DNA of 64,000 bases from an uncultured delta proteobacterium (GTDB lineage: Bacteria; Desulfobacterota; Binatia; UBA9968). Below are positions 1 to 64,000 of the stretch, in pieces. The stretch covers positions 96,001-160,000 of the forward strand of contig CAWJBB010000050.1 of assembly GCA_963840855.1 (NCBI GenBank). The letters are read 5' to 3'. The notes under the pieces are model-generated. The model made no database searches. It was given only the letters and a program-made list of their open reading frames with translations, and was not told where the DNA came from. Numbering within the stretch: position 1 is the first letter of the stretch; every line of letters begins with the position of its first letter. A program made the position numbers and the translations under genes.

Positions 1-739
1 TAAACGCAAAGACCGCGAGCCGTTTTTGGTTAGCAAACACCAGCGGGCCCGAGGGGAGCACATAGAGTCCATCCGGTCGCTGCTTGTTTAACGCAGCAAA
101 TACCTTCTCGAAACCGTCCACATCTCGTACCTCCCAAGGCTGAATAGTCAACTTCAGCGCACGCGCCGCGACCGGGAGAACCTCTTTCATGTCGAGTTCA
201 GCGCCTAGATTGGCCGGATCGTAGAGAACCGCGACACGGGCAAGTTTGGGAACGGCCTCTTTGAACAGCTCCAGCCGCTTGCCGCTTAGTTGTCTGCTAA
301 CGTTTGTGATGCCGGTGACGTTGCCGCCGGGACGCGCAAGGCTATCGACCAGGCCTGACTCGACAGGATCGAGGCCACGGCCCACCATAACGATGGGAAT
401 CGTCTTGGTCGCATTCTTGGCCGCCTGGATCCAGCTGTTCCCTCCTGCTACTACGATGACATCGACCTTGAGGCTTATCAGCTCGGCCAGAAACCTCGGG
501 CCTCGATCGCGCTTCCCCTCCGCATATCGGTACTCACTGGCGATGTTCTGTCCTTCTATGTAGCCCAGCTCGTGCAGAGCCAGCCGAATTGTCTCAAAAA
601 AGGTGGACTCAGTAGCTGGATCGTTCGCCGACAGATACCCTATCCGCGGGACCTTCTTCGGCTGCTGCGCGTCGGCTATGACTCCAACAGCAAGTAGGAT
701 CACTACGAACAGGATTGACGAGACACCAGCTTTTTTCAT
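1..739 (-). CDS. ABC transporter substrate-binding protein (COG2984-type), runs off window (SBP0)
   Basis: ATG at 739 reads MKKAGVSSILFVVILLAVGVIADAQQPKKVPRIGYL; contains SLARPGGNVTG and GKRLELFKEAVPK motifs shared with the paralogs at 7.5-12.8 kb. Confidence 0.9.
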   Translation of the reverse strand, partial: MKKAGVSSILFVVILLAVGVIADAQQPKKVPRIGYLSANDPATESTFFETIRLALHELGYIEGQNIASEYRYAEGKRDRGPRFLAELISLKVDVIVVAGGNSWIQAAKNATKTIPIVMVGRGLDPVESGLVDSLARPGGNVTGITNVSRQLSGKRLELFKEAVPKLARVAVLYDPANLGAELDMKEVLPVAARALKLTIQPWEVRDVDGFEKVFAALNKQRPDGLYVLPSGPLVFANQKRLAVFAF

Positions 740-846
740 TGCAGACACCATTTGCGCATTACACGGAAGGTAGCAGAGAAAAGTGACATTTACGACAGAA
801 GGCGAAAGGTATTCCGTCGAGTGGAAAAACCAGATTTTTAGCCTGA

Positions 847-910
847 GATTGAATTGAACGACGCATCCGGCAAATCTCACAGGATGCAGTCAACAGAGAG
901 GGATTAGTTC
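847..910. repeat. Inter-cassette palindromic element P, copy 1 (right arm degenerate)
   Basis: gattgaattgaacgacgcatccggcaaatctcacaggatgc; inner stem gcatcc/ggatgc. Confidence 0.75.
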
Positions 911-1103
911 CGCGCCACGTTTAACGCTCGCCTCCCGCACAACCTCACGAGGGTTTTTGTCTTCACGCAAGCCGACGAAAGCGATTGCCGTAGATGCGCG
1001 TCCGGCGTCCACTTGGCAAACTCGATGTGGCCACTTTCATCGACAGCCACAATTTCGATCAAGAATTTGAAGCTCTTGAATGAAGCCTTATGGAGGAAAT
1101 GAC

Positions 1104-1532
1104 TCAAGAGCTGCGTCGATAGTCCAGAAACAATCCAGCTACTCTTTTGACGAGATCATCTATAACACGCCGGGTGGATTCGAGCTGCGCGCCAGCTTCT
1201 TTCCTAGGATCGGAAACCGGCCAATATTCCCATCTCGTCCGTGATGGAAAACTTGGAACGGGACCATCGAGGCTTCCCACGACTATGATTAAGTCAATAT
1301 CGTCGCGAGAGATTTCACCTAATCCTTTGCTGGCCCGCGTCAGTTTGATTCCGCGTTCCGCTAACGCCTCAACCGTTCCTCTGTCGGTGGGTCCAGGAAT
1401 AATACCTGCGCTGAAAATTTGCACTTGAGGAGAGTCTAGCCGCATTGCGATCGCTTCTGCTATCGGACTCAGGCAGGCGTTGTCCTGGCATAAGAACAGG
1501 ATTCTCCTATCGCGAATAATGTTTCTGACCAC
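1104..1532 (-). CDS. Low-molecular-weight phosphatase/arsenate reductase-fold protein with degenerate P-loop
   Basis: ILFLCQDNACLSPIAEA, SAG, DLII, W..SDP motifs; GGGGGAG RBS before GTG; Arg of CX5R replaced by Leu. Confidence 0.8.
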   Translation of the reverse strand: MVRNIIRDRRILFLCQDNACLSPIAEAIAMRLDSPQVQIFSAGIIPGPTDRGTVEALAERGIKLTRASKGLGEISRDDIDLIIVVGSLDGPVPSFPSRTRWEYWPVSDPRKEAGAQLESTRRVIDDLVKRVAGLFLDYRRSS

Positions 1533-1944
1533 TTTCTCCCCCCAATGATTTCAATGATTGACCCGAATTGTTTTACAGTACTGGTGCGGCTCTCAATTTT
1601 AGGAACGGCTTCCAGGCAACACCCTTTGGCGAGTGATCCGGCCAACGGAAAAGCTTCAGCCCAAAATCTATGGAACCGGGAATAGTAAGACTCCATCCGG
1701 AATTTGTCTTGACATTGTGCGCCATTCGATTGATATCTGCGGCGGCCTGGGTTGAGTTGGCGAGAAAGGTTTGACAAATCCACCGCACAAGGACAGGAGA
1801 TGAAAGAGGGTGCGTTACACGTTTTGTGATAATAAGAGCAGTCTGAGACGGCTAATGAAAGGCGCAACGGTTACTCGGCCACGCATATCATAACGACCAA
1901 GATGTCGGGGTGCCGCTCTTGGCAGCCAGAAGGCCAGACCACCA

Positions 1945-2047
1945 TGAGACTGAACTAAATGACGCGCGTCAATCGAATGCGACGTAGGATTGGTTTTGCG
2001 ATGGGGATGAATTCAGAGCGCTCAGATGGAGAATTCAGTTCAATCCT
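1945..2047. repeat. Palindromic element P, copy 2 (left arm degenerate)
   Basis: degenerate gagactgaactaaatgacgc at ~1946; intact right arm ggagaattcagttcaatcct at 2028-2047. Confidence 0.7.
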
Positions 2048-2223
2048 GAAATCGCCGCTTGGTTACTTGATCATCCGATCCGCAGCGCCCCTTTTTTCAT
2101 ACGCCGCCCGAGCCAGCCGAAGCAACATTGGGATTTTCATCAAACAGAAAGACGATTGACATCCCACCGGTCCGGCGATATTGCTCAGGCCAGAACAAAA
2201 GGTGGTTTAAAATTCCTATACAG
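2028..2223 (+). repeat. ~195-bp module copy A: P right arm + SBP 3'-end remnant + promoter
   Basis: near-identical to 3278-3469; ttacttgatcatccgatccgc (2063-2083) reads ADRMIK* on minus strand. Confidence 0.9.
2156..2184 (+). promoter_or_regulatory. Putative sigma70 promoter in module A
   Basis: TTGACA at 2156-2161 followed by gatattgc; conserved in module B. Confidence 0.5.
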
Positions 2224-2341
2224 AAAATCGCCTTTGGACGATCTGTCCTTTAATGGAAGGCTCTAAAGATCGGCCAAACAAAAGTTCAAATGTGATCGGT
2301 GTTTAATCCAGTGGATAGAAATAGCTCATTGGCAGAGTCGC

Positions 2342-2810
2342 ATGCTTGGATTGTTCAAGTCAGCATCATTTGTTGACCCACAGCTTGGCGAGTTACATCG
2401 CTCGCGCGGTGCATGGCGCGGAACACTCAAACTCGACGGTGAAGCGCCGGTAACTCTCATATTAAGCGGGAGCCGGCGCCGAAGCGTTGCGCATCGCACG
2501 GTCCTTGCCTTCAGACTACGCGTCCTGGCGGCCTGCTATCGAACGGGAGCTATTCGATCACTACTCACCATACGCGGAGACTGTTGCCGCAGGAGAACTG
2601 GATGCCCCTTCTTCGGGTCTACCGCCTATCGATGCTCCCTCCTCGGTCTGGGGTCATACGACCGTGGCGTTTGTTCAGGTAACTCCCCTTGGCGGTGTTC
2701 TCACTGTCGAGCTCGGTTATCGGGTCGCCTGGGATGAAGAACACACCTTGGGTGCTCGCTTTCGGGCTGGCCAGCTGTTTGAGTTATGCGGTAGTGTGTT
2801 AGCGCCATGA
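2342..2810 (+). pseudogene. Hypothetical protein (DUF6985-like), frameshifted near 2480
   Basis: ORF 2342 N-terminus continues in ORF 2487-2810 (WDEEHTLGARF). Confidence 0.6.
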
Positions 2811-3152
2811 CAGCGGCGCCCAACAACAGAGACGTTAACACTCTATCGAATTGTTTCTCCTCAATCCAAGAGTGCGCGTGAGTAGATTCGCCAGGCAAGG
2901 TTTTTAAAATGCGATTGGCGCCCAATCCAAGGGATAAAAGTAGCTCGTTAGCAGGGTCGTCGAGTAAAAGAAAACTAGGAATGTCAGGGTCGCCAGGGAT
3001 AGGCGAAGAAGTTTTGCCACGGATAAATCCTCCCTGTGTTGTTGCTTAGTGCCCGATATCGCAAATCCACGCCAAACGCCAGAGTTTCTAATTCGAGGGG
3101 AACACGTAGAGAGGTTCTGAGGCGTCGATCAGTTAGGCGATCTCTCCGAGGC

Positions 3153-3206
3153 TTCGACATCGACATCGACATCGAACACTGCCCGAACTGCGGCGGCAGC
3201 TTGAAC
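3153..3206 (+). mobile_element. IS91/ISCR-family transposase C-terminal fragment
   Basis: FDIDIDIEHCPNCGGSL resembles the VFxIDIExCPxCGGxL Zn-ribbon tail of IS91-type transposases. Confidence 0.6.
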
Positions 3207-3230
3207 ATAGCACATTCGCATAACCGCAGA

Positions 3231-3293
3231 ATTGAACTGATCGACGCAACGGGCAAATCTCACAGGATTTGTTAGACGGAGAAATTCAATCCT
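3231..3293. repeat. Palindromic element P, copy 3
   Basis: attgaactgatcgacgcaacgggcaaatctcacaggatttgttagacggagaaattcaatcct. Confidence 0.85.
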
Positions 3294-3469
3294 GGCATCG
3301 CCGCTCGGCTACTTGATCACTCGATCCGCAGCGCCCCCTCTTTCATACGCCGCCCGAGCCAGCCGAAGCAACATTCGGATTTTCATCAAACAGAAAGAGG
3401 ATTGACATCCCACCGGGTCCGGCGATATTGCTCAGCCAGAAAAAAAGGTGGTTTAAAATTCCTATACAG
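3278..3469 (+). repeat. ~192-bp module copy B: P right arm + SBP 3'-end remnant + promoter
   Basis: ctacttgatcactcgatccgc (3309-3329) = ADRVIK* on minus strand; TTGACA at 3402; identity with copy A ends at cctatacag. Confidence 0.9.
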
Positions 3470-3522
3470 CTATAGTTTAAATTTAAACGATAAAAGTCTA
3501 TCTACTCTCTTGGGGGGCATGA

Positions 3523-4239
3523 ATGACCCGTAGCGCGACGACAGGTGGCCTGGTCCAGGACCTGGTTCTGGCCAACCGAATTCTTGCAGATCAGGGCGTA
3601 TTGGACGGATTCGGGCACGTCAGCGCCAGGCACGATTCCGACCCCGGCCGGTTCCTGATCAGTCAGTCCCGGGCACCATCCGCCGTAACGGCCATGGATA
3701 TCATGGAAATCGACTTCGCGGGCAACCCCGTGCCCGGGACCGGTCTAAAGCCACCTCTAGAGCGATTCATTCACGGCGAAATCTTCAAGGCCCGCCCCGA
3801 CGTGATGGCGGTAGTTCACAGTCACTCGCCCTCGATAATTCCGTTTGGCGTTACGGGCGGCAACTTGCGCGCCATATGCCACGTTTGCGCGTTTCTAGGT
3901 AGCAAGACCCCGATATTCGAGATACGGGACGGCTTTGGAGACGCTACGGACCTCCTGATCAGGAATATCGAGACGGGAGCGGCATTGGCGAAGGCCCTCG
4001 GGGCAGCCCCTGTCATACTCATGCGAGGGCATGGAAATGCCGTAGTTGGCACGAGCATCCGGCATGCGGTGTATCGAGCTATTTATACGGAACTGAACGC
4101 CCGGCTCCAGTCGGAGGCGATGCGGCTTGGCGACGTCACCTTCTTGAGCGAGGCAGAGTCGAAGAACGCGACCCTGGGCGTGGAGGCGGATCTGTCGAAG
4201 CCTTGGGAACACTGGGTGAAAAGGGTGCGGGTCGATTAA
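3523..4239 (+). CDS. Class II aldolase/adducin family protein
   Basis: GHVSAR, ERFIHGEI, VHSHSP, LMRGHG motifs. Confidence 0.92.
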   Translation: MTRSATTGGLVQDLVLANRILADQGVLDGFGHVSARHDSDPGRFLISQSRAPSAVTAMDIMEIDFAGNPVPGTGLKPPLERFIHGEIFKARPDVMAVVHSHSPSIIPFGVTGGNLRAICHVCAFLGSKTPIFEIRDGFGDATDLLIRNIETGAALAKALGAAPVILMRGHGNAVVGTSIRHAVYRAIYTELNARLQSEAMRLGDVTFLSEAESKNATLGVEADLSKPWEHWVKRVRVD

Positions 4240-4336
4240 CACGAGCGCCGGCTACGAACCGAGCAACGCGTCGTTGAAAACCATTTGTCAGAAACCCGCT
4301 AGCAATCGCATTCGGAAGTGATATGAATCGCGCGCC

Positions 4337-6286
4337 GTGAGGATACTGGAGCCAATTACGTCTATGTCATCCAGCCCAATAAGCGATAGCCGCGTGCCGC
4401 TAGACGCGGTCCTGTGTACCGAGGAATTGAATCGACGGCCGCCGCGCCCGCCGGACTACGAGACGGAAATCCGCGCCCTGGTGACCCTGGCTCAAGCGCT
4501 GGCCGACTCGCCGCGAACCATTCTTCAGACATTGGCCGACAAAATCCTGGAAGTTTTCCAAGCTGGCTCAGCGGGCATCAGCCTGCTGACCAAGGACGAT
4601 GGCGGAAAAAGGTTCCACTGGCCGGCGATCTCTGGCGTGTGGAAACCGCACATCGGCGGCGGAACGCCGCGCGACTTTGGCCCCTGCGGCGACGTGCTCG
4701 ACCGTAACGCCGCGCTACTGTTCCGGCATTTCGAACTGCGTTACACCTATTTCCTGCCGGTGACGCCTCCAGTCGAAGAGTGCCTGCTCGTTCCTTTTTA
4801 CGTCGAGGGGAAAGCAGTCGGCACGATCTGGGCGATCGCCCACGACGCTCGCCGCAAGTTCGATGCCGAGGATCTCCGGCAGCTTGAAAGTCTCGGCCGG
4901 TTTGCATCAGCGGCATATCAGGCCGTGGAGTTTCTTGATGCATTGGAGCAACGATCCGAAGCATTGCGGCGAAGCAACGCCGAACTCGCCGAGCGCATGG
5001 CCGAACTCCGGAACGCCAACGCACAGGCTGAGGAAGCGCGCCGCGCCGCGCTCAACGCGAATGCCGATCTTGAAAACCGCGTCGCGGACCGAACCGCCGA
5101 CCTGCGGCGGAGTATTGCCGAACGCGAGGAACTCCAGGACCAACTGCTGCAATCGCAAAAGATGGAGAGCGTAGGCACTCTCGCCAGTGGTGTTGCCCAT
5201 GATTTCAATAACCTTTTGAATATTATATTAAGCCACGCCACCAGTATGCGCTTAGACGGCAAGAACCCTGCGACCATTTCCGAAGGTGCCGCTGTCATTG
5301 AAGAGACCGTCAGGCGGGGAGCCAGCCTGGTCCAGCAGCTCATGACGTTGGGCCGAAAGACCGAGACCAAGTTTGAGCCTGTAAGGCTTAACAGCTTAGC
5401 CGAGAAACTGACCAATCTTCTCACAAAAACCTTTCCCAAGACGATCATCATAATTCTGGATCTGGAGCCGGGGCTTCCTGTGATTAACGGCGACGAGAAC
5501 CAGCTACATCAGACTCTGCTCAATCTCTGCGTCAACGCGCGCGATGCCATGCCCGAGGGCGGCCGCATGTCACTCAAAACCGAAACGGTTTCGGGAACTG
5601 ATCTGCGACGCCACGTCCCGGAAGCAGCAGCAGAATGCTATGTCTCCATCAGTGTAACTGATCGTGGCATCGGCATGGACGATGCGACTCAGCGGCGCGT
5701 TTTCGAGCCGTTTTTCACGACCAAGCCGGTAGGAGAGGGAACTGGGCTCGGTCTCGCAGTGGTTTACGGCATCGTAAAAAATCACGATGGTTTCATAGAA
5801 GTAAAGAGTAAGCTAGGTCACGGGACGACCTTTTGGATCTACTTGCCGATTCCGAGCGAAGCCACACGGCAAACATCTGCAGCGGGATCAAACTACACTG
5901 CGCTAAAGCGAGCGGGTAGTGGGGAGACGATTCTTTTCGTCGACGACGAGGAGAGGCAGTTGAATGTCATGCGGCGTTTTCTTGAGAACGAGGGATACAG
6001 AGTTCTCAGCGCCCAAGACGGCGTTGAGGCGGTGGAGACTTTCAAGCAACACAAAGACGCGATCGCCGTGGCGGTGCTGGATTTGGGTCTCCCGCAACTC
6101 GACGGTTGGCAAGCATTTCAGCAAATGAGAGAAATTCGCCCCGAGCTAAAAGCGCTCATCGCTACAGGCCTGATCTCCCCGGAAGTCGAGGCTGAAATCG
6201 CGCAAGAAAAATTGTGTGCAGTGCTTTCCAAGCCGTACCAGCTAGATGACGTTCTAGAGAAAATTTCGCAGGCGATCCATGGTTAG
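4337..6286 (+). CDS. GAF-containing hybrid sensor histidine kinase/response regulator
   Basis: GAF, AHDFNNLL H-box, FEPFFTTK, GTGLGL, C-terminal receiver domain. Confidence 0.95.
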   Translation: MRILEPITSMSSSPISDSRVPLDAVLCTEELNRRPPRPPDYETEIRALVTLAQALADSPRTILQTLADKILEVFQAGSAGISLLTKDDGGKRFHWPAISGVWKPHIGGGTPRDFGPCGDVLDRNAALLFRHFELRYTYFLPVTPPVEECLLVPFYVEGKAVGTIWAIAHDARRKFDAEDLRQLESLGRFASAAYQAVEFLDALEQRSEALRRSNAELAERMAELRNANAQAEEARRAALNANADLENRVADRTADLRRSIAEREELQDQLLQSQKMESVGTLASGVAHDFNNLLNIILSHATSMRLDGKNPATISEGAAVIEETVRRGASLVQQLMTLGRKTETKFEPVRLNSLAEKLTNLLTKTFPKTIIIILDLEPGLPVINGDENQLHQTLLNLCVNARDAMPEGGRMSLKTETVSGTDLRRHVPEAAAECYVSISVTDRGIGMDDATQRRVFEPFFTTKPVGEGTGLGLAVVYGIVKNHDGFIEVKSKLGHGTTFWIYLPIPSEATRQTSAAGSNYTALKRAGSGETILFVDDEERQLNVMRRFLENEGYRVLSAQDGVEAVETFKQHKDAIAVAVLDLGLPQLDGWQAFQQMREIRPELKALIATGLISPEVEAEIAQEKLCAVLSKPYQLDDVLEKISQAIHG

Positions 6287-6522
6287 GGCTGGGGCAAACA
6301 ATGATCAACGAATATTCGGCCAAATTCCATCCCGTAAAACTCGGCCAACCCGGCTAAGTCGAAGCCGAATGTAATACCAGTGTCTTGAAACCGTACGACT
6401 TCCACCACGGAGCCCAGGCGACCGTCTTTGAGGATCGACCCGAAGGGATGCCAATAATGGGTATAAGGCGGCCCAGGAACGGCGCTGCCGGTGATCCAAT
6501 AGCCTTTGTAGCGTTCCATCAT
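6283..6522 (-). CDS. Small hypothetical protein
   Basis: 79-aa ORF overlapping the SRAP stop (coupled). Confidence 0.55.
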   Translation of the reverse strand: MMERYKGYWITGSAVPGPPYTHYWHPFGSILKDGRLGSVVEVVRFQDTGITFGFDLAGLAEFYGMEFGRIFVDHCLPQP

Positions 6523-7196
6523 AGCAGTTTGCCTTCAGCCGGGAGGATGCATTCCGGCGAATCGTTGCGGTGATTGTTCACAAAGGGTGACACGTCGTAG
6601 CCTTCCATCTTTTCCGGCGGATACGGTTTCAGCAAAGTGAGAGCATGAGCGATTTCGTAGTCAAGGGCAAGCCATTTAAACGCGTCGTCGTTACTGAGCA
6701 TGACGGGCATCCGATTATGGATCGGGCGCAACACGTCATTCGACTCCGTCGTGACAATCGTATAGGTCCGCAATGAACTTCCATCCGGTTGCTTCCAGCT
6801 ATCCCACAAACCGGCGAACGCGAACGGTTCCCCGGACTTGAGCTTGAACCGCATGGGGGCTTTTCGCTTGCCCCCTTGCCGCCACTCGTAAAAGCCATCG
6901 GCAAGAACGAGACAGCGGCGATTCCCCAGCAGCCCCCTGAAAGCCGGTTTCTCAGCGAGCGTTTCAGCGCGGGCGTTGATCATCACGTTACCGATGGCCG
7001 GATCATTCGCCCACCAGGTAATCAACCCCCACCGAAAAAGCTCGATTCTTCGGTTTGAGTCCGCTTGAACGATTACTGGCGCTTCTTGACTCGGAGCGAT
7101 GTTATATCGGGGCGTTAAACCGAAGATTTCATCGACATTCCAGGCAACGCGAAGGTCGGAAAATTCACGGGGAAAATAAGTGTAGCGGCCGCACAT
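6519..7196 (-). CDS. SOS response-associated peptidase (SRAP/YedK-HMCES family)
   Basis: N-terminal MCGRY, RYNIAP, INARAET, FYEW, IHNRMP. Confidence 0.95.
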   Translation of the reverse strand: MCGRYTYFPREFSDLRVAWNVDEIFGLTPRYNIAPSQEAPVIVQADSNRRIELFRWGLITWWANDPAIGNVMINARAETLAEKPAFRGLLGNRRCLVLADGFYEWRQGGKRKAPMRFKLKSGEPFAFAGLWDSWKQPDGSSLRTYTIVTTESNDVLRPIHNRMPVMLSNDDAFKWLALDYEIAHALTLLKPYPPEKMEGYDVSPFVNNHRNDSPECILPAEGKLL

Positions 7197-7416
7197 CACT
7201 AAGTATATCGCTACGGCGGATCGCGGTCAAATTTCACCTGCGGCGTATGATGCAGAAGGCGCGCAGGAACTACGGACAGGAATTTTGGTGGGCGCCGGGC
7301 GACCCTACGCCGGCCAGGGCGCCGGATGTGGAGGCGGCGGTGCCAGACTGAAAAGATCGGATAACTGTCGACCTGTCGGCACTTAGAATATCGAGAACGT
7401 TGCGGGCCACTAAAAC

Positions 7417-7517
7417 GACCTCGTTCTAGGCTATCACGCACACGGCAATTGCGAAAAGGATTTGCGGCAGAAGAGAACTACGTTTCGTCGAGAGAAAATA
7501 GGCCAAATTCGGCCTGA
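7417..7517 (-). promoter_or_regulatory. Orphan SBP leader (no SBP gene downstream)
   Basis: acctcgtt...ctatcacgcacacgg...gtttcgtcgagag...ggccaaa resembles the leaders at 8555-8660, 9747-9848 and 11949-12052. Confidence 0.65.
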
Positions 7518-7547
7518 GATTGAACTGAAGGAGAATTCAGTTCAATC
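7518..7547. repeat. Palindromic element P, copy 4 (minimal form)
   Basis: perfect 12-bp IR gattgaactgaa / ttcagttcaatc with 6-nt loop ggagaa. Confidence 0.92.
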
Positions 7548-7576
7548 CTGCGATTCGCTACTAAGTGTTTCTGCCA

Positions 7577-8551
7577 TCACTTGATCACTCTATTCGCTCT
7601 CACCAACACGTTCGGCGGAATCGTCAGGCCGATCTGTTTCGCTGTCTTCAGATTGATGATGAACTCAAACTTCGTCGGCTGCTCCACCGGCAGGTCGGCA
7701 GGCTTGGTGCCCTTGAGGATCTTGTCTACATAATACGCCGCACGCCTGAAACTTTCAGCTTCATCGGCTGAATAGGACATCAGGCAACCAGCCTCCACGT
7801 AATCACTTCTTTCACACATGGATGGTATTCGGTTCTTTATGGCAAGGTCAGCGATTAACTTTCGATGACTAATGGTCACACCCTGGGTATCGACAATGAG
7901 CGCGCTCACACGCCCGCTGGTCGCCACTTGGAATGCTCCCTCAAAATCAGGGTTTGGACCGCGAACCTCTAGCGAGAGAATCTGCACCTTTAGTGCGCGT
8001 GCCGCAGACTCGTAATCTGTCGTCAATCCGCCCAGGACTCCAATGCGCGACACTCCCGGAATCGCCTCGTTAAGCAATTCCAGCCGTTTACCGATTAAGT
8101 CCTTGGTGAGTCTCGTGAGTCCTGTGATATTTCCGCCTGGATGCGCTAAGCTATCTATTAGCCCAAGCGCGACTGGATCGCCGGTAATCATCATCACGAT
8201 GGGAATCGTCTTGGTCGCCTGTTTGGCTGCACGGATACCTGAATTAGCTGCGGAGACAAGCACATCGACCTTGAGCTGTACGAGCTCAGCCGCGAAGCCT
8301 GGAAGACGGTCCCCCACTCCCTCAGCATAGCGATACTCGACAAGGATGTTTTTCCCCTCAATATAACCGAGATCCCTTAGCCCTTGGCGGAATGCATTCT
8401 CGAACAGATCGGGACTAGTAGACGTCGGCTTGACCCTGTTCGACAAAAATCCGATCCGCGGGCCTTTGCCCGGCTGCTGCGCTTCGGCTGTAACTCCAAG
8501 AGCAAGCAAAAACACTGCAACCAGGATTGACGGCACCGCAGCCTTCTTCAT
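7577..8551 (-). CDS. ABC transporter substrate-binding protein (COG2984-type) SBP1
   Basis: signal peptide AEA-QQ; PGGNITG; PADLPVEQPTKFEFIINLKTAKQIGLTIPP. Confidence 0.95.
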   Translation of the reverse strand: MKKAAVPSILVAVFLLALGVTAEAQQPGKGPRIGFLSNRVKPTSTSPDLFENAFRQGLRDLGYIEGKNILVEYRYAEGVGDRLPGFAAELVQLKVDVLVSAANSGIRAAKQATKTIPIVMMITGDPVALGLIDSLAHPGGNITGLTRLTKDLIGKRLELLNEAIPGVSRIGVLGGLTTDYESAARALKVQILSLEVRGPNPDFEGAFQVATSGRVSALIVDTQGVTISHRKLIADLAIKNRIPSMCERSDYVEAGCLMSYSADEAESFRRAAYYVDKILKGTKPADLPVEQPTKFEFIINLKTAKQIGLTIPPNVLVRANRVIK

Positions 8552-8658
8552 TGCACACCTCGTTTCGAGCGTTACTTATCACACGGACGGAAATAAAGAA
8601 AAGTGTGAGTTACGGCGGGAGGCGATATGCGTTCGTCGAATACAAAGGCCAGAATCAC

Positions 8659-8734
8659 GCTAGGATTGAACTGAACGACGCAACGGACGAATCTCACAGG
8701 ATTTGTTAGACGGAGAATTCAGTTCAATCCTAGC
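8659..8734. repeat. Palindromic element P, copy 5
   Basis: perfect 17-bp IR gctaggattgaactgaa / ttcagttcaatcctagc with inner stem gacgaatc/gatttgtt. Confidence 0.95.
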
Positions 8735-8756
8735 ATCGCCGCTTTGTTTCTTTCGA

Positions 8757-9743
8757 TTACTTGATCACCTGATCCGCCCGCGCCAACACGTTCGGCGGGA
8801 TAGTCAGGCCGATCTGCTTCGCCGCTTTCAGACTGATAATGAACTCGAACTTCTTCGGCTGTTCGACGGGAAGATCGGCGGGCTTGGTCCCTTTTAGGAT
8901 TTTGTCAACGTAAGTGGCGGCGCGCCGCCACATATCAGCAAGGCTTGCTCCATAGAACATGAGGCCGCCGACATCCACAAATTCCCTATGTGCGTACATC
9001 GCCGGCAACCGGCTCTTGGCCGAAAGGGCCACAATTCGTCCTGCCTGACTAACGAACATCGGGTCTGGCAGCACCATAAGCGCCCTGGCTCCCTCGCGGG
9101 TTGTGGCCTCGAAAGCCTTGTCAAACTCGGTTGGATCGCGGACCTCTTGGACCCGAATCTGGACTCCCAATGCTCGGGCCGCAACCTCCATGCCTTTTAG
9201 CGACAGCTCACTGTCTGGATTCCTTGGATTCGAGAGCACAGCCACCCGGGAGACCTTCGGGACGGCTTCCTTGAGCACCTCCAACCGTTTCCCGCTTAAC
9301 TCTTGCCCGAGAGCGGTCAGTCCCGTGATGTTTCCCCCAGGGCGCGCAAGGCTAGCAACGAGCCCGCCCGCGACAGGATCGCCGGTCGTCACCATGACAA
9401 TGGGAATCGCACCAGTGGTGTTTTTCACAGCTATAATCCCTGGTGTAGACCCTACTACGATCACGTCCGCCTTAAGGCGGACAAGCTCAGCAGCGAAACC
9501 TGCGAGACGTTCGATATTACCTTCAGCATACCTAGGCTCAAGCTTGATGTTCTGTTCCTCCACGTACCCGTGTTCGCGTAACCCTTGTCGAAGCGCGTCG
9601 ACCAGTTGAGGAGCACCAGACGCGCTGGCGGGAACAAAGGCGCCTATCCGGTGAACTTTCTTCGGCTGCTGCGCTTCGGCTGTAACTCCAAGAGCAAGCA
9701 ACACCACGGCAACAAGGATTGATGGCACCGCAGCCTTTGTCAT
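8757..9743 (-). CDS. ABC transporter substrate-binding protein (COG2984-type) SBP2
   Basis: same family motifs as SBP1. Confidence 0.95.
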   Translation of the reverse strand: MTKAAVPSILVAVVLLALGVTAEAQQPKKVHRIGAFVPASASGAPQLVDALRQGLREHGYVEEQNIKLEPRYAEGNIERLAGFAAELVRLKADVIVVGSTPGIIAVKNTTGAIPIVMVTTGDPVAGGLVASLARPGGNITGLTALGQELSGKRLEVLKEAVPKVSRVAVLSNPRNPDSELSLKGMEVAARALGVQIRVQEVRDPTEFDKAFEATTREGARALMVLPDPMFVSQAGRIVALSAKSRLPAMYAHREFVDVGGLMFYGASLADMWRRAATYVDKILKGTKPADLPVEQPKKFEFIISLKAAKQIGLTIPPNVLARADQVIK

Positions 9744-9848
9744 TGCGCACCTCGTTTCGAGCGTTATGTATCACGCGGATAGAGATAAAGGAAAGTGTGA
9801 TTTACGACGGAAGTCGACGACGTTTTGTCGAGGCAAAAGACCAAATTT

Positions 9849-9924
9849 GGATTGACACTGAACTGTACCAATAGCGTGAGGTGAATTTAGCAGGTTTGAG
9901 CCGATAGAGAATTCAATTCAATCC
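9849..9924. repeat. Palindromic element P, copy 6 (divergent)
   Basis: ggattgacactgaa ... gagaattcaattcaatcc. Confidence 0.8.
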
Positions 9925-9950
9925 TAGCATTGCCGCTTCGTTTTCTTCGA

Positions 9951-10928
9951 TTACTTGATCACTCTGTCCGCTCTCGCCAACACGTTGGGCGGGATCGTGA
10001 GACCGATCTGCTTCGCGGCTTTCAGATTGACGATGAATTCAAACTTCTTCGGCTGCTCGACGGGCAGATCCGCGGGCTTCACGCCTTTCAGAATCTTGTC
10101 GACGTAAAAAGCGGCGCGGCGATACAGATCGGAAATGCTCGTCGCATAGGTCATGAGCCCCCCGGCGTCAACAAATTCCTGCTCAGGATACATCCCCGGC
10201 AACCGGTATTTGACTGCCAACTTGACCAATCCTTTTTGATGAGTAACGAAAAACCCACCTCTGTCAGGGATGAAAGCATCTGCACGGGTCCGAACGATCG
10301 ATCGGAACCCGTTTTCCATATCTTCAGAACTTTCTACCGCAACAGAGTTGATGTGTACTTTGAGCAACCGCGCCGCGGCCTCGGTTTCTTTAAGATCACT
10401 GGACGGGCGGCGCACGTCCAAGAAAAAGGCTACGCGAGAAAGCTTTGGAATAGCTTCCTTGAGCAACTCAAGTCGCTTGCCTGCTAGATCGGAAACAAAA
10501 TTGCTCAGTCCCGTGATGTTTCCGCCGGGCCGTGCCAGGCTGGCGATGAATCCCTCGTTAACAGGGTCTGCCGTGTTGGCCATGATGATCGGAATGGCGC
10601 CGGTGGCTTGCTTGGCGGCACGAGTCGGAGACCCGCCCGCGGTGACGATGCAGTCGACCTTGAGACGCACGAGGTCGGCCGCCAGCTCCGGAAGGCGATC
10701 GATGTTTCCTTCCGCCGAGCGGTACTCAATAGCGACGTTTGTTCCTTCTACGTAGCCAAACTCTCGCAGCCCTTGGCGGAAGGAATCGAGCCGGGATGCC
10801 AACGAGGAAAGTGAGGCGGTCGAAATAAAACCTATCCGCGGAACTTTCCCTTGCTGCTGCGCCTGAGTGGGAACGCTGAGCGCCAAGAGCAAAGCGCTAA
10901 GAGCCAAAGCAAAAATGTGTTTCATCAT
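9951..10928 (-). CDS. ABC transporter substrate-binding protein (COG2984-type) SBP3
   Basis: same family motifs; different signal peptide. Confidence 0.95.
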   Translation of the reverse strand: MMKHIFALALSALLLALSVPTQAQQQGKVPRIGFISTASLSSLASRLDSFRQGLREFGYVEGTNVAIEYRSAEGNIDRLPELAADLVRLKVDCIVTAGGSPTRAAKQATGAIPIIMANTADPVNEGFIASLARPGGNITGLSNFVSDLAGKRLELLKEAIPKLSRVAFFLDVRRPSSDLKETEAAARLLKVHINSVAVESSEDMENGFRSIVRTRADAFIPDRGGFFVTHQKGLVKLAVKYRLPGMYPEQEFVDAGGLMTYATSISDLYRRAAFYVDKILKGVKPADLPVEQPKKFEFIVNLKAAKQIGLTIPPNVLARADRVIK

Positions 10929-10937
10929 TCTTTCCTC

Positions 10938-10965
10938 TCACGCCTTACGCCTCACGGCTCACGCC
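10938..10965. repeat. Heptamer tandem repeat (tcacgcc x4)
   Basis: tcacgcc ttacgcc tcacggc tcacgcc between SBP4 stop and SBP3 start. Confidence 0.8.
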
Positions 10966-11945
10966 TATCGAATCACTTTGTCCGCCCGCGCCAGCACGTT
11001 CGGCGGAATCGTCAGGCCGATCTGCTTGGCGGTTTTTAGATTGATGACGAACTCGAACTTCATCGGCTGCTCGACGGGGAGATCGGCGGGGTTGGCGCCT
11101 TTGAGGATTTTGTCCACATACGTAGCGGCGCGGCGGGCCAAGTCGTTGAGGTTCACGCCGTAGGTCATAAGCCCCCCGGCTTCCACAATTTCTCGATTGC
11201 GGTATATCACTGGGAGCCGGCTCTTTGCCCCGAGTTCTAGAATCTCGGCTCGGCGAGGATCGAGGTTGGGGCCCGATACCTGGACAATGACTGCCTCAGC
11301 CCGCCCCTTGGCTGCGGCTTGGAAGGCACTCTCAAAATCCTTGGGACTTTGGATGTCAAGGTATTGAACCTTCACTCCGAGCGCCCCTGCCGCGAGGTCA
11401 ATCTCTTTTTGAATTTGCGCGTAGTCCGGGGTGGCGAAGACGGCCACGCGCGAGAGCTTGGGAACGATCTCCTTCAGAAGCTCCAGTTGTTTGCCGCTCA
11501 ACTCCGGGCGAAGGGTTGCCAATCCCGTAATGTTTCCACCAGGCCGCGCTAGACTCGCCACGAAGCCGCTCCCAACAGGATCGCCACCTTGAACCATGAC
11601 AATGGGGATTGTGGCAGTCGCCTCCTTGGCCGCGCGTATATCTCCCGAACCGCCCGCAACGATGACGTCTATTTTGAGACGCACCAGGTCGGCCGCGAGC
11701 GCGCGCTGGCGATCGCGGTTTCCCTCACCAGATCGCCACTCAATGATAATGTTTTCCCCCTCAACGTACCCAACCTCGCGCAGCGCCCGCCGGAATGCCT
11801 CGCGTGAGGCCGACGCAGCGGACACAGGCGTATTAGTTAGGTATCCTATCCGCGGGACTTTCTTCGGCTGCTGTGCCTCGGCCAGGACCGCAACAGCAAG
11901 CATTACGACTGCAACCAGGATTGATGCCCATCCAGCTTTTTTCAT
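10965..11945 (-). CDS. ABC transporter substrate-binding protein (COG2984-type) SBP4
   Basis: MKKAGWASILVAVV start by homology to paralogs; family motifs. Confidence 0.95.
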   Translation of the reverse strand: MKKAGWASILVAVVMLAVAVLAEAQQPKKVPRIGYLTNTPVSAASASREAFRRALREVGYVEGENIIIEWRSGEGNRDRQRALAADLVRLKIDVIVAGGSGDIRAAKEATATIPIVMVQGGDPVGSGFVASLARPGGNITGLATLRPELSGKQLELLKEIVPKLSRVAVFATPDYAQIQKEIDLAAGALGVKVQYLDIQSPKDFESAFQAAAKGRAEAVIVQVSGPNLDPRRAEILELGAKSRLPVIYRNREIVEAGGLMTYGVNLNDLARRAATYVDKILKGANPADLPVEQPMKFEFVINLKTAKQIGLTIPPNVLARADKVIR

Positions 11946-12052
11946 TGCGCACCTCGTGCTGGAGACTATCACGCGCACCATAATTCCGAAAACAATTATT
12001 TAAGGCAGAAAAGGCAACGACTCGTCGAGAGGAAAAATACGAAATCCGACGT

Positions 12053-12122
12053 AGGATTGAACTGAACGACGCATCGGACAAATCTCACAGCATTGCGTCG
12101 TCGGAGAATTCAGTTCAATCCT
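12053..12122. repeat. Palindromic element P, copy 7
   Basis: 14-bp IR aggattgaactgaa / ttcagttcaatcct; inner stem acgacgca/tgcgtcgt; cggagaa bulge. Confidence 0.95.
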
Positions 12123-12147
12123 GGCTTCGCATTTTGCTTTTCTTCCA

Positions 12148-12768
12148 TCACTTGATCAACTTGGTCGCCCGCGCGAGTACCTCCGGCGGAATCGTGACGC
12201 CGATCTGCTTCGCGGTTTTGAGATTGATCACCAGCTCAAACTTCGTCGGCTGCTCCACCGGAAGTTCAGCGGGCTTGGCGCCTTTAAGAATCCTGTCCAC
12301 GAAATATGCGACGCGCCGGTAGCTGTCCGCTTCGTCCGCCCCGTAGTACATGAGCCCGCCGGCGTTTACAGCTTCTCTGTTGCCGAACACCGACGGTAGC
12401 CGGCTCTTAAACGCAAATTCCAGGATCCGTTTTCGGTTAGGACGCATTACCCTGCCCGCGGTCACCGGGTAGAGTCCATCCGGGCGCTCCTTGTTTAGCG
12501 CAGCAAAGACCTTATCGAAGTCGTCCACCGCTCGTATCTGCCAAGGTTGAATAGTCACCTTTAGCGCACGCGCGTCGGCTGGGAGAAGCTCTTTCACCTC
12601 GTGTAAACTTTGCGGATTGGCCGGATCGTAGAGAACCGCGACACTGGCAAGTTTGGGTACCGCTTCTTTGAGCAGCTCCAGCCGCTTCCCGCCTAGTTCT
12701 CCGGTAAGGTTGGTAACGCCCGTGACGTTGCCGCCGGGACGGGCAAGGGTTTCAACCAAGCCTGCCTC
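12148..12768 (-). pseudogene. 5'-truncated SBP (SBP5), interrupted by IS21 end
   Basis: homology starts at EAGLVETLARPGGNVTG; N-terminal ~120 aa missing. Confidence 0.88.
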
Positions 12769-13015
12769 TGACCGATTTCACGGAACGTACCCACCCAATT
12801 TCAACGAAGGGACCCACCTGATTTCAAGGAAGGGACCCACCCAATTTCAGGTGGTCCCCTTCGTTTCTGAGCGAGCCGACGAACGATGCTACCTTGGCCA
12901 ACTGGAGGAGGATCCAGTTAATGGCCAAAGAAAGGACCAGCGTTCGTATGCGAGCTCAAATCAAAACCCTGTCCGAACAGGGGCACTCCGTTCGCCGTAT
13001 TGCCCGGATACTTTT
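12769..13015 (+). mobile_element. IS21-family left end with truncated istA
   Basis: starts TG; three 23-bp tandem terminal repeats at 12774-12842; GGAGGAGG RBS, ATG 12921 MAKERTSVRMRAQIKTLSEQGHSVRRIARIL (IstA-like HTH), then truncated. Confidence 0.8.
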
Positions 13016-13212
13016 ATCGGGCTCCTCGGGTATAGCGATGCGCGCGTTTAGGAGGGCTCAAGTTGGTACACCTAGAAGGGGGCACACCTTGGTACACCTA
13101 GGGGGGCTCACGTGGGGGTACCCGTCACAATACATAAGAAAGTACATTCTTAAGTACATTACTAGAGAATTATTCTCTTATGTATTCTTTCTTGTGGGTA
13201 GATAGGTCGGTG

Positions 13213-13641
13213 ATGGGTAGCAAGTCTAAAGTTGATGTTACGAAGTATTCTTGGCCGGCATCACTACCAGAGAAGCCAAACCTTCGATTGGTAGGAACGA
13301 GGCGCCGGATAAAGTTGAAGGGGGAGTTTTTTGGGCCTGTCCCAGCCTGGTGGTTGATCCAGGCTTTACGGGCAGGGATACGAAAAAGCTATGGTGCGGT
13401 TTTTATTGGGCTGCTGTTATGGCGGCAGTATTGGCTTGAACGCCAGAAGCAGCCGTTAAAATTGACCGGAGCGGTATTGAAGAAATTTGGACTCGAGAAA
13501 CGTTTTGCGCGGCACGCCCTAGACGCCCTGGAGAAAGCCGGCCTGATTTATGTGCAAAAGTTTAATTACCGGTCTCCACTGATAACGATCGTGACACAAG
13601 AAAAGGACTATCTTTCATGGACGAAGCGATTAGATACATGA
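13213..13641 (+). CDS. Winged-helix-like DNA-binding protein (possibly replication-related)
   Basis: KFGLEKRFARHALDALEKAGLIYV wHTH-like pattern. Confidence 0.55.
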   Translation: MGSKSKVDVTKYSWPASLPEKPNLRLVGTRRRIKLKGEFFGPVPAWWLIQALRAGIRKSYGAVFIGLLLWRQYWLERQKQPLKLTGAVLKKFGLEKRFARHALDALEKAGLIYVQKFNYRSPLITIVTQEKDYLSWTKRLDT

Positions 13642-13860
13642 ACGAGGCTTGGCGAAAAGTAATCGCACATGAGGCGCGGGAGCTCGTGGAGCGAAAGTGT
13701 CAGAGATCCCACAACCAGGACAAAAAAAGGTCGGACTCGATGACCACTTTGTTGCAGGCGGGCGCATTGAGGACTTGGAAACGTTCACGCTTGGCGGGCA
13801 GACCTTCCGGTCGACGTCGTTCTGGTATGGGCAATGGAAGTTAAAGGCGTAGTTAGCAGC

Positions 13861-14064
13861 ATGACACGGTTTGCTTGTGCGTGGAAAGGGTGCAGCGAAA
13901 AGTGGGCGGGAAGTTTCGAGACGATGCCTATGGAATGGGGATGGCCGTCCCGTGCCAGCATCGACTTCATGAAACAGCGCGGACTCATCGATCAAGAAAT
14001 AGATTCTCCGTATCTCTGCCCAGCACATACGCACGAACTTTTGAGTATGAAAACTCAAGCCTAA
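13861..14064 (+). CDS. Small Cys/His-containing hypothetical protein
   Basis: CAWKGC...LCPAH. Confidence 0.45.
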   Translation: MTRFACAWKGCSEKWAGSFETMPMEWGWPSRASIDFMKQRGLIDQEIDSPYLCPAHTHELLSMKTQA

Positions 14065-14088
14065 CCAACGGAAAACCAACGAAAACCG

Positions 14089-14397
14089 ATGAGATTTGAA
14101 AAGGGCAACAAGGCAGGCCGCGGCGGCAAACGCAATCCGCCCGGTGGTCGGCCGACGAAAGCAGCTCTCGAAGCGCAGGAAGCTAGACTCGCCGTCTGGC
14201 AAAAGGAATTGGAGAAAAACGAATTGATACTTGCGCGACGCTACATCAAGCGAGCCATGAAATCAGACCGGGTTTTGATCGACGCACGAAAGGCGACTGT
14301 GCCGGATGCCAAGCACACCGTAGTGCTCGAGGACGGCGGGCTGCTCGAAAAGGCAATCAGGATAGCCGAGGAGCGAAGGCGTGGCCGTAACGGCTGA
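14089..14397 (+). CDS. Terminase-small-subunit/DUF5681-like protein 1
   Basis: N-terminal MRFEKGNKAGRGGKRNPPGGRPTK. Confidence 0.55.
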   Translation: MRFEKGNKAGRGGKRNPPGGRPTKAALEAQEARLAVWQKELEKNELILARRYIKRAMKSDRVLIDARKATVPDAKHTVVLEDGGLLEKAIRIAEERRRGRNG

Positions 14398-14432
14398 AAC
14401 CATCGTATCGAGTAAACCGACATAAAACCGAC

Positions 14433-14732
14433 ATGCCTTTTAAGAAAGGAAACAAGTTAGGACGGCACGGCAGGCAGAATCCTCCTGGTGGCAGGCCGAC
14501 CAAGGAACAAGCCGAGATCAATAAAGCCTTGATTGAAAAGTACTGGGTCGAGGTTGAGAAACGGATTAACTCGTTATTGACCAACTATTTCAAAGAAAAG
14601 GGAGCAGCTCGAGACGTTATAAACAGGCTCATTCCGTATGCGAAGCAGGGAATCGGGCATAGTGGGGAAGTTGGTGTTTGGCGCATAGATGCTTACGATC
14701 CTAAACACCCTGAACGAAACCGAAAAACCTGA
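14433..14732 (+). CDS. Terminase-small-subunit/DUF5681-like protein 2
   Basis: N-terminal MPFKKGNKLGRHGRQNPPGGRPTK; C-terminal HSGEV. Confidence 0.55.
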   Translation: MPFKKGNKLGRHGRQNPPGGRPTKEQAEINKALIEKYWVEVEKRINSLLTNYFKEKGAARDVINRLIPYAKQGIGHSGEVGVWRIDAYDPKHPERNRKT

Positions 14733-14773
14733 TTGTGTTTATTGGTCTGGGCCAGTCAGTGAACCGGGAAACG

Positions 14774-15121
14774 ATGAAACGAGAAGTAACCTTCAAAGAC
14801 TTCGCAACCGTGGCCAAGAAGCGCGGCCATACAGCCGAATCACTGGCGGATAGATTCAGGGGCAAGATCGAAAACCCCTCAGACTTTTTCGAGCGGATAA
14901 TGAGCTGCAGGTACAAGGGCGAGGATCGCTCATGGGTCGTGCTTCCCTACCGATCCGTCATTGAGTTCTACAACGAGGAGCTTCACTACTTCCGGGACTC
15001 AAACCAGAAGCACAGACAATGTGCTTGCGGCTGTGGGGCGCCAGTCTTTGACCGTAAAAAGTGGGCATCGCCAGCGTGTAAAAAGCGGATTCAGAGAAAT
15101 GGCGAACGTCGAGCTGCCTAG
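14774..15121 (+). CDS. Hypothetical protein with CACGCG...C zinc motif
   Basis: CACGCGAPV...WASPACKKR. Confidence 0.55.
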   Translation: MKREVTFKDFATVAKKRGHTAESLADRFRGKIENPSDFFERIMSCRYKGEDRSWVVLPYRSVIEFYNEELHYFRDSNQKHRQCACGCGAPVFDRKKWASPACKKRIQRNGERRAA

Positions 15122-15133
15122 AAGGCCACGGAC

Positions 15134-15436
15134 ATGCAAAAGGGGGTCGCGGAAGTGCTTGATTTCATTGAAGCCAAACCGGGACAAAATAGCGGGGTGG
15201 CTACTGAGGTATTCACCTACTCCCAAACCGGGACAAACGGGCCGTCAAAAAAGCGATGCCCGCTCCCATTTCGCGACGATTTTTCACCCAGCGACGAGAT
15301 TCTGGTATTTTACGCCAGCGAGCTGCTGTTCCTCCGCCAGATGACACCGGATGAACTGAGGCGCCGGTATGCCGAGAAGCGGGCTTTAGGCGGTGGCTGG
15401 ATACGAGATCGGATCGACGAGCCGAGGAAAGATTAA
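15134..15436 (+). CDS. Hypothetical protein
   Basis: 100-aa ORF in the element operon. Confidence 0.35.
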   Translation: MQKGVAEVLDFIEAKPGQNSGVATEVFTYSQTGTNGPSKKRCPLPFRDDFSPSDEILVFYASELLFLRQMTPDELRRRYAEKRALGGGWIRDRIDEPRKD

Positions 15437-15449
15437 AGCGTCGAAAGGC

Positions 15450-15728
15450 ATGAGCGATTCAAACCCCACCCTCGAAACCGTCCTCGAATCGCTTCTCCGG
15501 CGCATTGTGCGGGAGGAAATTGCGGCCGTGGCCCGAGAGGCGACCCATCAGGACAGGTTACTTGATGCCGAGGAAGCTGCGAAGACCCTTTCCGTCTCGG
15601 TAGAGTGGCTTTACCGAAACGCCAAAAGACTACCGTTCACTCGGAAGCTCGGACATAAGATGCTGAGATTCTCCAGCGTCGGGATTCAAAAATATCTTGC
15701 TATCAGAGCACCTGGTTGCAATTCATGA
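15450..15728 (+). CDS. Excisionase-like helix-turn-helix protein (HTH_17)
   Basis: LLDAEEAAKTLSVSVEWLY...LPFTRKLG..LRF. Confidence 0.85.
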   Translation: MSDSNPTLETVLESLLRRIVREEIAAVAREATHQDRLLDAEEAAKTLSVSVEWLYRNAKRLPFTRKLGHKMLRFSSVGIQKYLAIRAPGCNS

Positions 15729-15736
15729 TGGTTTGT

Positions 15737-15751
15737 TGTACATGATGTACA
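15737..15751. promoter_or_regulatory. Putative operator palindrome before Xre/integrase
   Basis: tgtaca-tga-tgtaca, 2 nt upstream of ATG 15754. Confidence 0.4.
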
Positions 15752-15753
15752 CC

Positions 15754-15948
15754 ATGACAGGTAAAGATATTCGACGCATCAGAAGAGCGATGGGTCTGAC
15801 GCAGAGCCAGTTAGCCAAACGGCTCGGGATAACATCGACTTCAGTGGCGCGCATGGAAAGGGGTGAGCAAAAAATAATGCAGGTGACCACACTGGCCGTC
15901 AAGTACCTCGATGTCGTGGAATCCAAAAAGAAAGGCAAGAAAAAATGA
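15754..15948 (+). CDS. Xre-family HTH transcriptional regulator
   Basis: IRRIRRAMGLTQSQLAKRLGITSTSVARMERG. Confidence 0.88.
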   Translation: MTGKDIRRIRRAMGLTQSQLAKRLGITSTSVARMERGEQKIMQVTTLAVKYLDVVESKKKGKKK

Positions 15949-17045
15949 GAGGCGAAGGGAGAAAATTTCAACGCGGCGCTGTCTGGTGGATCGCCTACTC
16001 GCGCAACGGTCACGAGTTCCGCGAGAGCGCTGATACCACGGACGAGCGCAAAGCGCAGCAATACTTGCAGAGACGACTGGAAGAGACCAAAAAACCGGAG
16101 TTTGTCGGGCCGAGTGAAAAGCGGCTTGATATGGACGACCTAGAGAGGAAAATCGAGGCGGACTATGTTCGCCACGGGCGGCGCTCCTTGGGAACCGTGA
16201 AGCAGTGCCTTAAGCCGGTCAAAGACTTTTTTCAGTTTGACCGTCTGGTGTATATTGCGCCATCAACAATCGAAGCATATCAGGATCACCGCTTGAAACA
16301 GGGCAAAGCACGGGCAACTGTCAACCGCGAAGTCCGTTACCTGCTCCATGGGTTTAAGCTCCTATTCGATGCCCATGAAATTTCATTTTTACCAAGGGTG
16401 AAACTGCTAGAAGGAGAAAACGTCCGCGAAGGCTTTGTGAATCGCCCAGAGTTTGACGCCGGCGCCGGGTTGATTAAGAATGAAGACGTGCGGGATATTG
16501 TCCAATTTCTCTATAACTCGGCGTGGCGTAGCGGTGAGGCAAAAAAGCTGGAATGGTCCAAGGTCGATACTCACGACTGGGTAATTCGCCTCAGCCGTAA
16601 AAACGAGAAGACTAAAAAGCCCCGAACGCTCGTGCTAGTCGGTGAACTGCGGGAAATTATCGAGCGGCGACTAGTGAAACGGACTCCAGAATGTCCCTAC
16701 GTTTTCCACCGGGGCGGTAAGCTAATCAAGTCATTCCGGCGAGCATTCAAGACGGCATTCAAAGACGCCGGGCTCGAAGGGACAGTACCACACGATCTGA
16801 GGCGGTCCGGGGTGCGCAATTTTACCAAGGCAGGCCTAAGCGAAAGCGAAGGGATGAGCATTAGCGGCCACCGAACCAACGCCGTATACAAACGCTACAA
16901 CATCATAGACGAAGATCTGCAACGTCAATCACTGGAACGGGTGGCGGAACAGCAGAAGCGAGAAATTGCGCAGCGAAAGGTCGTGCCGATCCGAAAAATA
17001 GGCTCTCGGACAAAACTCGGACAAAAAGCCAGTGTTAAGAGGTAA
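15945..17045 (+). CDS. Tyrosine recombinase/phage integrase
   Basis: WRSGEA (R), HDLRR, GHRT, RYN catalytic motifs; points at tRNA-Ser. Confidence 0.95.
   Translation: MRGEGRKFQRGAVWWIAYSRNGHEFRESADTTDERKAQQYLQRRLEETKKPEFVGPSEKRLDMDDLERKIEADYVRHGRRSLGTVKQCLKPVKDFFQFDRLVYIAPSTIEAYQDHRLKQGKARATVNREVRYLLHGFKLLFDAHEISFLPRVKLLEGENVREGFVNRPEFDAGAGLIKNEDVRDIVQFLYNSAWRSGEAKKLEWSKVDTHDWVIRLSRKNEKTKKPRTLVLVGELREIIERRLVKRTPECPYVFHRGGKLIKSFRRAFKTAFKDAGLEGTVPHDLRRSGVRNFTKAGLSESEGMSISGHRTNAVYKRYNIIDEDLQRQSLERVAEQQKREIAQRKVVPIRKIGSRTKLGQKASVKR
17006..17026 (+). repeat. Putative integrase arm-type sites
   Basis: tcggacaaaa direct repeat at 17006 and 17017, ~100 bp from the tRNA 3' end. Confidence 0.5.
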
Positions 17046-17128
17046 AGTGAACTTGACTTTTATCGGACAGGCTTTTGACTGGAAACCAATGAGTAGGGGT
17101 AAACCGCTGAATATGAAAGCAAAATATT

Positions 17129-17220
17129 TGGCGGAGAGGGAGGGATTTGAACCCCCGGTACGGTTCCCCGTACACTTGATTTCGAGTCAAGCGCCTTCAA
17201 CCGGGCTCGGCCACCTCTCC
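17129..17220 (-). tRNA. tRNA-Ser(CGA)
   Basis: GGAGAGG acceptor stem, anticodon arm cttga-ctCGAaa-tcaag, long variable arm, GGTTCAAATCC, CCA end. Confidence 0.96.
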
Positions 17221-17705
17221 GCACTGGACGGTTTTTTTGTTTCCCGTAAAGCTTTGAAGAAACTCGCCAGCAGATCAGCGCTCTCGCGCGCCAGCACGCC
17301 ACCGGCTACGGGCAGCCGGTGATTCAAGCGCGCATCATCACATAGCGCGAAAAGCGATTCCACGGCGCCGGCTTTGGCGTCCAGACAGCCGAAAACCAAG
17401 CGCCGGATGCGGGCCTGCAGGATCGCCCCGACGCACATCACGCAAGGCTCGAGCGTGACGTAAAGATCACATTCGCTCAGGCGCCAGTTGCGCAGCCGGC
17501 TGGATGCCTCCTGGATCGCCAGGATTTCCGCGTGGGCCAGGGGGCTCTGCTGAGTCTCCCGCTGGTTATGACCTCGCCCGATGACTTCCCCTTCGCACAC
17601 CACCACAGCGCCGACCGGCACCTCGCCCTTCTCAGCCGCATTGCGCCCTTCGTCCAAAGCGAGCCGCATGTAGCTAACGTCAAAGTCTGTACGGGGATGA
17701 TTCAT
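17187..17705 (-). CDS. tadA: tRNA adenosine(34) deaminase
   Basis: GEVPVGAV, AHAEI, TLEPCVMC motifs. Confidence 0.95.
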   Translation of the reverse strand: MNHPRTDFDVSYMRLALDEGRNAAEKGEVPVGAVVVCEGEVIGRGHNQRETQQSPLAHAEILAIQEASSRLRNWRLSECDLYVTLEPCVMCVGAILQARIRRLVFGCLDAKAGAVESLFALCDDARLNHRLPVAGGVLARESADLLASFFKALRETKKPSSAERWPSPVEGA

Positions 17706-17747
17706 CGGATCGCAGTGACGATAGCATAGAACGGAGCGGGAATAAAT

Positions 17748-18566
17748 TTATGGGTGCATATATTCGATGGGCGGCGGCTCGATGTCGGTTATGACCTCGG
17801 TGACCCCGGGTACCTTCTTGGCGATATCCACGATCTCTTTTTCCAGCTCAGTATCGGCGAGAATGCCCGAGATTTTCACGCGTCCGCCGTCCGCTTGAAC
17901 GTTGAGAATGACGTTGCGCGTGCGCGGCGCGATGATCAGCGCCGCCTGTACTCTCGCCGTCGTGGTAAGATCGGCAAACGCCTTTTCGGATTCCGGGGTG
18001 GACTGGGCGTCAATACGGCGCGCGGCGTCGGTAACGAGCAACGCCGCCGTGTCGTTGCTAACGCGGGTCGTGTTGATTACCAGGTCGTAGAGCAGCGGGT
18101 CCTGCCAATCGATATTAAACAGCGAACGCAGCCGCCGGCTGCGCACTCGGTCCAGTTCTTTTAGATACCGTTTGGCGCTCTCCTCATCCCCTCCCCGCTG
18201 GGCCCTGGCTCTTTGCGCCCGAGTATCGGCGTCAGCAATGGTCAGAACTTTCAAGACGCTAGGAACGCCGGGGAAAAACGCCTGGCCCGCCCGGCCGTGA
18301 TAAATCAGATTGCCGCCCTGGGCGACTTCGCACATGGCCGCCTGCAGCGTGATGCGGTAGAGCCTGAGGCTCTCCAACCAGCGCTCCCACCAGTGGCCCT
18401 GGGTTTCCAAAACCTCGGTGAACTTGGCCTCGGCAATGCCGTAACGTTGGCTTGCTTCGAGCAGCACTTCGCGGCTCACACTGCGGTAGTTCAGGTTAGC
18501 AGCCACCTTTCCGGCGATCTCGCCGCCCCCGGTGTAAGCCCCATGCGATATGGTTATAATGGCCAT
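17748..18566 (-). CDS. Cytidylate kinase-like family protein with C-terminal BON domain
   Basis: MAIITISHGAYTGG, GRAGQ, YDLVINT; BON-like tail GRVKISG...KVPGVTEV. Confidence 0.85.
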   Translation of the reverse strand: MAIITISHGAYTGGGEIAGKVAANLNYRSVSREVLLEASQRYGIAEAKFTEVLETQGHWWERWLESLRLYRITLQAAMCEVAQGGNLIYHGRAGQAFFPGVPSVLKVLTIADADTRAQRARAQRGGDEESAKRYLKELDRVRSRRLRSLFNIDWQDPLLYDLVINTTRVSNDTAALLVTDAARRIDAQSTPESEKAFADLTTTARVQAALIIAPRTRNVILNVQADGGRVKISGILADTELEKEIVDIAKKVPGVTEVITDIEPPPIEYMHP

Positions 18567-18735
18567 GCGCGCAACCTCCTTCCAGAATCCAAAGTCGCCA
18601 AAGTTACGAAGATAACGCCACCCTTATGCCGCGAACTCTACGCCATTATATCCCATTGTCAAAGCACCAGGGTCAAGGCAAATTTTCCGGCGCAATAAGA
18701 CGGTAATTCGCCCCAAAGGCGAGGAAGAACGATGC

Positions 18736-18787
18736 TAAAGAATGGCGCGCCCGGAGGGATTCGAACCCCAACCCCCAGATCCGTAGT
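18736..18787 (-). repeat. att site: duplicated 3' half of tRNA-Arg(ACG)
   Basis: taaagaatggcgcgcccgga...tccgtagt matches 27196-27248 with one substitution and one deletion. Confidence 0.92.
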
Positions 18788-18911
18788 TGGCTCTAATACA
18801 ATTTCACAAGAAATGGCAAGGGGAAGAAAGCCCGTTTCTCATAGGAGAGCGGGCTTTTCTTTTCCCTTGATTAAGGTACGTTCCTTGTGTGGAAACAAGT
18901 TTAGAAACAAA

Positions 18912-19250
18912 TTATTTAGTAGCGGGATTGAATTCAGTGTAAGCGGTAGGGTCGAATAAGTTGATCGATTGGATCTCGGAAACCGGGATGACGATTTCAA
19001 AATCACTGACGCCTGTTTTTATCATCTCTAGTTCTTGGCGGATAATCTTTGCATAAACTGCTGCGTAATCCACGGCCAAGTTTAATTTAAATGATGTTGA
19101 ATCCCTGTATCCGCTCTTAATTGGCAGCAGTTGAATATATTTGCGATCGTACATCGGGTTAATCGTTCGCGTCACTAAACCGATGTATACCTTGCGACTT
19201 CGAGGTTGTGAGAATGGTCGGTATGATTTTGTCGTTGTCCTGACAATCGC
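18912..19250 (-). pseudogene. C-terminal fragment of a hypothetical protein
   Basis: KVYIGLV...LLPIKSGYRD; low GC; abrupt junction to a GC-rich fragment near 19250. Confidence 0.45.
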
Positions 19251-19838
19251 GCAGGTGATGCTCACCAAGCGCGCCGTCGTCGGCCGTAACCCGCTGGCAA
19301 TAGTTCGGGTCCTTGCTCGTCTTCATCTGGTTGACGAAGTCGCGCACGGCCGGGCGTGATTCTGCGTGGCGCAGAGTTAACATGCAAAAAAACCCTTACA
19401 GGGGGAAGAAAAAAACCACGCCAAAACAGGTGTGGGCTTTGAATAGTTAACAACAATTGTTGATAACCCTGTTGATAACATCACGCGCAGGCCGATTTAG
19501 GGTGCAGGCGAGCGAATTGCATAAATTTTCGGCACAAAATATCCCACAATTAACGATGAGTTATAAATTTCGAAAAAAGTGTACAGCTTTGTTACACCTT
19601 GGTTATTGCAATATTTCAGCAAATAATTCTTGATTTTTACAGAAAAAATAAGATTAGTTAAAAGTGTTGTTTGATGCGCAATAAATGAGCCATTAAAATC
19701 GCCTCGTCGCATTTGCAAGACATGTTAAGAGCTAAGAGCGGACTTGACCCATCTTCCTGACGAAGAAACCGGTAGCCGGCAGGAGTGCGGTGAGAATAAG
19801 CAAGCTAAGCTGTGTACGAATACGGGTGCATAATGCCG

Positions 19839-21302
19839 CTATCTTTCTAGACACCGATCCAATCTTCGTCGCCAATTTCTCGATTTGGCCCTCGGTTGAT
19901 CGCCACACGGACAAACTTGGTCGTTTACAGTTCCGAAAATATCGTTGTCAATTGCCACGGGCAAGGTAACAGTGAATGTTGATCCTTTGCCAACTTCACT
20001 CTCAACTTCCACCTTGCCCCTGAGTAGCTCCGTGTACTTCTTGACGATATAAAGCCCCAGACCCACTCCTCCTTGGACTCTCGTATCAGAGCTATTTGCC
20101 TGGCCGAAAAGCTCGAAGATGTGCGATTTCAGCTGCCCTGGTATTCCGATTCCTGAATCTTGCACTTTCAATTCAATGGCTTGTTCAGCCCGAAGATACC
20201 GTACGAATACGCTGACTGAACCTTGCTCGGTGAACCTAATCGCATTGTTCAGCAGATTTTTTATAATTGCTTTGATCTTGTCGACATCTGTTCTTATTGC
20301 AGGGAGCTCGGGGGGCAACCGCCACTCCAAGGTAATATCTTTATGCAGCGGCGTGTTGTAACCTGCCTTAAGATCCTCTATGAGTTTCGCGAGATCAACT
20401 TCATGCGTCTCCACCATGACCTTCCCTGTCTCAAGTCTCGTTGCCTCAAGAACGTTGTCGATTAATGTAAAGAGTTCGGTCGACTGCCCTTGGATGGCCC
20501 TCACTGCCTTCGATTGCTCTTCTGACAACGAGCCCAGGAGTCCATCCAATAGCATTCCGGAATAACCAAACAAGGTGGTCAGCGGGGTACGGACTTCATG
20601 CGACATGAAGCGCAGAAACGTTGATTTTACTTCGTTCGAACGTTCCAGTTCAGCATTCTTTTCTTGAAGTTCGCTCGCCTGCCGCTTGATTTGCTCATAG
20701 AGCTGAGCCTGGCAGGCGGATAGTTTCGGGCAGAGATATCCTATAACCTCATGGGCATAAGCTTTCTGAATCGCAATAGCTGCTTGAGCGGCGAGCGCCG
20801 AGAGAAACTCAATTTCCTCTTCGGTGAACAGGTGCTTCTCTTTCGTATAGTATTCAAGCACCCCCAAGAATTCGTCCGAAACAACTAAAGGCACACCGAG
20901 ATACGAGACCAGGGCGTGCTCACGAAAGAAAGCGGTTTTCCGGGTTCGCGAACCACGCTGAAGATTCGCAACTACTAGCGGAGTCTTAGTTTTTCTCAGT
21001 TCCCTATCGAAGGGGGAATCCGCGATCTGCCACCGCTTCATATCAATGTTCCGGGACGCTTCAGGCTTTAATGTTCCTGTTTGTCTGTTCCACAACCTAA
21101 CCGCACTCGCATGGGAAAATGGGAGAAAGCGCTCAACATTCTCCAGCAGAAGATAGAGGACCGTGCGCAGGTCCAATGTCGAGGTGATCGCCGTAACGAT
21201 CTCGCGAAGGGCCCTGATACGCTTGAGATTGTGTTGCGTTTCTTCGAAGAGGAGGGTCTTTCCTCCTTTATTCGGTTGGGCACGGCTTGTAATACGAGAC
21301 AT
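19839..21302 (-). CDS. GAF sensor histidine kinase
   Basis: GAF, MSHEVRTPL, NNAIRFT, DSGIGI, GVGLGL. Confidence 0.93.
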   Translation of the reverse strand: MSRITSRAQPNKGGKTLLFEETQHNLKRIRALREIVTAITSTLDLRTVLYLLLENVERFLPFSHASAVRLWNRQTGTLKPEASRNIDMKRWQIADSPFDRELRKTKTPLVVANLQRGSRTRKTAFFREHALVSYLGVPLVVSDEFLGVLEYYTKEKHLFTEEEIEFLSALAAQAAIAIQKAYAHEVIGYLCPKLSACQAQLYEQIKRQASELQEKNAELERSNEVKSTFLRFMSHEVRTPLTTLFGYSGMLLDGLLGSLSEEQSKAVRAIQGQSTELFTLIDNVLEATRLETGKVMVETHEVDLAKLIEDLKAGYNTPLHKDITLEWRLPPELPAIRTDVDKIKAIIKNLLNNAIRFTEQGSVSVFVRYLRAEQAIELKVQDSGIGIPGQLKSHIFELFGQANSSDTRVQGGVGLGLYIVKKYTELLRGKVEVESEVGKGSTFTVTLPVAIDNDIFGTVNDQVCPCGDQPRAKSRNWRRRLDRCLER

Positions 21303-21314
21303 CTTGTCCTCTCC

Positions 21315-21710
21315 CTATGATTTTTGTTCGCTAGCGGAACTTTCGAGCGAGCGCCCTAGAGCAGCGAAAAGTTCCTCGGGCTCGAATGGTTTCTGCAGGA
21401 ATTCACTTGCACCCACGCTCTGCACCTTTTCACGTAGGTAGAGAGCGCTAAATGCAGACATTATGATGACCTCCGCCTTGGGGCTAATCGACTTGATCCC
21501 AGCCGTCAGCTGAAAACCGTCCAAGCCGTCCATAACTACATCCGTCAGTACAACGTCGGGAAGATGGGTTCTAAAGAGCCCGAGTCCGTGAATACCGTTC
21601 GAAGCCTCTAAGACCTGCCATCCACAGAACTGAACAGCCTCTGCAATGCCCTGCCGCACTGCTTCATCGTCCTCTACGATCAGGATTGTTTTCGGTTTGG
21701 ATTGCTCCAT
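21315..21710 (-). CDS. Single-domain response regulator
   Basis: ILIVEDD, LTDVVM, KPF. Confidence 0.92.
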   Translation of the reverse strand: MEQSKPKTILIVEDDEAVRQGIAEAVQFCGWQVLEASNGIHGLGLFRTHLPDVVLTDVVMDGLDGFQLTAGIKSISPKAEVIIMSAFSALYLREKVQSVGASEFLQKPFEPEELFAALGRSLESSASEQKS

Positions 21711-21737
21711 TTAAATTTTTGCTCCCGAGCGTAGTTG

Positions 21738-21753
21738 AGCAATTCAGGTGCCA
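21738..21753 (-). promoter_or_regulatory. Sigma54 (-24/-12) promoter
   Basis: minus strand TGGCAC-ctgaa-TTGCT, 28 nt upstream of the ATG at 21710. Confidence 0.8.
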
Positions 21754-21910
21754 GTTTTTTCGCAACGGGTTTTTACAGGCAAATATGAAAACTGCGGCGA
21801 TACCACTATCGCCGCCCGGCTATAGCAAACTGGAAGGTCGTCGTAATCAACACAGGAATGAGAAAGGGTTTTTCGTATCGCCGGACGGCGATAGCAGCGT
21901 ACAGGGGTTG

Positions 21911-23239
21911 TTAGGACTTGAGGCCGTACTTTTTGATGAGGCGGAAGAGAGCGTTCTGGTTCATCTTCAACAGAACCGCCGCCTTAGAGACGTTGCCTTC
22001 GGTCAGAGCCAGGGCCGTTCGGATGGCCCGTTTCGACCATTCCTCCGCAGCGTTGTCTTTCGCCGCTTTGAAAGACAGCAAAGGGAACCTGCCCGGCTCC
22101 GGATCAAGATGCTCAACTTCAATCCGTGCTGCACCCGATGTCTTGCTGCGCAGGACTGCTTTTCCCAGCACATTCGCTAGTTCACGTACATTGCCCGGCC
22201 ATGGACGGCTTACTAAGGCAGCCAGCGCCTCCCCCGATATTTCCGTGGCTCCGCGGCCGCCGCTCCTATCATTCATCTTCGCTCGGTCCACGAGCATCCG
22301 GGCAATGATCGGGATGTCTTCAGGATGGTCTCTTAACGGGGGCATAAATATACGGTGCATGTTAAGCCGATAGTAGAGATCTTCACGAAAAGTTCCCTCT
22401 CTTATCATGGTTTCAATATTGGCGTTGGTGGCCGCTACGGACCGCAATTGAACTTGCTCTGGCTTTTCCGCGCCAAGACTCCAGATCTCTTTAGTTTCGA
22501 TGGCGCGAAGGAGCTTCGGCTGTAATTCAAGGGGGAGAGAAGTTATCTCATCTAAGAATAATGTTCCTCCCTCTGCCAGCGCGAAGCGCCCTCGTTTTCT
22601 CGCGTCGGCACCCGTGAAAGCTCCTCTTTCGCGACCGAAAAGTTCGGATTCCACAAGCTCCTTGGGCAAAGCTCCCATATTGACCGCGATGAACGGCTCT
22701 TTTTTTCGCGGCGAGAGGTCATGAATAGCGCGCGCGGCCAGCTCTTTTCCGGTGCCGGTCTCTCCCGTGATCAATACGGGCCAGTCCGAAGTCGCGGCCA
22801 AATCGATTTCCTGATAGACCTTTTGCATCAAGGGGCTGGAGCCCACAAGCTCTCCGTGGGAGACGCGAAAGGCCATTTCCCTCAGTTTCAGCGTTTCTTC
22901 TACGGTTCGGATATGGGAAACGAGCTCTTCCGGGTCAAAAGGTTTGGTGAGGTACGCCCGGGCTCCGCGACGCATGGCTTCAACTGCCGAGGGGATTGTT
23001 CCATACGCGGTCATTATAACAACTTCTATTTCCGGCTTTCGGCGCCGCGCTTGCTCGAACAGCTGCGTCCCATTCATCCCCGGTAGTTGAAGGTCGGTGA
23101 CCAGTAGATCCACCTCAGGGATCTTTTTTAAGGCGGATTCGCCGTCGGTCGCGTAGTCGATATCCAGCCCGGAATCTTGAAAGGCCTCTCGTAGAGCATC
23201 GATTACAGCGGCGTCATCCTCTACCACTAAGGTTCTCAT
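21911..23239 (-). CDS. Sigma54-dependent NtrC-family response regulator
   Basis: receiver, GETGTGKE, GAFTGA, WPGNVREL, HTH. Confidence 0.96.
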   Translation of the reverse strand: MRTLVVEDDAAVIDALREAFQDSGLDIDYATDGESALKKIPEVDLLVTDLQLPGMNGTQLFEQARRRKPEIEVVIMTAYGTIPSAVEAMRRGARAYLTKPFDPEELVSHIRTVEETLKLREMAFRVSHGELVGSSPLMQKVYQEIDLAATSDWPVLITGETGTGKELAARAIHDLSPRKKEPFIAVNMGALPKELVESELFGRERGAFTGADARKRGRFALAEGGTLFLDEITSLPLELQPKLLRAIETKEIWSLGAEKPEQVQLRSVAATNANIETMIREGTFREDLYYRLNMHRIFMPPLRDHPEDIPIIARMLVDRAKMNDRSGGRGATEISGEALAALVSRPWPGNVRELANVLGKAVLRSKTSGAARIEVEHLDPEPGRFPLLSFKAAKDNAAEEWSKRAIRTALALTEGNVSKAAVLLKMNQNALFRLIKKYGLKS

Positions 23240-25657
23240 CGCTCCTCGTGCTTGTTGGCGAGTGGGAGAATAATCTCAAAACAAGCTCCGCCTCCGTTTC
23301 TGTTTTCCGCTGTGAGCGTTCCCCCGTAACTTTCACAGATTCTTTTTGCAATGGGAAGGCCCAAGCCCGTGCCCGTGCTCTTCGTCGTATAGAAGGCTTC
23401 AAATAGCCGCTCTGGATCGAGCCCTAATCCAGGTCCGTTGTCTTCGATCCTGATGACGATCTGAAGATCTCGGGTTTGCGCGGATACATGCAGGTCGTTA
23501 TCGCGCCCCAGCGCCTCCCGCTCGTTCTCGAGAAGATTGATGAGAACTTCTTGCAATTCGTCAACACTGACGGAAACGCCGGGCAGCGAATGCGGCAGGT
23601 TCACGATGACCCGGACTCCCTTTGCCTCGAAACTTGGCTCAAACAGATCGGTGGCAGCGCGTATAACTTCAGCGTATGAAACCAGCTTCGAATTAGCAGT
23701 GCGTTGCTTAAAAAACCCGAGCATCGATCGCGTCGCCCGGCCGATCCGATCCAATTGCCCAGTCACAAGATCCAGCCGTTCAGCGATCTCGGGTCGGTCA
23801 GCCATAGTTTTCTTTAAGGTATGTAGCCGTGTCTTGATAGCAAGGAGAGGATTGTTGATTTCGTGCGCGACGGAGGCGGCCACCCGGCCAAGAGTTGCCT
23901 CTCGTTCGGAGATATGCAAGGCCCGCTTCGCTTCTATCAGTGCGGTAATATCTTGGATCGTTCCGCCCAAGCGGACAACCCGCCCTTCCCCGTTCTTTGT
24001 CGCGTGGAAAATAGCGTTGAAGTGTCGCAAGGGACCACGCAAGGGGTTGCTGCGAAACTCTTGGGTGAACGAGTCACCCGTTTGGACGGCCCGCGTGAGT
24101 CCTTTCTCAATAAAGTGACGGTCATCGGGATGCACCATCTCTAGAAATTGCACGAGCGTCGGGGCTCCACGCGCCGGGTCACAGTCAAACAAGCGAAACA
24201 TCTCCGCCGACCACGAGCCCGTCTGCGTTGTCAGATCCAGTTCCCAACTACCGAGCTTGGCGCGCTCTTGGGCGGCGCGGAGGTCTGCTTCGCTTTTGCG
24301 CAGCTCCTCCAGCATGGTCTCCCGTGTCTGTCTGGCCCGCCCGCGCTCAAGAAAAAAACTTGCCAGCGTGATCGCAATGAAGCTAAAGGCGAGGGCGACA
24401 CCCGGAAATACCGGCGAGATGAACAGCCCCGTAGAACCCATCAGCCAGCCGGTCGCGATCCAAAGCCCGCCAGCCGCGGCGACCAACATGACGCCGCCCC
24501 ACGCGACTCCAGCCACAGGGGCAATGAGCGCGGCAATGGGGCCAGCAGCCATTACAAGCGCAAGCTCGATGGCAGGTGCCGCGGGAGATCGCCGGATGAA
24601 GTCACGCCGCAAGATACTATCGGCTACAGTAGCGTGGACCTCCACGGCCGGAAATGTCGTGTCCAAAGGTGTTGCAACGCTGTCGCCAAGTCCGGGGGCA
24701 GAGGTGCCCAGAAACACGATGCGGTCGCGCAACTCTCCCTCGGCTACACGATCCTCGAGAACATCGGCAGCGGAAATGTAAGGAAAGGTCTGCTTCTGAC
24801 CACGGAAGTGCAGGAGCACTCCGCCTTTCGGATCGAGAGGCACAATGATGTCTTCCAGGGCGAGTGATACCGTTCCGCTACCAGTCGTTCGGAGAACAAA
24901 CTGTCGGAGGCCAAGAGCGGGAATCAGGGTGGCTAAGCCGAGGCTCGGATAAACGAGCCCTTCGCGGGCGATGATGAGCGGCATCCGCCGGACAATCCCG
25001 TCAGCGTCGATCGTCACATTCGAGAAGCCTGAGCCGGATGCCGCCTTTCCAAGACCAGGAAGGCTGCAAAGCGTCGCCGACGACTGGAAAAGCGCAGGTT
25101 GTCCCCTGGCGCCTGGTTCCTGCAAAGAGACTGCAGGAATTGGATGGAGCACGCAGCTCCTTCCTTCCTCCCGCTCCGCGCCGAACCGCATTTGGTATCC
25201 GAGGACAAAAACGCCGCCACCAAGCACCGCGGCGAGCGCTGCGTCGTTAGGCGTCAGCGCGCCCGGATCCCCCCGCGGTTCCTTGGCAAGTGTCGTGGAT
25301 GGTCGCTCCGTCAGAGACGGTGGGGTCTCGTCTGGCTCAGCGAAGATCATGTCGATTCCGACGCTCGCAGCGCCAAGCGCCCCGATCTTTTCCACGAGCT
25401 GCGCGAGCCGGCTGCGCGGCCACGGCCATCGACCAAACCGCGTCAGGCTTCGCTCGTCGAGGTTCACGATCACGACTCGTCCCGACGTCTGAAAGCGGTG
25501 CGCAGACTGGAGCAGGACATCGTAGGCCTGCCGATCCAGTTCAGGCTAGGAGGAACGGCGGATGCAGATAGAGCCCAGCTACTAGCAATGAGGCGATTAG
25601 TCCCCACGCACCAAGATACCCGTAAGAGGGCCGGTCTCTGTCGAGCGGTGTTACCAC
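23236..25657 (-). CDS. CHASE2-PAS sensor histidine kinase (single-base frameshift near 25543)
   Basis: RWPWPRS, DADGIVRR, AHEINNPL; GTG 25657 gives a TM N-terminus (GLIASLLVAGLYL) that joins ELDRQAYD after a 1-nt shift. Confidence 0.85.
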
Positions 25658-26283
25658 ACGGTGATCTCAACGCGGCGATTGCGAGGCTCCAGAACCTCGT
25701 CGCCGGTCTTGACCAGAAGATTATCCTCACCGTGGGACTCAATCTCGAGGATATTCGGGTCGATGCCCTGGGCGGCTAGTAGGTCAGCGACTTTTCTGGC
25801 GCGTCCCAATGACAGCTGATAATTGTAGCCACGATCCCCCGTGGTGTCCGTATGGCCGATGATACTGATGACCGTGGCGCTGCGATCCCGCGCCGTCCAA
25901 AGAGCTTCTGGGATCAACGCCTCGGCTTCTGGCGTCAAGTCTTCCGAATTTTCTCTGAAATAGAGGATGAAACGTGCGGGCCCGGCAGGCTGCACCTCCA
26001 AAGCCGCCCCGAATATCCGGCTGATCTCAGTCTGCTCGAGAGCTAACGGCGGGCTCGGTGCATTGTCGGCACTTCGGACTGTGGAGGCTTGGCGGGCTTG
26101 GTCTAGGACTTGACTGCCTGTCTGATTCGTCACCGTGATCCTGCCGACCTCACCCTCCAAGTCGGGAATCAAGACGAACATGCTCTGCTTCGGCGCTGCG
26201 CACCCGGCAAGCAGGATGAGACACACGGCCCGCCCAAGCCGCGATGGGCTGCACTTCTCGTACCATCGTCCTCCAGTGTGCAT
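25651..26283 (-). CDS. OmpA-family lipoprotein
   Basis: LAGC lipobox; IGHTD, NYQLSLGRA, NRRVEI. Confidence 0.92.
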   Translation of the reverse strand: MHTGGRWYEKCSPSRLGRAVCLILLAGCAAPKQSMFVLIPDLEGEVGRITVTNQTGSQVLDQARQASTVRSADNAPSPPLALEQTEISRIFGAALEVQPAGPARFILYFRENSEDLTPEAEALIPEALWTARDRSATVISIIGHTDTTGDRGYNYQLSLGRARKVADLLAAQGIDPNILEIESHGEDNLLVKTGDEVLEPRNRRVEITVW

Positions 26284-26293
26284 TGGCCTTGTT

Positions 26294-26746
26294 CTACGGT
26301 GTCTCCACTTTTGCCAGGAACTGAGTTCCCCGGACTCCGAGAATTGCTACGGGTGTCTCGACGCGGACAGCGTCATGAGACAGCTTGGCGATGTTCCCCG
26401 AGACAAAGGCCATGACGCCGCGAGCCATCTTGACGACTAGTCCCAAACGGCCCTTCGCTGGCGCAAAGACGAAATGGTCGATCCGGATCTCGCTTTCGGG
26501 TCCGAGCGACAACCTTGTGTCGTCGCGCAGCACTACCCCCATTCGACCGTCGGCACCTGTCCGGAGGACGTCTCCTTCCTGGAGAGCAAGCCCCAGGCGG
26601 GCTGGCAGCGTTTCGTCTCCGCGTTGTACGGTGGCCACCCCTTCGGTCAATTTGACAAGACCTATCGGAGACGAAGCGCCCGCGATCGTTTCGAACAGGA
26701 CTAGAACGAGCACCATAGCAACCGCCATGATAGGCAAAGCTCTCAT
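26294..26746 (-). CDS. FecR-domain secreted protein
   Basis: signal peptide; GDVLRTGADG, VETPVAILGVRGT. Confidence 0.9.
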   Translation of the reverse strand: MRALPIMAVAMVLVLVLFETIAGASSPIGLVKLTEGVATVQRGDETLPARLGLALQEGDVLRTGADGRMGVVLRDDTRLSLGPESEIRIDHFVFAPAKGRLGLVVKMARGVMAFVSGNIAKLSHDAVRVETPVAILGVRGTQFLAKVETP

Positions 26747-27202
26747 AAGCCCTTCCCACCCGAGGCGGCTATCCGGGAGAGGTGACACGCTGTAAAAAAG
26801 CGCTATCGGGAAGTCAAAATTCCTGTCAAAACCAATTGTGCAGAGCGGGAGGACGATCCCACTTCACTTCGACCGGGAACATTTTGTCCCCGTCAGAGTT
26901 CATAGGTGTTCATAAGTGTTGGATAACGTATAGATAAACGACAAGGTGGAAAAAGTCAAATGACCCAGATTGACAACGAGCAGTTAAACAAGCACGTGAA
27001 AAACATGATTTTGTTGTCCAGCCGACTGTCTTGAGCCGTCTCCATAGGGCTTTCGGCGGTGGCGCGGAGACATGGTCGCGCCTGCGGGGTATGATCTTGC
27101 GCAGGCGGAAAAAGAAGCCGACAAGATCAAAGTGCGCCGAGTAGCGGTTTGAAAAAGATGCGCAAGAACATGGCCACTGATTATTTTCATTGAATTAAAG
27201 AA

Positions 27203-27279
27203 TGGCGCGCCCGGAGAGATTCGAACCCCCAACCCCCAGATCCGTAGTCTGGTGCTCTGTCCAATTGAGCTACGGGCGC
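27203..27279 (-). tRNA. tRNA-Arg(ACG)
   Basis: GCGCCCG acceptor stem, ccaga-ctACGga-tctgg anticodon arm, GTTCGAAT, CCA end. Confidence 0.96.
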
Positions 27280-27290
27280 GTTCTGATCAG

Positions 27291-27385
27291 CCGTCCGCCC
27301 TTCGACGAGCTCAGGACGAACGGCCAAAGCTTGAATTTTGGCATGTCAGCATCCGTTCGTGGTGAGCATGGCGAACCATGAACGG
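27291..27385. repeat. REP-like element (CTTCGAC-n-GCTCAGGACGAACGG family)
   Basis: ccttcgacgagctcaggacgaacgg...ccgttcgtggtgagc; second copy at 27560-27630, related element at 41488-41560. Confidence 0.7.
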
Positions 27386-27668
27386 ATCTAACGACACAGT
27401 CTCTTATGGGAACGGAGAAATAGCGGCGCTGTCATGCCGCAGGAACGCCAAACTACCATAGCCCACAGGCAAATTCCACAAATTGCGCCGACTTCCGATT
27501 TCATCCCTATTGCCTAATGCCTGTTGCCTATCCGGTTTCCAAAAAACTCCCTAGGAGTCCTTCGACGCGGCTCAGGACGAACGGAGGGGATTTCATATCA
27601 TTGATGATTTTCCGTTCATGTTGAGGCTCTCAAAGTATTCCGAACCGTTTTTCAGCAACTGCAAGTGC

Positions 27669-28886
27669 CTATTTCTTAAACCAGGGCAACGGGTCGACGG
27701 AACGGCCGTCCTTGCGCAGCTCGAAGTACAGCTTGGCTCCGGCAAGCGAGTCGCTGTCGCCGGCCAATCCGAGGGTCTCGCCCCGTTTAACGCTGTCGCC
27801 GTTTTTTTTGAGCATCTCGGAGAGATGCGCATAAACGGTGTAATAGCGCTCGCCGTGATCGACAATGATCATCTTGCCGTAACCGGCGAAGCGGTCGGCA
27901 AAAGCCACCGTGCCTTTTTCCACGGCTTTGATATCCTGGCCGAGGGCCGCCCTAATATCGATGCCGTTGCGGAAGACCTCGGCGGCGAACTCGCGGTGCC
28001 GGGTCTTGCCGAAGCCGCTCAACAACTCGCCTTTCACCGGCCAGTCAAGCTTGCCATAGAGCGCGCCGAGGCCGATCCCCGGCGGCGTTGCCGGCGGTTT
28101 CCTCACGGCCCGCCGCGACAGCTCATCGATCATCCGTTGTAGCCTGAGCGCCGCCTGCTCCAGTTCCTTTAGCGCGCGCGTACGCGTCTCTTTTTCTTGC
28201 CGGACGCTGGCGAGCAGCTCTTTTTTCTTGTCCCCTTCCCTGCGTATCGCCTCGCGGGCGCCGGCGAGTTCTTTTCTCTGGCCGTCCAGCTCGTCTTTTT
28301 TTTGCGCCAGCTCTTCTCTCAGCTGTTCTTGGACTTTCGCCTCCTCGCTGAGCTGCGTGACCAGATCGCGGTCGTAAAAGAGCGCCGTTTCCAAATAACG
28401 CTTGCGTTGTAGATAGACACCGAGGGGAACGTCGCCGCTGAAAATCATGAACGGACTGCCGCTTCGATGCCAGCGGTAAAGCGCCACGGCGCGTTCTCTG
28501 AACAGCTGGCGCCGTTTCTGGACCGACGACTCGATGGCCGCGGCTTTCGCCTCCTTTTCCTGTAATTCAGCGGCAATCGATTTGAGCTTACTATTCGCTT
28601 CTTTCAGTTCGCCGGTTTTGCGCCCGAGCTCGCTCTCGATTTTCTCCAGAGATTGCAGGAGAGAGCCTTCCTGCTTGCGCGCCTGGGAAATTCCTTGCTT
28701 CTCTCTTTCGATCTTTTTTCTGATTGCCTCCAAATCCTTCTCGACGCTGGCGGCCTGGAGGACCGGGGCGGACGTCAGAAGGAGCGATATCATCAGCACG
28801 GCCCTCACCCTGACCCTCGCCCAGAGGGCGAGGGAAGAGAGCCGCACCGGTTTTAAGGACGGGTGGCGCTTTTTAAAGCTCGCCAT
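27669..28886 (-). CDS. envC: Murein hydrolase activator EnvC (M23 family)
   Basis: coiled coil plus M23 domain (WPVKG, NGIDI, YAHL, LYFELR); downstream of ftsEX. Confidence 0.9.
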   Translation of the reverse strand: MASFKKRHPSLKPVRLSSLALWARVRVRAVLMISLLLTSAPVLQAASVEKDLEAIRKKIEREKQGISQARKQEGSLLQSLEKIESELGRKTGELKEANSKLKSIAAELQEKEAKAAAIESSVQKRRQLFRERAVALYRWHRSGSPFMIFSGDVPLGVYLQRKRYLETALFYDRDLVTQLSEEAKVQEQLREELAQKKDELDGQRKELAGAREAIRREGDKKKELLASVRQEKETRTRALKELEQAALRLQRMIDELSRRAVRKPPATPPGIGLGALYGKLDWPVKGELLSGFGKTRHREFAAEVFRNGIDIRAALGQDIKAVEKGTVAFADRFAGYGKMIIVDHGERYYTVYAHLSEMLKKNGDSVKRGETLGLAGDSDSLAGAKLYFELRKDGRSVDPLPWFKK

Positions 28887-29782
28887 GTTCGAATGAAGCT
28901 CCGAAGCGAGAACAGGCTACCGGCGGACCCTAAAAACCAGCCGAGCAGCAAGATGAGCGCCATGCCGTTGATATCGAGAAATTGCCATTGCTTCGGCGCG
29001 CCCCACATCCCTCCGGAAAGGGAAAATTTTTGCTGCGCCAACTCGAAAGCGCCCCACAACCCCGCAACCGCCAGCACGCCGCCAACAAGCCCCAGAACCA
29101 TGCCTTCCAGCACGAACGGCGCCCGGATCATCGTCCGTGACGATCCCACTAGTTGCATGATTTCGATTTCGTCCCGGCGGGCGAGGATCGCCAGCTTCAC
29201 CGTACTGCCGACGATGAAGAAAGTAATGGCGAACAACCCTCCGGCTAGAATCCATTTCACCCACTCCACCGCCAGCACCAGCAGGCTCAGCCGGTCGATC
29301 CAATCCCGCGGGTATTCGACGAGGGTAATCCCCTTTTCCAGCTTGAGGCGCGCGGCCAGGCGCTCCACCAGCGGCGTGTCACGAAAGGCGGGCTGCACCG
29401 CGATTTCGAGAGAAGACGGCAATACATCGGCGGGCAAACCGTCGAGCACATTGGACTGCGCGCCCAGGGCAGCGTGAAAATCGCGCCACGCCTGTTCCTG
29501 GGTAATATGGCGCACGCGCAAAACCTCAGGAAGCGCGCGCACGCGATTCAACAAACTTTCGGTTTCACTGACGCCGAGCCCGCGCTCTAAATACGCATTG
29601 AGCTGAATCTGATCGCCCCACCCTTTGAGCAAGCTCTGAAGATTGGTTTCCAATAGCATGAAGGAGCCAAAAATGAACAAGGTCATCGCCATGGTCCCCG
29701 ACGTGAGCATGTGGGTCCAGAGCAGCTCGCGCAGATTGCTCGACGCGCGGCGCACTACAAAGGACATTTGCGACCAGCTCAT
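28853..29782 (-). CDS. ftsX: Cell division permease FtsX
   Basis: RRDEIEIMQLVG, PFVLEG; between ftsE and envC. Confidence 0.92.
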   Translation of the reverse strand: MSWSQMSFVVRRASSNLRELLWTHMLTSGTMAMTLFIFGSFMLLETNLQSLLKGWGDQIQLNAYLERGLGVSETESLLNRVRALPEVLRVRHITQEQAWRDFHAALGAQSNVLDGLPADVLPSSLEIAVQPAFRDTPLVERLAARLKLEKGITLVEYPRDWIDRLSLLVLAVEWVKWILAGGLFAITFFIVGSTVKLAILARRDEIEIMQLVGSSRTMIRAPFVLEGMVLGLVGGVLAVAGLWGAFELAQQKFSLSGGMWGAPKQWQFLDINGMALILLLGWFLGSAGSLFSLRSFIRTWRALKSATRP

Positions 29783-30468
29783 GCGCCGCTGCCTTTTTTG
29801 ACCTTGCGTTCCAGATCTTCCGCGAGCAGCCCGGCGCGCAGGTAAATGATGCGCGTGCCGTAACGCTGGATGAGGTCGAGATCATGGCTCGCGATAATCA
29901 GTGTCGTGCCGCGCCCGCGGATGGCGAGAAATAGGCGCATGATTTCGTCGGCGATCTGCGAATCGAGATTGCCCGTGGGCTCGTCCGCAAGTACGAGCCA
30001 TGGTTCGTTGACCAGAGCCCGGGCGATGGCCACCCGCTGTTGCTCTCCGCCCGATAATGCCAACGGCCGGGCGTCAGATTTTTTTTGCATGCCCAGCTCG
30101 CTGAGCAACCGATAGGCGCGATTATGACTTTCCTTCCTCGGCACGCCGATCACTTCAGCCGCCAGGGCAACGTTTTCCAATGCGCTCAGGCGCGACAGCA
30201 GCTTGAATTCTTGAAACACCAAACCGATCCGGCGGCGCAACCGGGCGACTCCGCGGCTGTTTAACCGGCCGATATTTTGGCCGTTTAACGATATCTCCCC
30301 TTGGCTGGGCTCTTCGTCACGGAAGAGCAACCTGAGCAGCGTGGTTTTACCGGCGCCGCTGGGGCCGGTGACGAAAACGAATTCCCCTTCGTCGATTGTC
30401 AACGTAATGTCGGTCAGAGCCGCCGAATCGGGCGGGTAGGCTTTAGAAACGTGGTGGAACTGGATCAT
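29779..30468 (-). CDS. ftsE: Cell division ATP-binding protein FtsE
   Basis: GPSGAGKTT, LSGGEQQRVAIARA, ADEPTGNLD. Confidence 0.95.
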   Translation of the reverse strand: MIQFHHVSKAYPPDSAALTDITLTIDEGEFVFVTGPSGAGKTTLLRLLFRDEEPSQGEISLNGQNIGRLNSRGVARLRRRIGLVFQEFKLLSRLSALENVALAAEVIGVPRKESHNRAYRLLSELGMQKKSDARPLALSGGEQQRVAIARALVNEPWLVLADEPTGNLDSQIADEIMRLFLAIRGRGTTLIIASHDLDLIQRYGTRIIYLRAGLLAEDLERKVKKGSGA

Positions 30469-30517
30469 CGAAACAGCGTCGACAGGGCAGAAGCGAGCGC
30501 CGCGGGCACGGCCCTGA

Positions 30518-30636
30518 TCCGTCGATAAAGGGCGCTTGCTTCGTTGTCACGTCGGACTCGCATCCTCACGTACTGCCGATGTACGCTCCGGTGCGAGCCC
30601 TCGCTCCGCCTCGCACCGACCGCCTCTCGACGGCCA
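30518..30636. repeat. Intergenic imperfect palindromic element
   Basis: ccgtcga...ctcgca..cacgtac..gtacg..tgcgag...tcgacgg nested inverted repeats. Confidence 0.5.
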
Positions 30637-30690
30637 GGTTACTCAGATAGATAGGACCTTACACACGGATTATGGGCACGAACAAATTGC

Positions 30691-30719
30691 TTGACATGGA
30701 AAAACTCGGTTGTTAGAGT
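30691..30719 (+). promoter_or_regulatory. Sigma70 promoter
   Basis: TTGACA-17nt-TAGAGT upstream of the radical SAM gene. Confidence 0.6.
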
Positions 30720-30754
30720 CACTAAACTCAAACCGCCTGCTTCATTTATAAAAG

Positions 30755-33010
30755 ATGCTCGGCCAAGTTACAAGCAATCATCGCGTCGCCGCGGACGTAC
30801 CGGCTCATATCGCCGCGCATAAATTTCGCGTCGTTCTGATCAAACCTTCTAAATACGACGACGACGGCTACGTCATTCGCTTCTGGAGAGGCGTGCTGCC
30901 CAGCAACACGTTGAACGTATTGCATGGTCTCACCGATGACGTGCGCGAGCGCCGGTTCCTAGGCGATCTGCCCATCGAAGTGACGACCTTCGACGAAACC
31001 GCTGAAAAAGTTCCCGTCAAGAAGATACTCCGCTGGGGCCGCGAGGCCGGCACCAAACTCCTGGTTTGTATGGTCGGAGTGCAGACCAACCAGTTCCCCC
31101 GCGCCCTCGACATGGCGCGCATTTTCCGCGCCGCGGGCATCACCGTTATCATGGGCGGCTTTCATACCAGCGGCACCATCAATATGCTGGGGGAGCAGGA
31201 GCCGGATATTCAGGAACTGGTCCGTGAATCCATTTGCGTGGTTTCCGGCGAAGTCGAAGGTAAATGGGAGATGATCCTGTCCGATTTTCTCCACGGCCGG
31301 TTGCGACCGATTTACAGCTTCGCCCAGGACTTGCAGAGCCTGGTGGACATTGGCGACGCGCCGCTGCCGAAAACCAGTCCGAAGACCATGGAGCATTTCG
31401 CCCACCCGGCGTGGGGCACCGCCGATACTTCGCGCGGCTGCCCCTTCGCATGCACGTTCTGCACGATCATAAACGTGCAGGGGCGCAAGATGCGTGAGCG
31501 CAGCCCGGAAAGCATCGCCGCGATGATGCGCCGGAACTACCTGGCCAGCGGCATCACTTTTTATTTTTTCACTGACGACAATTTCGCGCGCAAGAAACTC
31601 TGGCGCGAGACTTTCGAAGAGATCATCAAGCTGCGCGAGGAAGGCATCAAGATTACCTTCATGATGCAGGTGGATCTGGCGCGCAAGCCCAAGGACTTCG
31701 TCAGGCTGGCGGCCAAGGCCGGCTGCACACAGGTCTTCATCGGCATGGAAAGCGTCAATCCGCAGAACCTGAAAGCCGAAGGCAAGCAGCAGAACCACGT
31801 CGAAGAGTACCGCGCGATCATTAAGGAATGGCACGACGCGGGCGTGGTCGTGCACGCGGGCTACATCATCGGTTTGCCCTGGGACTCCAAGGAGCAGGTG
31901 CCCCAAGATATCCAATTTCTCATCAATGAAGTCGGGCCGGATCAGGCTTCGTTCTTCATGTTAACCCCGCTGCCGGGGTCCCATGACCATCGTGAGATGA
32001 GAAACCGCGGCGAATGGATGGACCCGGATTTCAATAAACGCGACTCCTTTCACGCCACCATCGAACACCCGCGCATGAGCGCCGAGGAATGGACCGAGGC
32101 TTACGAAACTGCCTGGAAGACTTTCTACAGCAAAGAGAACATGATTCGGGTCCTGTCACTTTGGAAAGATCATCCGCGCAACTATTGGAACCTGATGTCG
32201 ATCTTTTTCTGGTACAAAAACGCCGCATTGATTGAGAAGCAGCATCCCATGGTGGCCGGCTTCTTCCGCCTCAAGGAACGCAAAGCGCGGCGCCCCGGAT
32301 ACGCCGTCGATTCTCTGGCGGTTCATATCTGGCGGCGCGCCGGGGAAATCTCGCAGCTGATAGTCACCTGGGCCAAGTTCCTCAAGGAGATGGAAGAGGT
32401 CTGGCTCCAGACGCGCAAAAGGAGCGAAACCGAGGAGCGCTGGCTGGCCCAGCTGCAAGGGTTGCAAACGGACGTCTCACAGGCGCTCAGGATCGGCGAG
32501 CTGCAGAAAATCTATGCCAACGCCAAAGAATCGCTGTCGGAACGGGCCAACACCCTGCTGGAACCGCTGGACGAACTCGCATCAAAGATCATTTTCAACC
32601 GCGGCGATCTCAATCGTCTCTTGAAGCAATGGGAAGGATTACAGGGCCACATCCAGGAACTGCGGACGTGGGAAACCGAAACCGCCCGGCGCTGGCTCGA
32701 TGAAATGCACGATACGTTGGCCCATGTTCGGTTCGGCGATCGGCTGCAAGAGTGGCAAGACTCTTATTCTCGTCTGCGCGACTCCTTGCCCCCGAAGTTT
32801 CAACTACAATGGCTCAGATTCGACGCGATCAACAACCGCGTCTTTTATTCCCGCCAGGATCTGCAACGCCTCTGGGCCCAGACCATTACCGATCTGCGCC
32901 GCATGAACCTATGGCAGATTCGTCCGTGGAAGGTTACCCGCGCGGTGGTCAAGGACTTTATCCTGACGACAAGGTTCGCCTTTACTTTCAAGGAACTTTC
33001 CAAAGAGTAA
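30755..33010 (+). CDS. Radical SAM protein (B12-binding class-like) with long helical C-terminal extension
   Basis: SRGCPFACTFC, MGGFH, FTDDNF, IGMES, LTPLPGS. Confidence 0.9.
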   Translation: MLGQVTSNHRVAADVPAHIAAHKFRVVLIKPSKYDDDGYVIRFWRGVLPSNTLNVLHGLTDDVRERRFLGDLPIEVTTFDETAEKVPVKKILRWGREAGTKLLVCMVGVQTNQFPRALDMARIFRAAGITVIMGGFHTSGTINMLGEQEPDIQELVRESICVVSGEVEGKWEMILSDFLHGRLRPIYSFAQDLQSLVDIGDAPLPKTSPKTMEHFAHPAWGTADTSRGCPFACTFCTIINVQGRKMRERSPESIAAMMRRNYLASGITFYFFTDDNFARKKLWRETFEEIIKLREEGIKITFMMQVDLARKPKDFVRLAAKAGCTQVFIGMESVNPQNLKAEGKQQNHVEEYRAIIKEWHDAGVVVHAGYIIGLPWDSKEQVPQDIQFLINEVGPDQASFFMLTPLPGSHDHREMRNRGEWMDPDFNKRDSFHATIEHPRMSAEEWTEAYETAWKTFYSKENMIRVLSLWKDHPRNYWNLMSIFFWYKNAALIEKQHPMVAGFFRLKERKARRPGYAVDSLAVHIWRRAGEISQLIVTWAKFLKEMEEVWLQTRKRSETEERWLAQLQGLQTDVSQALRIGELQKIYANAKESLSERANTLLEPLDELASKIIFNRGDLNRLLKQWEGLQGHIQELRTWETETARRWLDEMHDTLAHVRFGDRLQEWQDSYSRLRDSLPPKFQLQWLRFDAINNRVFYSRQDLQRLWAQTITDLRRMNLWQIRPWKVTRAVVKDFILTTRFAFTFKELSKE

Positions 33011-33039
33011 GCGGGCGGCGCCATCATTGCGTGGCGCCA

Positions 33040-33184
33040 GTTCAACGTTCAAAGTTCAAGGTTTCAGACTGAACGACTTTGACTACAAATCAAACTGAAC
33101 CACAACCCGGGTTTTGGCCATCCCCGAGTAAACGATACCAATTTGATTCCGGAACTTTGAACATTGAACCTTGAACTTTGACCT
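33040..33184. repeat. GTTCAAN heptamer inverted-repeat element
   Basis: gttcaac gttcaaa gttcaag ... ttgaaca ttgaacc ttgaact. Confidence 0.85.
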
Positions 33185-33187
33185 TAC

Positions 33188-34024
33188 TTAATGGATGGAC
33201 GTTCCCCGCCTCGCCAAATCCACGAGCTGATCCCTGATCTTTTCGGCGTCCGGCGCGTCCGGCGCAAGGCGTAAGTAGCTTTCAAAATCCGTCTTCGCTT
33301 GAGGAAAATATTCCAGCGCCAGATAAACCTGGCCGCGCTCGCGCAGATCCTCGGCAAGATTCGGTTCTGCGATCGTCATCCGGTCAAGCGCCGCCAGAGC
33401 CTTCACGAGGTCGCGCTGCCTGAGATATATGAACTTGAGATTATTCAGCATGCGCCTGAGAATCTGCCTCTTCGTGACCGGATCAAGAAGCTGCGGGCTC
33501 AACGCCACCGGCTTGCCGTATAATCCGGCCAGCAACTGTTGCAGGCTATCAGGAGTCCTAATATCGCCGCCGTTAAATGGATCAATGACGATCTCTTCGC
33601 GGTCGTCCAGATATTTGACGAGAAAATGGCCGGGGAAGCCGACGCCCAACAACGGCAAACCGATGCGCCGGGCCACTTCCATATATAAGACGGACAAGGT
33701 TATGGGGATGCCGATGCGGCGATCGATGACTTCGTTCAAGAAACTGTTTTTCGCGTCGAAATAATCGTCGCGGTTGCCCCGGAAAGCGCACTTTTGAAAC
33801 AGGACGTAATTGAGCGCGGCGATGGAGCGGTGCGGACCACTCTCATCGCCGGTCAGATGTTTGGTCACTGCTATCGCCAATTCGTCGATGCGCGCGAGAT
33901 ACGCGGTGGTATCGAGCCGCGGGTACTCAGACTCAGCGATGGCCAGCGCGGCGCGGCCCAAATCGAGCGCCTCCTCCGGCCGCTCGACCGCGCGGCGAAA
34001 TTCTTCGTAGGGATCGGCTGCCAT
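33188..34024 (-). CDS. SirB1/transglutaminase-like protein with TPR
   Basis: FRGNRDDY, NSFLNEVIDRRIGIPITL, FPGHFL, DPF. Confidence 0.92.
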   Translation of the reverse strand: MAADPYEEFRRAVERPEEALDLGRAALAIAESEYPRLDTTAYLARIDELAIAVTKHLTGDESGPHRSIAALNYVLFQKCAFRGNRDDYFDAKNSFLNEVIDRRIGIPITLSVLYMEVARRIGLPLLGVGFPGHFLVKYLDDREEIVIDPFNGGDIRTPDSLQQLLAGLYGKPVALSPQLLDPVTKRQILRRMLNNLKFIYLRQRDLVKALAALDRMTIAEPNLAEDLRERGQVYLALEYFPQAKTDFESYLRLAPDAPDAEKIRDQLVDLARRGTSIH

Positions 34025-34034
34025 CTGTGGACCG

Positions 34035-34110
34035 GTTCAAAGTTCAAGGTTCAAAGTTCAATGTCCCCTCCCCACCTTGAACGTTGAACCTTGAACATTG
34101 AACTTTGAAC
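34035..34110. repeat. GTTCAAN heptamer inverted-repeat element
   Basis: 4 forward and 5 reverse heptamers. Confidence 0.88.
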
Positions 34111-34116
34111 TTCCGG

Positions 34117-35898
34117 TTAGCGCGGTTCCGAGATGACATCCACCAGATACGGGAGCTGTTTCTCCTTGACGTATTTGAGACCGCGCTCCAGTGCCGGCCT
34201 CAAGTCGGCCGGATTGTGCACCGGCCCTTCGCCGCTGACGCCGAAAGACTGCGCCATCTTGGCAAAATCCACTGCCGGATCATCAACGTGGGTGCCGATG
34301 CCGGCGTTTTCCACGGGCCGCTTGCGGAACTTGGCGACCTCGATGCCATGCTCCTCGGAATTGTAGAACGACTGGTTATTGTGCATCACCATGAGCAATG
34401 GAATCCGATGCTTGGCGGCTGTCCAAAGCGAACTCGATGTCATCAACATATCGCCGTCCGATTGAATGCCAACGGCGAACTTGCCGCTGCCCTTGAGTGC
34501 GAGCGCCGCTCCGATAGCGGCGCTGGCGCCATAGCCGACCCCCGCGCCGCCGCTGGCGCCGAGATATTGATTCGGTTTGGAAAAGTCCCATAGCCGGCGG
34601 GCCCAACCGTTGGACGTTCCGTTCACGAGAACCCAGTCTTCCTTTTTGATGACTTCTCCCAGCTCAAGGGCCAGCCACGCCGTCGAAATGTCCTTGAGCG
34701 AACCCTTGGCCCGGGCGTCGGCCTGCCATTTGGCCCGTCGCGCTTTATGCTTCTCACCCAGTTCCCTGCGCCGCGCTTCGACGGCATCCTTTTTCTTGGC
34801 GTCGTTGCCGAGCAGCTCGCGGCACAGCCGCGTGAGCTCGGGCAGCGCGACGAAGGTGTCAGCGGACATCGCAATATCAAGCGCCTGCAACGCCTGATAG
34901 TCGCCAGCCCAGGAATGCACCAGCATATCGTTCATCGAGATGCTGATGAGCTTTACGGCCGGCGCGGTAACATATTCACAGTCGCGGGTCTGTTTGCTGA
35001 CGGTAGTAATGGAGCCGAAGATATCACCCACGTCGAGGGCCAAGATGACATCCGCCTTCGCCAGCAGATCGCGCGCGCCATCGGTTGCGTCCAGCGAATT
35101 AACCGTCGGAAAATTGAAGCGCGCGCCTTTATCCACCACCGGAGCGGCCAGAAGTTCCGCCAATCCGACCAACAGCGGTACACTCTTGGGATTGCGCCCG
35201 AGAGTATCCGCGATGATCAGCGGCGCCTGGGCGCCGACCAGCAATTCAGCCGCTTTGCGTAGCGCCTCCGGATTCGCCTGCGTCGGCGCAGGCGGCGCGA
35301 AACGGTTCACGTCGGGAATCTCCGTGGCTTTGCTGATAGCGTCTTCCTGAATGTCGGCATCGTAATTGATGTAAATGGGCGCCATGGGATCCGTGGTAGC
35401 GATGCGGTAGCCGCGGATGAAGGAATCCGGCACGTCGGCGAGAGTATAGGGTTGGTCGTCCCATTTCACGTAATCGCGCACCTGATTGCCCTGGACCAGC
35501 GCCGTATGAATCCAGTCGATGCGCGGGCGGCGCCGTTTGGTGTTCATTGGGCCGGTGCCGCCGAGCACGATCACCGGCACGCGATCGATGTAGGCGTTGA
35601 AAATCGCCATGCTCGCGTGCTGCAAACCCACCATATTGTGCACGATGGCGATCATCGGCTTGCCCTTGGCCTTGGCGTAGCCATGGGCGACCGCCACCGA
35701 AACCTCTTCATGATTGCAAAAGATGACTTCCGGTTTGTAGTTGCCGCCGTAGTTCACGATGGAATCGTGAATGCCGCGAAAGGTCGCGCCCGGATTGAAG
35801 GCGGCGTATTCGATATCGAACGCCTTCATCAAATCGACGACCACGTCGGAGCCGTACTCCGGCTGCTTCCTTTCTTCCCTGCTCTGTGCTTTAGCCAC
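34117..35898 (-). CDS. Thiamine pyrophosphate-binding enzyme
   Basis: NPGATF, HEE, SDGDM...NN TPP motif. Confidence 0.92.
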   Translation of the reverse strand: MAKAQSREERKQPEYGSDVVVDLMKAFDIEYAAFNPGATFRGIHDSIVNYGGNYKPEVIFCNHEEVSVAVAHGYAKAKGKPMIAIVHNMVGLQHASMAIFNAYIDRVPVIVLGGTGPMNTKRRRPRIDWIHTALVQGNQVRDYVKWDDQPYTLADVPDSFIRGYRIATTDPMAPIYINYDADIQEDAISKATEIPDVNRFAPPAPTQANPEALRKAAELLVGAQAPLIIADTLGRNPKSVPLLVGLAELLAAPVVDKGARFNFPTVNSLDATDGARDLLAKADVILALDVGDIFGSITTVSKQTRDCEYVTAPAVKLISISMNDMLVHSWAGDYQALQALDIAMSADTFVALPELTRLCRELLGNDAKKKDAVEARRRELGEKHKARRAKWQADARAKGSLKDISTAWLALELGEVIKKEDWVLVNGTSNGWARRLWDFSKPNQYLGASGGAGVGYGASAAIGAALALKGSGKFAVGIQSDGDMLMTSSSLWTAAKHRIPLLMVMHNNQSFYNSEEHGIEVAKFRKRPVENAGIGTHVDDPAVDFAKMAQSFGVSGEGPVHNPADLRPALERGLKYVKEKQLPYLVDVISEPR

Positions 35899-35971
35899 TG
35901 TGAGGTTCCTCCCGTGAAATTTGTGTAAGGCTCTCCATATCAGGAATCGCGGGCGGTGGCTAGCGCCACCA

Positions 35972-36063
35972 GTTCAAAACGTTCAAGCCGTTCAAAACGT
36001 TCAAGCCGTCGAACAATCCGGAAATCGTTTTGAACTATTTGAACGGTTTGAACGACTTGAACG
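35972..36063. repeat. GTTCAANNN nonamer inverted-repeat element
   Basis: gttcaaaac gttcaagcc x2 ... ttgaac x4 at 9-nt period. Confidence 0.85.
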
Positions 36064-36074
36064 CTTCTATGTAG

Positions 36075-36968
36075 TTACTTTCCGATCTGCAACAAGCCCT
36101 TTTCATAAAACAGCTCCAGCGTGCCCATCAGATCGCCGTCCCGCGCCCCACTCGCCGATGCCTTGCTGAGATCGAGGGATGCGATGGCTTCGAGCACCTG
36201 TCCAACCGCCGGCGCCATCAGCGCCGTCATGCCGTAATGACTAAACGTCCGTGTCAGCTCGTCCATTTCTTCGGCGCGGCGGCCGGCGTGAATGCGCAGG
36301 CCGACGACGCTGGAAGAAATTTTATCCAGCAAGCCGGGAAAACTCTCCTCATATTGGGCGCGAATCTGGTTCAATAAACCGAAGCGCTGCGCGCCCATGA
36401 GCAGCTCACAGAACAGCCCCTGAAGCCCCTTGGTCAAGCCTGCATAGACGACTTTGAACGCCGAAGCCTGGCTGGTGTTCGGTCCGAGAACCCGAACGGG
36501 TATGCCGAAAGGCTCTAAGTCCCGCGCGCGCTCGGCAGCGCCGCCGGAGACATAGACGATGGTTCCCTTGCCCATCCTGGAGGCGGCGCCGATGATGCAG
36601 CCATCGATGAAACTTACGCCGGCCGGCGTCAAAACGCCCGCGATGTCTTCCGCCGTCATCGGCGATATCGCATTGGCGTCAAGATACAATAAATTCTTGC
36701 GCCCCGACTGCGCCGCCGCCTCTGCGATTTTGTCAGCGACCCGCTTGGCCGCCGACGGAATAACGATGGAAACGATCAGCTCCGCGTCGTTGACCAACTG
36801 GGCCATGGACGGCAGCGATTTGACCCCGGCGTTTTCCGCCCGCTCGCGGCTCGTTTCGCCGCGGTCTTTGTCATAGGTCAGAACCTCGACGCCGTGGCTC
36901 TTCAACAGCTTTGCCCAGTGAAAACCCATCTCGCCTATGCTCATGATACCAATGCGTTGGAAACCCAT
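36075..36968 (-). CDS. NAD(P)-dependent oxidoreductase (6-phosphogluconate/hydroxyisobutyrate dehydrogenase-like, DUF1932)
   Basis: IGIMSIGEMG, DANAISP, HAGRRAEEM. Confidence 0.85.
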   Translation of the reverse strand: MGFQRIGIMSIGEMGFHWAKLLKSHGVEVLTYDKDRGETSRERAENAGVKSLPSMAQLVNDAELIVSIVIPSAAKRVADKIAEAAAQSGRKNLLYLDANAISPMTAEDIAGVLTPAGVSFIDGCIIGAASRMGKGTIVYVSGGAAERARDLEPFGIPVRVLGPNTSQASAFKVVYAGLTKGLQGLFCELLMGAQRFGLLNQIRAQYEESFPGLLDKISSSVVGLRIHAGRRAEEMDELTRTFSHYGMTALMAPAVGQVLEAIASLDLSKASASGARDGDLMGTLELFYEKGLLQIGK

Positions 36969-37226
36969 GGTTCACTCCTTGATTTTATCTGCAAGAGAAA
37001 GAGCCGCGCTAACGACGACGCACTGACAGGCTTCTACCAACCTGTCTATGTCACATCGCGCATCGAGATTAAAGAACTTAGAAAGACTAGGGGTGGCTCA
37101 GACTGAAGGGAAATCTCGCGAGTTTATCCCCAAAATTTGAACCTTGAACTGAAATTGCTTCCGGCTCGAAAGATCTATCCAGGAAGGCGCTGCCGGGAAA
37201 CGACTTTATCGGTAAGACTTATACTG

Positions 37227-38267
37227 TCAGCCGTCCGCGTTGATGACGTCGATCATCTGGCGCAGCCGGGCGAAGTCTTCGCGGTTGAAATGCACCAGGA
37301 GCCGGTGCAAATGCAGCGTATCGGGATCTTCCACTTCGTCTTCCACTTCGTCTGGCAAGGGATCGGTTTTCCTGATCTTGCCGTCGGTCACAATATCCGC
37401 GAAGTCGCGGTTGAGCCGGTCGATCAACTCGGGCGACGGCGCATGGTTTAGACGGATGACCAGGTCCTGCTTGACGAAGCGATAGGAATGAAAGTTGCGG
37501 TAATATCTCGTGATCTCGTTTACTGCCGCATCGGCGTCGGTGACGATCTTGAAGAAAGTCATTTCATTTTCAACAATGTAGCCGCGGCTCATCACATTTT
37601 CGCGGAGAAACTCCCGCCAGCGCGACCAGTACGTGCCGTCAGGCAGGTCCATTAAGATAATCGGCACGAGCTGGCTCTTGCCGGTCTGCGCCAGCGTAAT
37701 TGACTCCAGAAGCTCATCGTGAGTGCCGAACCCGCCGGGAAAAATCACAACGGCGTCGGCTTCTTTGACGAACATGAGCTTGCGCGTAAAGAAAAAATGA
37801 AAATCCATAAGCTTGGGATCGTCACGGATAAACGGGTTCGCCGCCTGCACCGAAGGCAGACGGATATTGACGCCGAAACTCTTTTCTCTTCCGGCTCCCT
37901 CGTGCCCCGCCTGCATGATGCCGGGTCCCGCACCGGTGATCACCATGAAACCCGCCTCGGCGATGCCCTTTGCGACGCCTTTCGCTAATGGATAATAAGG
38001 ATCACTTTCCTGCACCCGGGTCGAACCGAAGATGCTCACCTTACGTACTTTACGGTAGGGCGCAAAGATCCTAAAGGCGTGGCGCAGCTCCTGCATGGCG
38101 CGGCTTAGGATTCTCAGATCGCCGCGCCCCGCGTTGTCCCCTGCTAGCTTGACCACGGTCCGCAATATTCTTGCGAACTGGTCTTCTTTGCCCGAGCCGT
38201 TTTGCGTCCGCAACCACTCATCGATTTGAGACACGATTTCCGCCAGGTTCTTTTTTTCCTGTTCCAC
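37227..38267 (-). CDS. LOG-family protein (long form)
   Basis: ITGAGPGIM, FFTRKLMF, PGGFGTHDE. Confidence 0.9.
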   Translation of the reverse strand: MEQEKKNLAEIVSQIDEWLRTQNGSGKEDQFARILRTVVKLAGDNAGRGDLRILSRAMQELRHAFRIFAPYRKVRKVSIFGSTRVQESDPYYPLAKGVAKGIAEAGFMVITGAGPGIMQAGHEGAGREKSFGVNIRLPSVQAANPFIRDDPKLMDFHFFFTRKLMFVKEADAVVIFPGGFGTHDELLESITLAQTGKSQLVPIILMDLPDGTYWSRWREFLRENVMSRGYIVENEMTFFKIVTDADAAVNEITRYYRNFHSYRFVKQDLVIRLNHAPSPELIDRLNRDFADIVTDGKIRKTDPLPDEVEDEVEDPDTLHLHRLLVHFNREDFARLRQMIDVINADG

Positions 38268-38815
38268 CTGTCCTCGCTTCTACCGGCCATGCAGTATCAT
38301 TATTCAAATGCCCGGGCGCGCTAACGACGCTCAATCACGGCGCCCGCTCGAAACAATCTCTCCGGATATTATAAACCATGAGGGGAACCCACGTAAGCAT
38401 GAAAGCCGGGTTGGTTTCCTTAACGTCGCCGCGCCCGTCGAGCCCCGGCGCCGGCCGCATGACAGCGGCGAATATTAGGCAAAAAATAGTTTTGATCCCT
38501 ACAGCCGACAAGAATTCCATTGGGAGGGTTAAACTTTCCAAGCGGCTACGTGACTAATAGCGGCACACGGAACCGCTTCTATATTTTTTTCTAGGCACCG
38601 GGGTTGTTCAACGAAGATGCCTTTCGTGCCTTGAGATGGTATCATCGCCTGGTTGGACAACGACTTAAGAAATCTCCGCGGGTCTATACGCTCATCCGCC
38701 ATTGCGATAGTATGGATAGGAGGAAATCAAACAACGCTTGCGGGTTTGCCGCCCTTGATCACGCTCCCGGAATACCATGCCGAGCACGCTCCGCATTAAG
38801 TTCTGAATTAAAGGA

Positions 38816-39649
38816 GTGGTGACGTTGAACACTAAGCGATTAATTGTTTTTACCGACTTGGACGGGACCCTCCTCGATCAAAATTCCTATAGCTACCGGG
38901 CTAGTCTGCCCGCCCTGCGCAAGCTCCAGGCGCTGCAGATGCCGGTCATCTTGTGCTCCAGCAAGACCCGCGCGGAAATCGAGCCGCTCTGGCGTGAGCT
39001 GCCCCTCGAAGACCCCTTCATCATCGAGAACGGCGGCGCGATCTGTTTCACGCCCGATTATTTTGCATCGGCGGTGACAAACGCGCGGCCCGACGCCAAG
39101 CTCTACACTCTTGAACTGGGCAGCCACATCGGCGAACTACGCGCCGGTCTAGCCGAGGCCGCGCGCCGCCTGCACATCCGCGTGCGCTCCTTTGGCGACA
39201 TGAACACCGCGGACATCGCCGAATTGACCGGTCTCACCCGACCTCAGGCACAAGCGGCCGCGCAGCGAGAGTATGACGAGCCGTTTCTCATCGAGGAACC
39301 CAGCCGCGAGCGGATGTTGGCAACGGCGTTGCGCATGAGGGGATTTATCGTAACCAAAGGCGACCGGTTCTTTCACTTGAGCCGCGGCAGCGACAAAGGG
39401 AAAGCGGCGCGCCTGCTCATGGACCTTTACCGCAAAGACGGCGCGACGCTCATGAGCGTGGGGCTGGGTAATTCGGCCAACGACCTGCCGCTTTTGCTCG
39501 CCGTTGAGCGGCCGATATTAATCAGGAATCCTGACCGGTCATGGGATTCTACGATCACTCAGAACATCCCCGGTATTCGCAAAACCATGAGCATCGGCCC
39601 GGAGGGCTGGGCCGAGTCGGTGGAAAAACTTTTGGCGGAAATCGTCTAA
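38816..39649 (+). CDS. Mannosyl-3-phosphoglycerate phosphatase-like HAD-IIB hydrolase
   Basis: DLDGTLLD, SSKTRAE, ENGG, REYDEPF, DKGKA. Confidence 0.88.
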   Translation: MVTLNTKRLIVFTDLDGTLLDQNSYSYRASLPALRKLQALQMPVILCSSKTRAEIEPLWRELPLEDPFIIENGGAICFTPDYFASAVTNARPDAKLYTLELGSHIGELRAGLAEAARRLHIRVRSFGDMNTADIAELTGLTRPQAQAAAQREYDEPFLIEEPSRERMLATALRMRGFIVTKGDRFFHLSRGSDKGKAARLLMDLYRKDGATLMSVGLGNSANDLPLLLAVERPILIRNPDRSWDSTITQNIPGIRKTMSIGPEGWAESVEKLLAEIV

Positions 39650-39678
39650 CGCCGTGGCGCCGATGGGCGCCGCGCGCG

Positions 39679-39755
39679 GTTCAAGGTTTAAAGTTCAAAG
39701 TTCAACGTATCGGACCCCGCATTCAGTCCCTCCGCATTCTCTAACTTTGAACCGG
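39679..39755. repeat. GTTCAAN heptamer element
   Basis: gttcaag gtttaaa gttcaaa gttcaac gtatcgga ... ctttgaac. Confidence 0.75.
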
Positions 39756-39762
39756 ACTTCAG

Positions 39763-40356
39763 TCACGTCCTCTCCGCATCGAACCGCTTGGCGGCGTGGG
39801 CTGAGATGAACGCCTCGATACGGTCCAGTAGTTTCTCCGGTTCCTCTTCGATGAAAAGCAATGAGCGGTGTTTGGGCTTTAGAAAACCTTCGGCCACGGC
39901 GTGATCCAAGAAATTGATCAACGGTTGATAATAACCCCCGGCATTTAGCAGCGCACAGGGCTTGTTATGAATACCCAACTGCGCCCAGCTCAGGACTTCA
40001 AAAAATTCCTCCATGGTGCCGATGCCGCCAGGCATGGCGATAAAACCGTCGGAGAGATCCGCCATCACGGCTTTGCGCTCGTGCATGGATTTCACGATGC
40101 GCAGCTCCGAAAGTCCCCTATGGGCAACCTCTTTCGTAACCAGGGCGCCGGGGATCACACCGGTCACATGACCCTTCATCGCCAGCATGGTATCCGCGAT
40201 GACGGTCATGAGACCCACCTTGCCACCGCCATAAACCAGCCCGTATTTTCGCTCCGCTAGCACCTGGCCGAGGCGGCGCGCCGCCTCGGCGTATTCCGGG
40301 CGCGCGCCGTGCCGCGACCCGGTGAAGACACAGATCTTGCCTTTCAAATCGTCCAT
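39763..40356 (-). CDS. LOG-family nucleotide monophosphate nucleosidase (TIGR00730)
   Basis: YGGGKVGLM, MHERK, PGGIGTMEE. Confidence 0.93.
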   Translation of the reverse strand: MDDLKGKICVFTGSRHGARPEYAEAARRLGQVLAERKYGLVYGGGKVGLMTVIADTMLAMKGHVTGVIPGALVTKEVAHRGLSELRIVKSMHERKAVMADLSDGFIAMPGGIGTMEEFFEVLSWAQLGIHNKPCALLNAGGYYQPLINFLDHAVAEGFLKPKHRSLLFIEEEPEKLLDRIEAFISAHAAKRFDAERT

Positions 40357-40372
40357 GCCAGCGCTAATTGCG

Positions 40373-40459
40373 GTTCAAAGTTCAAGGTTCAATGTTCAAC
40401 GTTTCGGATTAAGATCTGCGTTTTGAATCCGAACGACCTTGAACCTTGAACATTGAACT
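40373..40459. repeat. GTTCAAN heptamer inverted-repeat element
   Basis: 4 heptamers + gtttcgga ... tccgaac + 3 reverse heptamers. Confidence 0.88.
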
Positions 40460-40464
40460 ATCCC

Positions 40465-41460
40465 TCATTTCCACAGCCTCTGCAAAAACCCATCCTTTTC
40501 CATCTCTTGAAAAAAGCGCGAGTCGATAAACTGCTCGGGGCGGAGGTTTGCCGCACGCGGGTCGGTTTCCGCGATCTGGTCGAGGACGGTTTTGATCGCC
40601 TCCGGCGCCGGCCGCGGGATTCTTAGCATGTTCTGGATCAGATAAAGGTCGTACAGGTCATTCACCATCGCGAGGTCGTTGTTGCGCATATATTTGCTCA
40701 TCACCTGGACGCTGAAGGCCCGTTGCGTCTTGCTAAAGTGAACGCCATCGGCGTAGGCCCGGACGAATTTTCTTACCGTGTTTTCGCTGCGCTTGATATA
40801 AGAACGCGTGGTGACGATGGACGAAGTGGGAAAGCTAAGCCCCATCTTCGAAATATCCGCCACGTCCCTAAAACCGTCCCGGCGCGCCAGGATCGCGAGC
40901 TCCGCGTTGATCACGCCGGCGTCGACCCCGCCGGTCTTGAGCGCCGCCAATATATCGGTTACGCCGCCCATTTGGATCACGGCAAAATCGCGTTGCCGCT
41001 TGATCGGCCATTGCGATTCCGCAAAGCGCAAGCCGAAATCCGTCGCCGAACCGAAGCGCGAGATGCCGATTTTTTTTCCTTTCAATTCCTCAACGCGGCG
41101 GATCTCGGGCTTCGCCATCACGACGAAGGTAAACACGTTCAGCGAACTGGCGATAATCACCAGATCGCCGCCGGCCAGGTTAGCGTTGACGACCGCGCCG
41201 CCGGTGAACGTCCCTATCGGCACTTCGCCCGATTGCACGACTTGGGCCGCCCGCCCGCCGCCGCCGACGTAGAGCAGCTCGACATCCAGGCCATGCTTGC
41301 GGAAGATTCCCGCTTCGTAGGGAATCCAAAACGACGCTTGCGATCCGGCGATGGCGCTGTAGGTCAGGCGCAGTTTTTCCATCGGCGCTTGAGGGAACGC
41401 TTGTGATGTTAAAACCAGAAGCGCGAACGGAAATCCCATCAAACAACGGCGCATTGCCAT
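40465..41460 (-). CDS. ABC transporter substrate-binding protein (SsuA/NMT1-like)
   Basis: GIFRKHGLDVEL, LKGKKIGISRFGSATD. Confidence 0.9.
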   Translation of the reverse strand: MAMRRCLMGFPFALLVLTSQAFPQAPMEKLRLTYSAIAGSQASFWIPYEAGIFRKHGLDVELLYVGGGGRAAQVVQSGEVPIGTFTGGAVVNANLAGGDLVIIASSLNVFTFVVMAKPEIRRVEELKGKKIGISRFGSATDFGLRFAESQWPIKRQRDFAVIQMGGVTDILAALKTGGVDAGVINAELAILARRDGFRDVADISKMGLSFPTSSIVTTRSYIKRSENTVRKFVRAYADGVHFSKTQRAFSVQVMSKYMRNNDLAMVNDLYDLYLIQNMLRIPRPAPEAIKTVLDQIAETDPRAANLRPEQFIDSRFFQEMEKDGFLQRLWK

Positions 41461-41656
41461 AGTCTCTCCAAGCTTGAACTTTGAACCCGTTCGACCCTTC
41501 GAGGGGCTCAGGGTAGGCCCCCTCGACAGCCTTTAGTCCCGAGCCTGTCGAGGGGTCGGGACAGGGATTACACCGTGAATCCCATAAGTCTCGGCTCATC
41601 CGAAAACGACGGCGCGGCGTCGATTTTTTCGTTGCATGAATGGACCCGGCTACACA

Positions 41657-42427
41657 TCAGCTTTGCCAGCCGATGACGCTCATCTGCCGCCCGGTCTCCT
41701 TGCCTGCGCGGCGGTAAGAGAAAAATTCATCCGCGGCGCAACCGGTGCAAGGGCCCAGCTCGAAAATGCGCTCAGCCGGCAGGCCGGCTTCGGCGAGAAT
41801 CGCATGATTTAATCGCCGCAGGTCGAGATGGGGCTTGGCGGCGGAACTTTCGATGCACGCACCCGCCAACTTTCCCCAGCGCGCGCGTAGCGGCTCGACG
41901 ACGTCATCGCCGACTTCATAACAGCAGGCGCCGATGGACGGGCCCAGGGCGGCTTCCAGCGATCCCGAAGCAATATTGTATTTGTCCGCGAAATACTTGA
42001 CGGTCTTCGCGCCGATACCGGCGAGGGTGCCGCGCCACCCGGCATGGACCGCGGCGACAAGTCGTTCCTTCGGTGCGACGAAAAGTATCGGCACGCAGTC
42101 CGCAGTGAGCACGCCAAGAAACACGTTGGGCTGCGCCGTCACCATAGCGTCGGCTGCGCCGGCTTCTTTGATGTTGGTGTCTGTGACTTCGACAATGTCA
42201 TCGCCGTGCACCTGCTTCATCGTGACGACCCGGCCGTCGTGAATGCCGATGGCCAGCTTCATGTCGCAAACGTTCTGGCTAACGACTTTGGCGTCGTCGC
42301 CGACGCGATAGGAAACGTTCAAACCCGCGTAGGGGCCGACGCTCTTCCCGCCGCGCCGCCCCATGAAGCCGTGCAGCAGCCCGGTGTGCTTCTCCCAGCT
42401 TGGAACCTTGAGCGATGTGATATCCAT
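41657..42427 (-). CDS. pgeF: Peptidoglycan editing factor / YfiH-family protein
   Basis: QVHG, TADCVPI, HAGWRG, GPSI, FFSYRR. Confidence 0.93.
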   Translation of the reverse strand: MDITSLKVPSWEKHTGLLHGFMGRRGGKSVGPYAGLNVSYRVGDDAKVVSQNVCDMKLAIGIHDGRVVTMKQVHGDDIVEVTDTNIKEAGAADAMVTAQPNVFLGVLTADCVPILFVAPKERLVAAVHAGWRGTLAGIGAKTVKYFADKYNIASGSLEAALGPSIGACCYEVGDDVVEPLRARWGKLAGACIESSAAKPHLDLRRLNHAILAEAGLPAERIFELGPCTGCAADEFFSYRRAGKETGRQMSVIGWQS

Positions 42428-42558
42428 AGATTTCGATTATGGTTTGATCCTAGGCGTGATGCAACAGACGGCGGAAACTGCTAAAGCTCCGGAAACAATC
42501 CTTGCAATGGTCCGCGTTTTAGCCGCACAATAAGGGAAACGCAGTCGCGATAAATTAC

Positions 42559-45500
42559 ATGGCCTCCGGCTCATATACCGAAATTCTCAAGCGCCGCGGT
42601 TTTTTCTGTTTCTTTTGCACGCAATTTCTAGGCGCATTCAACGATAATTTCTATAAAATCATTGTTACCCTGGTGGCCTTGGACATCCCGGCTTCCGCCG
42701 GCGGCGGCAAGCACTTGATTCCTTTGATCGGCGGCCTGTTCATTCTGCCCTTCCTGCTTTTTTCGGGCTACTCGGGTTATCTCGCCGACATCTACAGCAA
42801 GAGAAATGTGCTGGTGGCGGTGAAGTGTTTTGAAATCGTTGCCATGGGCTTCGGCATTCTCGCGTTCTTCCTCGGCAGTATGGAGCTAATGTTGGCGGTG
42901 GTTTTTCTCATGGGCCTTCATTCCACGATCTTCAGCCCGGCGAAGTACGGCATTCTGCCCGAGATGCTCCCCGAGCAAGATCTATCGCGCGGCAACGGCC
43001 TGCTCGAGATGAGCACCTTTATGGCGATCATCCTAGGCACCGCGCTGGGCGGGGCGATTTATGAGGCGTGGAAAGACCGATTGGGTTGGATCGGCGTCGT
43101 CTATGATCGGCATCGCCGCGCTCGGCACGTTGACCAGCCTGGGGATAACCAAAGTGCCGCCCTCCGGTTCGGCGCAGAAGTTACGTCGCCAATCCCACCG
43201 CGGAAATCTTGGCAGGGCTGCGCATAAGTTTACCACGGACCGGACGCTTTGGCTCACGGTGATGGGCATCTCCTACTTCTGGTTTCTCGGCGCGTTTCTG
43301 CAGATGATTTCCCATTGTACGGCAAAGAGATTCTCGGCCTTGGAGAAACTCACATCGGGCTGCTGTGGACCTTCGCCGCCCTGGGCATCGGCGCCGGGAG
43401 CCTCATGGCGGGCCGCTTGTCCGGTGACCGGATCGAATTGGGCCTGGTCCCCTCGGCGCCATCGGCATGGGGATATTTCCCTGGTGCTATTCTTTGCCAC
43501 GCCGTCTTTTCCAGCGCGCGGGGATTGCCCTTGTGTGCATGGGTTTTTTCGCCGGCTTCTTCGCGGTACCGCTAAACGCGCTCTTGCAGCAGCGCGCCGA
43601 ACGCGAGGAAAAAGGGCGGCTCATCGCAACCAACAACGTCTTTAATACCATAGGCGTCCTTCTAGCCGCCGCGCTGCTTTGGCTTTTCGTGCGCCGCTTG
43701 AAACTTTCCGCCGACTTTATCATCATGGTGCTCGGTCTTCTCACCTTTGCCATGACGATTTACGTGCTGCGCCTTTTGCCGGATGTCTCGGCGCGTTTCA
43801 TTCTCTGGCTGTTCACCCACTCTCTCTATCGCATCCGCGTCGTCGGCCTGGACAATATTCCGCGCCACGGCCCGGCGCTGCTGGTGTCCAATCATGTTTC
43901 CTTCGTCGATGCGATCTTGCTTGGCGCGTCGATGCCACGCTTCATCCGCTTCATGCTCCATCGCGAGTATTACGATAGCCGCTGGTTCAACTGGTTTTTT
44001 CGCCTCATGAAGTCGATTCCCGTCGTGCCCACGAGCCGGCGCGGCATCGTCGAGTCGTTGCGGCGCGCGCGCGCGGAACTCGAAGCCGGCGAAGTGGTTT
44101 GCATCTTTGCCGAGGGCGCCATCAGCCGCACCGGACACTTGCTGCCGTTCAGGCGAGGCTTTGAAAAGATTGTCGAGGGTTCGAACATCCCGATCATCCC
44201 CGTCCACCTCGACCAGGTATGGGGCAGCATCTTCAGCTTCAAAGAAGGCCGTTTTTTCTGGAAGCGCCCCAGACTGCTCCCCTACCCGGTGACCGTCTCC
44301 TTCGGCGCGCCGCTGCCCGCCAGCGCCAGCGTGCAAGAAGTGCGGCAAGCGGTGCAGGAGCTGGAAAGCGAAGCGGCCCGCCACCGCCGCCGCCCGGACG
44401 ATCTCTTGCACGCCAAGTTCATCCGCGTCGCCAAACGCCGCTGGTCTTCCTTCTGCATGGCGGATACCACCGGCGCGGAACTGACCTGGGGCAAGACGCT
44501 TATCGGCGCCCGGCTGATGGCAAGCTCGGTGCGGCGCCGTTCGAGCCGGCGAATCGATGGTCGGCGTGCTGCTGCCCGCCTCGGTGGGCGGCGCGCTGGC
44601 GAATATCGCCGTCTCGTTGGCTGGAAAAGTGCCGGTGAATCTAAATTTTACCGCCGGCGCCGGCGCGTTGCGCTCGGCGCTAGAGCAATGCGGCATTAAA
44701 ACGATTTTGACCTCGCGAGTTTTCCTATCGAAGGCCGGCCTCGAGGAGCTGCCGGGTATGGTTTTTGTCGAAGACCTGAGAAAGACTTTCACTGCGGTTC
44801 AGAAATTTTCGATGTTGCTTGGTACGCTCTTGCTGCCCGCGCGCTGGCTCGCATGGCGCCACGCCAAAAATCAAAAACCAGACGATCTCGCCACGGTGAT
44901 TTTTTCCAGCGGCAGCACGGGTGCTCCCAAGGGAATCATGCTGTCTCATCACAACATCGTCTCGAACATCGAAGGCATCGAGCAAGTGATTCAATTCGCG
45001 CCCGCGGACCGGATCATGGGCGTACTGCCGCTGTTTCACTCGTTTGGCTTCACGGGCACGCTCTGGCTGCCGCTGCTCGCCGGCTTTGGCGCGGTTTACC
45101 ATCCGAATCCCACCGACGCGAAAACAATCGGCGAGACCATAAAAAAATACCGAGCGACACTGCTCATCAGCACGCCGACGTTTTATGCCGGTTATATGCG
45201 CCGTTGCAGCGCCGAGGAGTTCGCTTCGTTGCACTACGTCATCGCCGGCGCGGAAAAACTCAGGGAACCCATCGCCAGAGGCTACAAGGAAAAGTACGGC
45301 ATCGAAATCCTCGAGGGGTATGGTTGTACCGAACTGGCGCCGGTAGTGTCGGTAAACATTCCCGACGTCACCTATGACAATGAAAAACAGATCGGCAACA
45401 AGCCCGGCACGGTAGGCCATCCGATTCCGGGGGTCGCGGTGAAAGTAATCGATCCTGATAGCGGCAGCCCTCTGCCCTACGGCGCCGCGGGAATGCTGCT

Positions 45501-45960
45501 CGCCAAAGGCGGCAATCTCATGCTCGGCTACCTCGGGCAACCGAAGCTCACCGCGGAAGCCATGCGCGATGGCTGGTACATCACCGGCGATATTGCGTCC
45601 GTGGACGAGGACGGTTTCATCCGCATCACCGACCGTCTATCGCGCTTCAGCAAGATCGGCGGCGAAATGGTGCCGCATGTAAAAATCGAAGAAGTGATTA
45701 ACGAAATCCTCGGCAGCGCCGACTCCGCCGTGACCGCGATTGCCGACCCACAGCGGGGCGAGAAACTGGTCGCCTTCTACAGCGCAAACGGCGTCACCTC
45801 CCATGAGCTATGGGAAAAGCTCAACCAGTCGGAGCTGCCCAAACTCTGGATTCCCAAGCGCGAAGATCTCCATCCCGTAGACACCCTCCCGCTCTTGGGA
45901 TCGGGCAAAGTCGATCTCAAAAAACTAAAGGCGATGGCACTGGAACAGGGTAAAAACTAG
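42559..45960 (+). CDS. aas: Fused MFS-acyltransferase-acyl-ACP synthetase (Aas-like), several frameshifts
   Basis: FLGAFNDN, FSPAKYG (LplT-like); NHVSFVD, FAEG (PlsC); FSSGSTGAPKG, EGYG, TGD (AMP-binding) spread over ORFs 42559, 43061, 43249, 43467, 44557. Confidence 0.85.
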
Positions 45961-46097
45961 CGGCAGCCACCGTCGGAAACTGGCAGCTTGCGCAGTGTAT
46001 TCCTTAACGCCGAAGCGGTGGCTGTCGCTCGCGTAAAGTTGAAAGCGACATTTGCGCGTGATAAGAGTCGAGGGTCTTCGAAGGAAAAACAGCGGAA

Positions 46098-47078
46098 ATG
46101 AATTTTCATAGTTTAGCCGACAAAGCTCTTCAAGGCATTATTCCCGAACGTGAGGAGCTGAAAGCGGTTCTCAACGCATCGGAGGAACAACTACCGGAGC
46201 TTATAAGCGCGGCCTTCAAGGTCCGCCATCATTATTACGGCAAGCGGGTGCAGATCCACGTTTTGCAGAACGCCAAGAGCGGCCTCTGTCCCGAAGATTG
46301 CCATTACTGCTCCCAATCGTCGGTTTCAGACGCTCCCATCGACCGCTATCCCTTCATGTCGAAGGAAAAATTGGTTGAAAGCGCCAAACAAGCCAAAGCG
46401 GCCGGCGCGGTCCGGTTCTGCATTGTCAACAGCGGCCGCGGCCCGACGAGCAAAGAAATCGACCAGATCGCCGAAGCCGTGCGCGAGATCCGAGAAAAAA
46501 CCGGCATGAATATCTGCTGCTCTCTTGGCTTGATGAACGAAGAAAAAATCCAGAGACTCAAAGCGGTCGGCGTCGGCCGTGTCAATCATAATCTAAATAC
46601 CAGCCGCAACCACCATCCCGACATTGTGACGACGCACACTTATGATGACCGCGTTGCGACCATTGAAAACGTCAAACATGCCGGCGTCGGCACCTGCTCC
46701 GGTGGCATCATCGGCATGGGCGAGAGCGACGAAGACATCATCGATCTCGCGCTCACCCTGCGCGCCATGGACATCGAATCGATCCCGGTGAACTTTCTCA
46801 ACTCGATTCCGAGAACGCCGTTCGAGAAGAAAAGAGAGCTTACGCCGCAGCGCTGCCTGAAAACGCTTTGTCTTTTTCGCTTCGTGAATCCGTGCAAAGA
46901 AATCCGCGTCGCCGGCGGTAGAGAAGTGAACCTGCGCTCTTTGCAGCCGCTCAGCCTCTATCCGGCAAACTCGATCTTCGTCAACGGCTATCTCACCACG
47001 CCCGGACAGGAAGCTTCCGACGCGCATCAAATGATTCGAGATCTCGGCTTCGAGCTCGATCAGCCGGCGGCGATCTAG
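46098..47078 (+). CDS. bioB: Biotin synthase
   Basis: CPEDCHYCSQS, NHNLNT, CSGGIIGMGE, IPVNFL, GYLTT. Confidence 0.96.
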   Translation: MNFHSLADKALQGIIPEREELKAVLNASEEQLPELISAAFKVRHHYYGKRVQIHVLQNAKSGLCPEDCHYCSQSSVSDAPIDRYPFMSKEKLVESAKQAKAAGAVRFCIVNSGRGPTSKEIDQIAEAVREIREKTGMNICCSLGLMNEEKIQRLKAVGVGRVNHNLNTSRNHHPDIVTTHTYDDRVATIENVKHAGVGTCSGGIIGMGESDEDIIDLALTLRAMDIESIPVNFLNSIPRTPFEKKRELTPQRCLKTLCLFRFVNPCKEIRVAGGREVNLRSLQPLSLYPANSIFVNGYLTTPGQEASDAHQMIRDLGFELDQPAAI

Positions 47079-47230
47079 AATAGCGGAATTTTCCGCCTCA
47101 AACCGGCGGCATAGCGGCGCCTAAACTCATAACCATCATTGGGACCAGTATCACTGGTCATGTCGAGCATCTTTTGCGGTTGAAAAGTGCTTTCGAAATG
47201 CCTATTCTCCCGGTCGCATGCGCCAGTTGG

Positions 47231-47294
47231 GTTCAAAACGTTCAAGCGGTTCAAAACGTTTGGAACGATTTGAACTATTCGAACGGCTGGAACG
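47231..47294. repeat. Nonamer inverted-repeat element
   Basis: gttcaaaac gttcaagcg gttcaaaac ... gaac x4. Confidence 0.75.
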
Positions 47295-47383
47295 CTAATG
47301 GACTACTGGCACATTGACTGCGACCGGAGGGGTTCACTCTTCGTGCGCTAAATTTGCGAATAATTCAGGATAGGAGGATTGAT

Positions 47384-48679
47384 ATGAACGCATGCTTTTC
47401 AAACCTGCGAAACCTTCTGATTGCTGAAATAGTCGGGAGCGTGCTTGTGGCGGGAGCGGCGTTCGCGCAGCAGCCGCAAGAAAAATCCCCGCCGGCGCCT
47501 CGAGGAGAAAAACCGGCACCCAACGTTCAGCCGGCGCCGACAACGGTGCCGGGGCGTCCCGACATTCCCAACGCGGAAGTGGCGAAGGTTTTGCGTGGCG
47601 TGCCGGCGCCGCCGTTTCCGACGCCGGCGGATAAGTTGGCGCTTGCGCAGCTCAAGCTGCCCAAGGGCTTTAAGATCGACGTCTATGCCAGCGGCATCGC
47701 CAATGCGCGCTCGCTCAGGGTCGGCGACAAGGGAACCGTATTCGTCAGCAACCGGCAGCTCGACAAGGTCTATGCCGTTGTCGACAAGGACGGGAAACGC
47801 GAGACCAAGGTGATCGCGTCGGGGTTGGACCGGCCCAACGGGCTCGCCTTCCTCAACGGCACGCTGTACATCGGCGAGGGCACCAAGATCTCGAAGCTCG
47901 AAAAGATCGAGGACCAACTCGACAACCCGCCCAAGCCTGTGGTCATCTACGACGACCTGCCCAATCATCAATCGCACGGCTGGAAGTTCATCGCCATCGG
48001 CCCGGACAACAAGCTCTACATCAATGTCGGCGCGCCGTGCAATATCTGCATCCCACCCGAGGAGAACGCGCAGATTCGCCGCATCAACCTCGACGGCAGC
48101 GGCGCTGAGGCGTTCGCTCGCGGCGTGCGCAACTCGGTGGGCTTCGATTGGCACCCGGCGACGAAAGAGCTCTATTTTACCGACAACGGCCGCGACTGGC
48201 TGTCAGAGGACTTGCCCGAAGACGAGCTCAACCGGGTCACAAAGGCGGGCCAGGATTTCGGCTTTCCGTACTGCCACCAGGGCAACTTTACGGACCGCGA
48301 AGTCGGCTGGGGACGCTCCTGCGAGGAGTTTGTCAAGCCGGTGGCCCTGCTCGGCCCACACAGCGCGGCCCTCGGCATGCGCTTCTACACGGGCAAAATG
48401 TTCCCTGAATCATATCGCAATGCGATCTTCATCGCGCGTCACGGCTCGTGGAACAGAACAAAGAAAATCGGCGGCGACGTGGTGGTCGCCAGGCTGAATA
48501 AGGACGGCACCGTGAAATCAGTCGAACCGTTCATCACCGGCTTCCTGCAAAACAACGAGTACTGGGGCCGGCCGGTGGATGTGCATATCATGAAAGACGG
48601 CTCGCTTTTGGTCTCTGACGATTACGCCGGCGCCGTCTACCGCGTCACCTACGGCGCCGGGGACAGGGCCAAGCGTTGA
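47384..48679 (+). CDS. PQQ-dependent sorbosone/sugar dehydrogenase family protein
   Basis: GAPCNIC, GVRNSVGFDW, DNGRD, HGSWNR, GRPVDV, VSDD. Confidence 0.92.
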   Translation: MNACFSNLRNLLIAEIVGSVLVAGAAFAQQPQEKSPPAPRGEKPAPNVQPAPTTVPGRPDIPNAEVAKVLRGVPAPPFPTPADKLALAQLKLPKGFKIDVYASGIANARSLRVGDKGTVFVSNRQLDKVYAVVDKDGKRETKVIASGLDRPNGLAFLNGTLYIGEGTKISKLEKIEDQLDNPPKPVVIYDDLPNHQSHGWKFIAIGPDNKLYINVGAPCNICIPPEENAQIRRINLDGSGAEAFARGVRNSVGFDWHPATKELYFTDNGRDWLSEDLPEDELNRVTKAGQDFGFPYCHQGNFTDREVGWGRSCEEFVKPVALLGPHSAALGMRFYTGKMFPESYRNAIFIARHGSWNRTKKIGGDVVVARLNKDGTVKSVEPFITGFLQNNEYWGRPVDVHIMKDGSLLVSDDYAGAVYRVTYGAGDRAKR

Positions 48680-48747
48680 GTAGGTATTGAGGGTCCGCCG
48701 CGGGGGATCGCCCGCGGCGACTCTTGGTTTTATCGAATGCGAGCATC

Positions 48748-49314
48748 ATGTCTGGCCGCGCGCTAGCGTTGCTCGTCGTGCTGGCTGCGCTACCGGTTTC
48801 AGCAGCGACACTCGACGAGAAGCTCGCGCCTTGCCTCGCCTGTCACGGCGACAAAGGACAATCGACAATCCCCGAAGTGCCGTCCCTCGGCGCGCAGCCG
48901 GTGTTCTATCTCTCGGTCCAGCTCCTCATGTTCCGCGAAAGCATGCGTAATAGCGAGCCGATGAATGCGTTGATGAAAGGCTTGAGCGACGATGATTTGC
49001 GCCGCATGGCGGCTGCGCTCGCCAAGCTGCCTGCGCCCAAGGCCGCCGCGGCGCCGTCCGATCCCGCCCGCATGGAACGGGCGCGCCTACTGGTCCAGCA
49101 GCACCGCTGCAATTTCTGCCACAAGCAGGATTTTTCCGGGGAAGAGAATGCCCCGCGCCTGGCCGGCCAACGCGAGGACTATCTCGTCAAAGCGTTACGG
49201 GATTATAAGAGCAATTCGCGACGCGCCTACGATCCTTCCATGGCGGACGTGATGCATCCATTGACCGACGCCGATCTGCTCGATCTCGCCCATTTCCTCG
49301 CCCACCTGCGCTAA
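48748..49314 (+). CDS. Di-heme cytochrome c4-like protein
   Basis: signal peptide, CLACH and CNFCH, PRLAGQ. Confidence 0.92.
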   Translation: MSGRALALLVVLAALPVSAATLDEKLAPCLACHGDKGQSTIPEVPSLGAQPVFYLSVQLLMFRESMRNSEPMNALMKGLSDDDLRRMAAALAKLPAPKAAAAPSDPARMERARLLVQQHRCNFCHKQDFSGEENAPRLAGQREDYLVKALRDYKSNSRRAYDPSMADVMHPLTDADLLDLAHFLAHLR

Positions 49315-49330
49315 AAATGCGGGGAATAGA

Positions 49331-49479
49331 CGTTCCAAAAGTTCAAACCGTTCAAGTCGTTCAAAACGATGGTCGGATGGTTTGCGGGCTTGAACGATTT
49401 GGCCGTAGCCTGGGTGAAGTGAAACGGAATCCAAGGCAAATTAAACCCGGACTACGCTTGCGCTTCATCCGGGCTACTT
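49331..49479. repeat. Nonamer element followed by a GTAG-type REP
   Basis: gttccaaaa gttcaaacc gttcaagtc gttcaaaac; gtagcctgggtgaag...cttcatccgggctac. Confidence 0.7.
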
Positions 49480-49600
49480 GCTACTTGCTTGGGGAGGCGG
49501 CGGAGCGCGAGTCACTCGCGCGAAGACTGACACATCGTCCAGCGACGACTAACCTTCTGGCGATACGATGCCGTTCGGGCGAATCTCGCCGCGCTCTCGC

Positions 49601-52396
49601 ATGAAAAAGAAGCTTGTCTATCTGTTCGTCTTCGCCACACTCGTTCTTCTGGCTGCGTACCCGTTTCTGGAAGACACTGAACTGGCCAGTTGCCTGGCAT
49701 ATTTCAGCGGCGGAGTTCGCGACGTCGCAGTGGAAAGATCCGAACGCTTCCTCGGCAAAGTTCACCAAGACACCATCCGTTGCCGCGGCGGAAACGATGC
49801 CGTCCCGTGGCGCGCCACGCCGTGGCTCGACTGGCAACGCTACTGGGGCGCGGGCGACGCCGACAGCAAATACACCGGACTCCTGAGCGGTCTCGGCTTT
49901 CTTAGTCCCAATCATAGAGGTATTGGAGGCGCGCTACTCGACCTTGAATACCAGCGCATGGAGCTGCTCAAATTCAATCTTTTCGACAACAGCGGCACGT
50001 TCGAGGATTACGTTCGAAAGGGACAAAGCGACGGCAAGCTGGAACGAATCTGGCCGCAGTTCCGGCTGCCCAAAAATCATGCGTTCTACGCCAAGATCGG
50101 CGGCGATGGCGCGCAGAAATGTTCCGGCGAACTGATTCGTTTTCGCACTCTCGACGGCATCTGCAACGACATCATGAACCCGCTCATGGGCGCCACGGAC
50201 CAACCCTTCGCCCGCAACGTCGACTTTTACAACACGTTTCCGGAACTGAGCACAAAAGACCTCGTAAAAAACCGCCATGGCGATCGAATCGGCTTGCTCA
50301 AACCTGATCCTCAAGTTATCAGCAGAAAACTGTTTACCCGGACTCAATCAGTCCCCGAACAGTGCAATGCCGGCCAAGGGTTAGCCAACGATTCCACCGA
50401 AGCTCATTGCGATTATCAAAAAGCCCCGCATTTGAATGTCCTGGCGGCTTTCTGGATTCAATTCATAACCCATGACTGGTTCTCGCACTTGGACGAAGGC
50501 GAAAACCGGCCTGAACTGATGCCGATGGGTTGCGAGAATATGCGAATGAACGGCTTGGACCAGCCGCTGTCCTCGGATGAGATCGCCAGGTTAGGTTGCC
50601 GCCGCGGCGATCGCATCGACCAAGCCATCATGACCGAGGACGATGCGCCGAAAACCTTCAAACTTGGTGACAAAGAATATCTCTCCCGCGCCCATAAGAC
50701 GACGCCTAACAAAGTCACCGCGTGGTGGGACGCATCGCAGATTTACGGTTACGACGACAGATCGCGACGCCGCGTCAAGCGCGATCCGCGTGACCGCGCC
50801 AAACTACTGCTCGAAATCGTGCCGGAGCGGCGACAAGAACGCATGGGGTACCTACCCATGCTGCGGCCGCCGGACCCAATGAATCCGCAGTGGGCGGGAC
50901 AGGAGGGCGTGGCCTTTCCGGACAATTGGAACATCGGTCTGAGTTTTTTTCACAACCTGTTTGCGCGGGAGCATAATCTATTCGTCGATAATTTTCGCGA
51001 GACCGCCGCGCGCACACCTGATGAAGATTCAGGGCTGCGCAATCCGGCGCGGTTGGATCAGACGATTCGATATAGGGACGTCAGCGACGATGAACTCTTC
51101 GAAGTCGGGCGTCTCGTCATCGCCGCGGAGATCGCCAAGATCCACACCATCGAATGGACGACACAGCTCCTCTACAACGACCCGCTCTATCGGGCCATGA
51201 ATGCCAACTGGTCCGGGCTCCTGAAAAAACACCCTCTGGTCAGTGCGGCTCTAGAACAAGTCGTGCAACGGTTCGCCAATTCAGAAAATGGCCGGAAGTC
51301 CCCCGAGTGGTTCTCCGCTTTCGCCGCAGGCCCCGGCATCTTCGGTCTTGCCAACAAAGGGCCCGACTTCAATGGTGGAGTGCATCATTTTGGCTCGCCT
51401 TTTAATTTTCCAGAAGAGTTTATCAATGCCTACCGGTTACATCCGATGGTCCCCGATCTCATCGAGTATCGCGACCTACTGAGCGATTCGAATGCTATTA
51501 AATTCAAGATTCCGGTGGTGAACACCGTGCGCGGCGACGCAACGCGGGCAATGCGACGGAATGGAATAGCAAATTGGGCAGTGTCGCTGGGACGCCAGCG
51601 GATGGGCAAACTTACTGTCCAGAACCAACCTCTTTTTTTGCAAAACTTGCAGATGCCGCGGCTAAAAAGCGCGACTGGCAAAATCGATGTCTTGGCGTTG
51701 GATATCATTCGCGACCGCGAGCGCGGCATTCCACGCTACAATGAGTTTCGCCGCCAATATGGACTCAAGCAGCTGACGAGCTTCGATGAGTTCATCGATC
51801 CGCGGTTACCGCAAGGCTCAGCCGAGCGCAGGAGACAAGAAAATATCGTAAAGCTGCTGCGGGAGGTCTATGGACAGCATCGCTGCGACAAGACGAAAAT
51901 CATCACCCAAGCGCAGAAAAACTCCGACAGAATCGATATCGACGACTGCCTGGGTCGACTGCATGGGAGCGTGGTGGATAATATTGAAGATGTGGACGCA
52001 TTAGTCGGTTGGCTCGCGGAATTCGTCCGGCCCCACGGTTTCGCCATCTCCGAAACGCAATTCCAGGTATTTATCCTGAATGCCTCACGCCGGCTTTTCA
52101 GCGACCGTTTTTTGACCTCGAGCTTTCGTCCCGAGTTTTATTCCCATCTCGGCGTAAACTGGGTTAACAACAACGGCCCGGAGGGCAAGATTATGGAGAA
52201 AGGCAAACCCAACGGTCACGAGATGGAGGTTTCGCCGCTAAAACGGGTATTGCTTAGAACAGTCCCAGAGCTCCGCGCTGAACTAGAACCCGTGATCAAT
52301 GTGTTTGATCCCTGGGCGCGCGATCGCGGCGAATATTATTCTCTCCAGTGGAAGCCGCGCCCAGGCGCGGAATCCGACGAAGCCTTCAAAAAATGA
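49601..52396 (+). CDS. Animal-heme-peroxidase family oxygenase, alpha-dioxygenase-like, secreted or anchored
   Basis: FRTLDGICND, WIQFITHDW, WWDASQIYG, AKIHTIEWT, EEFINAYRLHP, RDRERGIPRYNEFRR. Confidence 0.9.
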   Translation: MKKKLVYLFVFATLVLLAAYPFLEDTELASCLAYFSGGVRDVAVERSERFLGKVHQDTIRCRGGNDAVPWRATPWLDWQRYWGAGDADSKYTGLLSGLGFLSPNHRGIGGALLDLEYQRMELLKFNLFDNSGTFEDYVRKGQSDGKLERIWPQFRLPKNHAFYAKIGGDGAQKCSGELIRFRTLDGICNDIMNPLMGATDQPFARNVDFYNTFPELSTKDLVKNRHGDRIGLLKPDPQVISRKLFTRTQSVPEQCNAGQGLANDSTEAHCDYQKAPHLNVLAAFWIQFITHDWFSHLDEGENRPELMPMGCENMRMNGLDQPLSSDEIARLGCRRGDRIDQAIMTEDDAPKTFKLGDKEYLSRAHKTTPNKVTAWWDASQIYGYDDRSRRRVKRDPRDRAKLLLEIVPERRQERMGYLPMLRPPDPMNPQWAGQEGVAFPDNWNIGLSFFHNLFAREHNLFVDNFRETAARTPDEDSGLRNPARLDQTIRYRDVSDDELFEVGRLVIAAEIAKIHTIEWTTQLLYNDPLYRAMNANWSGLLKKHPLVSAALEQVVQRFANSENGRKSPEWFSAFAAGPGIFGLANKGPDFNGGVHHFGSPFNFPEEFINAYRLHPMVPDLIEYRDLLSDSNAIKFKIPVVNTVRGDATRAMRRNGIANWAVSLGRQRMGKLTVQNQPLFLQNLQMPRLKSATGKIDVLALDIIRDRERGIPRYNEFRRQYGLKQLTSFDEFIDPRLPQGSAERRRQENIVKLLREVYGQHRCDKTKIITQAQKNSDRIDIDDCLGRLHGSVVDNIEDVDALVGWLAEFVRPHGFAISETQFQVFILNASRRLFSDRFLTSSFRPEFYSHLGVNWVNNNGPEGKIMEKGKPNGHEMEVSPLKRVLLRTVPELRAELEPVINVFDPWARDRGEYYSLQWKPRPGAESDEAFKK

Positions 52397-52412
52397 ATTT
52401 TCTTTCCTCCCA

Positions 52413-53195
52413 TTACTTCCCGCGGGCCTTTCTCAGCGCGGCTGCCGTCGCCGCGCCGAAGCGCTTGTATCGGATGGCGCGCCGCGCGCCTTTGGCCTTC
52501 ATCTTGACGGCCATGCGCTCTTCGGCTTTGCTATCGCCTTTGTGCGAGAACGTTTCATGCTCGCCGCTCTGCGGGTTGAAAAAGCCCACGTAGCCGCCGG
52601 GATTCACACTGAAGGACTTGAGGGTTTTGCCGTCGTGCGGGCGGCCAAGAAAGTCGTTGCGCCCGCCGACTTCCTCGCTGCTGGTGAAATAAAGCGGCAG
52701 GACGAAATTCGATACCGCCACGCCGTCGATCTCGTAAGTCTCCGCTTGCACGGCGTCGCACATCTCGTACCAGTGAAAAACGTCTTGCTTAGAATTACCT
52801 GGATGCGGCCCGGCGACCAGTAAATTCACTTCCGGATCGCCGATCAATTCGAGCGCCTCGTGAGACAATGTCACCGTCCAGCTTTCGCCCAACTCTTTTG
52901 ATAGTTCGGTGAATACAAAACCGAACGGAATGCCGTGGTTGTTTCGATCGTGGTATCCCAAGGCGTTGGCGACGTTAACGTTGTCCCAAAGATAGATCAC
53001 AGCGTCGCCGCGCAAATCCGCCGGCTCCATGGGTTTTGGCTTGTTCCCCGTCTTTCCTTCGAGCCTCAGAGTCGCGCCGAGACTCCAGTAAGGTTCGAAG
53101 TCTTCCTTGACCTGGCGGTTGATGGCGCGCAGCACATGTTGCACATCCTCGTCGCTGAGCTTGCCATTGGTATGGTTGATAATCGAAATAATCAT
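52413..53195 (-). CDS. Hypothetical protein, putative metallo-hydrolase
   Basis: ALGYH, TLSHEALE, EMCDAV; GAGGAGG RBS before ATG 53195. Confidence 0.7.
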   Translation of the reverse strand: MIISIINHTNGKLSDEDVQHVLRAINRQVKEDFEPYWSLGATLRLEGKTGNKPKPMEPADLRGDAVIYLWDNVNVANALGYHDRNNHGIPFGFVFTELSKELGESWTVTLSHEALELIGDPEVNLLVAGPHPGNSKQDVFHWYEMCDAVQAETYEIDGVAVSNFVLPLYFTSSEEVGGRNDFLGRPHDGKTLKSFSVNPGGYVGFFNPQSGEHETFSHKGDSKAEERMAVKMKAKGARRAIRYKRFGAATAAALRKARGK

Positions 53196-53209
53196 GAAGA
53201 CCTCCTCGA

Positions 53210-55066
53210 TCAAATTTTTTTGTCCGACAGAATCACATCGGCGGCTTTTTCGCCGATCATATAGATCGCGCTGACGATGAAAAATCCGGGAATGCGCGGA
53301 AACACCGAAGCGTCCACGACGCGTAGCCCTTGCGTGCCATGCACGCGAAAATCGCTGCTTAACACCCCGCCCTTTTCTTCTGGGCCGATTTGGCACGTGC
53401 ACGAGGCGTGATGACCCCAGGCATTATTACGCACGAACTCTTTGAGATCGTCGTCCGACTGGCGGCGGTCGCCCGGCAACTCCTCCGCGGCGATTAGCCC
53501 TTGCTCTCGGAGGTCCTTGGTCATTGCCCGAACGAAGTGTATTCCTTCCACGACGGCGGCCAAATCTTTTTCCTGATTGTCGCTGCCCTCATCAAAATAA
53601 TGAAAGTTTATCTTTGGCGGCACCCGTGGATCAGACGATTGTAAAGTAACCTTGCCGCGATTGTTTAGCGTGCGGGCCTTCAAAATAATCCAACTCAGAT
53701 AATTCTGGTACTCAGCGAGTAGTTTCGAATAACCGGGAAAGTATCCTTTGAACTTGCCCACCATTCCGAGACAGAACAGATCTGGCAGCTGATCTTGCTT
53801 GGATTTTTTTATAACGGCGAGCACGCCGCCGTTAGTCGTGTACACCCCTCTCCTTTTTTTCTGATCCCACTCTCGATACTGCGGATCTCCCTGAGAGAAC
53901 TTGCTTCCCGCCAGCATCTGCCAATCGTTTTTCATGCGATTGACGACGCTTACCTCGTAGCGGTCTTGCAGGTTCTTGCCGACTCCCGGAAGATGGTTCC
54001 GGACTTCAATACCGTATCGCTCCAATTCCTCCCGGGGGCCGACACCCGATAGCATCAAGAGCTGCGGCGTATTGAACGCACCGCCACAAAGGATAACCTC
54101 CTTTGCCCCGTAAGCCTGACGTCTTTCACCCGCGTCGTTGCTCGGATTTGCGTGGGCCCGATAGAGACGCTCACCTTTTAGATATTCCACGCCGATGGCC
54201 CGATTCCGGCCTTCGAAGAGGACTCGAGTAACCAGCGCGTCGAATTCGATTTGCAGTTTGTCCGGAAACTTATTGGCCACGCTCAAGACCCGTTCCCGGC
54301 TGCCGACGCGCGCATGGCCCTGTGTGGTAAGCGGCACCATGCGAAGGCCGTATGCATTCGCGCTAACCAGCCGCCAGTCATTAGGATCGCCGCGCGTTTT
54401 GACGAACCAACGTAGCCGCTTCAGCCGATCGCCGATTTCGAATGACGCGTCGACAGCCGACTCCTCCAACACTTGCCTCAGACCGCGCACGCCCAGCGCT
54501 TCCATGGGAATCGCCAACTCGGTCGTCAGCCAACCGCTGAATCCGTGGCGGGAGGGGTTGAAGCCGGTTAATGCCGCGATCCATCGTTTCAGCGGCCGGT
54601 GGCGGCAGTCTTCGAGGCGTTCAAAGTAGCGGCGCATCTTCGAGGCCTGCCAGGACAAGTCGCCGGTCAACTTCGCGATGTCATCCCAATCGGCGTTGTG
54701 CGGATAAACCAGGATCATGGCGTTGTGCGCCGTGCAGCCGCCGAGGGTCGCGGCCCGCGGATAAAGAACCCCGTCGCGCTCCTTCGTAAACTTCTCGTCT
54801 TTTAGCTGGCGCTCGTCGCCACCGTAATGGCGCACGAAAAAATCCCAGCGCATCGCCGGGTTTTCCGAGGCAAAGGCGTGAAAGGCGGGAACTTGGTAGT
54901 CTCCGGGAAGTCTTGAATCGGTTAATTTACAAGGGTCGCCTCCGGCTTCGAGGAGGAGGACTTTCCGGCCCGCTTCGGCCAACCGCGCCGCCAACGTACC
55001 CCCGCCCGCGCCCGAACCGACGACGATATAATCATGCGCCGCGGCTCGGTTATCCGCTGCATCCAT
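53210..55066 (-). CDS. GMC family oxidoreductase
   Basis: GSGAGGG, LGGCTAHN, GAFNTPQLLMLSG, HHASCT, VVDAS. Confidence 0.93.
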   Translation of the reverse strand: MDAADNRAAAHDYIVVGSGAGGGTLAARLAEAGRKVLLLEAGGDPCKLTDSRLPGDYQVPAFHAFASENPAMRWDFFVRHYGGDERQLKDEKFTKERDGVLYPRAATLGGCTAHNAMILVYPHNADWDDIAKLTGDLSWQASKMRRYFERLEDCRHRPLKRWIAALTGFNPSRHGFSGWLTTELAIPMEALGVRGLRQVLEESAVDASFEIGDRLKRLRWFVKTRGDPNDWRLVSANAYGLRMVPLTTQGHARVGSRERVLSVANKFPDKLQIEFDALVTRVLFEGRNRAIGVEYLKGERLYRAHANPSNDAGERRQAYGAKEVILCGGAFNTPQLLMLSGVGPREELERYGIEVRNHLPGVGKNLQDRYEVSVVNRMKNDWQMLAGSKFSQGDPQYREWDQKKRRGVYTTNGGVLAVIKKSKQDQLPDLFCLGMVGKFKGYFPGYSKLLAEYQNYLSWIILKARTLNNRGKVTLQSSDPRVPPKINFHYFDEGSDNQEKDLAAVVEGIHFVRAMTKDLREQGLIAAEELPGDRRQSDDDLKEFVRNNAWGHHASCTCQIGPEEKGGVLSSDFRVHGTQGLRVVDASVFPRIPGFFIVSAIYMIGEKAADVILSDKKI

Positions 55067-55081
55067 GCGAATCGGTACTTT

Positions 55082-57559
55082 CTAGAAGGTCTTCAAATAC
55101 TCGATCAGGGCCCGCTTGTCGTCGTCGCTTATCGGCGGCTCTTCCTTGAAAAAGCTCGTGCCAAAATAGTGGCCTTTGTTGACGACGTAGTCGGGACATT
55201 TGCTGAGGTCGATGAGCTTTTTGACCAACTCCTTGTCCTCCCTGAATACTTTCGCCGCTTCTTCGTCGCTGGCCCCGGCGACTCTTTTCAGCTTGGCTTT
55301 GATATCGAGCAAAACGCCGATCAGTTTCGCTTTGTCCGGCGTGTTCTGCAATATGCGATCAAGGTCGATGTTGGTGAGCAAGCTCACGGGCGTTCCCTTT
55401 GGTATCGGGCCGATTTGGATCACTTCTTCGCCGAAGAGCCAGGGAATCCAGCGATGGAGCCAGGGAAGCCAGCGTTCACTCCAACTCAGCAGATCGCCTA
55501 GAGCCTCGGGCAAGAACCCCGGAGCGATTTTAATATAACTTTTACGTGTCGGTGCGATAAATAAAACCCGGAACGTCGAGCGCTCTAGACTCGGCAAGCC
55601 GAGCTCTTAATGACATCTGGGTCTTTATTGCGCTTTTCCGGCCAGAGCATTTGTTCGATGGAATCGTTGAACGAATCTATTCGCGCCTCGACGAAGGCTC
55701 TCAGTGGAATTTCCCCACCGAGTTATTGAGCAAAAACGGCGCCGTGGACCACAAGCTGATCAGCGACGGCACGCGCGTATAACCACGGCCGTTGCCGGGC
55801 AATTCGTAGTCAAACGTTGAGCCGTCGATAGGATTATGCAGTGTCATTTTCCCGACGGCCGGCAGGTCCTTATAAGTCTGCGAGGAGAAATTGTCCCAGA
55901 TATTTCTGTTGAGAGCATTGGTTGCCAGCGGGCTACACGCGTTAGTCTGGAGCAGCGTCACCGGGATGCGGCGCTCCGTGGATAAATAGTTGTCCGCAAG
56001 AAAATCATCCGCCATGACCATCGCCGTCATTTTCTTTCTAAAGTCGTCGGTCTTGGTCCACTTCCAATACTGGTCCCAGTTTTGTTCATCGACACCCGCC
56101 GGCGGTTCGGGAATCTTGCTCGAATGGCAGCGCGCGCAATACTGGGCGAACACCGTCTTGCCGCGCGCTAGTTTGGCTTTGTCCTGCGTCAGATACTGTT
56201 CGCCGCCTGGAGCATTCTTGAGCAAGTCCGGCTGCGCCGTTTTGAGAAAAAACAACGCCACGTCCGCGGTCTGGGCGACGGTCGCGTTCCAGTAGCTTGA
56301 ATTCTTTTCGGCATCTTCGATTCTAATAGGCGTGATCGGTTTTCCGCCGACCAGTGCATTAAAATGGAGCAGCCATTCCTCGCTGAAGAGGCCAATATTG
56401 ATGAAGACACGGTTCAACGCGCCCAGTATGCCTACAGAGTCGGAGCCGTCTTTGAGCACCCGCGGGGTCCAAACGGTATCCGGCGCTTTGTAGAACATTC
56501 GAGAGTTCGGCAGTCTGCTTGAAATCCTGGAACTGCTTATTCTTAAGTCCGCCTCCGGCCAGTTTTTCCTGCCCCCAGCGCAAGGCGGGTCCAAGTCGCG
56601 GTCGGATGCTGTAGACGGCGTTCATCGTGCGCGGGTTATTGATGTAATCGGTGGAAATAAACGAGGTATCCAAGAGTTCCCGGAAACGAGGTGTGAATCA
56701 ATTGATAAATGAAATTATCCTGGTCCTTTTGCCAGTTCCAAAACAGTATCCGGTCCACCCAGAAATATTGCGCCCCGGGATTGGAATTGAGATTTTCCCA
56801 CTTGGGATTTTCCGGATCTTCCGGAGGTTTAACCGGGCTCGGCCCCACGTGGCAAAAGCCGCAGGACATGCCGACGCGGTAAGGGCGAATTAGATTCTTA
56901 TCGTTGTAGTATTTCGTGTCGGTGTAAAATTTTTCGGCGTCCCACTTCTTTTGCGCCGCCTCATCGAAATCCGGATTGGGGAAAAGGCGCAGGCCGACGA
57001 TTCCCGACGCATAACCGTAATACGATCCTACCGGAACATTTTTTCCCCGGGCGCCGATTTTGACCCCGGGATATTTCTGCTCGTTCTCGAACGGGTCGGG
57101 CGGACAATCCTTAAGGCGCGTGTCGAGCCACAAGCCAAAGCGGTCGGTGCTCGGTCCCTTGGGCTTTTCGAAGCAGGGCTCGTTTACGAGACCGAGATTC
57201 CGCCAGCGCGTGTCGCGGCTCAGATGAACGACTTTCGGATGCGACGAGACAATTTTCAATAGATCGACAACACCAAAGCTCTTACTTACGAGGTGATCCC
57301 AGAAGCGGTCGTTGCCACCGGTCCAAACGATCCAATTATTGCGCCCTTTGACCTCGTTAATCGTTAGCGCAACACCGCCGTCCATGTCTTTGAAATAATC
57401 TTCGTCCGCGGCGGGAAAGCTTTCGGCTTTGCGTTCGGCCCTCATCGCCTCGTCCAGAACCCCGCCGGGCTCGGGCTTGGAATCTTTCTTGCCGCAGTTT
57501 GCGGAGAATAACGCGATGACGAGCACCGCGAGCAGGCGAAACGATTGTCCCCTTATCAT
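55082..57559 (-). CDS. Large di-heme cytochrome c lipoprotein (RoxA-like architecture), frameshifted
   Basis: SANC lipobox, CGFCH and CARCH, PSLISLWSTAPFLLNNS, NKGHYFG...LIEYLKTF across ORFs 56636, 56359, 55701, 55082. Confidence 0.8.
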
Positions 57560-57823
57560 GGCTCCTCCTCCCAAATGCCCAGCCGCCGAACCGCGGCCGT
57601 GCGTAACGTCAATCGCCGTACCCGATGCCCATCAATATTCAAATCCCATACCGCAAATGTCGCTCACAAGGCAAGATTTTTTTCGCCCTCCAGGGCGTTT
57701 TTCTCTGCCCGCACTTCGCACCACTTCTAAAGAGCTGGCTTCGCCCGCCGAACATTAGATGAGGACGGCTCGCGTCTCGAACACGCCATCGTTATCCCCA
57801 CATTCGAGATAACCAAGGAAGGA

Positions 57824-59635
57824 TTGGGCATGGATTGGTACATTTCCAAGCAGGGAGTCAAAGCGGGGCCTTACTCCGACACGCAAATCCAGGCGCTTCT
57901 CCAAGAAGGCCGCCTGGCTCCGAACCATCTCGCGTGGCGTTTCGGACTTGCCGGGTGGACGCCGATTCGCAAGCTTTCGGAGCTGCGCGACTCTGCTTCG
58001 TCTCATGCGCAGAGCGCGCAGCTCTTTCACCTAGTTACGGCAACCGAAACCGATCGGGCTACCGCTCGCCTTCCCGAGCGTGCTTCGGTAAAAATCCGGC
58101 GCGATTCCTATTGCGCGCGCCATTGGCGCGGCGAGCTATCGCTTCCCGTAAGTTTCTGGATCAACGGTAACTTTGTCAGTCTGGCACTGGTCGCATTAGT
58201 TATGGCCGTCGCTGCGACGGACGCGGTCAATGAAATGCCGCGGTGGTTTGCCGCGGGCGGAGTCGCTTATTGGTTGCTCCTCGCCGTCATGACCGTGTGG
58301 CAAATGGTCGGCGTCTGGCGTTCGGCGGAAAAATATCTTGCGGCGGGAAAATCGCAATGCTGGGGCCGCTTGGCGCTGGTGATGGTTATCCTCGGTATCT
58401 TCGCTTCGATTTTCAACCTCAGCATGGTCGGGGTGCCCCAAACGATGGAATTTGCTCAACTCGCGCTGGGCAGGGATCCCATTGGCTCCTACCAGCTGCG
58501 CTTGTTGCGCGACGCTACCGAGCTGGAAGTGTCGGGAGGGATTATTTTTGGTTTGACCGACGAAGTCGCCAAGACACTCGATGGCAACCCCGAGGTCAAG
58601 ATCATTCACCTCAACAGTCATGGCGGCCGGGTCGGGGAAGCGCGCAGGCTGCGCAATCTAATTGTTAGACGCAAGCTCGCGACTTTCACAGCGGCAGGAT
58701 GTTTTAGCGCCTGCACATTGGCCTATGCCGCAGGCGAGCGCCGCCTTATTGGCAGAAACGCAAGCCTGGGATTTCACCAATACGCCTTTCCAGGGGTCCA
58801 GCAGAGAGCGTTTCGGCGCCAATATGAAAAGGATAAAAACGACTGGCTGGCGCGCGGAATCGATCGCGCCTTCGTGGAGCGCGCCTACGCCACGGCGCAC
58901 AACGACTTGTGGCGACCGGGGCATGCCGAACTTTTCGCGGCGGGCTTTGTAACAGGCTATCCTGACAGCAATGAAGTGACCCTGTTGGGCATTCCCGATC
59001 GGCAGTCCGCCAAGTTGGAAGCCGAACTGAGCAAGCATGTGCTCTTTGCCGCGCTCAAAAAGCACGAGCCCGGCGTTTACCGTCGCGTCGTCGCTGAACT
59101 TGGAAACGGCCTCAAAGGGGGTCGGAGCCAGACCGAGCTCAGGGAAACTCTCTCTCCGGTCGCCCAATCGGTGTACCGAAAAAAACTGCCCCACGCATCC
59201 AACATCGCCCTGCTCGGCTTTACCGATCTTTTCATCGAGCAAACTGAGGCGCTTTACAACAACGATCCCGCGCTCTGTTACCAATACGTTTACGAGGCCG
59301 GACAAGGCCGTGGCGCCGAGATCAACAAATCCTTCTCCCAAGAACTGCAGGAAAAAGAAATGTTTGTGCTGGTTGAAGTAATTCGCTCCACCGCCGCGCA
59401 GGTACCGCCGGCGCCGGCGCAAGAACAGGTCCAGGAGCAGCTCAAAGCGGTATTTGCCACGCTGACCGAGCACCACGGCAAAAAAGATGTCGCGCTGCTC
59501 ACGAATCCGGCGCGGGGCAAATCCGATCCCGCGAAGATGTGCGTTCTGACCCGCGAGCTGTACCAAAACATCCGTAAGCTTCCCGAAGAGCAGTCGGCCA
59601 TGGTGCTCAGATTCATGTTCGCGAACGCAAAATAA
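57824..59635 (+). CDS. GYF_2 (DUF4339) + transmembrane + ClpP/crotonase-like (COG3904-like) fusion protein
   Basis: WYI..GPY..L.W..G..GW; three TM-like segments; LNSHGG, CFSAC, LGFHQ. Confidence 0.8.
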   Translation: MGMDWYISKQGVKAGPYSDTQIQALLQEGRLAPNHLAWRFGLAGWTPIRKLSELRDSASSHAQSAQLFHLVTATETDRATARLPERASVKIRRDSYCARHWRGELSLPVSFWINGNFVSLALVALVMAVAATDAVNEMPRWFAAGGVAYWLLLAVMTVWQMVGVWRSAEKYLAAGKSQCWGRLALVMVILGIFASIFNLSMVGVPQTMEFAQLALGRDPIGSYQLRLLRDATELEVSGGIIFGLTDEVAKTLDGNPEVKIIHLNSHGGRVGEARRLRNLIVRRKLATFTAAGCFSACTLAYAAGERRLIGRNASLGFHQYAFPGVQQRAFRRQYEKDKNDWLARGIDRAFVERAYATAHNDLWRPGHAELFAAGFVTGYPDSNEVTLLGIPDRQSAKLEAELSKHVLFAALKKHEPGVYRRVVAELGNGLKGGRSQTELRETLSPVAQSVYRKKLPHASNIALLGFTDLFIEQTEALYNNDPALCYQYVYEAGQGRGAEINKSFSQELQEKEMFVLVEVIRSTAAQVPPAPAQEQVQEQLKAVFATLTEHHGKKDVALLTNPARGKSDPAKMCVLTRELYQNIRKLPEEQSAMVLRFMFANAK

Positions 59636-59797
59636 GCAAGACCTCAACGTTATAATTTTCCCCGCTTTGCTTGACAACCTCTTTGGCCCTGCCATAACTT
59701 CGCTCTGTCACGCCGTTTCGCGATCCATAGATGCGAAATCTCAAATGGCGAAAAATTCGGCATGACGGCAAGACCCTCCAATGAAAGGAGTATTTCC

Positions 59798-61282
59798 ATG
59801 GCTTTTGACATCCTCGAAACCAGCATCGACGCAATTCACTCAGCGTACAAATCCGGCGAGCTAACCTGTCACCAACTCGTGCAGATGTACCTTGACCGGA
59901 TTGAAGCCTACGACAGGAAAGGCCCCGCGCTTAACGCCATCATTACTTTGAATTCGAAAGCTCTCGAAGAAGCGGACCGCCTCGACGCGGCGTTTAAAAA
60001 ATCGGGGCTCACTGGCCCGCTGCACGGCATTCCCGTCGTCGTCAAAGACCAAGCCGATGCCGCAGGCATGCCAACGACCTTGGGCTCATTGGTGTTCAAG
60101 GACTACTATCCGGAGCGGGATTGCTTTGTGGTTGAGAATCTAAAAAAAGCCGGCGCGATTATTCTCGGTAAAACTACGCTGGGTGAGCTGGGCGGGGGCG
60201 ACACGCACGGTTCGCTCTTTGGGTCGACGCGCAACCCCTACGACCCGGAGCGCACCGTCGGCGGTTCTTCGGGCGGTTCGGCGGCCTGCGTATCGGCGAA
60301 CTTTTCCACCGTCGCCGTGGCGCAAGAAGGTCTGGCGTCGATTCGCCGACCATCGACCTGGAACTCGATCGCCGGCATGCGGCCGACCGCCGGCCTGGTC
60401 AGCCGCGGCGGTGTTTATGGCGGCTGGCCTTCCGTCAATGGCTCATTAGGCCCGATGGCGCGCAGCGTGACGGACCTCGCGAAGTTGCTGGATGTCATGG
60501 CCGGCTATGATCCTGAGGATCCACTGACCGCCAGAGGGATCGGCCATCTGCCGGACAGTTTCACCAAGTTTCTTGACCAAAACGCGCTCAAGGGTGCGCG
60601 CCTCGGTATTTTGCGCGAGTCCATGGGGCTCGGCTCCGAGCCGACGACTGAAGATTATAAAATGATCGACGAAATTTTCGAGCGCGCCGTGGGCGAGCTC
60701 AAGACCGCGGGCGCAGTCATCGTCGATCCGGTTGTCATTCCAAACCTGAAAGATCTGCTCGGCAAACGCGCGGGGAGCTTCACCGACGAAGAGGAATCGT
60801 TCAACAGATATTTGTCGAGGAGCACAAAGCCGCCCTACAAATCACGCGCGGAGGCGGCCGCCTCGCCGGACTTCAGCAAGGTTGTCAAGCGCTCAAGGGA
60901 GCGCTTCAGCCGTTCGCCGGACGACAAGGCGCATTACGAGTATCTCAAAGCGCGCGATGAGCTGATGACCAACCTGCTTAAAGTCATGGCGGACAACCAG
61001 CTCGACGCCATCGTGCATAAGGCCGTGGAACACCAGCCAACGCTGATCAAGGACGGCGTCAATCCGCCGTTCGTCGACCAGAAAGGCGCGCCCCATATCA
61101 ACACTCATCTCGTTTACGTGCCGTCCATCGTCGTCCCGGCCGGATTCACGCGTGGCAACCTGCCCGCGGGCATCACCTTTTTGGGACGGCCCTACGACGA
61201 CGGCAACATGATCAAGCTCGCCTACGCCTACGAACAGGCGACGCACCATCGCAAACCGCCGGCGAGCGTGACGCCGTTGTAG
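59798..61282 (+). CDS. Amidase signature family protein
   Basis: GPLHGIPVVVKD, GGSSGGS, SIRRP. Confidence 0.93.
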   Translation: MAFDILETSIDAIHSAYKSGELTCHQLVQMYLDRIEAYDRKGPALNAIITLNSKALEEADRLDAAFKKSGLTGPLHGIPVVVKDQADAAGMPTTLGSLVFKDYYPERDCFVVENLKKAGAIILGKTTLGELGGGDTHGSLFGSTRNPYDPERTVGGSSGGSAACVSANFSTVAVAQEGLASIRRPSTWNSIAGMRPTAGLVSRGGVYGGWPSVNGSLGPMARSVTDLAKLLDVMAGYDPEDPLTARGIGHLPDSFTKFLDQNALKGARLGILRESMGLGSEPTTEDYKMIDEIFERAVGELKTAGAVIVDPVVIPNLKDLLGKRAGSFTDEEESFNRYLSRSTKPPYKSRAEAAASPDFSKVVKRSRERFSRSPDDKAHYEYLKARDELMTNLLKVMADNQLDAIVHKAVEHQPTLIKDGVNPPFVDQKGAPHINTHLVYVPSIVVPAGFTRGNLPAGITFLGRPYDDGNMIKLAYAYEQATHHRKPPASVTPL

Positions 61283-61296
61283 GATGGAACCTGTGA

Positions 61297-61392
61297 CGTT
61301 CAAAGTTCAATGTTTAACGTTCAACGTTTCGGATTAAAACCCGGCACTTCCGGACCTCTTAACTTTGGACATTGAACCTTGAACATTGAACG
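61297..61392. repeat. GTTCAAN heptamer inverted-repeat element
   Basis: gttcaaa gttcaat gtttaac gttcaac gtttcgga ... ttgaacc ttgaaca ttgaac. Confidence 0.85.
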
Positions 61393-61434
61393 CCCTTTTC
61401 CCCTATCCGCAGCAGCTTCAAGCCCGTAGAGCCC

Positions 61435-62892
61435 ATGAACCCCATTCATTTCGTCGACACGACGTTGCGCGATGGGCAGCTCAGCCTCTGGGCATCGAAC
61501 ATGCGCACCGGCATGATGCTGCCTGTGGCAGAGCGCTTTGACCGCGCGGGCTTCGAGGCCGTCGAGATCATGTCGTCGGCCTTTTACAAAAAATGCGTGC
61601 GAGATCTCAAGGATGATCCCTGGGAGCGGGTGCGTCTGCTCGCCCGGCGCATCAAGAAAACTCCGCTGCGCTCGATCCGCAGCCGCTCCATGCTCGCCTT
61701 TCAGATCTCGCCGCCGGCGGTCACCGGCTTGTGGCTCGAAAGGCTCATCGCCAACGGGATCACGGAAGTGCGCACCTCGGATCCCTCAAATACGCCCAAG
61801 TATTGGCGAGAAGCGGTGGAGAGCGCCAACAAGGTCGGCCTCAAAACAATTCTCAACATCATTTACTCGGTCTCGCCGAAACACACCGACGACTACTTCG
61901 CGGAGCGAGCGCGCCACGCGGCCAAGCTCGCCGTTTACCGCATTTGTTTCAAGGACCCCGGCGGCCTGCTCACCCCGGAAGCAACCCGCCGCCTGGTGCC
62001 GCTGATCACGCGCGAAGCCGGGGACAAACCCGTCGAATTTCACACCCACTGCACTACCGGACTGGGCGCGCTCTGCTGTCTCGAAGCGATCAAGCTCGGC
62101 ATCACGTCGATCAACACCGCGATTCCGCCGCTCGCCGAGGGGTCGTCGAACCCGTCGCTTTTCAACGTGGCAATGAACGCCCGCGCTCTCGGCTACCAGA
62201 CCGCCGTCGATGAAGAAGTCATGAAGCCCGCGCGCGATCATTTCAGCGCCGTTGCCAAGCAGGAGAATCTACCCATAGGAAGGCCGCTGGAGTACGACGC
62301 GTTCCATCCGATCCACCAGGTGCCGGGAGGCATGATTTCCAACTTTCGTTTTCAGCTCTCTAATATGGGCAAGCTCGATAAACTCAACGCGGTCCTCGAA
62401 GAGGTGGCGCGGGTGCGCGCGGAGTTCGGATACCCGATCATGGTCACGCCCTATTCACAATTTTTCGGCGTGCAGGCCGCCATCAACGTCATCGTCGGCG
62501 CGCGCTATAAAGAAATAACCGATGAAGTGATTCTCTACGCGTTGGGCTTCTGGGGCGAAGAAGAAGCGGAGTCCATCGACGCCGACTTGAGAGACCGCAT
62601 CCTGAGCCGGCCGCGCGCCAAAGAGCTCAGCCGCATGAAACCGCCGGAGTTGTCGCTCGAGGAATTTCGCGCGAAGTTCGGCGGCGCCGGCGTTTCGGAC
62701 GATGACGCGTTGCTCAATTACTTCGCTGGGGACGAATATGTTGCCGTGATGAAGGCGGCGGGACCGGTGCGGGAATATGTCAGCGCCCTTACTCCCTTGA
62801 TGAGTCTCATCGAGCGGTTGGCGGCCCAAAAGGAGCGAAAAGCCATCGATCTTCAACGCTCCGGCCTGAAGCTCCGTCTGCGCCGGTTGTAG
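61435..62892 (+). CDS. Pyruvate carboxylase subunit B / oxaloacetate decarboxylase alpha-like carboxyltransferase, no biotinyl domain
   Basis: DTTLRDG, FKDPGG, HTH, HQVPGGM, GYPIMVTPYSQ. Confidence 0.88.
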   Translation: MNPIHFVDTTLRDGQLSLWASNMRTGMMLPVAERFDRAGFEAVEIMSSAFYKKCVRDLKDDPWERVRLLARRIKKTPLRSIRSRSMLAFQISPPAVTGLWLERLIANGITEVRTSDPSNTPKYWREAVESANKVGLKTILNIIYSVSPKHTDDYFAERARHAAKLAVYRICFKDPGGLLTPEATRRLVPLITREAGDKPVEFHTHCTTGLGALCCLEAIKLGITSINTAIPPLAEGSSNPSLFNVAMNARALGYQTAVDEEVMKPARDHFSAVAKQENLPIGRPLEYDAFHPIHQVPGGMISNFRFQLSNMGKLDKLNAVLEEVARVRAEFGYPIMVTPYSQFFGVQAAINVIVGARYKEITDEVILYALGFWGEEEAESIDADLRDRILSRPRAKELSRMKPPELSLEEFRAKFGGAGVSDDDALLNYFAGDEYVAVMKAAGPVREYVSALTPLMSLIERLAAQKERKAIDLQRSGLKLRLRRL

Positions 62893-62923
62893 TGGATCAG
62901 GTGCCGGTGTATGGTGTAACCCT

Positions 62924-63241
62924 ATGTCGCATCCACTTGGCGTCATCCGGTTCGCCGGTTTTCTCGTGGTGGTCCTTCTGCTGATCACCTTGTCCACTCC
63001 CGTTTTCGGCGCAGACGACCTGAGCCGGGGTCAATCCCAGGGCACAATCCCGATGGTCATCATCAATCAGAGCGATGCGCGCGATGACGATCGCCTCGCG
63101 CGTGACTTTTCCCACAGCACTGCCATTGTCGACTCTACTTTTCTCGCCATCCTGCAGGTCTTCTCCTCATTTCAGTGCGAAAACCACTCGCCGGCCGGAC
63201 CGCGCAAACTTTACCAAGTGAACCTCGTTTTCCTCATCTGA
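62924..63241 (+). CDS. Hypothetical secreted protein
   Basis: N-terminal hydrophobic segment; 105 aa. Confidence 0.5.
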   Translation: MSHPLGVIRFAGFLVVVLLLITLSTPVFGADDLSRGQSQGTIPMVIINQSDARDDDRLARDFSHSTAIVDSTFLAILQVFSSFQCENHSPAGPRKLYQVNLVFLI

Positions 63242-63381
63242 CATCTTGCCCTTACTTTTCCGAGGTGCTCTCGTACGGTGCGGGCTCGGCTCATGCCTGA
63301 GCCGGTCCCACAACCGATTATTAAAAATATCCGCGACGACGCCTGAGGCGTCGAATCGCGGCAAGTCATAAGGAGAAAAAC

Positions 63382-63486
63382 ATGGAAGATATGCCCATTT
63401 GGTTCAAGATCGCAATTTACGCAACGGTCGGTCTCACCGCCCTTTACACAGCATGGGGTATCATTCAATCGCTCATGCAATCCTGA
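63382..63486 (+). CDS. Small single-TM protein (34 aa)
   Basis: AAGGAG RBS; MEDMPIWFKIAIYATVGLTALYTAWGIIQSLMQS. Confidence 0.6.
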   Translation: MEDMPIWFKIAIYATVGLTALYTAWGIIQSLMQS

Positions 63487-63568
63487 TCCGCCAAGCAAGT
63501 TCAAGGTTCAACGTTCAATGGGCGTCGTGAGATTGGCGAATGAATGCCAGCCTCCGAGTCCGAAACGT

Positions 63569-64000
63569 GTCGCGGTAGGAACCGCCCTCGCGGGCGGCCC
63601 CCCGCACGGATCCGGACGTGCAGCATTACTGCATCCGGCTCTTGCCTTGGGTAATAACGCCATGGCGCAACAGAAAATGAGAATGATAACACCTCACTCC
63701 TTCCCTGCTGACTGCCTGACGTATTCGCTCAAGCGCGCTGGACAGGATCTGCCGGCTCTGAGTCCGGAACCTGTTACGTTCAAGCGTTTTCCCCTTGGCC
63801 AGTCCCCTTTCCTCCACTGCCTCCGCAGCCCCAGTGGCGGCTTTGTTCGGCAGCTTCGTAGGTCCTATGAGACTGTCCGACTTCGTGCGTCCTTAGACTT
63901 TCCGATGCGATTCCCTTTCTCGCAGACAGACACGGGATCTCTCGGCTTCCGCTCAAGGTGTTTGCGGGCATGCTCAGGGTCTCAGACCGCGCAGGGTCCA
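63569..64000 (-). mobile_element. Group II intron 3' part with internally deleted RT ORF (5' end beyond window)
   Basis: domain V gagccggatgcagtaatgctgcacgtccggatc (63641-63609), domain VI ending ...cctaccgcgAC at 63569; ORF fuses an RT-like N-terminus (EERGLAKG..RTQSR..LERIRQA) to an RT-like C-terminus (VITQGKSRM). Confidence 0.9.

Follow-up and report, generated by a model that had tools for sequence, protein, structure and literature searches.

Palindromic sites between orphan substrate-binding protein genes of an uncultured soil bacterium resemble paired Xer-type recombination sites

In the present study, the palindrome that recurs between the substrate-binding protein (SBP) genes of a 64,000-nt stretch of DNA (the window) was found to be a recombination-type site and not a canonical attC, a REP, or a terminator. 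Its arms are very probably the ends (L and R) of a unit bearing the gene of a Xer-family tyrosine recombinase (Rec). We further propose that the palindrome is a back-to-back pair of recombination sites, in which the L and R ends of this small module meet, and we consider the chances of the whole mechanism to be about even. With the palindrome read as the ends of a mobile unit that has a Xer-type recombinase elsewhere, the gene array looks like swappable chromosomal modules and not like a row of terminators.

Results

A profile scan of the window ORFs revealed PF04392 (ABC_sub_bind) matches in six ORFs (E 6e-23 to 2e-50), all co-oriented on the minus strand (Table 1). The initial annotation had listed six co-oriented COG2984-type SBP genes with neither a permease nor an ATPase, and both points were confirmed; since the genes are on the minus strand, the coordinates given there are stop ends. 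A family scan of the other ORFs in 1-14202 found no ABC permease or ATPase; these ORFs comprised LMWPc, class II aldolase, hybrid histidine kinase, and SRAP genes and five without a family. SBP6 lacks its N-terminal ~125 residues and is truncated by foreign DNA beginning near 12768. The mutual identity of the SBPs flanked by the palindromic element is only ~50-65%.

Table 1. Sites, leaders, and genes of the array in the window.
Feature	Position	Strand	Remarks
SBP1	2..739	-	PF04392, E 6e-23; ORF 2-880, true start probably 739; runs past window start
SBP1 leader	740..846	-	Conserved ~107 nt between site and SBP1 start; one of 36 genome-wide leader matches
Site copy 1	847..912	-	R-type end 848-875 good; L (far) arm degenerate
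LMWPc-family phosphatase gene	1104..1532	-	Non-SBP module of array; family scan
Site copy 2	1946..2048	-	74-nt interior; R-type end 1949-1976 degenerate; L-type end 2017-2044 exact
Site copy 3	3227..3294	-	R-type end 3231-3258; 4-nt deletion in L arm
Short form (arms + 6 nt only)	7515..7550	-	11-6-11 (arm, TTCTCC, arm) perfect at 7519-7546; 27 nt past SBP2 stop
SBP2	7577..8551	-	324 aa; PF04392, E 3e-44
SBP2 leader	8552..8660	-	Leader match
Site copy 5	8661..8732	-	Full 66-nt form; L-type end 8701-8728; R-type end 8665-8692
SBP3	8757..9743	-	328 aa; PF04392, E 1e-47
SBP3 leader	9744..9848	-	Leader match
Site copy 6	9849..9925	-	L-type end 9895-9922; R side degenerate, one arm with insertion
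SBP4	9951..10928	-	325 aa; PF04392
SBP5	10965..11981	-	338 aa; PF04392, E 2e-50
SBP5 leader	11982..12051	-	Shorter (70 nt); sequence, leader match
Site copy 7	12052..12123	-	Full form; L-type end 12092-12119; R-type end 12056-12083
SBP6	12148..12759	-	N-terminal third missing; covers profile positions 98-292 only

The whole window was scanned with a 12-mer arm, allowing up to 2 mismatches, with 100 shuffles as a control. There were 16 matches against 5.05 expected, a number reached in 0/100 shuffles; 12 of the 16, including all 7 exact matches, were below 12,200. The estimate of about seven palindrome copies was correct (7 between 847 and 12123). In contrast, the "variable loop" ascribed to them was not borne out in most copies, whose interior is ~36 nt and largely conserved. 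The described repeating unit of leader, SBP gene, and site was found in part. The stop-to-site distance is 24-27 nt in 22/32 cases genome-wide, and the next start follows the site at 106-110 nt in three window cases; however, this distance is 70 nt in one case, and the 36-nt gap between SBP4 and SBP5 (10928/10965) contains no site. On the gene strand, a GTTAAAC box (919-925) is located upstream of site copy 1 and looks like the R' box of the attC of the upstream LMWPc gene.

At each end, an 11-nt outer arm (ATTGAACTGAA) with strong conservation is followed by a 6-nt spacer and then by an inner arm with weak conservation. L ends have the spacer TTCTCC and R ends GCGTCG (CGACGC inward from the arm), and the filler between the two ends is ~25-36 nt here. 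Judged by sequence, this layout is that of a Xer/dif-type core site. In G000, the metagenome-assembled genome (MAG) containing the window, the 63 exact arms are followed by a TTCTCC-like spacer in 28 cases, a CGACGC-like spacer in 25, and another sequence in 10. When 2 mismatches were tolerated, the numbers of L-type and R-type ends rose to 74 and 64, and copies of the site are confined to about 15 contig regions. For the 11 nt beyond the spacer, the mean agreement with the opposite arm is 5.6 and 4.9 of 11 positions (2.6 at other arm-like matches), counts that are not independent because the weak inner arms were taken from related copies.

Within a contig, 135/138 ends are co-oriented. Neighboring ends form 37 LR, 36 RL, 21 LL, and 11 RR pairs, such that 73/105 alternate and 32/105 do not. 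The L-to-R gap is 63-95 nt in 27/37 pairs, and the R-to-L gap has a median of 1136.5 nt, which is about one gene. Genome-wide, the R arm precedes 36/36 SBP leaders and the L arm is present in most SBP tails; therefore, the gene units are bounded by sites on both sides. One leader is preceded by arm-GCGTCG-arm, the other possible single site (compare the short form in Table 1).

The corresponding unit of relatives is ~1.0 kb long and has one ~0.9-kb Rec gene between these two ends. In G002, which belongs to the same genus, two 307-aa ORFs are located downstream of an integron integrase gene (IntI). Both have the L end ~65 nt before the ATG, the R end 5-6 nt past the stop, and Phage_integrase and SAM-like domains. 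Their scores are ~201 bits against XerC and XerD (cut-offs 335/330) and only 65 bits against IntI (cut-off 265). Rec also matches XerA (195 bits) and XerS and XerH chains, falls below every curated cut-off, and has XerD 1a0p as its nearest solved structure (E 2e-38). Six of the nine copies examined possess both ends (G002 x2, G003 x2, L077, and L078); G017 (= L079) retains the R end only, the copy on contig C93 of G000 the L end only, and G045 neither. The flanks vary among the copies, and homology begins at the arm. In L077, the Rec unit is situated between two SBP genes, a position equivalent to that of the 66-nt form here. The C93 copy, the sole one in G000, is ~95% identical to that of G002; its approximately six 1-nt indels could be assembly errors, whereas the absence of the R end is real.

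A covariance model of the site, run on related genomes as the initial annotation had suggested, detected the element in 20/61 genomes and 15/27 genera. Rec is rarer in this set, which consists entirely of MAGs of varied completeness: at E<=1e-40 it was found in 7/61 genomes, including one with a mere fragment and another whose copy has only 39% identity. The comparison of the 66-nt form with the Rec unit does not show the former to be a deletion derivative of the latter: the ends are common, and past ~17 nt at each end there is no significant similarity (314/2000 shuffles as high).

IntI is absent from the window, as originally stated; however, the genome encodes an integron integrase elsewhere (442 bits, cut-off 265). 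None adjoins any site array in G000. Canonical attC cassettes are present inside the same arrays as the palindromic sites, and the G002 array is a complete integron with IntI. IntI was found in 12/19 other genomes holding the element; the element occurs without IntI in 7 genomes, and the reverse is true of 10. In about 10 junctions, a complete canonical R' box precedes a complete L arm by 3-7 nt. The arms read ATTGAAC...GTTCAAT and match RYYYAAC/GTTRRRY at 6/7 positions, AAC and GTT included. The site is not a canonical attC; nevertheless, this match makes the ground on which attC had been excluded weaker than stated.

The proposal that the site bounds gene-sized modules was supported by two near-identical multi-kb segments. 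C69:64111-66462 is 99.96% identical to C85, and C46:104631 onward is 99.3% identical to C75 over 3152 nt; these "duplicates" may be co-binned strains because the contamination of the G000 MAG is 8.3%. Both pairs start exactly at the arm and have unrelated flanks. In the C46/C75 pair, 2/12 arm positions differ, versus 0.7% overall. Four soil sequencing runs yielded short unitigs and ambiguous joints, and no recombination products were seen among them.

Discussion

The occurrence of recombination, the enzyme responsible, and the position of the crossover are what we infer from these sequences. Since the sites of an array are co-oriented and each site type has one spacer, Rec or another enzyme could recombine like sites. 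Any two like sites may be recombined by Rec or, conceivably, by host Xer proteins or IntI; IntI is also a candidate because the arms resemble attC R boxes and true attC cassettes are present in the arrays. The circle excised or inserted would consist of one gene module (leader, SBP gene, and 25-nt tail) and one site pair. Such exchange could shuffle the binding-protein repertoire together with neighboring integron cassettes.

The integron-analogous cassette system of the initial annotation is supported insofar as a recombination-type site bounds modules; the movement of these modules is what their arrangement suggests. The idea that this system explains SBP expansions holds in part. Expansion does not need the site system because 54/100 SBP loci genome-wide are outside the site arrays, several as tandem runs without a site. 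Furthermore, in a quick SBP tree, the SBPs linked to a site have scattered positions (14 label changes, of which at least 6 are forced).

The most serious alternative, although we regard it as rather unlikely, is that the sites are relics: the ends of an IS-like parasite that has integron arrays and SBP intergenic regions as its targets, spreads through miniature copies, and plays no role in moving genes, the SBP arrays having arisen by unequal crossing-over. It differs from our proposal solely in whether the bounded genes move. The scattered tree positions and site-free tandem runs fit this alternative, as do the many close Rec-family variants on short metagenome contigs, and the fixed position of L ends 3-7 nt past canonical R' boxes suggests target choice. 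However, SBP units are bounded on both sides, module-sized duplicates terminate at the arm, and the sites have stayed conserved in 15 genera despite the divergence of the SBPs.

Somewhat less probable is that the 66-nt hairpin represents an atypical attC, which IntI folds as a single strand to move SBP genes as ordinary integron cassettes, the Rec unit being another cassette or an attC insertion. The R-box resemblance of the arms, the attC-compatible length of 66 nt, the location ~25 nt past stop codons, the canonical cassettes in the arrays, and the distribution of IntI in G000 and other element-bearing genomes all favor this view. The unpaired TTCTCC block is on the arm adjoining the upstream ORF, which would be the R''-L'' arm, and the extrahelical bases of attC are described on that arm (PMC2727003). 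However, the central spacer is not unpaired (TGAA/TTCA are fully paired), and the bulge is 6 nt instead of single extrahelical bases. The L and R halves are also found separately, each having a spacer and a weak arm of its own, and they enclose a 0.9-kb gene, neither of which applies to an attC hairpin. A G|TT exchange would not leave a full R' box 3-7 nt before a full L arm, and the absence of IntI beside the arrays of G000 and the genomes with only one of the two also argue against it.

It is improbable that the hairpin is a transcript-level element (a terminator, stabilizer, or processing site) copied with the gene by tandem duplication. The hairpin is located between co-oriented genes, its 13-bp stem has -12 to -20 kcal/mol when folded as DNA, and a small hairpin with a T-run is present just after the R arm (7515-7500). 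However, the main hairpin itself has no T-run and no terminator was called on any site, in contrast to the mere terminator that had been considered earlier. There was no covariation (the observed percentage paired was attained by 97/500 shuffles), no G-U strand bias (35 vs 56), no RNAalifold consensus, and no Rfam match at E<=1. The halves are found separately and on either side of a recombinase gene, and the association with SBPs is scattered on the tree. Least likely is a REP/REPIN-type repeat moved by RAYT (HUH Y1) or mobilized by nearby IS91-type (Y2) elements: the site is palindromic, intergenic, and present in tens of copies, and Y2 transposase genes are within or beside five array positions, but the copies are co-oriented in limited regions and not genome-wide, a copy at C35 is interrupted, not bounded, by an IS91-like unit, and, of the recombinase or HUH transposase for which the initial annotation had suggested a co-occurrence test, it is the Xer-family Rec that shares the ends, with 0/10 Y1-transposase matches inside an array.

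The closest known system to the paired recombination sites proposed here is the Acinetobacter dif modules. As described in PMC13141974, these modules are plasmid-borne and bounded by 28-bp pdif (XerC/XerD) sites with an 11-6-11 layout and alternating orientation; conservation is good in one pdif arm and loose in the other. The same source describes alternating polarity as giving two alternating module kinds, some without an ORF, with recombination expected only at like spacers and an adjacent module pair excised between direct sites that have the same spacer (PMC13141974). The present sites share the 11-6-11 layout, the prevailing L/R alternation, one spacer per type, and gene-sized modules. 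In contrast, the present arrays are chromosomal, span tens of kb with ~70 sites per type in one genome, and belong to uncultured soil bacteria. Both strong arms are identical in sequence, unlike those of pdif, which suggests a single recombinase. One module type carries its own Xer-like gene instead of relying on host XerCD, one spacer is common to every site of a type, and orphan SBP genes and integron cassettes, in place of resistance genes, make up most of the cargo; moreover, the present system is known from sequence alone.

Similar to integron cassettes, including arrays without an adjacent integrase, the units are co-oriented and single-gene, with an imperfect palindrome past the stop, R-box-like arms, and an unpaired block on the ORF-proximal arm, and the element resides in genuine integron arrays. 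It differs from attC in the absence of an unpaired central spacer or single extrahelical bases and in halves that act as separable ends, and from integrons in its Xer-like enzyme. Mobile elements that target attC include IS1111-attC insertion sequences and group IIC-attC introns, which use DEDD transposases or reverse transcriptases. The present element is likewise found in integron arrays with its L end just past an attC R' box; however, it has a Xer-family tyrosine recombinase, its inverted ends measure 11-13 bp, and versions without a gene are abundant. XerH/difH, XerS/difSL, and XerA/dif each use one chromosomal site for dimer resolution. As in these systems, one Xer-family protein would act here on two similar arms and a 6-nt spacer, whereas the ~140 ends are clustered in accessory arrays and Rec does not reach the curated cut-offs. 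Relatives of Rec are abundant in metagenomes, many as close variants on short contigs, and bear generic automatic names only.

Substrate-binding protein genes and the repeated site

Six minus-strand ORFs in the window matched PF04392 (82–172 bits against the Pfam gathering score of 25.9), and no ABC permease or ATPase was found among the other ORFs scanned in window 1–14202. The initial annotation of six co-oriented genes for substrate-binding proteins (SBPs), unaccompanied by permease or ATPase genes, was thus correct. SBP1 is cut by the window edge, and SBP6 lacks its N-terminal third. The remaining ORFs in 1–14202 correspond to LMWPc, a class II aldolase, a hybrid histidine kinase, SRAP, and five products without a family.

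The array had also been described as punctuated by approximately seven copies of a palindrome, and seven sites were indeed located (see the table). The 12-nt arm occurs 16 times in the window with up to two mismatches, against an expectation of 5.05, and none of 100 shuffles reached 16. Twelve of the 16 matches, including all seven exact copies, lie below position 12,200. On the gene strand, the stop codon is followed after approximately 25 nt by the site, then by a conserved leader of approximately 107 nt and the next start. The interior of the site is not the variable loop originally envisaged; instead, approximately 36 nt are common to most copies, while one copy has no interior and another has one of 74 nt.

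Coordinates of the sites and associated features (window positions, or contig and position in the host assembly)
Feature	Position	Remark
Site	847–912	
Site	1946–2048	
Site	3227–3294	
Site	7515–7550	
Site	8661–8732	
Site	9849–9925	
Site	12052–12123	
Short form of the site	7519–7546	Perfect 11-6-11, spacer TTCTCC
Repeat of ~180 nt	2046–2225	Directly after a site copy
Repeat of ~180 nt	3290–3470	Directly after a site copy
Foreign DNA	12768–17045	Truncates the N-terminal third of SBP6
Short tandem repeats	~12780–12850	In foreign DNA
HTH_17 (excisionase-like) ORF	15393–15728	In foreign DNA
Phage-type integrase	15945–17045	In foreign DNA
tadA-like deaminase gene	17187–17705	After foreign DNA
Integron integrase gene	C1:45987–46880	TIGR02249, 442 bits against a cut-off of 265
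Three tandem tyrosine-recombinase genes	C1:42288–45730 (loci L024, L026)	Adjoin the integron integrase gene
Canonical attC	C69:66716–66773	GCCTAAC...GTTAGGC, between two genes
Canonical attC	C69:65425–65497	GCCCAAC...GTTGGGC
Near-identical segment	C69:64111–66462	99.96% identical to part of C85
Near-identical segment	C46:104631 onward; C75:18693 onward	99.3% identical over 3152 nt
ORF of 2011 aa	C85:93648–99683	Preceded by a site copy and a conserved leader of a different kind
Repeat of the 3' part of this ORF	C41:191830–194662	95% identical
Integrase and Y2 transposase unit	C35:33400–34800 (= locus L009:13400–14800)	Interrupts a site copy
Further positions of this unit	C65:4708–5163; C77:4284–4718	
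Site-free run of PF04392 genes	C6:801–15168	12 tandem genes

Two further features were noted in this part of the window. The same sequence of approximately 180 nt occurs twice; it begins with approximately 45 nt of an SBP 3' end, continues as unrelated sequence, and terminates in ...GGTGGTTTAAAATTCCTATACAG. This repeat possibly marks the terminus of a further inserted element, one that has taken the place of the SBP body. The foreign DNA that truncates SBP6, which also contains small ORFs without a family, looks like an integrated island at the upstream edge of the array.

Distribution and anatomy of the ends

The host assembly (7.1 Mb in 93 contigs, 56% G+C, completeness 94%, contamination 8.3%) contains 88 non-overlapping copies of the element, full or partial, which are clustered on 15 contigs (profile search, E<0.01). 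An SBP gene stands on the upstream side of only 35 of these copies; the rest are found close to genes of other kinds, including those for PAP2, a response regulator, diacylglycerol kinase, hydrolases, subtilase, methyltransferases, BenE, and GFA. On the gene strand, many of the latter copies have an SBP leader downstream and a GTTRRRY-like box 3–7 nt before the left arm.

Each occurrence of the 11-nt arm in the host assembly was read inward. The 6-mer next to the 63 exact arms was TTCTCC-like in 28, CGACGC-like in 25, and of another kind in 10. With up to two mismatches, 74 ends belong to the left (L) type, with a TTCTCC-like spacer, and 64 to the right (R) type, with a spacer like GCGTCG (CGACGC in the inward direction). 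The 11 nt past the spacer agree with the opposite arm at a mean of 5.6 (L) or 4.9 (R) of 11 positions, against 2.6 at other arm-like hits, which is a soft figure because the copies are related. Based on these 6-mer and opposite-arm counts, each end consists of a strong arm, a 6-nt spacer, and a weak arm. Short 11-6-11 forms number four in the assembly, and one copy on contig C61 reads arm-GCGTCG-arm.

The ends are arranged regularly. Orientation is the same within a contig for 135 of 138 ends, and neighboring ends alternate in 73 of 105 pairs (LR, 37; RL, 36; LL, 21; RR, 11). Gaps from L to R measure 63–95 nt in 27 of 37 cases, forming tight pairs, and those from R to L have a median of 1136.5 nt, approximately one gene. 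Every one of the 36 SBP leaders detected in the assembly has an R arm before it.

In the leader of the 2011-aa ORF on C85, the element interior is present a second time, without arms. On C35, a site copy is interrupted just after GCGTCGTT by a unit in which a phage-type integrase is followed by a Y2 transposase of the IS91 family. Since Y2 genes are present in or beside five array positions, the GTTC-containing arm may serve as a target for this insertion sequence.

A Xer-like recombinase gene enclosed by the same ends

In G002, a relative from the same genus, two 307-aa ORFs lie in an array downstream of the integron integrase (IntI) gene. The left arm and TTCTCC are located approximately 65 nt before each ATG, and GCGTCG and the right arm 5–6 nt past each stop. 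The ORFs contain Phage_integrase and SAM-like domains. They score approximately 201 bits against both XerC and XerD (cut-offs 335 and 330), 195 against XerA, and only 65 against the IntI model, and their nearest solved structure is XerD (1a0p, E 2e-38). From these matches, they are predicted to be Xer-family tyrosine recombinases (designated Rec).

Nine copies of Rec were examined. Both ends were present in six (two in G002, two in the relative G003, and one each at the extracted loci L077 and L078); the others had only the right end, only the left end (contig C93 of the host assembly), or neither. The flanks vary among copies, and identity in the alignment between the host assembly and G002 begins exactly at the arm. 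At L077, a gene-bearing Rec unit stands between two SBP genes, in the position of the 66-nt form in the window.

The arm and 6-mer at each end are common to the Rec unit and the 66-nt form. Because Rec copies carry the same L and R ends, the palindrome very probably represents, as judged from sequence, the two ends of a Rec-type unit brought together, with a short filler replacing the gene. The possibility that the interior is a deletion remnant of the Rec unit was rejected; similarity between the two was not significant, with 314 and 1486 of 2000 shuffles scoring as high. Since the filler lacks significant similarity, we call the 66-nt form a short-cargo version and not a proven deletion derivative. 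The 66-nt form resembles a MITE in its size, its non-coding nature, the terminal inverted repeats that it shares with a coding element, and its abundance (27 tight pairs in the host assembly). However, the interior of a MITE is derived by deletion from the autonomous element, and the shuffle comparison gave no sign of this.

The Rec copy of the host assembly is frameshifted and lacks the right end, with approximately six 1-nt indels relative to G002. We also noted that 23 of approximately 100 SBP loci in this assembly are split over several frames. The split loci and the Rec indels are due either to genuine decay or to indel errors introduced during assembly. Among metagenome proteins of at least 62% identity, the Rec family forms well over 100 clusters (90% identity), which have generic automatic names only.

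Module boundaries and proposed mechanism

Two segments of the host assembly, one shared by C69 and C85 and the other by C46 and C75, recur in different surroundings and start exactly at the arm. In the C46/C75 pair, the arm differs at 2 of 12 positions, against 0.7% across the segment, as would be expected after a crossover at the border between arm and spacer. Neither segment has its far end at a site; in one case, this end is simply a deletion of 611 nt within genes. With a contamination of 8.3%, co-binning of strains, instead of duplication, may account for the near-identical pairs; in both cases, the segments break at the site. In a quick tree of 53 near-full-length SBP ORFs (80 partial ORFs were left out), the 23 site-touching SBPs are scattered, with 14 label changes, at least six of which are forced by well-supported branches. 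Because of this scatter, the association between site and gene appears to have been gained or lost several times.

Among described systems, the dif modules of Acinetobacter plasmids come nearest. PMC13141974 describes 28-bp Xer/dif sites (two inverted arms of approximately 11 nt around a 6-nt spacer; 11-6-11) of alternating polarity and two kinds of modules; like spacers are needed, and an adjacent module pair excises between direct sites. The short form in the window has this core layout. Alternating polarity (73 of 105 pairs) and the same module in different contexts with breaks at sites (the two segments and the Rec flanks) are also found here. A Xer-family enzyme acts on the site of dif modules; here, six of the nine Rec copies, all of them outside the host assembly, lie between such ends, and the action of the encoded enzyme on them is putative. 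In contrast to Acinetobacter, the arrays are chromosomal, extend over tens of kb, have approximately 140 site ends in one genome, and contain their own recombinase gene.

We propose two kinds of modules. The first would be a short or Rec-bearing interval from an L end to an R end, and the second a gene interval from an R end to the next L end, containing a leader, SBP, and tail or a run of integron cassettes. Because all L ends have one spacer and all R ends another, any pair of ends of the same type could recombine, and the exchange would move one gene module and one site pair. The enzyme may be Rec; IntI or host Xer proteins are also possible. By analogy with dif modules, the modules may move through site recombination. 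No recombination product was seen. Twenty public runs contained 19–33% of the sequence words, and an assembly from four of these, from soil, yielded unitigs of 150–800 nt with joints among paralogues whose sides were only 21–35 nt, which speak neither for nor against excision or module loss. The loci of relatives match the host assembly at only approximately 75% of nucleotides, which is too divergent for a comparison of empty and filled junctions.

Relation to integrons and alternative explanations

The arrays are partly true integron arrays. The initial annotation reported no IntI, which applies to the window itself; however, the genome has an IntI gene on C1 and a fragment on C21. No array was found beside either in the neighborhoods examined. 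Canonical attC sites lie within element-bearing arrays; two examples are on C69. In G002, IntI is followed by a same-strand GTTAGGC box, a rhodanese cassette with a textbook attC, and more cassettes, and the Rec units lie inside this array. A crude motif-plus-fold scan of the host assembly, which was used only to pick clear canonical examples, returned 171 attC-like loci, 15 of them in arrays (approximately 2.3-fold enriched); several are the element itself.

In G002 (C23; L052/L061) and the relative G027 (C7; L051/L060), IntI follows a conserved block of large genes and points toward the cassette array, with an attI-like GTTAGGC box after its 3' end. This layout is an "inverted" integron, not the usual divergent one. 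The three tyrosine-recombinase genes that adjoin IntI on C1 of the host assembly presumably resemble a recombinase-in-trio element.

The site arms ATTGAAC and GTTCAAT agree with RYYYAAC and GTTRRRY at six of seven positions each; they retain AAC and GTT, and the mismatch in either arm is at the fourth position. In PMC2727003, attC is described as having an unpaired central spacer that separates the R from the L boxes and an R''-L'' arm with two or three single extrahelical bases. In the present site, TGAA/TTCA is fully paired in an uninterrupted 13-bp stem, and the unpaired part is a 6-nt TTCTCC block. The earlier view that the site is not a canonical attC is upheld by these features. We consider it unlikely that IntI acts on the 66-nt hairpin. 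The six shared R-box positions argue for such a role, as does the unpaired block, which lies on the ORF-proximal (R''-L'') arm and, in the terms of PMC2727003, has an attC-like polarity. On the other hand, the central spacer is paired, and a 6-nt block replaces the single extrahelical bases. Furthermore, the junctions retain a complete R' box and a complete L arm, which speaks against an exchange at G|TT because such an exchange would not leave both.

A combined reading, in which the double site of 66 nt imitates the hairpin of an attC and is spread by its own Xer-like recombinase, with IntI then treating the gene and hairpin as a cassette, appears quite improbable to us. It would account for Xer-type modules interleaved with canonical cassettes in one array and, if true, would provide a working route from ordinary chromosomal genes, such as SBP genes, to new integron cassettes. 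The likeness of the arms to the attC R box and the interleaving with true cassettes bear on the origin of attC sites and new cassettes.

The recombination-type cassette system suggested initially is consistent with the Xer-like ends and the breaks at the arm, but not in its REP/HUH form. REP/REPIN elements with a RAYT were rejected; none of 10 Y1-transposase hits lies in an array, and the copies are clustered on 15 contigs. A structured RNA was also rejected, as RNAalifold gave no consensus structure for the element, hairpin pair counts were not above those of shuffles, G-U strand bias was absent, and Rfam had no match at E≤1 in window 1–16000. An intrinsic terminator was dismissed since the stem is A+T-rich and lacks a T-run, and the scan called none of the seven sites; promoter and terminator calls on sites or leaders were confined to two small hairpin-plus-T-run matches inside leaders.

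Occurrence in relatives and significance

The covariance-model search proposed in the initial annotation detected the element in 20 of 61 related genomes, representing 15 of 27 genera and two families. IntI (E≤1e-40) was found in 23 of the 61 and Rec in 7. These relatives are Candidatus Binatia or uncultured delta proteobacterium MAGs; one, G009 (unpublished), has IntI and lacks the element. We noted Rec units 84% identical to a Binatia copy at L077 and L079, on short contigs binned as Pyrinomonadaceae and Candidatus Udaeobacter. Their presence on contigs of other phyla is due to either mis-binning or transfer between phyla.

A full-text literature search, judged largely by listings, returned no account of the element, of a Xer-like unit in integron arrays, or of PF04392 cassettes. 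Modules bounded by Xer sites are known; the present ones are unusual in being chromosomal, very numerous, equipped with their own recombinase gene, and interleaved with a true integron. In the literature consulted, such modules are treated as a peculiarity of Acinetobacter plasmids, which rely on XerCD of the host. A counterpart on the chromosomes of uncultured soil bacteria would mark the dif-module principle as general and old, and the enzyme with its 28–32-bp site would constitute a compact new site-specific recombination pair.

The proposed movement of modules also offers a testable, concrete mechanism for reshuffling part of a very large orphan SBP family. Among approximately 100 SBP loci in the host assembly, 46 are inside these arrays and 54 outside, including site-free tandem runs of up to 12. 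The system can account for the reshuffling of some members of the family, but not for the family's expansion, for which it had originally been invoked. The run of 12 on C6, in which the gaps are very short and neither sites nor leaders are present, is a second, site-free way of arraying the PF04392 family.

Follow-up and report, generated by a model that had tools for sequence, protein, structure and literature searches.

SBP gene remnants, palindromic sites and IS91-family ends in an accessory region of an uncultured Binatia bacterium

Acinetobacter plasmids carry pdif modules, gene-sized blocks with a short, inverted site of recombination type on each side, centred on 6 nt. One-ended transposition of IS91 co-mobilises neighbouring DNA, the family creates no target duplication, and the ends of its members are subterminal palindromes beside a GTTC-type tetranucleotide (excerpt of PMC13181058). 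The oriIS-side region of ISCR1 is described as variable, and outward promoters are carried by the element (excerpt of PMC6218425). REP palindromes are reported close to ORF 3' ends, between unidirectional and convergent genes (excerpt of PMC3733652), and ISPpu9 in Pseudomonas REPs provides a published parallel of an IS that targets palindromes (excerpt of PMC8450116).

The window analysed here is a 64,000-nt stretch of a Binatia genome (G000). An initial annotation had described units in which the body of an SBP gene was replaced by cargo genes, and had proposed that the SBP-derived unit ends were the mobile parts of a gene-capture element. We lean towards reading these shells as scars of junctions in an accessory region of high plasticity; on this view the ends of SBP genes do not make up a vehicle. 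What looked like a new gene-capture shell would then resolve into two known processes that interact, ISCR-like IS91-family elements and REP-like palindromes, neither of which has to our knowledge been described in these uncultured soil bacteria. The whole feature is contained in an island of ~65 kb bounded by a tRNA-Ser repeat: the 3' 61 nt of the tRNA-Ser feature (17128-17220, minus strand; tRNA itself 17129-17220), positions 17128-17188, are perfectly repeated at C50:48086-48146. A tyrosine integrase gene (15945-17045, plus strand) lies beside the tRNA at this end of the island. An Rfam search of window positions 1-13500 with E up to 1 gave 0 matches.

A bipartite palindromic site around SBP genes

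The PF04392 SBP genes were found as units of ~1.12 kb with a 34-nt imperfect palindrome on each side, single units measuring 1111-1130 bp from arm to arm. The complete site consisted of two adjacent palindromes of this kind (14-6-14). S2, upstream of the promoter-bearing leader, is made of a left arm, CGACGC and a weak arm; S1 is made of a weak arm, GGAGAA and a right arm, the latter ~28-45 nt past the SBP stop codon. Two abutting SBP units produce a 70-nt site, the reference copy of which is at 8662-8731 between two SBP genes; an intact PF04392 gene was identified by Pfam at 7577-8551 (minus strand). The two sites that the initial annotation had placed at 3231 and 7518 both exist but differ in form: 3228-3297 is a 70-nt site (S2 + S1) with a small deletion in the right arm, whereas 7516-7549 is a short site with the order left arm, GGAGAA, right arm (14-6-14). 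This short form was found at eight other places among the loci examined, some of these belonging to a long site as its inner arm.

When up to 2 mismatches were allowed, the window contained 10 occurrences of the 14-nt arm TTCAGTTCAATCCT, where chance would give 0.36, and a count of 10 was reached in 0 of 100 shuffled sequences. The genome contained ~100 arms, classified as 60 right-type and 48 left-type, with 22 paired as full sites. The site was also present in related genera, and a 20-mer from it was shared with MAGs labelled as several phyla; this 20-mer gave 0 matches in viral contigs, and blastn with the 86-nt site gave 0 matches in a plasmid collection. The arm sequence was also met in the literature, as a LAMP primer in an unrelated paper. 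Judged by title and start of abstract, none of the six papers naming PF04392 dealt with arrays or repeats.

Alignment of 61 distinct sites showed that the arms, GGAGAA and CGACGC were at least 90% conserved or invariant, and the arm sequence was retained where the SBP proteins were just 52-81% identical. The bipartite palindrome brackets one orphan binding-protein family, and its sequence is much more strongly conserved than these genes. A selected hairpin was considered and dropped: consensus folding of the 61 sites paired the arms only, with a covariation term of 0, and a compensated change of any kind was seen in 1 of 10 predicted arm pairs. Since the arms do not co-vary, the hairpin as such is not the conserved feature. 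The near-invariance of the arms and of both 6-nt spacers over many genomes counts against the scar reading, since a site dedicated to recombination or processing would explain it no less well than a hot spot with a passive role.

Like REP and BIME sequences, which measure 20-40 bp, the sites are short extragenic imperfect palindromes in 34-nt units, with ~100 arms per genome; adjacent pairs could form two hairpins or a single joint one; a specific IS occupies a fixed position within them; and they sit just past gene 3' ends in unidirectional arrays (compare the excerpt of PMC3733652). Unlike REPs, they lack a terminal GTAG/CGTC tag, CGTC being part of the 6-nt S2 spacer and not of a palindrome foot; no RAYT gene is adjacent, and a single gene family accounts for most of their associations. 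A RAYT/REPIN system was rejected, as the Y1_Tnp genes (C85:56170, C1:95988, C40, C82, C41:317497, C83, C65:116539 and C30) lie away from all classified arms. The palindromes could be REP/BIME-like elements that a putative protein recognises and that act as hot spots for IS insertion and recombination.

A rival explanation is ordinary decay only. The palindromes would then have a regulatory or 3'-UTR function (as mRNA stabiliser, terminator or insulator), like REPs located behind genes for periplasmic binding proteins, and would have been copied with tandem SBP duplications; the shells would be random indels in which the sites play no part. S1 and S2 do sit between the stop codon and the terminator-like hairpin and T run that open the next leader, a position comparable to that of REPs near ORF 3' ends (excerpt of PMC3733652). 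The search for further SBP-less or SBP-truncated units called for in the initial annotation was productive at both types of arm. Right arms adjoined SBP 3' ends in 38 of 53 cases; 7 of the 53 had 3' fragments, 6 a stub only and 15 no SBP. Among 48 left arms, 6 were followed by a leader without SBP and 5 by a leader with a 5' fragment. The remnants beside sites ranged from ~9 to ~200 codons, a continuum and not a fixed shell, and many SBP genes were frameshifted, 51 of 152 HMM-positive ORF pieces being full length; both observations agree with decay. They are countered by the clustering of breakpoints at sites (the split site around 886-2021, an IS at an exact position, block borders at arms), by arms that do not co-vary and by the retention of arm sequence at low SBP protein identity. 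We regard decay alone as quite unlikely.

SBP stubs, an orphan leader and their IS91-family neighbours

The left part of the locus contains a split site. Its left half (845-885; left arm, CGACGC and a degenerate inner arm of S2) adjoins the leader of an SBP gene at 2 to ~750 (minus strand), and its right half (2022-2047, plus strand) consists of GGAGAA and the right arm (2034-2047). The 1.1-kb block between them (886-2021), with an LMW phosphatase gene at 1104-1532 (minus strand), is thus located inside the site, which corrects the initial map; its first 150 bp are present again beside another left half-site at C50:56613. The right half is followed by an SBP trailer and 3' stub (2048-2099, minus strand), by X-right (2100-2225, plus strand), the terminal ~122 bp, with the oriIS-type end, of the IS91-family element X, with homology stopping at ...CCTATACAG, and by the first cargo gene, DUF6985 (2342-2810, plus strand; two frames in this assembly). 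X-left (3160-3208, plus strand) covers 16 codons from the 3' end of the ORF for the X transposase (...EHCPNCGGSL) and is separated by 22 nt from the left arm of the 70-nt site at 3228-3297; window positions 3162-3209 matched residues 305-320 of the transposase. A second trailer and stub plus 19 nt (3298-3345, minus strand) and a second X-right (3346-3469, plus strand) precede the second cargo, a class II aldolase gene (3523-4239, plus strand). A GAF-HisKA-HATPase-REC hybrid histidine kinase gene (4337-6286, plus strand) and an SRAP module (6290-7417, minus strand) complete the unit; the module contains a 79-aa ORF (6283-6522, minus strand) that belongs to no Pfam family, SRAP (6519-7199) and 218 nt upstream. 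An SBP-type leader with promoter region, 5' UTR and RBS, and no coding sequence, lies between this module and the short site (7418-7515, minus strand). Pfam agreed with the gene contents first proposed (aldolase, hybrid kinase, small ORF, SRAP) and identified the different gene of the unit at 2028 as DUF6985.

As previously noted, the minus strand encodes ADRMIK* at 2063-2083 and ADRVIK* at 3309-3329. These stubs retain ~9-10 SBP codons and not the last 7, and each runs into the 122-bp IS91-family end, which had not been recognised. Both are parts of one ~190-bp composite, and not independent remnants, in the order right arm of S1, trailer, ~9 SBP codons, 19 nt and the last 122 bp of X. Five copies of the composite were found in the source genome. 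Window positions 2025-2223 were 93% identical to C65:378-576 and 94% identical to C27:165694-165891; within the window, 2039-2223 and 3285-3469 were 93% identical; and C50:82024-82182 matched the composite at 93% without an arm. No match spanned the composite junction among the 40 relatives searched, and X-right and X-left occurred separately in relatives (at least 15 pieces in G002, at least 10 in G003). Another SBP-X junction, with 27 SBP codons, at C35:25254-25497 is independent of the composite. These comparisons indicate a single origin of the stub junction, which was multiplied afterwards to five copies together with the IS91-family oriIS-type end. The proposal of exchangeable cargo holds in so far as the sites mark the borders of exchangeable blocks; SBP ends as the cis-acting ends of a transposon-like vehicle are not supported.

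The order at C65:387-5336 is right arm, stub, X-right, GH63-like gene, carbonic anhydrase fragment, Y2 transposase remnant, X-left, 22 nt and left arm. It appears to be a circular permutation of an X-type arrangement, which we count in favour of the scar reading. Counting against it, the site and stub between X-left and X-right replace ~200 bp of X, so that some of the sequence between transposase and terminus is exchanged, unlike in ISCR/IS91 elements, and both junctions lie away from any IS terminus. We propose that copies of X with an embedded site may have entered the SBP array by recombination at sites, and that deletions would have followed.

The orphan leader was confirmed beside the right-hand site. 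Four SBP genes that are intact in the window have leaders with which it could be aligned, the alignment beginning 5-8 nt upstream of the position expected for the ATG. The SRAP module is multi-copy: blastn against the source genome gave 17 pieces at 77-91% identity, the module's own match among them. In the unit at 3283-7549, the stub and the leader come from different events, with the leader fused to the multi-copy SRAP module; the leader would be what remained after this module had replaced the SBP coding sequence. The unit does not end in X-left and is therefore not a simple integrated circle.

A non-autonomous transposon or MITE with cargo, as first suggested, is not supported by the unit borders: the arms are inverted, but the flanks extend the palindrome and there are no direct repeats. 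Neither target duplications nor a filled/empty pair were found for any shell unit. The same unit was not recovered in several places, nor were empty sites for the shells: the DUF6985, aldolase and kinase segments were single-copy in the source genome, and the composite was not found in the 40 relatives. The kinase had an 85%-identical stretch in the same-genus genome G001, where the 1.5 kb upstream was devoid of aldolase, X or arm on a contig of ~3.8 kb that is too short to judge more. The tally behind this comparison took in two unpublished genomes, G009 and G015, on which none of our claims depends.

The source assembly is a MAG with 8% contamination, so that some joins at repeats may be artefacts of assembly. 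Only one junction was independently bridged: contigs of 2 public soil runs spanned X-right to DUF6985. The best holder among public runs contained 0.18 of the sampled words, and 4 soil runs gave short contigs that contained no joint of use at a site and left 3473-4340 nearly uncovered; these contigs are therefore uninformative on the aldolase junction.

Two IS91-family elements at the site

Pfam searches of the source genome gave 13 Y2_Tnp matches, with one full-length copy that also matched Zn_Tnp_IS91, a domain that often accompanies Y2_Tnp in the IS91 family. Full-length ORFs are found at L128:1243-2322 (Y2_Tnp) and L128:10918-11922 (Y2_Tnp and Zn_Tnp_IS91). Domain content identifies X as an IS91-family rolling-circle element with an HUH Y2 transposase. 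With the window copies included, blastn detected 27 pieces of X-right and 19 of X-left in the source genome, and alignment with canonical copies made both the transposase C-terminus and a common terminus visible. Most copies were 5'-truncated. The 3' terminus was sharp, and the DNA beyond it differed in every aligned copy. The terminal sequence ...GGTTTAAAATTCCTATAC resembles, we assume, published oriIS ends. In the window copies and on C65, the cargo began exactly at the terminus and the first ORFs pointed away from it. The cargo block therefore has IS ends, a finding the initial annotation had named as one that would speak against its proposal.

X resembles ISCR/IS91 elements in its Y2 HUH transposase, its defined 3' terminus with variable DNA beyond, its outward-facing cargo and an outward promoter-like site. 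The latter (3402-3429, plus strand) faces the cargo, and X-right may provide an outward promoter; this was 1 match, against 1.3 expected by chance. Unlike in described elements, the X terminus has no adjacent CTTG/GTTC, and no target of this type was present in the variable flanks after the terminus in the aligned copies. That X acts like an ISCR element, with an oriIS-type end followed by variable DNA, is for this reason something we can only infer. The putatively mobilised cargo also differs, ordinary metabolic and signalling genes of a soil MAG taking the place of resistance genes.

A second IS91-family element, with Phage_integrase and Y2_Tnp domains (197.6 bits for Y2_Tnp in the C35 copy), was located at one exact position of S2 in all four true copies (C35, L030, L045 and L099), which come from several genomes. 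In each of them the oriIS-type end ...CATTCAGGTTAAAACCTATCCG lies directly against TTCAGTTCAAT and is followed by TTCAGTTC, with GTTC 4 nt away; the left junction comes after GCGTCG+TT. Comparison of the filled C35 site with a paralogous empty site at C85:117079 (GCGTCG|TTCAG to GCGTCG-TT-[element]-TTCAG) left an ambiguous TT as the only candidate for a target duplication. The two ends are dissimilar, as expected of a family with different terIS and oriIS ends in place of inverted repeats, and the S2 junctions show no hybrid core sites and have the appearance of HUH-type insertions. A single exact palindrome position for an IS91-family element that carries a tyrosine recombinase would be an unusual target specificity for the family.

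The juxtaposition of oriIS-type end and arm in 4 of 4 copies would also agree with another explanation. SBP and cargo units would be rolling-circle or single-strand (HUH) elements of a non-autonomous kind, and Y2 or Y1 transposases of the genome would mobilise them in trans, with the palindromes as ter/ori-like or hairpin signals. The genome has 13 Y2_Tnp and 10 Y1_Tnp matches, units were found in head-to-tail arrays, and each arm contains GTTC, comparable to the tetranucleotide at IS91-family ends (excerpt of PMC13181058). Yet neither IS91-family element has ends with any sequence in common with those of the units, contig stretches with Y1_Tnp genes carry no arm, and the cargo is single-copy. 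SBP paralogue bodies are 61-75% identical, which indicates old duplications and not recent transposition. Trans-mobilisation of this kind is in our view very unlikely.

Recombination between sites as an alternative

In a modified form of the original idea, S1 and S2 would be 14-6-14 core-type sites of a tyrosine recombinase, host Xer-like or IS91-borne, and whatever lies between two like sites (an SBP gene, a GAF kinase, the SRAP module or a cargo block) would leave and re-enter the chromosome as a module, in the manner of pdif modules or integron cassettes. The geometry, including the short left arm-GGAGAA-right arm forms, and the conservation of arms and spacers in the 61 sites agree with such a function. 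The strong arm adjoins the gene on both sides, so that the units are flanked by inverted sites. SBP units are uniform in length, and the same arms bound units with a multi-GAF kinase and response regulator, an O-methyltransferase, other SBP types, an ECF sigma factor or SRAP. Identity between paralogous loci is lost at the right arm (C69:68183 against C85:101458; window 7527, where 7527-9017 is 89.7% identical to C50:94508-96001), and paralogous blocks have their left borders at the S1 spacer or arm, which also counts against the scar reading. At C35, a tyrosine recombinase gene lies beside the site.

The comparison with pdif modules and integron cassettes is nevertheless incomplete. As in those systems, gene-sized modules lie between short inverted sites with a 6-nt centre and neighbours carry different genes; unlike in them, there is no linked recombinase, no module in two contexts, a chromosomal island as location, and two sites instead of one between neighbouring units. 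Clustering of the ORFs of 89 site-bearing loci returned SBPs as the only widespread family, with no recombinase consistently linked to the arrays, and no unit occurred in two contexts with exact site-to-site borders. The spacers of S1 and S2 differ, which disfavours exchange between S1 and S2; the IS junctions at S2 are HUH-like without hybrid core sites, and the contigs of the four soil runs yielded no informative joints. The Xer/dif core, which XerC/XerD-type recombinases bind and cleave, has an 11-6-11 geometry, compared with 14-6-14 here; the strong arm may resemble a XerD half-site. An integron was also considered and rejected: a TIGR02249 match above cut-off was found at C1:45987-46880, but C1 is a contig without arms, a point that weighs against the recombinase explanation too. 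The ATTGAAC/GTTCAAT of the site is, as we take it, one base each off the attC cores RYYYAAC/GTTRRRY, and in attC the structure is conserved while the sequence varies, whereas here the sequence is conserved and the pairing is not. Altogether, excision and re-insertion by a tyrosine recombinase seems unlikely to us, and would become directly testable if a protein acting on the sites were found.

A broader version would be an undescribed module-exchange system, with both 34-nt palindromes as dedicated processing sites (5' CGACGC, 3' GGAGAA). Orphan PF04392 genes would form most of its units, next to GAF kinases, SRAP modules and cargo borne by IS91 elements, all of them shuffled between islands and soil lineages, and IS91 elements with a tyrosine recombinase would share the sites as a landing pad. 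The chromosome would thereby have its own equivalent of pdif modules or integron cassettes; we consider such a system distinctly improbable.

In a FastTree phylogeny of 92 SBP proteins, sequences from MAGs labelled Acidobacteriota, Verrucomicrobiota and Binatota interleaved with the paralogues of the source genome, a pattern that would be compatible with either mis-binning or transfer and cannot separate the two. On this tree, 17 changes were needed between the site and no-site states.

Anatomy and distribution of the palindromic site

Most genes of the window's tandem array of PF04392 substrate-binding proteins (SBPs; 7577-12759, minus strand) were separated by a 70-nt imperfect palindrome with the arms AGGATTGAACTGAA and TTCAGTTCAATCCT. 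The window contained 10 arms at two mismatches or fewer, against 0.36 expected. Scanning the genome under study (contigs C1, C27 and so on) returned 620 matches at up to three mismatches, some of the 3-mismatch arms probably being chance matches. Classification by the adjoining hexamer gave 60 right-type arms (GGAGAA before the arm) and 48 left-type arms (GCGTCG before the arm, in its own orientation), and full sites amounted to 22 arm pairs. Half-sites at array ends retained a degenerate inner arm, indicating that the site is made of two adjacent 34-nt palindromes. S2 (left arm-CGACGC-weak arm) forms part of the 5' flank of the next gene, and S1 (weak arm-GGAGAA-right arm) lies about 28 nt past the preceding gene's stop codon. 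Short 14-6-14 forms, which read left arm-GGAGAA-right arm, are found as well, for example at 7516-7549. Single-SBP units measured 1111-1130 bp from arm to arm.

Alignment of 61 distinct sites from this and other genomes showed that the arms, GGAGAA and CGACGC were invariant or at least 90% conserved and the inner parts variable. The two arm positions that vary across this set showed no co-variation within a site, so it is sequence that is conserved and not pairing. The 36-nt gap (10929-10964) between the SBP genes at 9951-10928 and 10965-11981 lacks a palindromic site; a site is thus not obligatory between units. In several genomes, right arms that lack the usual SBP trailer directly adjoin a second hairpin-like repeat (…GGTTAACG…), as seen at C85:108740-108800, C41:209060-209118 and the loci L046:2679-2720 and L090:2130-2178. 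At C35:31990-32250, a small ORF with two CxxC motifs has its stop codon inside an arm, …RLN* being encoded by AGATTGAACTGA (read by eye).

The site was present in 13 of the 41 genomes searched, this genome included: 11 of 24 from the same family, 1 of 5 from a second family and 0 of 11 from a third. The 20-mer GGAGAAWTCARTTCAATCCT was found in at least 88 contig stretches. Among the matches listed, records were labelled Binatia, "delta proteobacterium", Syntrophobacteraceae, Pyrinomonadaceae/Blastocatellia and Verrucomicrobiia, together with a 1.76-Mb Chloroflexia contig and an Actinomycetota contig. Arms flank SBP genes in these loci too, and the encoded proteins share only 52-81% identity with the SBPs studied here. 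Since phylum labels interleave with our paralogues in the SBP tree, many of the small contigs may be mis-binned, and we do not claim cross-phylum transfer. Rfam returned no family match, plasmid and viral collections no site match, and the arm sequence was not found in any relevant context in the literature.

SBP stubs and IS91-family elements

The initial annotation had pointed to the last SBP codons beside two sites, and both ADRMIK* (2063-2083) and ADRVIK* (3309-3329) are present in the sequence. The ~190 bp following the right arms at 2028 and 3283 shared 93% identity with each other and 90-94% with C65:378-580 and C27:165649-165891. At C50:82024 a fifth copy, lacking an arm, starts at the stop codon of the stub. 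This segment is a composite of right arm, trailer, SBP stub, 19 nt and the terminal segment (X-right) of an IS91-family rolling-circle element, here called X. X-right (2100-2225 and 3346-3469) is a repeat with 27 blastn pieces in the genome, and X-left (3160-3208) one with 19. Alignment with canonical copies identified X-left as the end of the X ORF (...RVFDIDIEHCPNCGGALKIIA...) and X-right as that element's terminal segment, with ...GGTGGTTTAAAATTCCTATACAG at its end. The ORF encodes an IS91-family HUH transposase (13 Y2_Tnp matches in the genome), and one full-length copy also matched Zn_Tnp_IS91.

In the composite, the ~200 bp between X-left and X-right are swapped for 22 nt, the site, the trailer, about nine SBP codons and 19 nt. 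The X terminus is the exact end of homology among copies, and a different gene then reads outward from each: DUF6985 at 2028, where a different gene had indeed been noted, aldolase and kinase at 3283, and a GH63-like gene in the C65 copy. Circular permutation is evident in the C65 unit, where right arm, stub and X-right come first, then the cargo and a transposase remnant, and finally X-left, 22 nt and the left arm; the window unit at 2028-3241 has this layout too. A separate SBP-X junction at C35:25254-25497 retains 27 SBP codons and lies at other positions in both partners. No match in the 40 relatives searched spanned the composite junction; X-right and X-left were common in the same-genus relatives among them. 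Contigs of two public soil runs bridged the X-right/DUF6985 junction. Contigs of three such runs carry an extra 1 + 10 nt at 2475-2476. DUF6985, whose reading frame is broken in two in the window, is therefore probably intact elsewhere, which leaves a pseudogene or an assembly error as the options for the window copy.

PMC13181058 describes IS91-family elements as having two different ends, oriIS and terIS, each with subterminal palindromes, making no target duplication, requiring a CTTG/GTTC-type tetranucleotide beside oriIS and co-mobilising adjacent DNA through one-ended transposition. For ISCR1, PMC6218425 describes a variable region on the oriIS side and outward promoters. X agrees with this picture on three points: its sharp 3' end, the variable, outward-reading DNA beyond that end and a promoter-like TTGACA-16-GATATT at 3402-3429 (one match against 1.3 expected by chance). 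The CTTG/GTTC-type target tetranucleotide is absent at X. At C1:66000-100000 (locus L127) lies a run of 5'-truncated X copies, each made up of a 3' piece of the transposase gene and the terminus, with a different gene behind every copy; the run resembles an ISCR-style array free of SBP sites.

Sequence comparison shows the site to be the target of a second element of the IS91 family, inserted at one exact position. This element (C35:32262-34658; 12262-14658 of locus L120) encodes a tyrosine recombinase (Phage_integrase and Phage_int_SAM_4) and then a Y2 transposase, and sits in S2 (...GCGTCG-TT-[GGACTAAACC ... AACCTATCCG]-TTCAGTTCAATCTC). Its oriIS-type end abuts the arm in all four true copies (C35 and three other genomes), with differing leaders, and the other end adjoins (A/T)CGACGC in one more MAG (locus L086). 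At C85:117079 the right flank is as at C35 and S2 is uninterrupted, giving a filled/empty pair without target duplication.

The initial annotation had proposed gene capture by mobile unit ends. Broadly the idea fits, in that gene-sized blocks of this region are exchanged at conserved sites. At the cargo junctions, however, the likely agent is an ISCR-like end of the IS91 family, and the pieces of SBP genes look like scars. With modest confidence, we favour the view that the shells, units keeping an SBP tail or leader around unrelated genes, are scars of IS91-type activity combined with recombination at REP/BIME-like hot spots. We consider it unlikely that the conserved sites belong to a true site-specific module system, and very improbable that the units are non-autonomous elements mobilised by an HUH enzyme.

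Shells and cargo across the genome

In the 3283-7549 shell, the aldolase, GAF hybrid kinase, 79-aa ORF and SRAP genes lie between stub and leader, as previously annotated. The SBP-type leader (7418-7515) likewise held up, aligning with the leaders of intact genes and starting 5-8 nt upstream of the expected ATG. The SRAP module (6290-7417) occurs in many copies (17 blastn pieces, itself counted, at 77-91% identity). The paralogue at C50:88731-89832 has its end point, too, at the position matching 7417 and diverges thereafter. Because the leader piece starts at 7418, the module stands in the place of the SBP coding sequence, in the same orientation. The SRAP-leader junction is unrelated to the stub-X junction. 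Rightward from 7527, 1495 nt are 89.7% identical to C50:94508-96001; the stretch is a segmental duplication, its left border at the S1 spacer or arm.

The census covered 53 right arms (two mismatches or fewer) and 48 left arms. Right arms adjoined a full-length SBP in 25 cases (some frameshifted), a 3' SBP fragment of 43-201 codons in 7, only a stop-proximal stub in 6 (3 of them the composite) and no SBP or another flank in 15. Left arms adjoined a leader with full SBP in 17 cases, a leader with a 5' SBP fragment (~26-232 codons) in 5, a leader without SBP in 6 and no SBP or another flank in 20. Arm-bounded units without an SBP carried a 4-GAF or 10-GAF histidine kinase with response regulator, an O-methyltransferase and a LysM protein, SBP_bac_6/8 proteins, a diacylglycerol-kinase-like protein, an ECF sigma factor with its anti-sigma factor, a subtilase, or SRAP. 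Other SBP-less shells, for which the initial annotation had suggested a search, are therefore present in the genome, as a continuum of truncations and replacements. Plain decay around regulatory palindromes strikes us as distinctly unlikely.

Three further loci have a paralogue of the cargo-type GAF histidine kinase ~0.85-1.2 kb past a left arm (C46:105477-105809, C75:19539-19871 and C27:162765-163097). Instead of being foreign cargo, sensor kinases may thus regularly accompany these SBP arrays.

Genomic setting

The genome is a MAG of 7.1 Mb in 93 contigs (56% G+C; completeness 94%, contamination 8%), in which the window corresponds to C50:96001-160000. Only 51 of the 152 ORF pieces matching the SBP profile were full length, and the many frameshift-split SBP genes are either pseudogenes or assembly indel errors. 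The window array closes with a truncated SBP gene, and three tandem copies of a ~23-nt unit follow it immediately (12774-12849). Elsewhere, C1:45987-46880 encodes an integrase of the integron type (TIGR02249; 442 bits, cut-off 265), and three more tyrosine recombinase ORFs lie just upstream; the C1 contig showed no SBP-type arms, and no obvious cassette array lay beside this integrase.

A tyrosine integrase (15945-17045) adjoins a tRNA-Ser gene (17129-17220), whose 3' 61 nt (17128-17188) form a perfect direct repeat with C50:48086-48146, 65 kb away. Weaker 33-nt copies of this repeat lie at C41:219043-219075 and C41:229145-229177. From the 61-nt repeat and the adjoining integrase, the whole SBP/IS mosaic looks to be held in an integrated island of ~65 kb, which would enclose the SBP arrays, shells and IS remnants at C50:~56-109 kb. 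Its left part contains accessory genes such as those for a STAND NTPase and an ATP-dependent DNA ligase.
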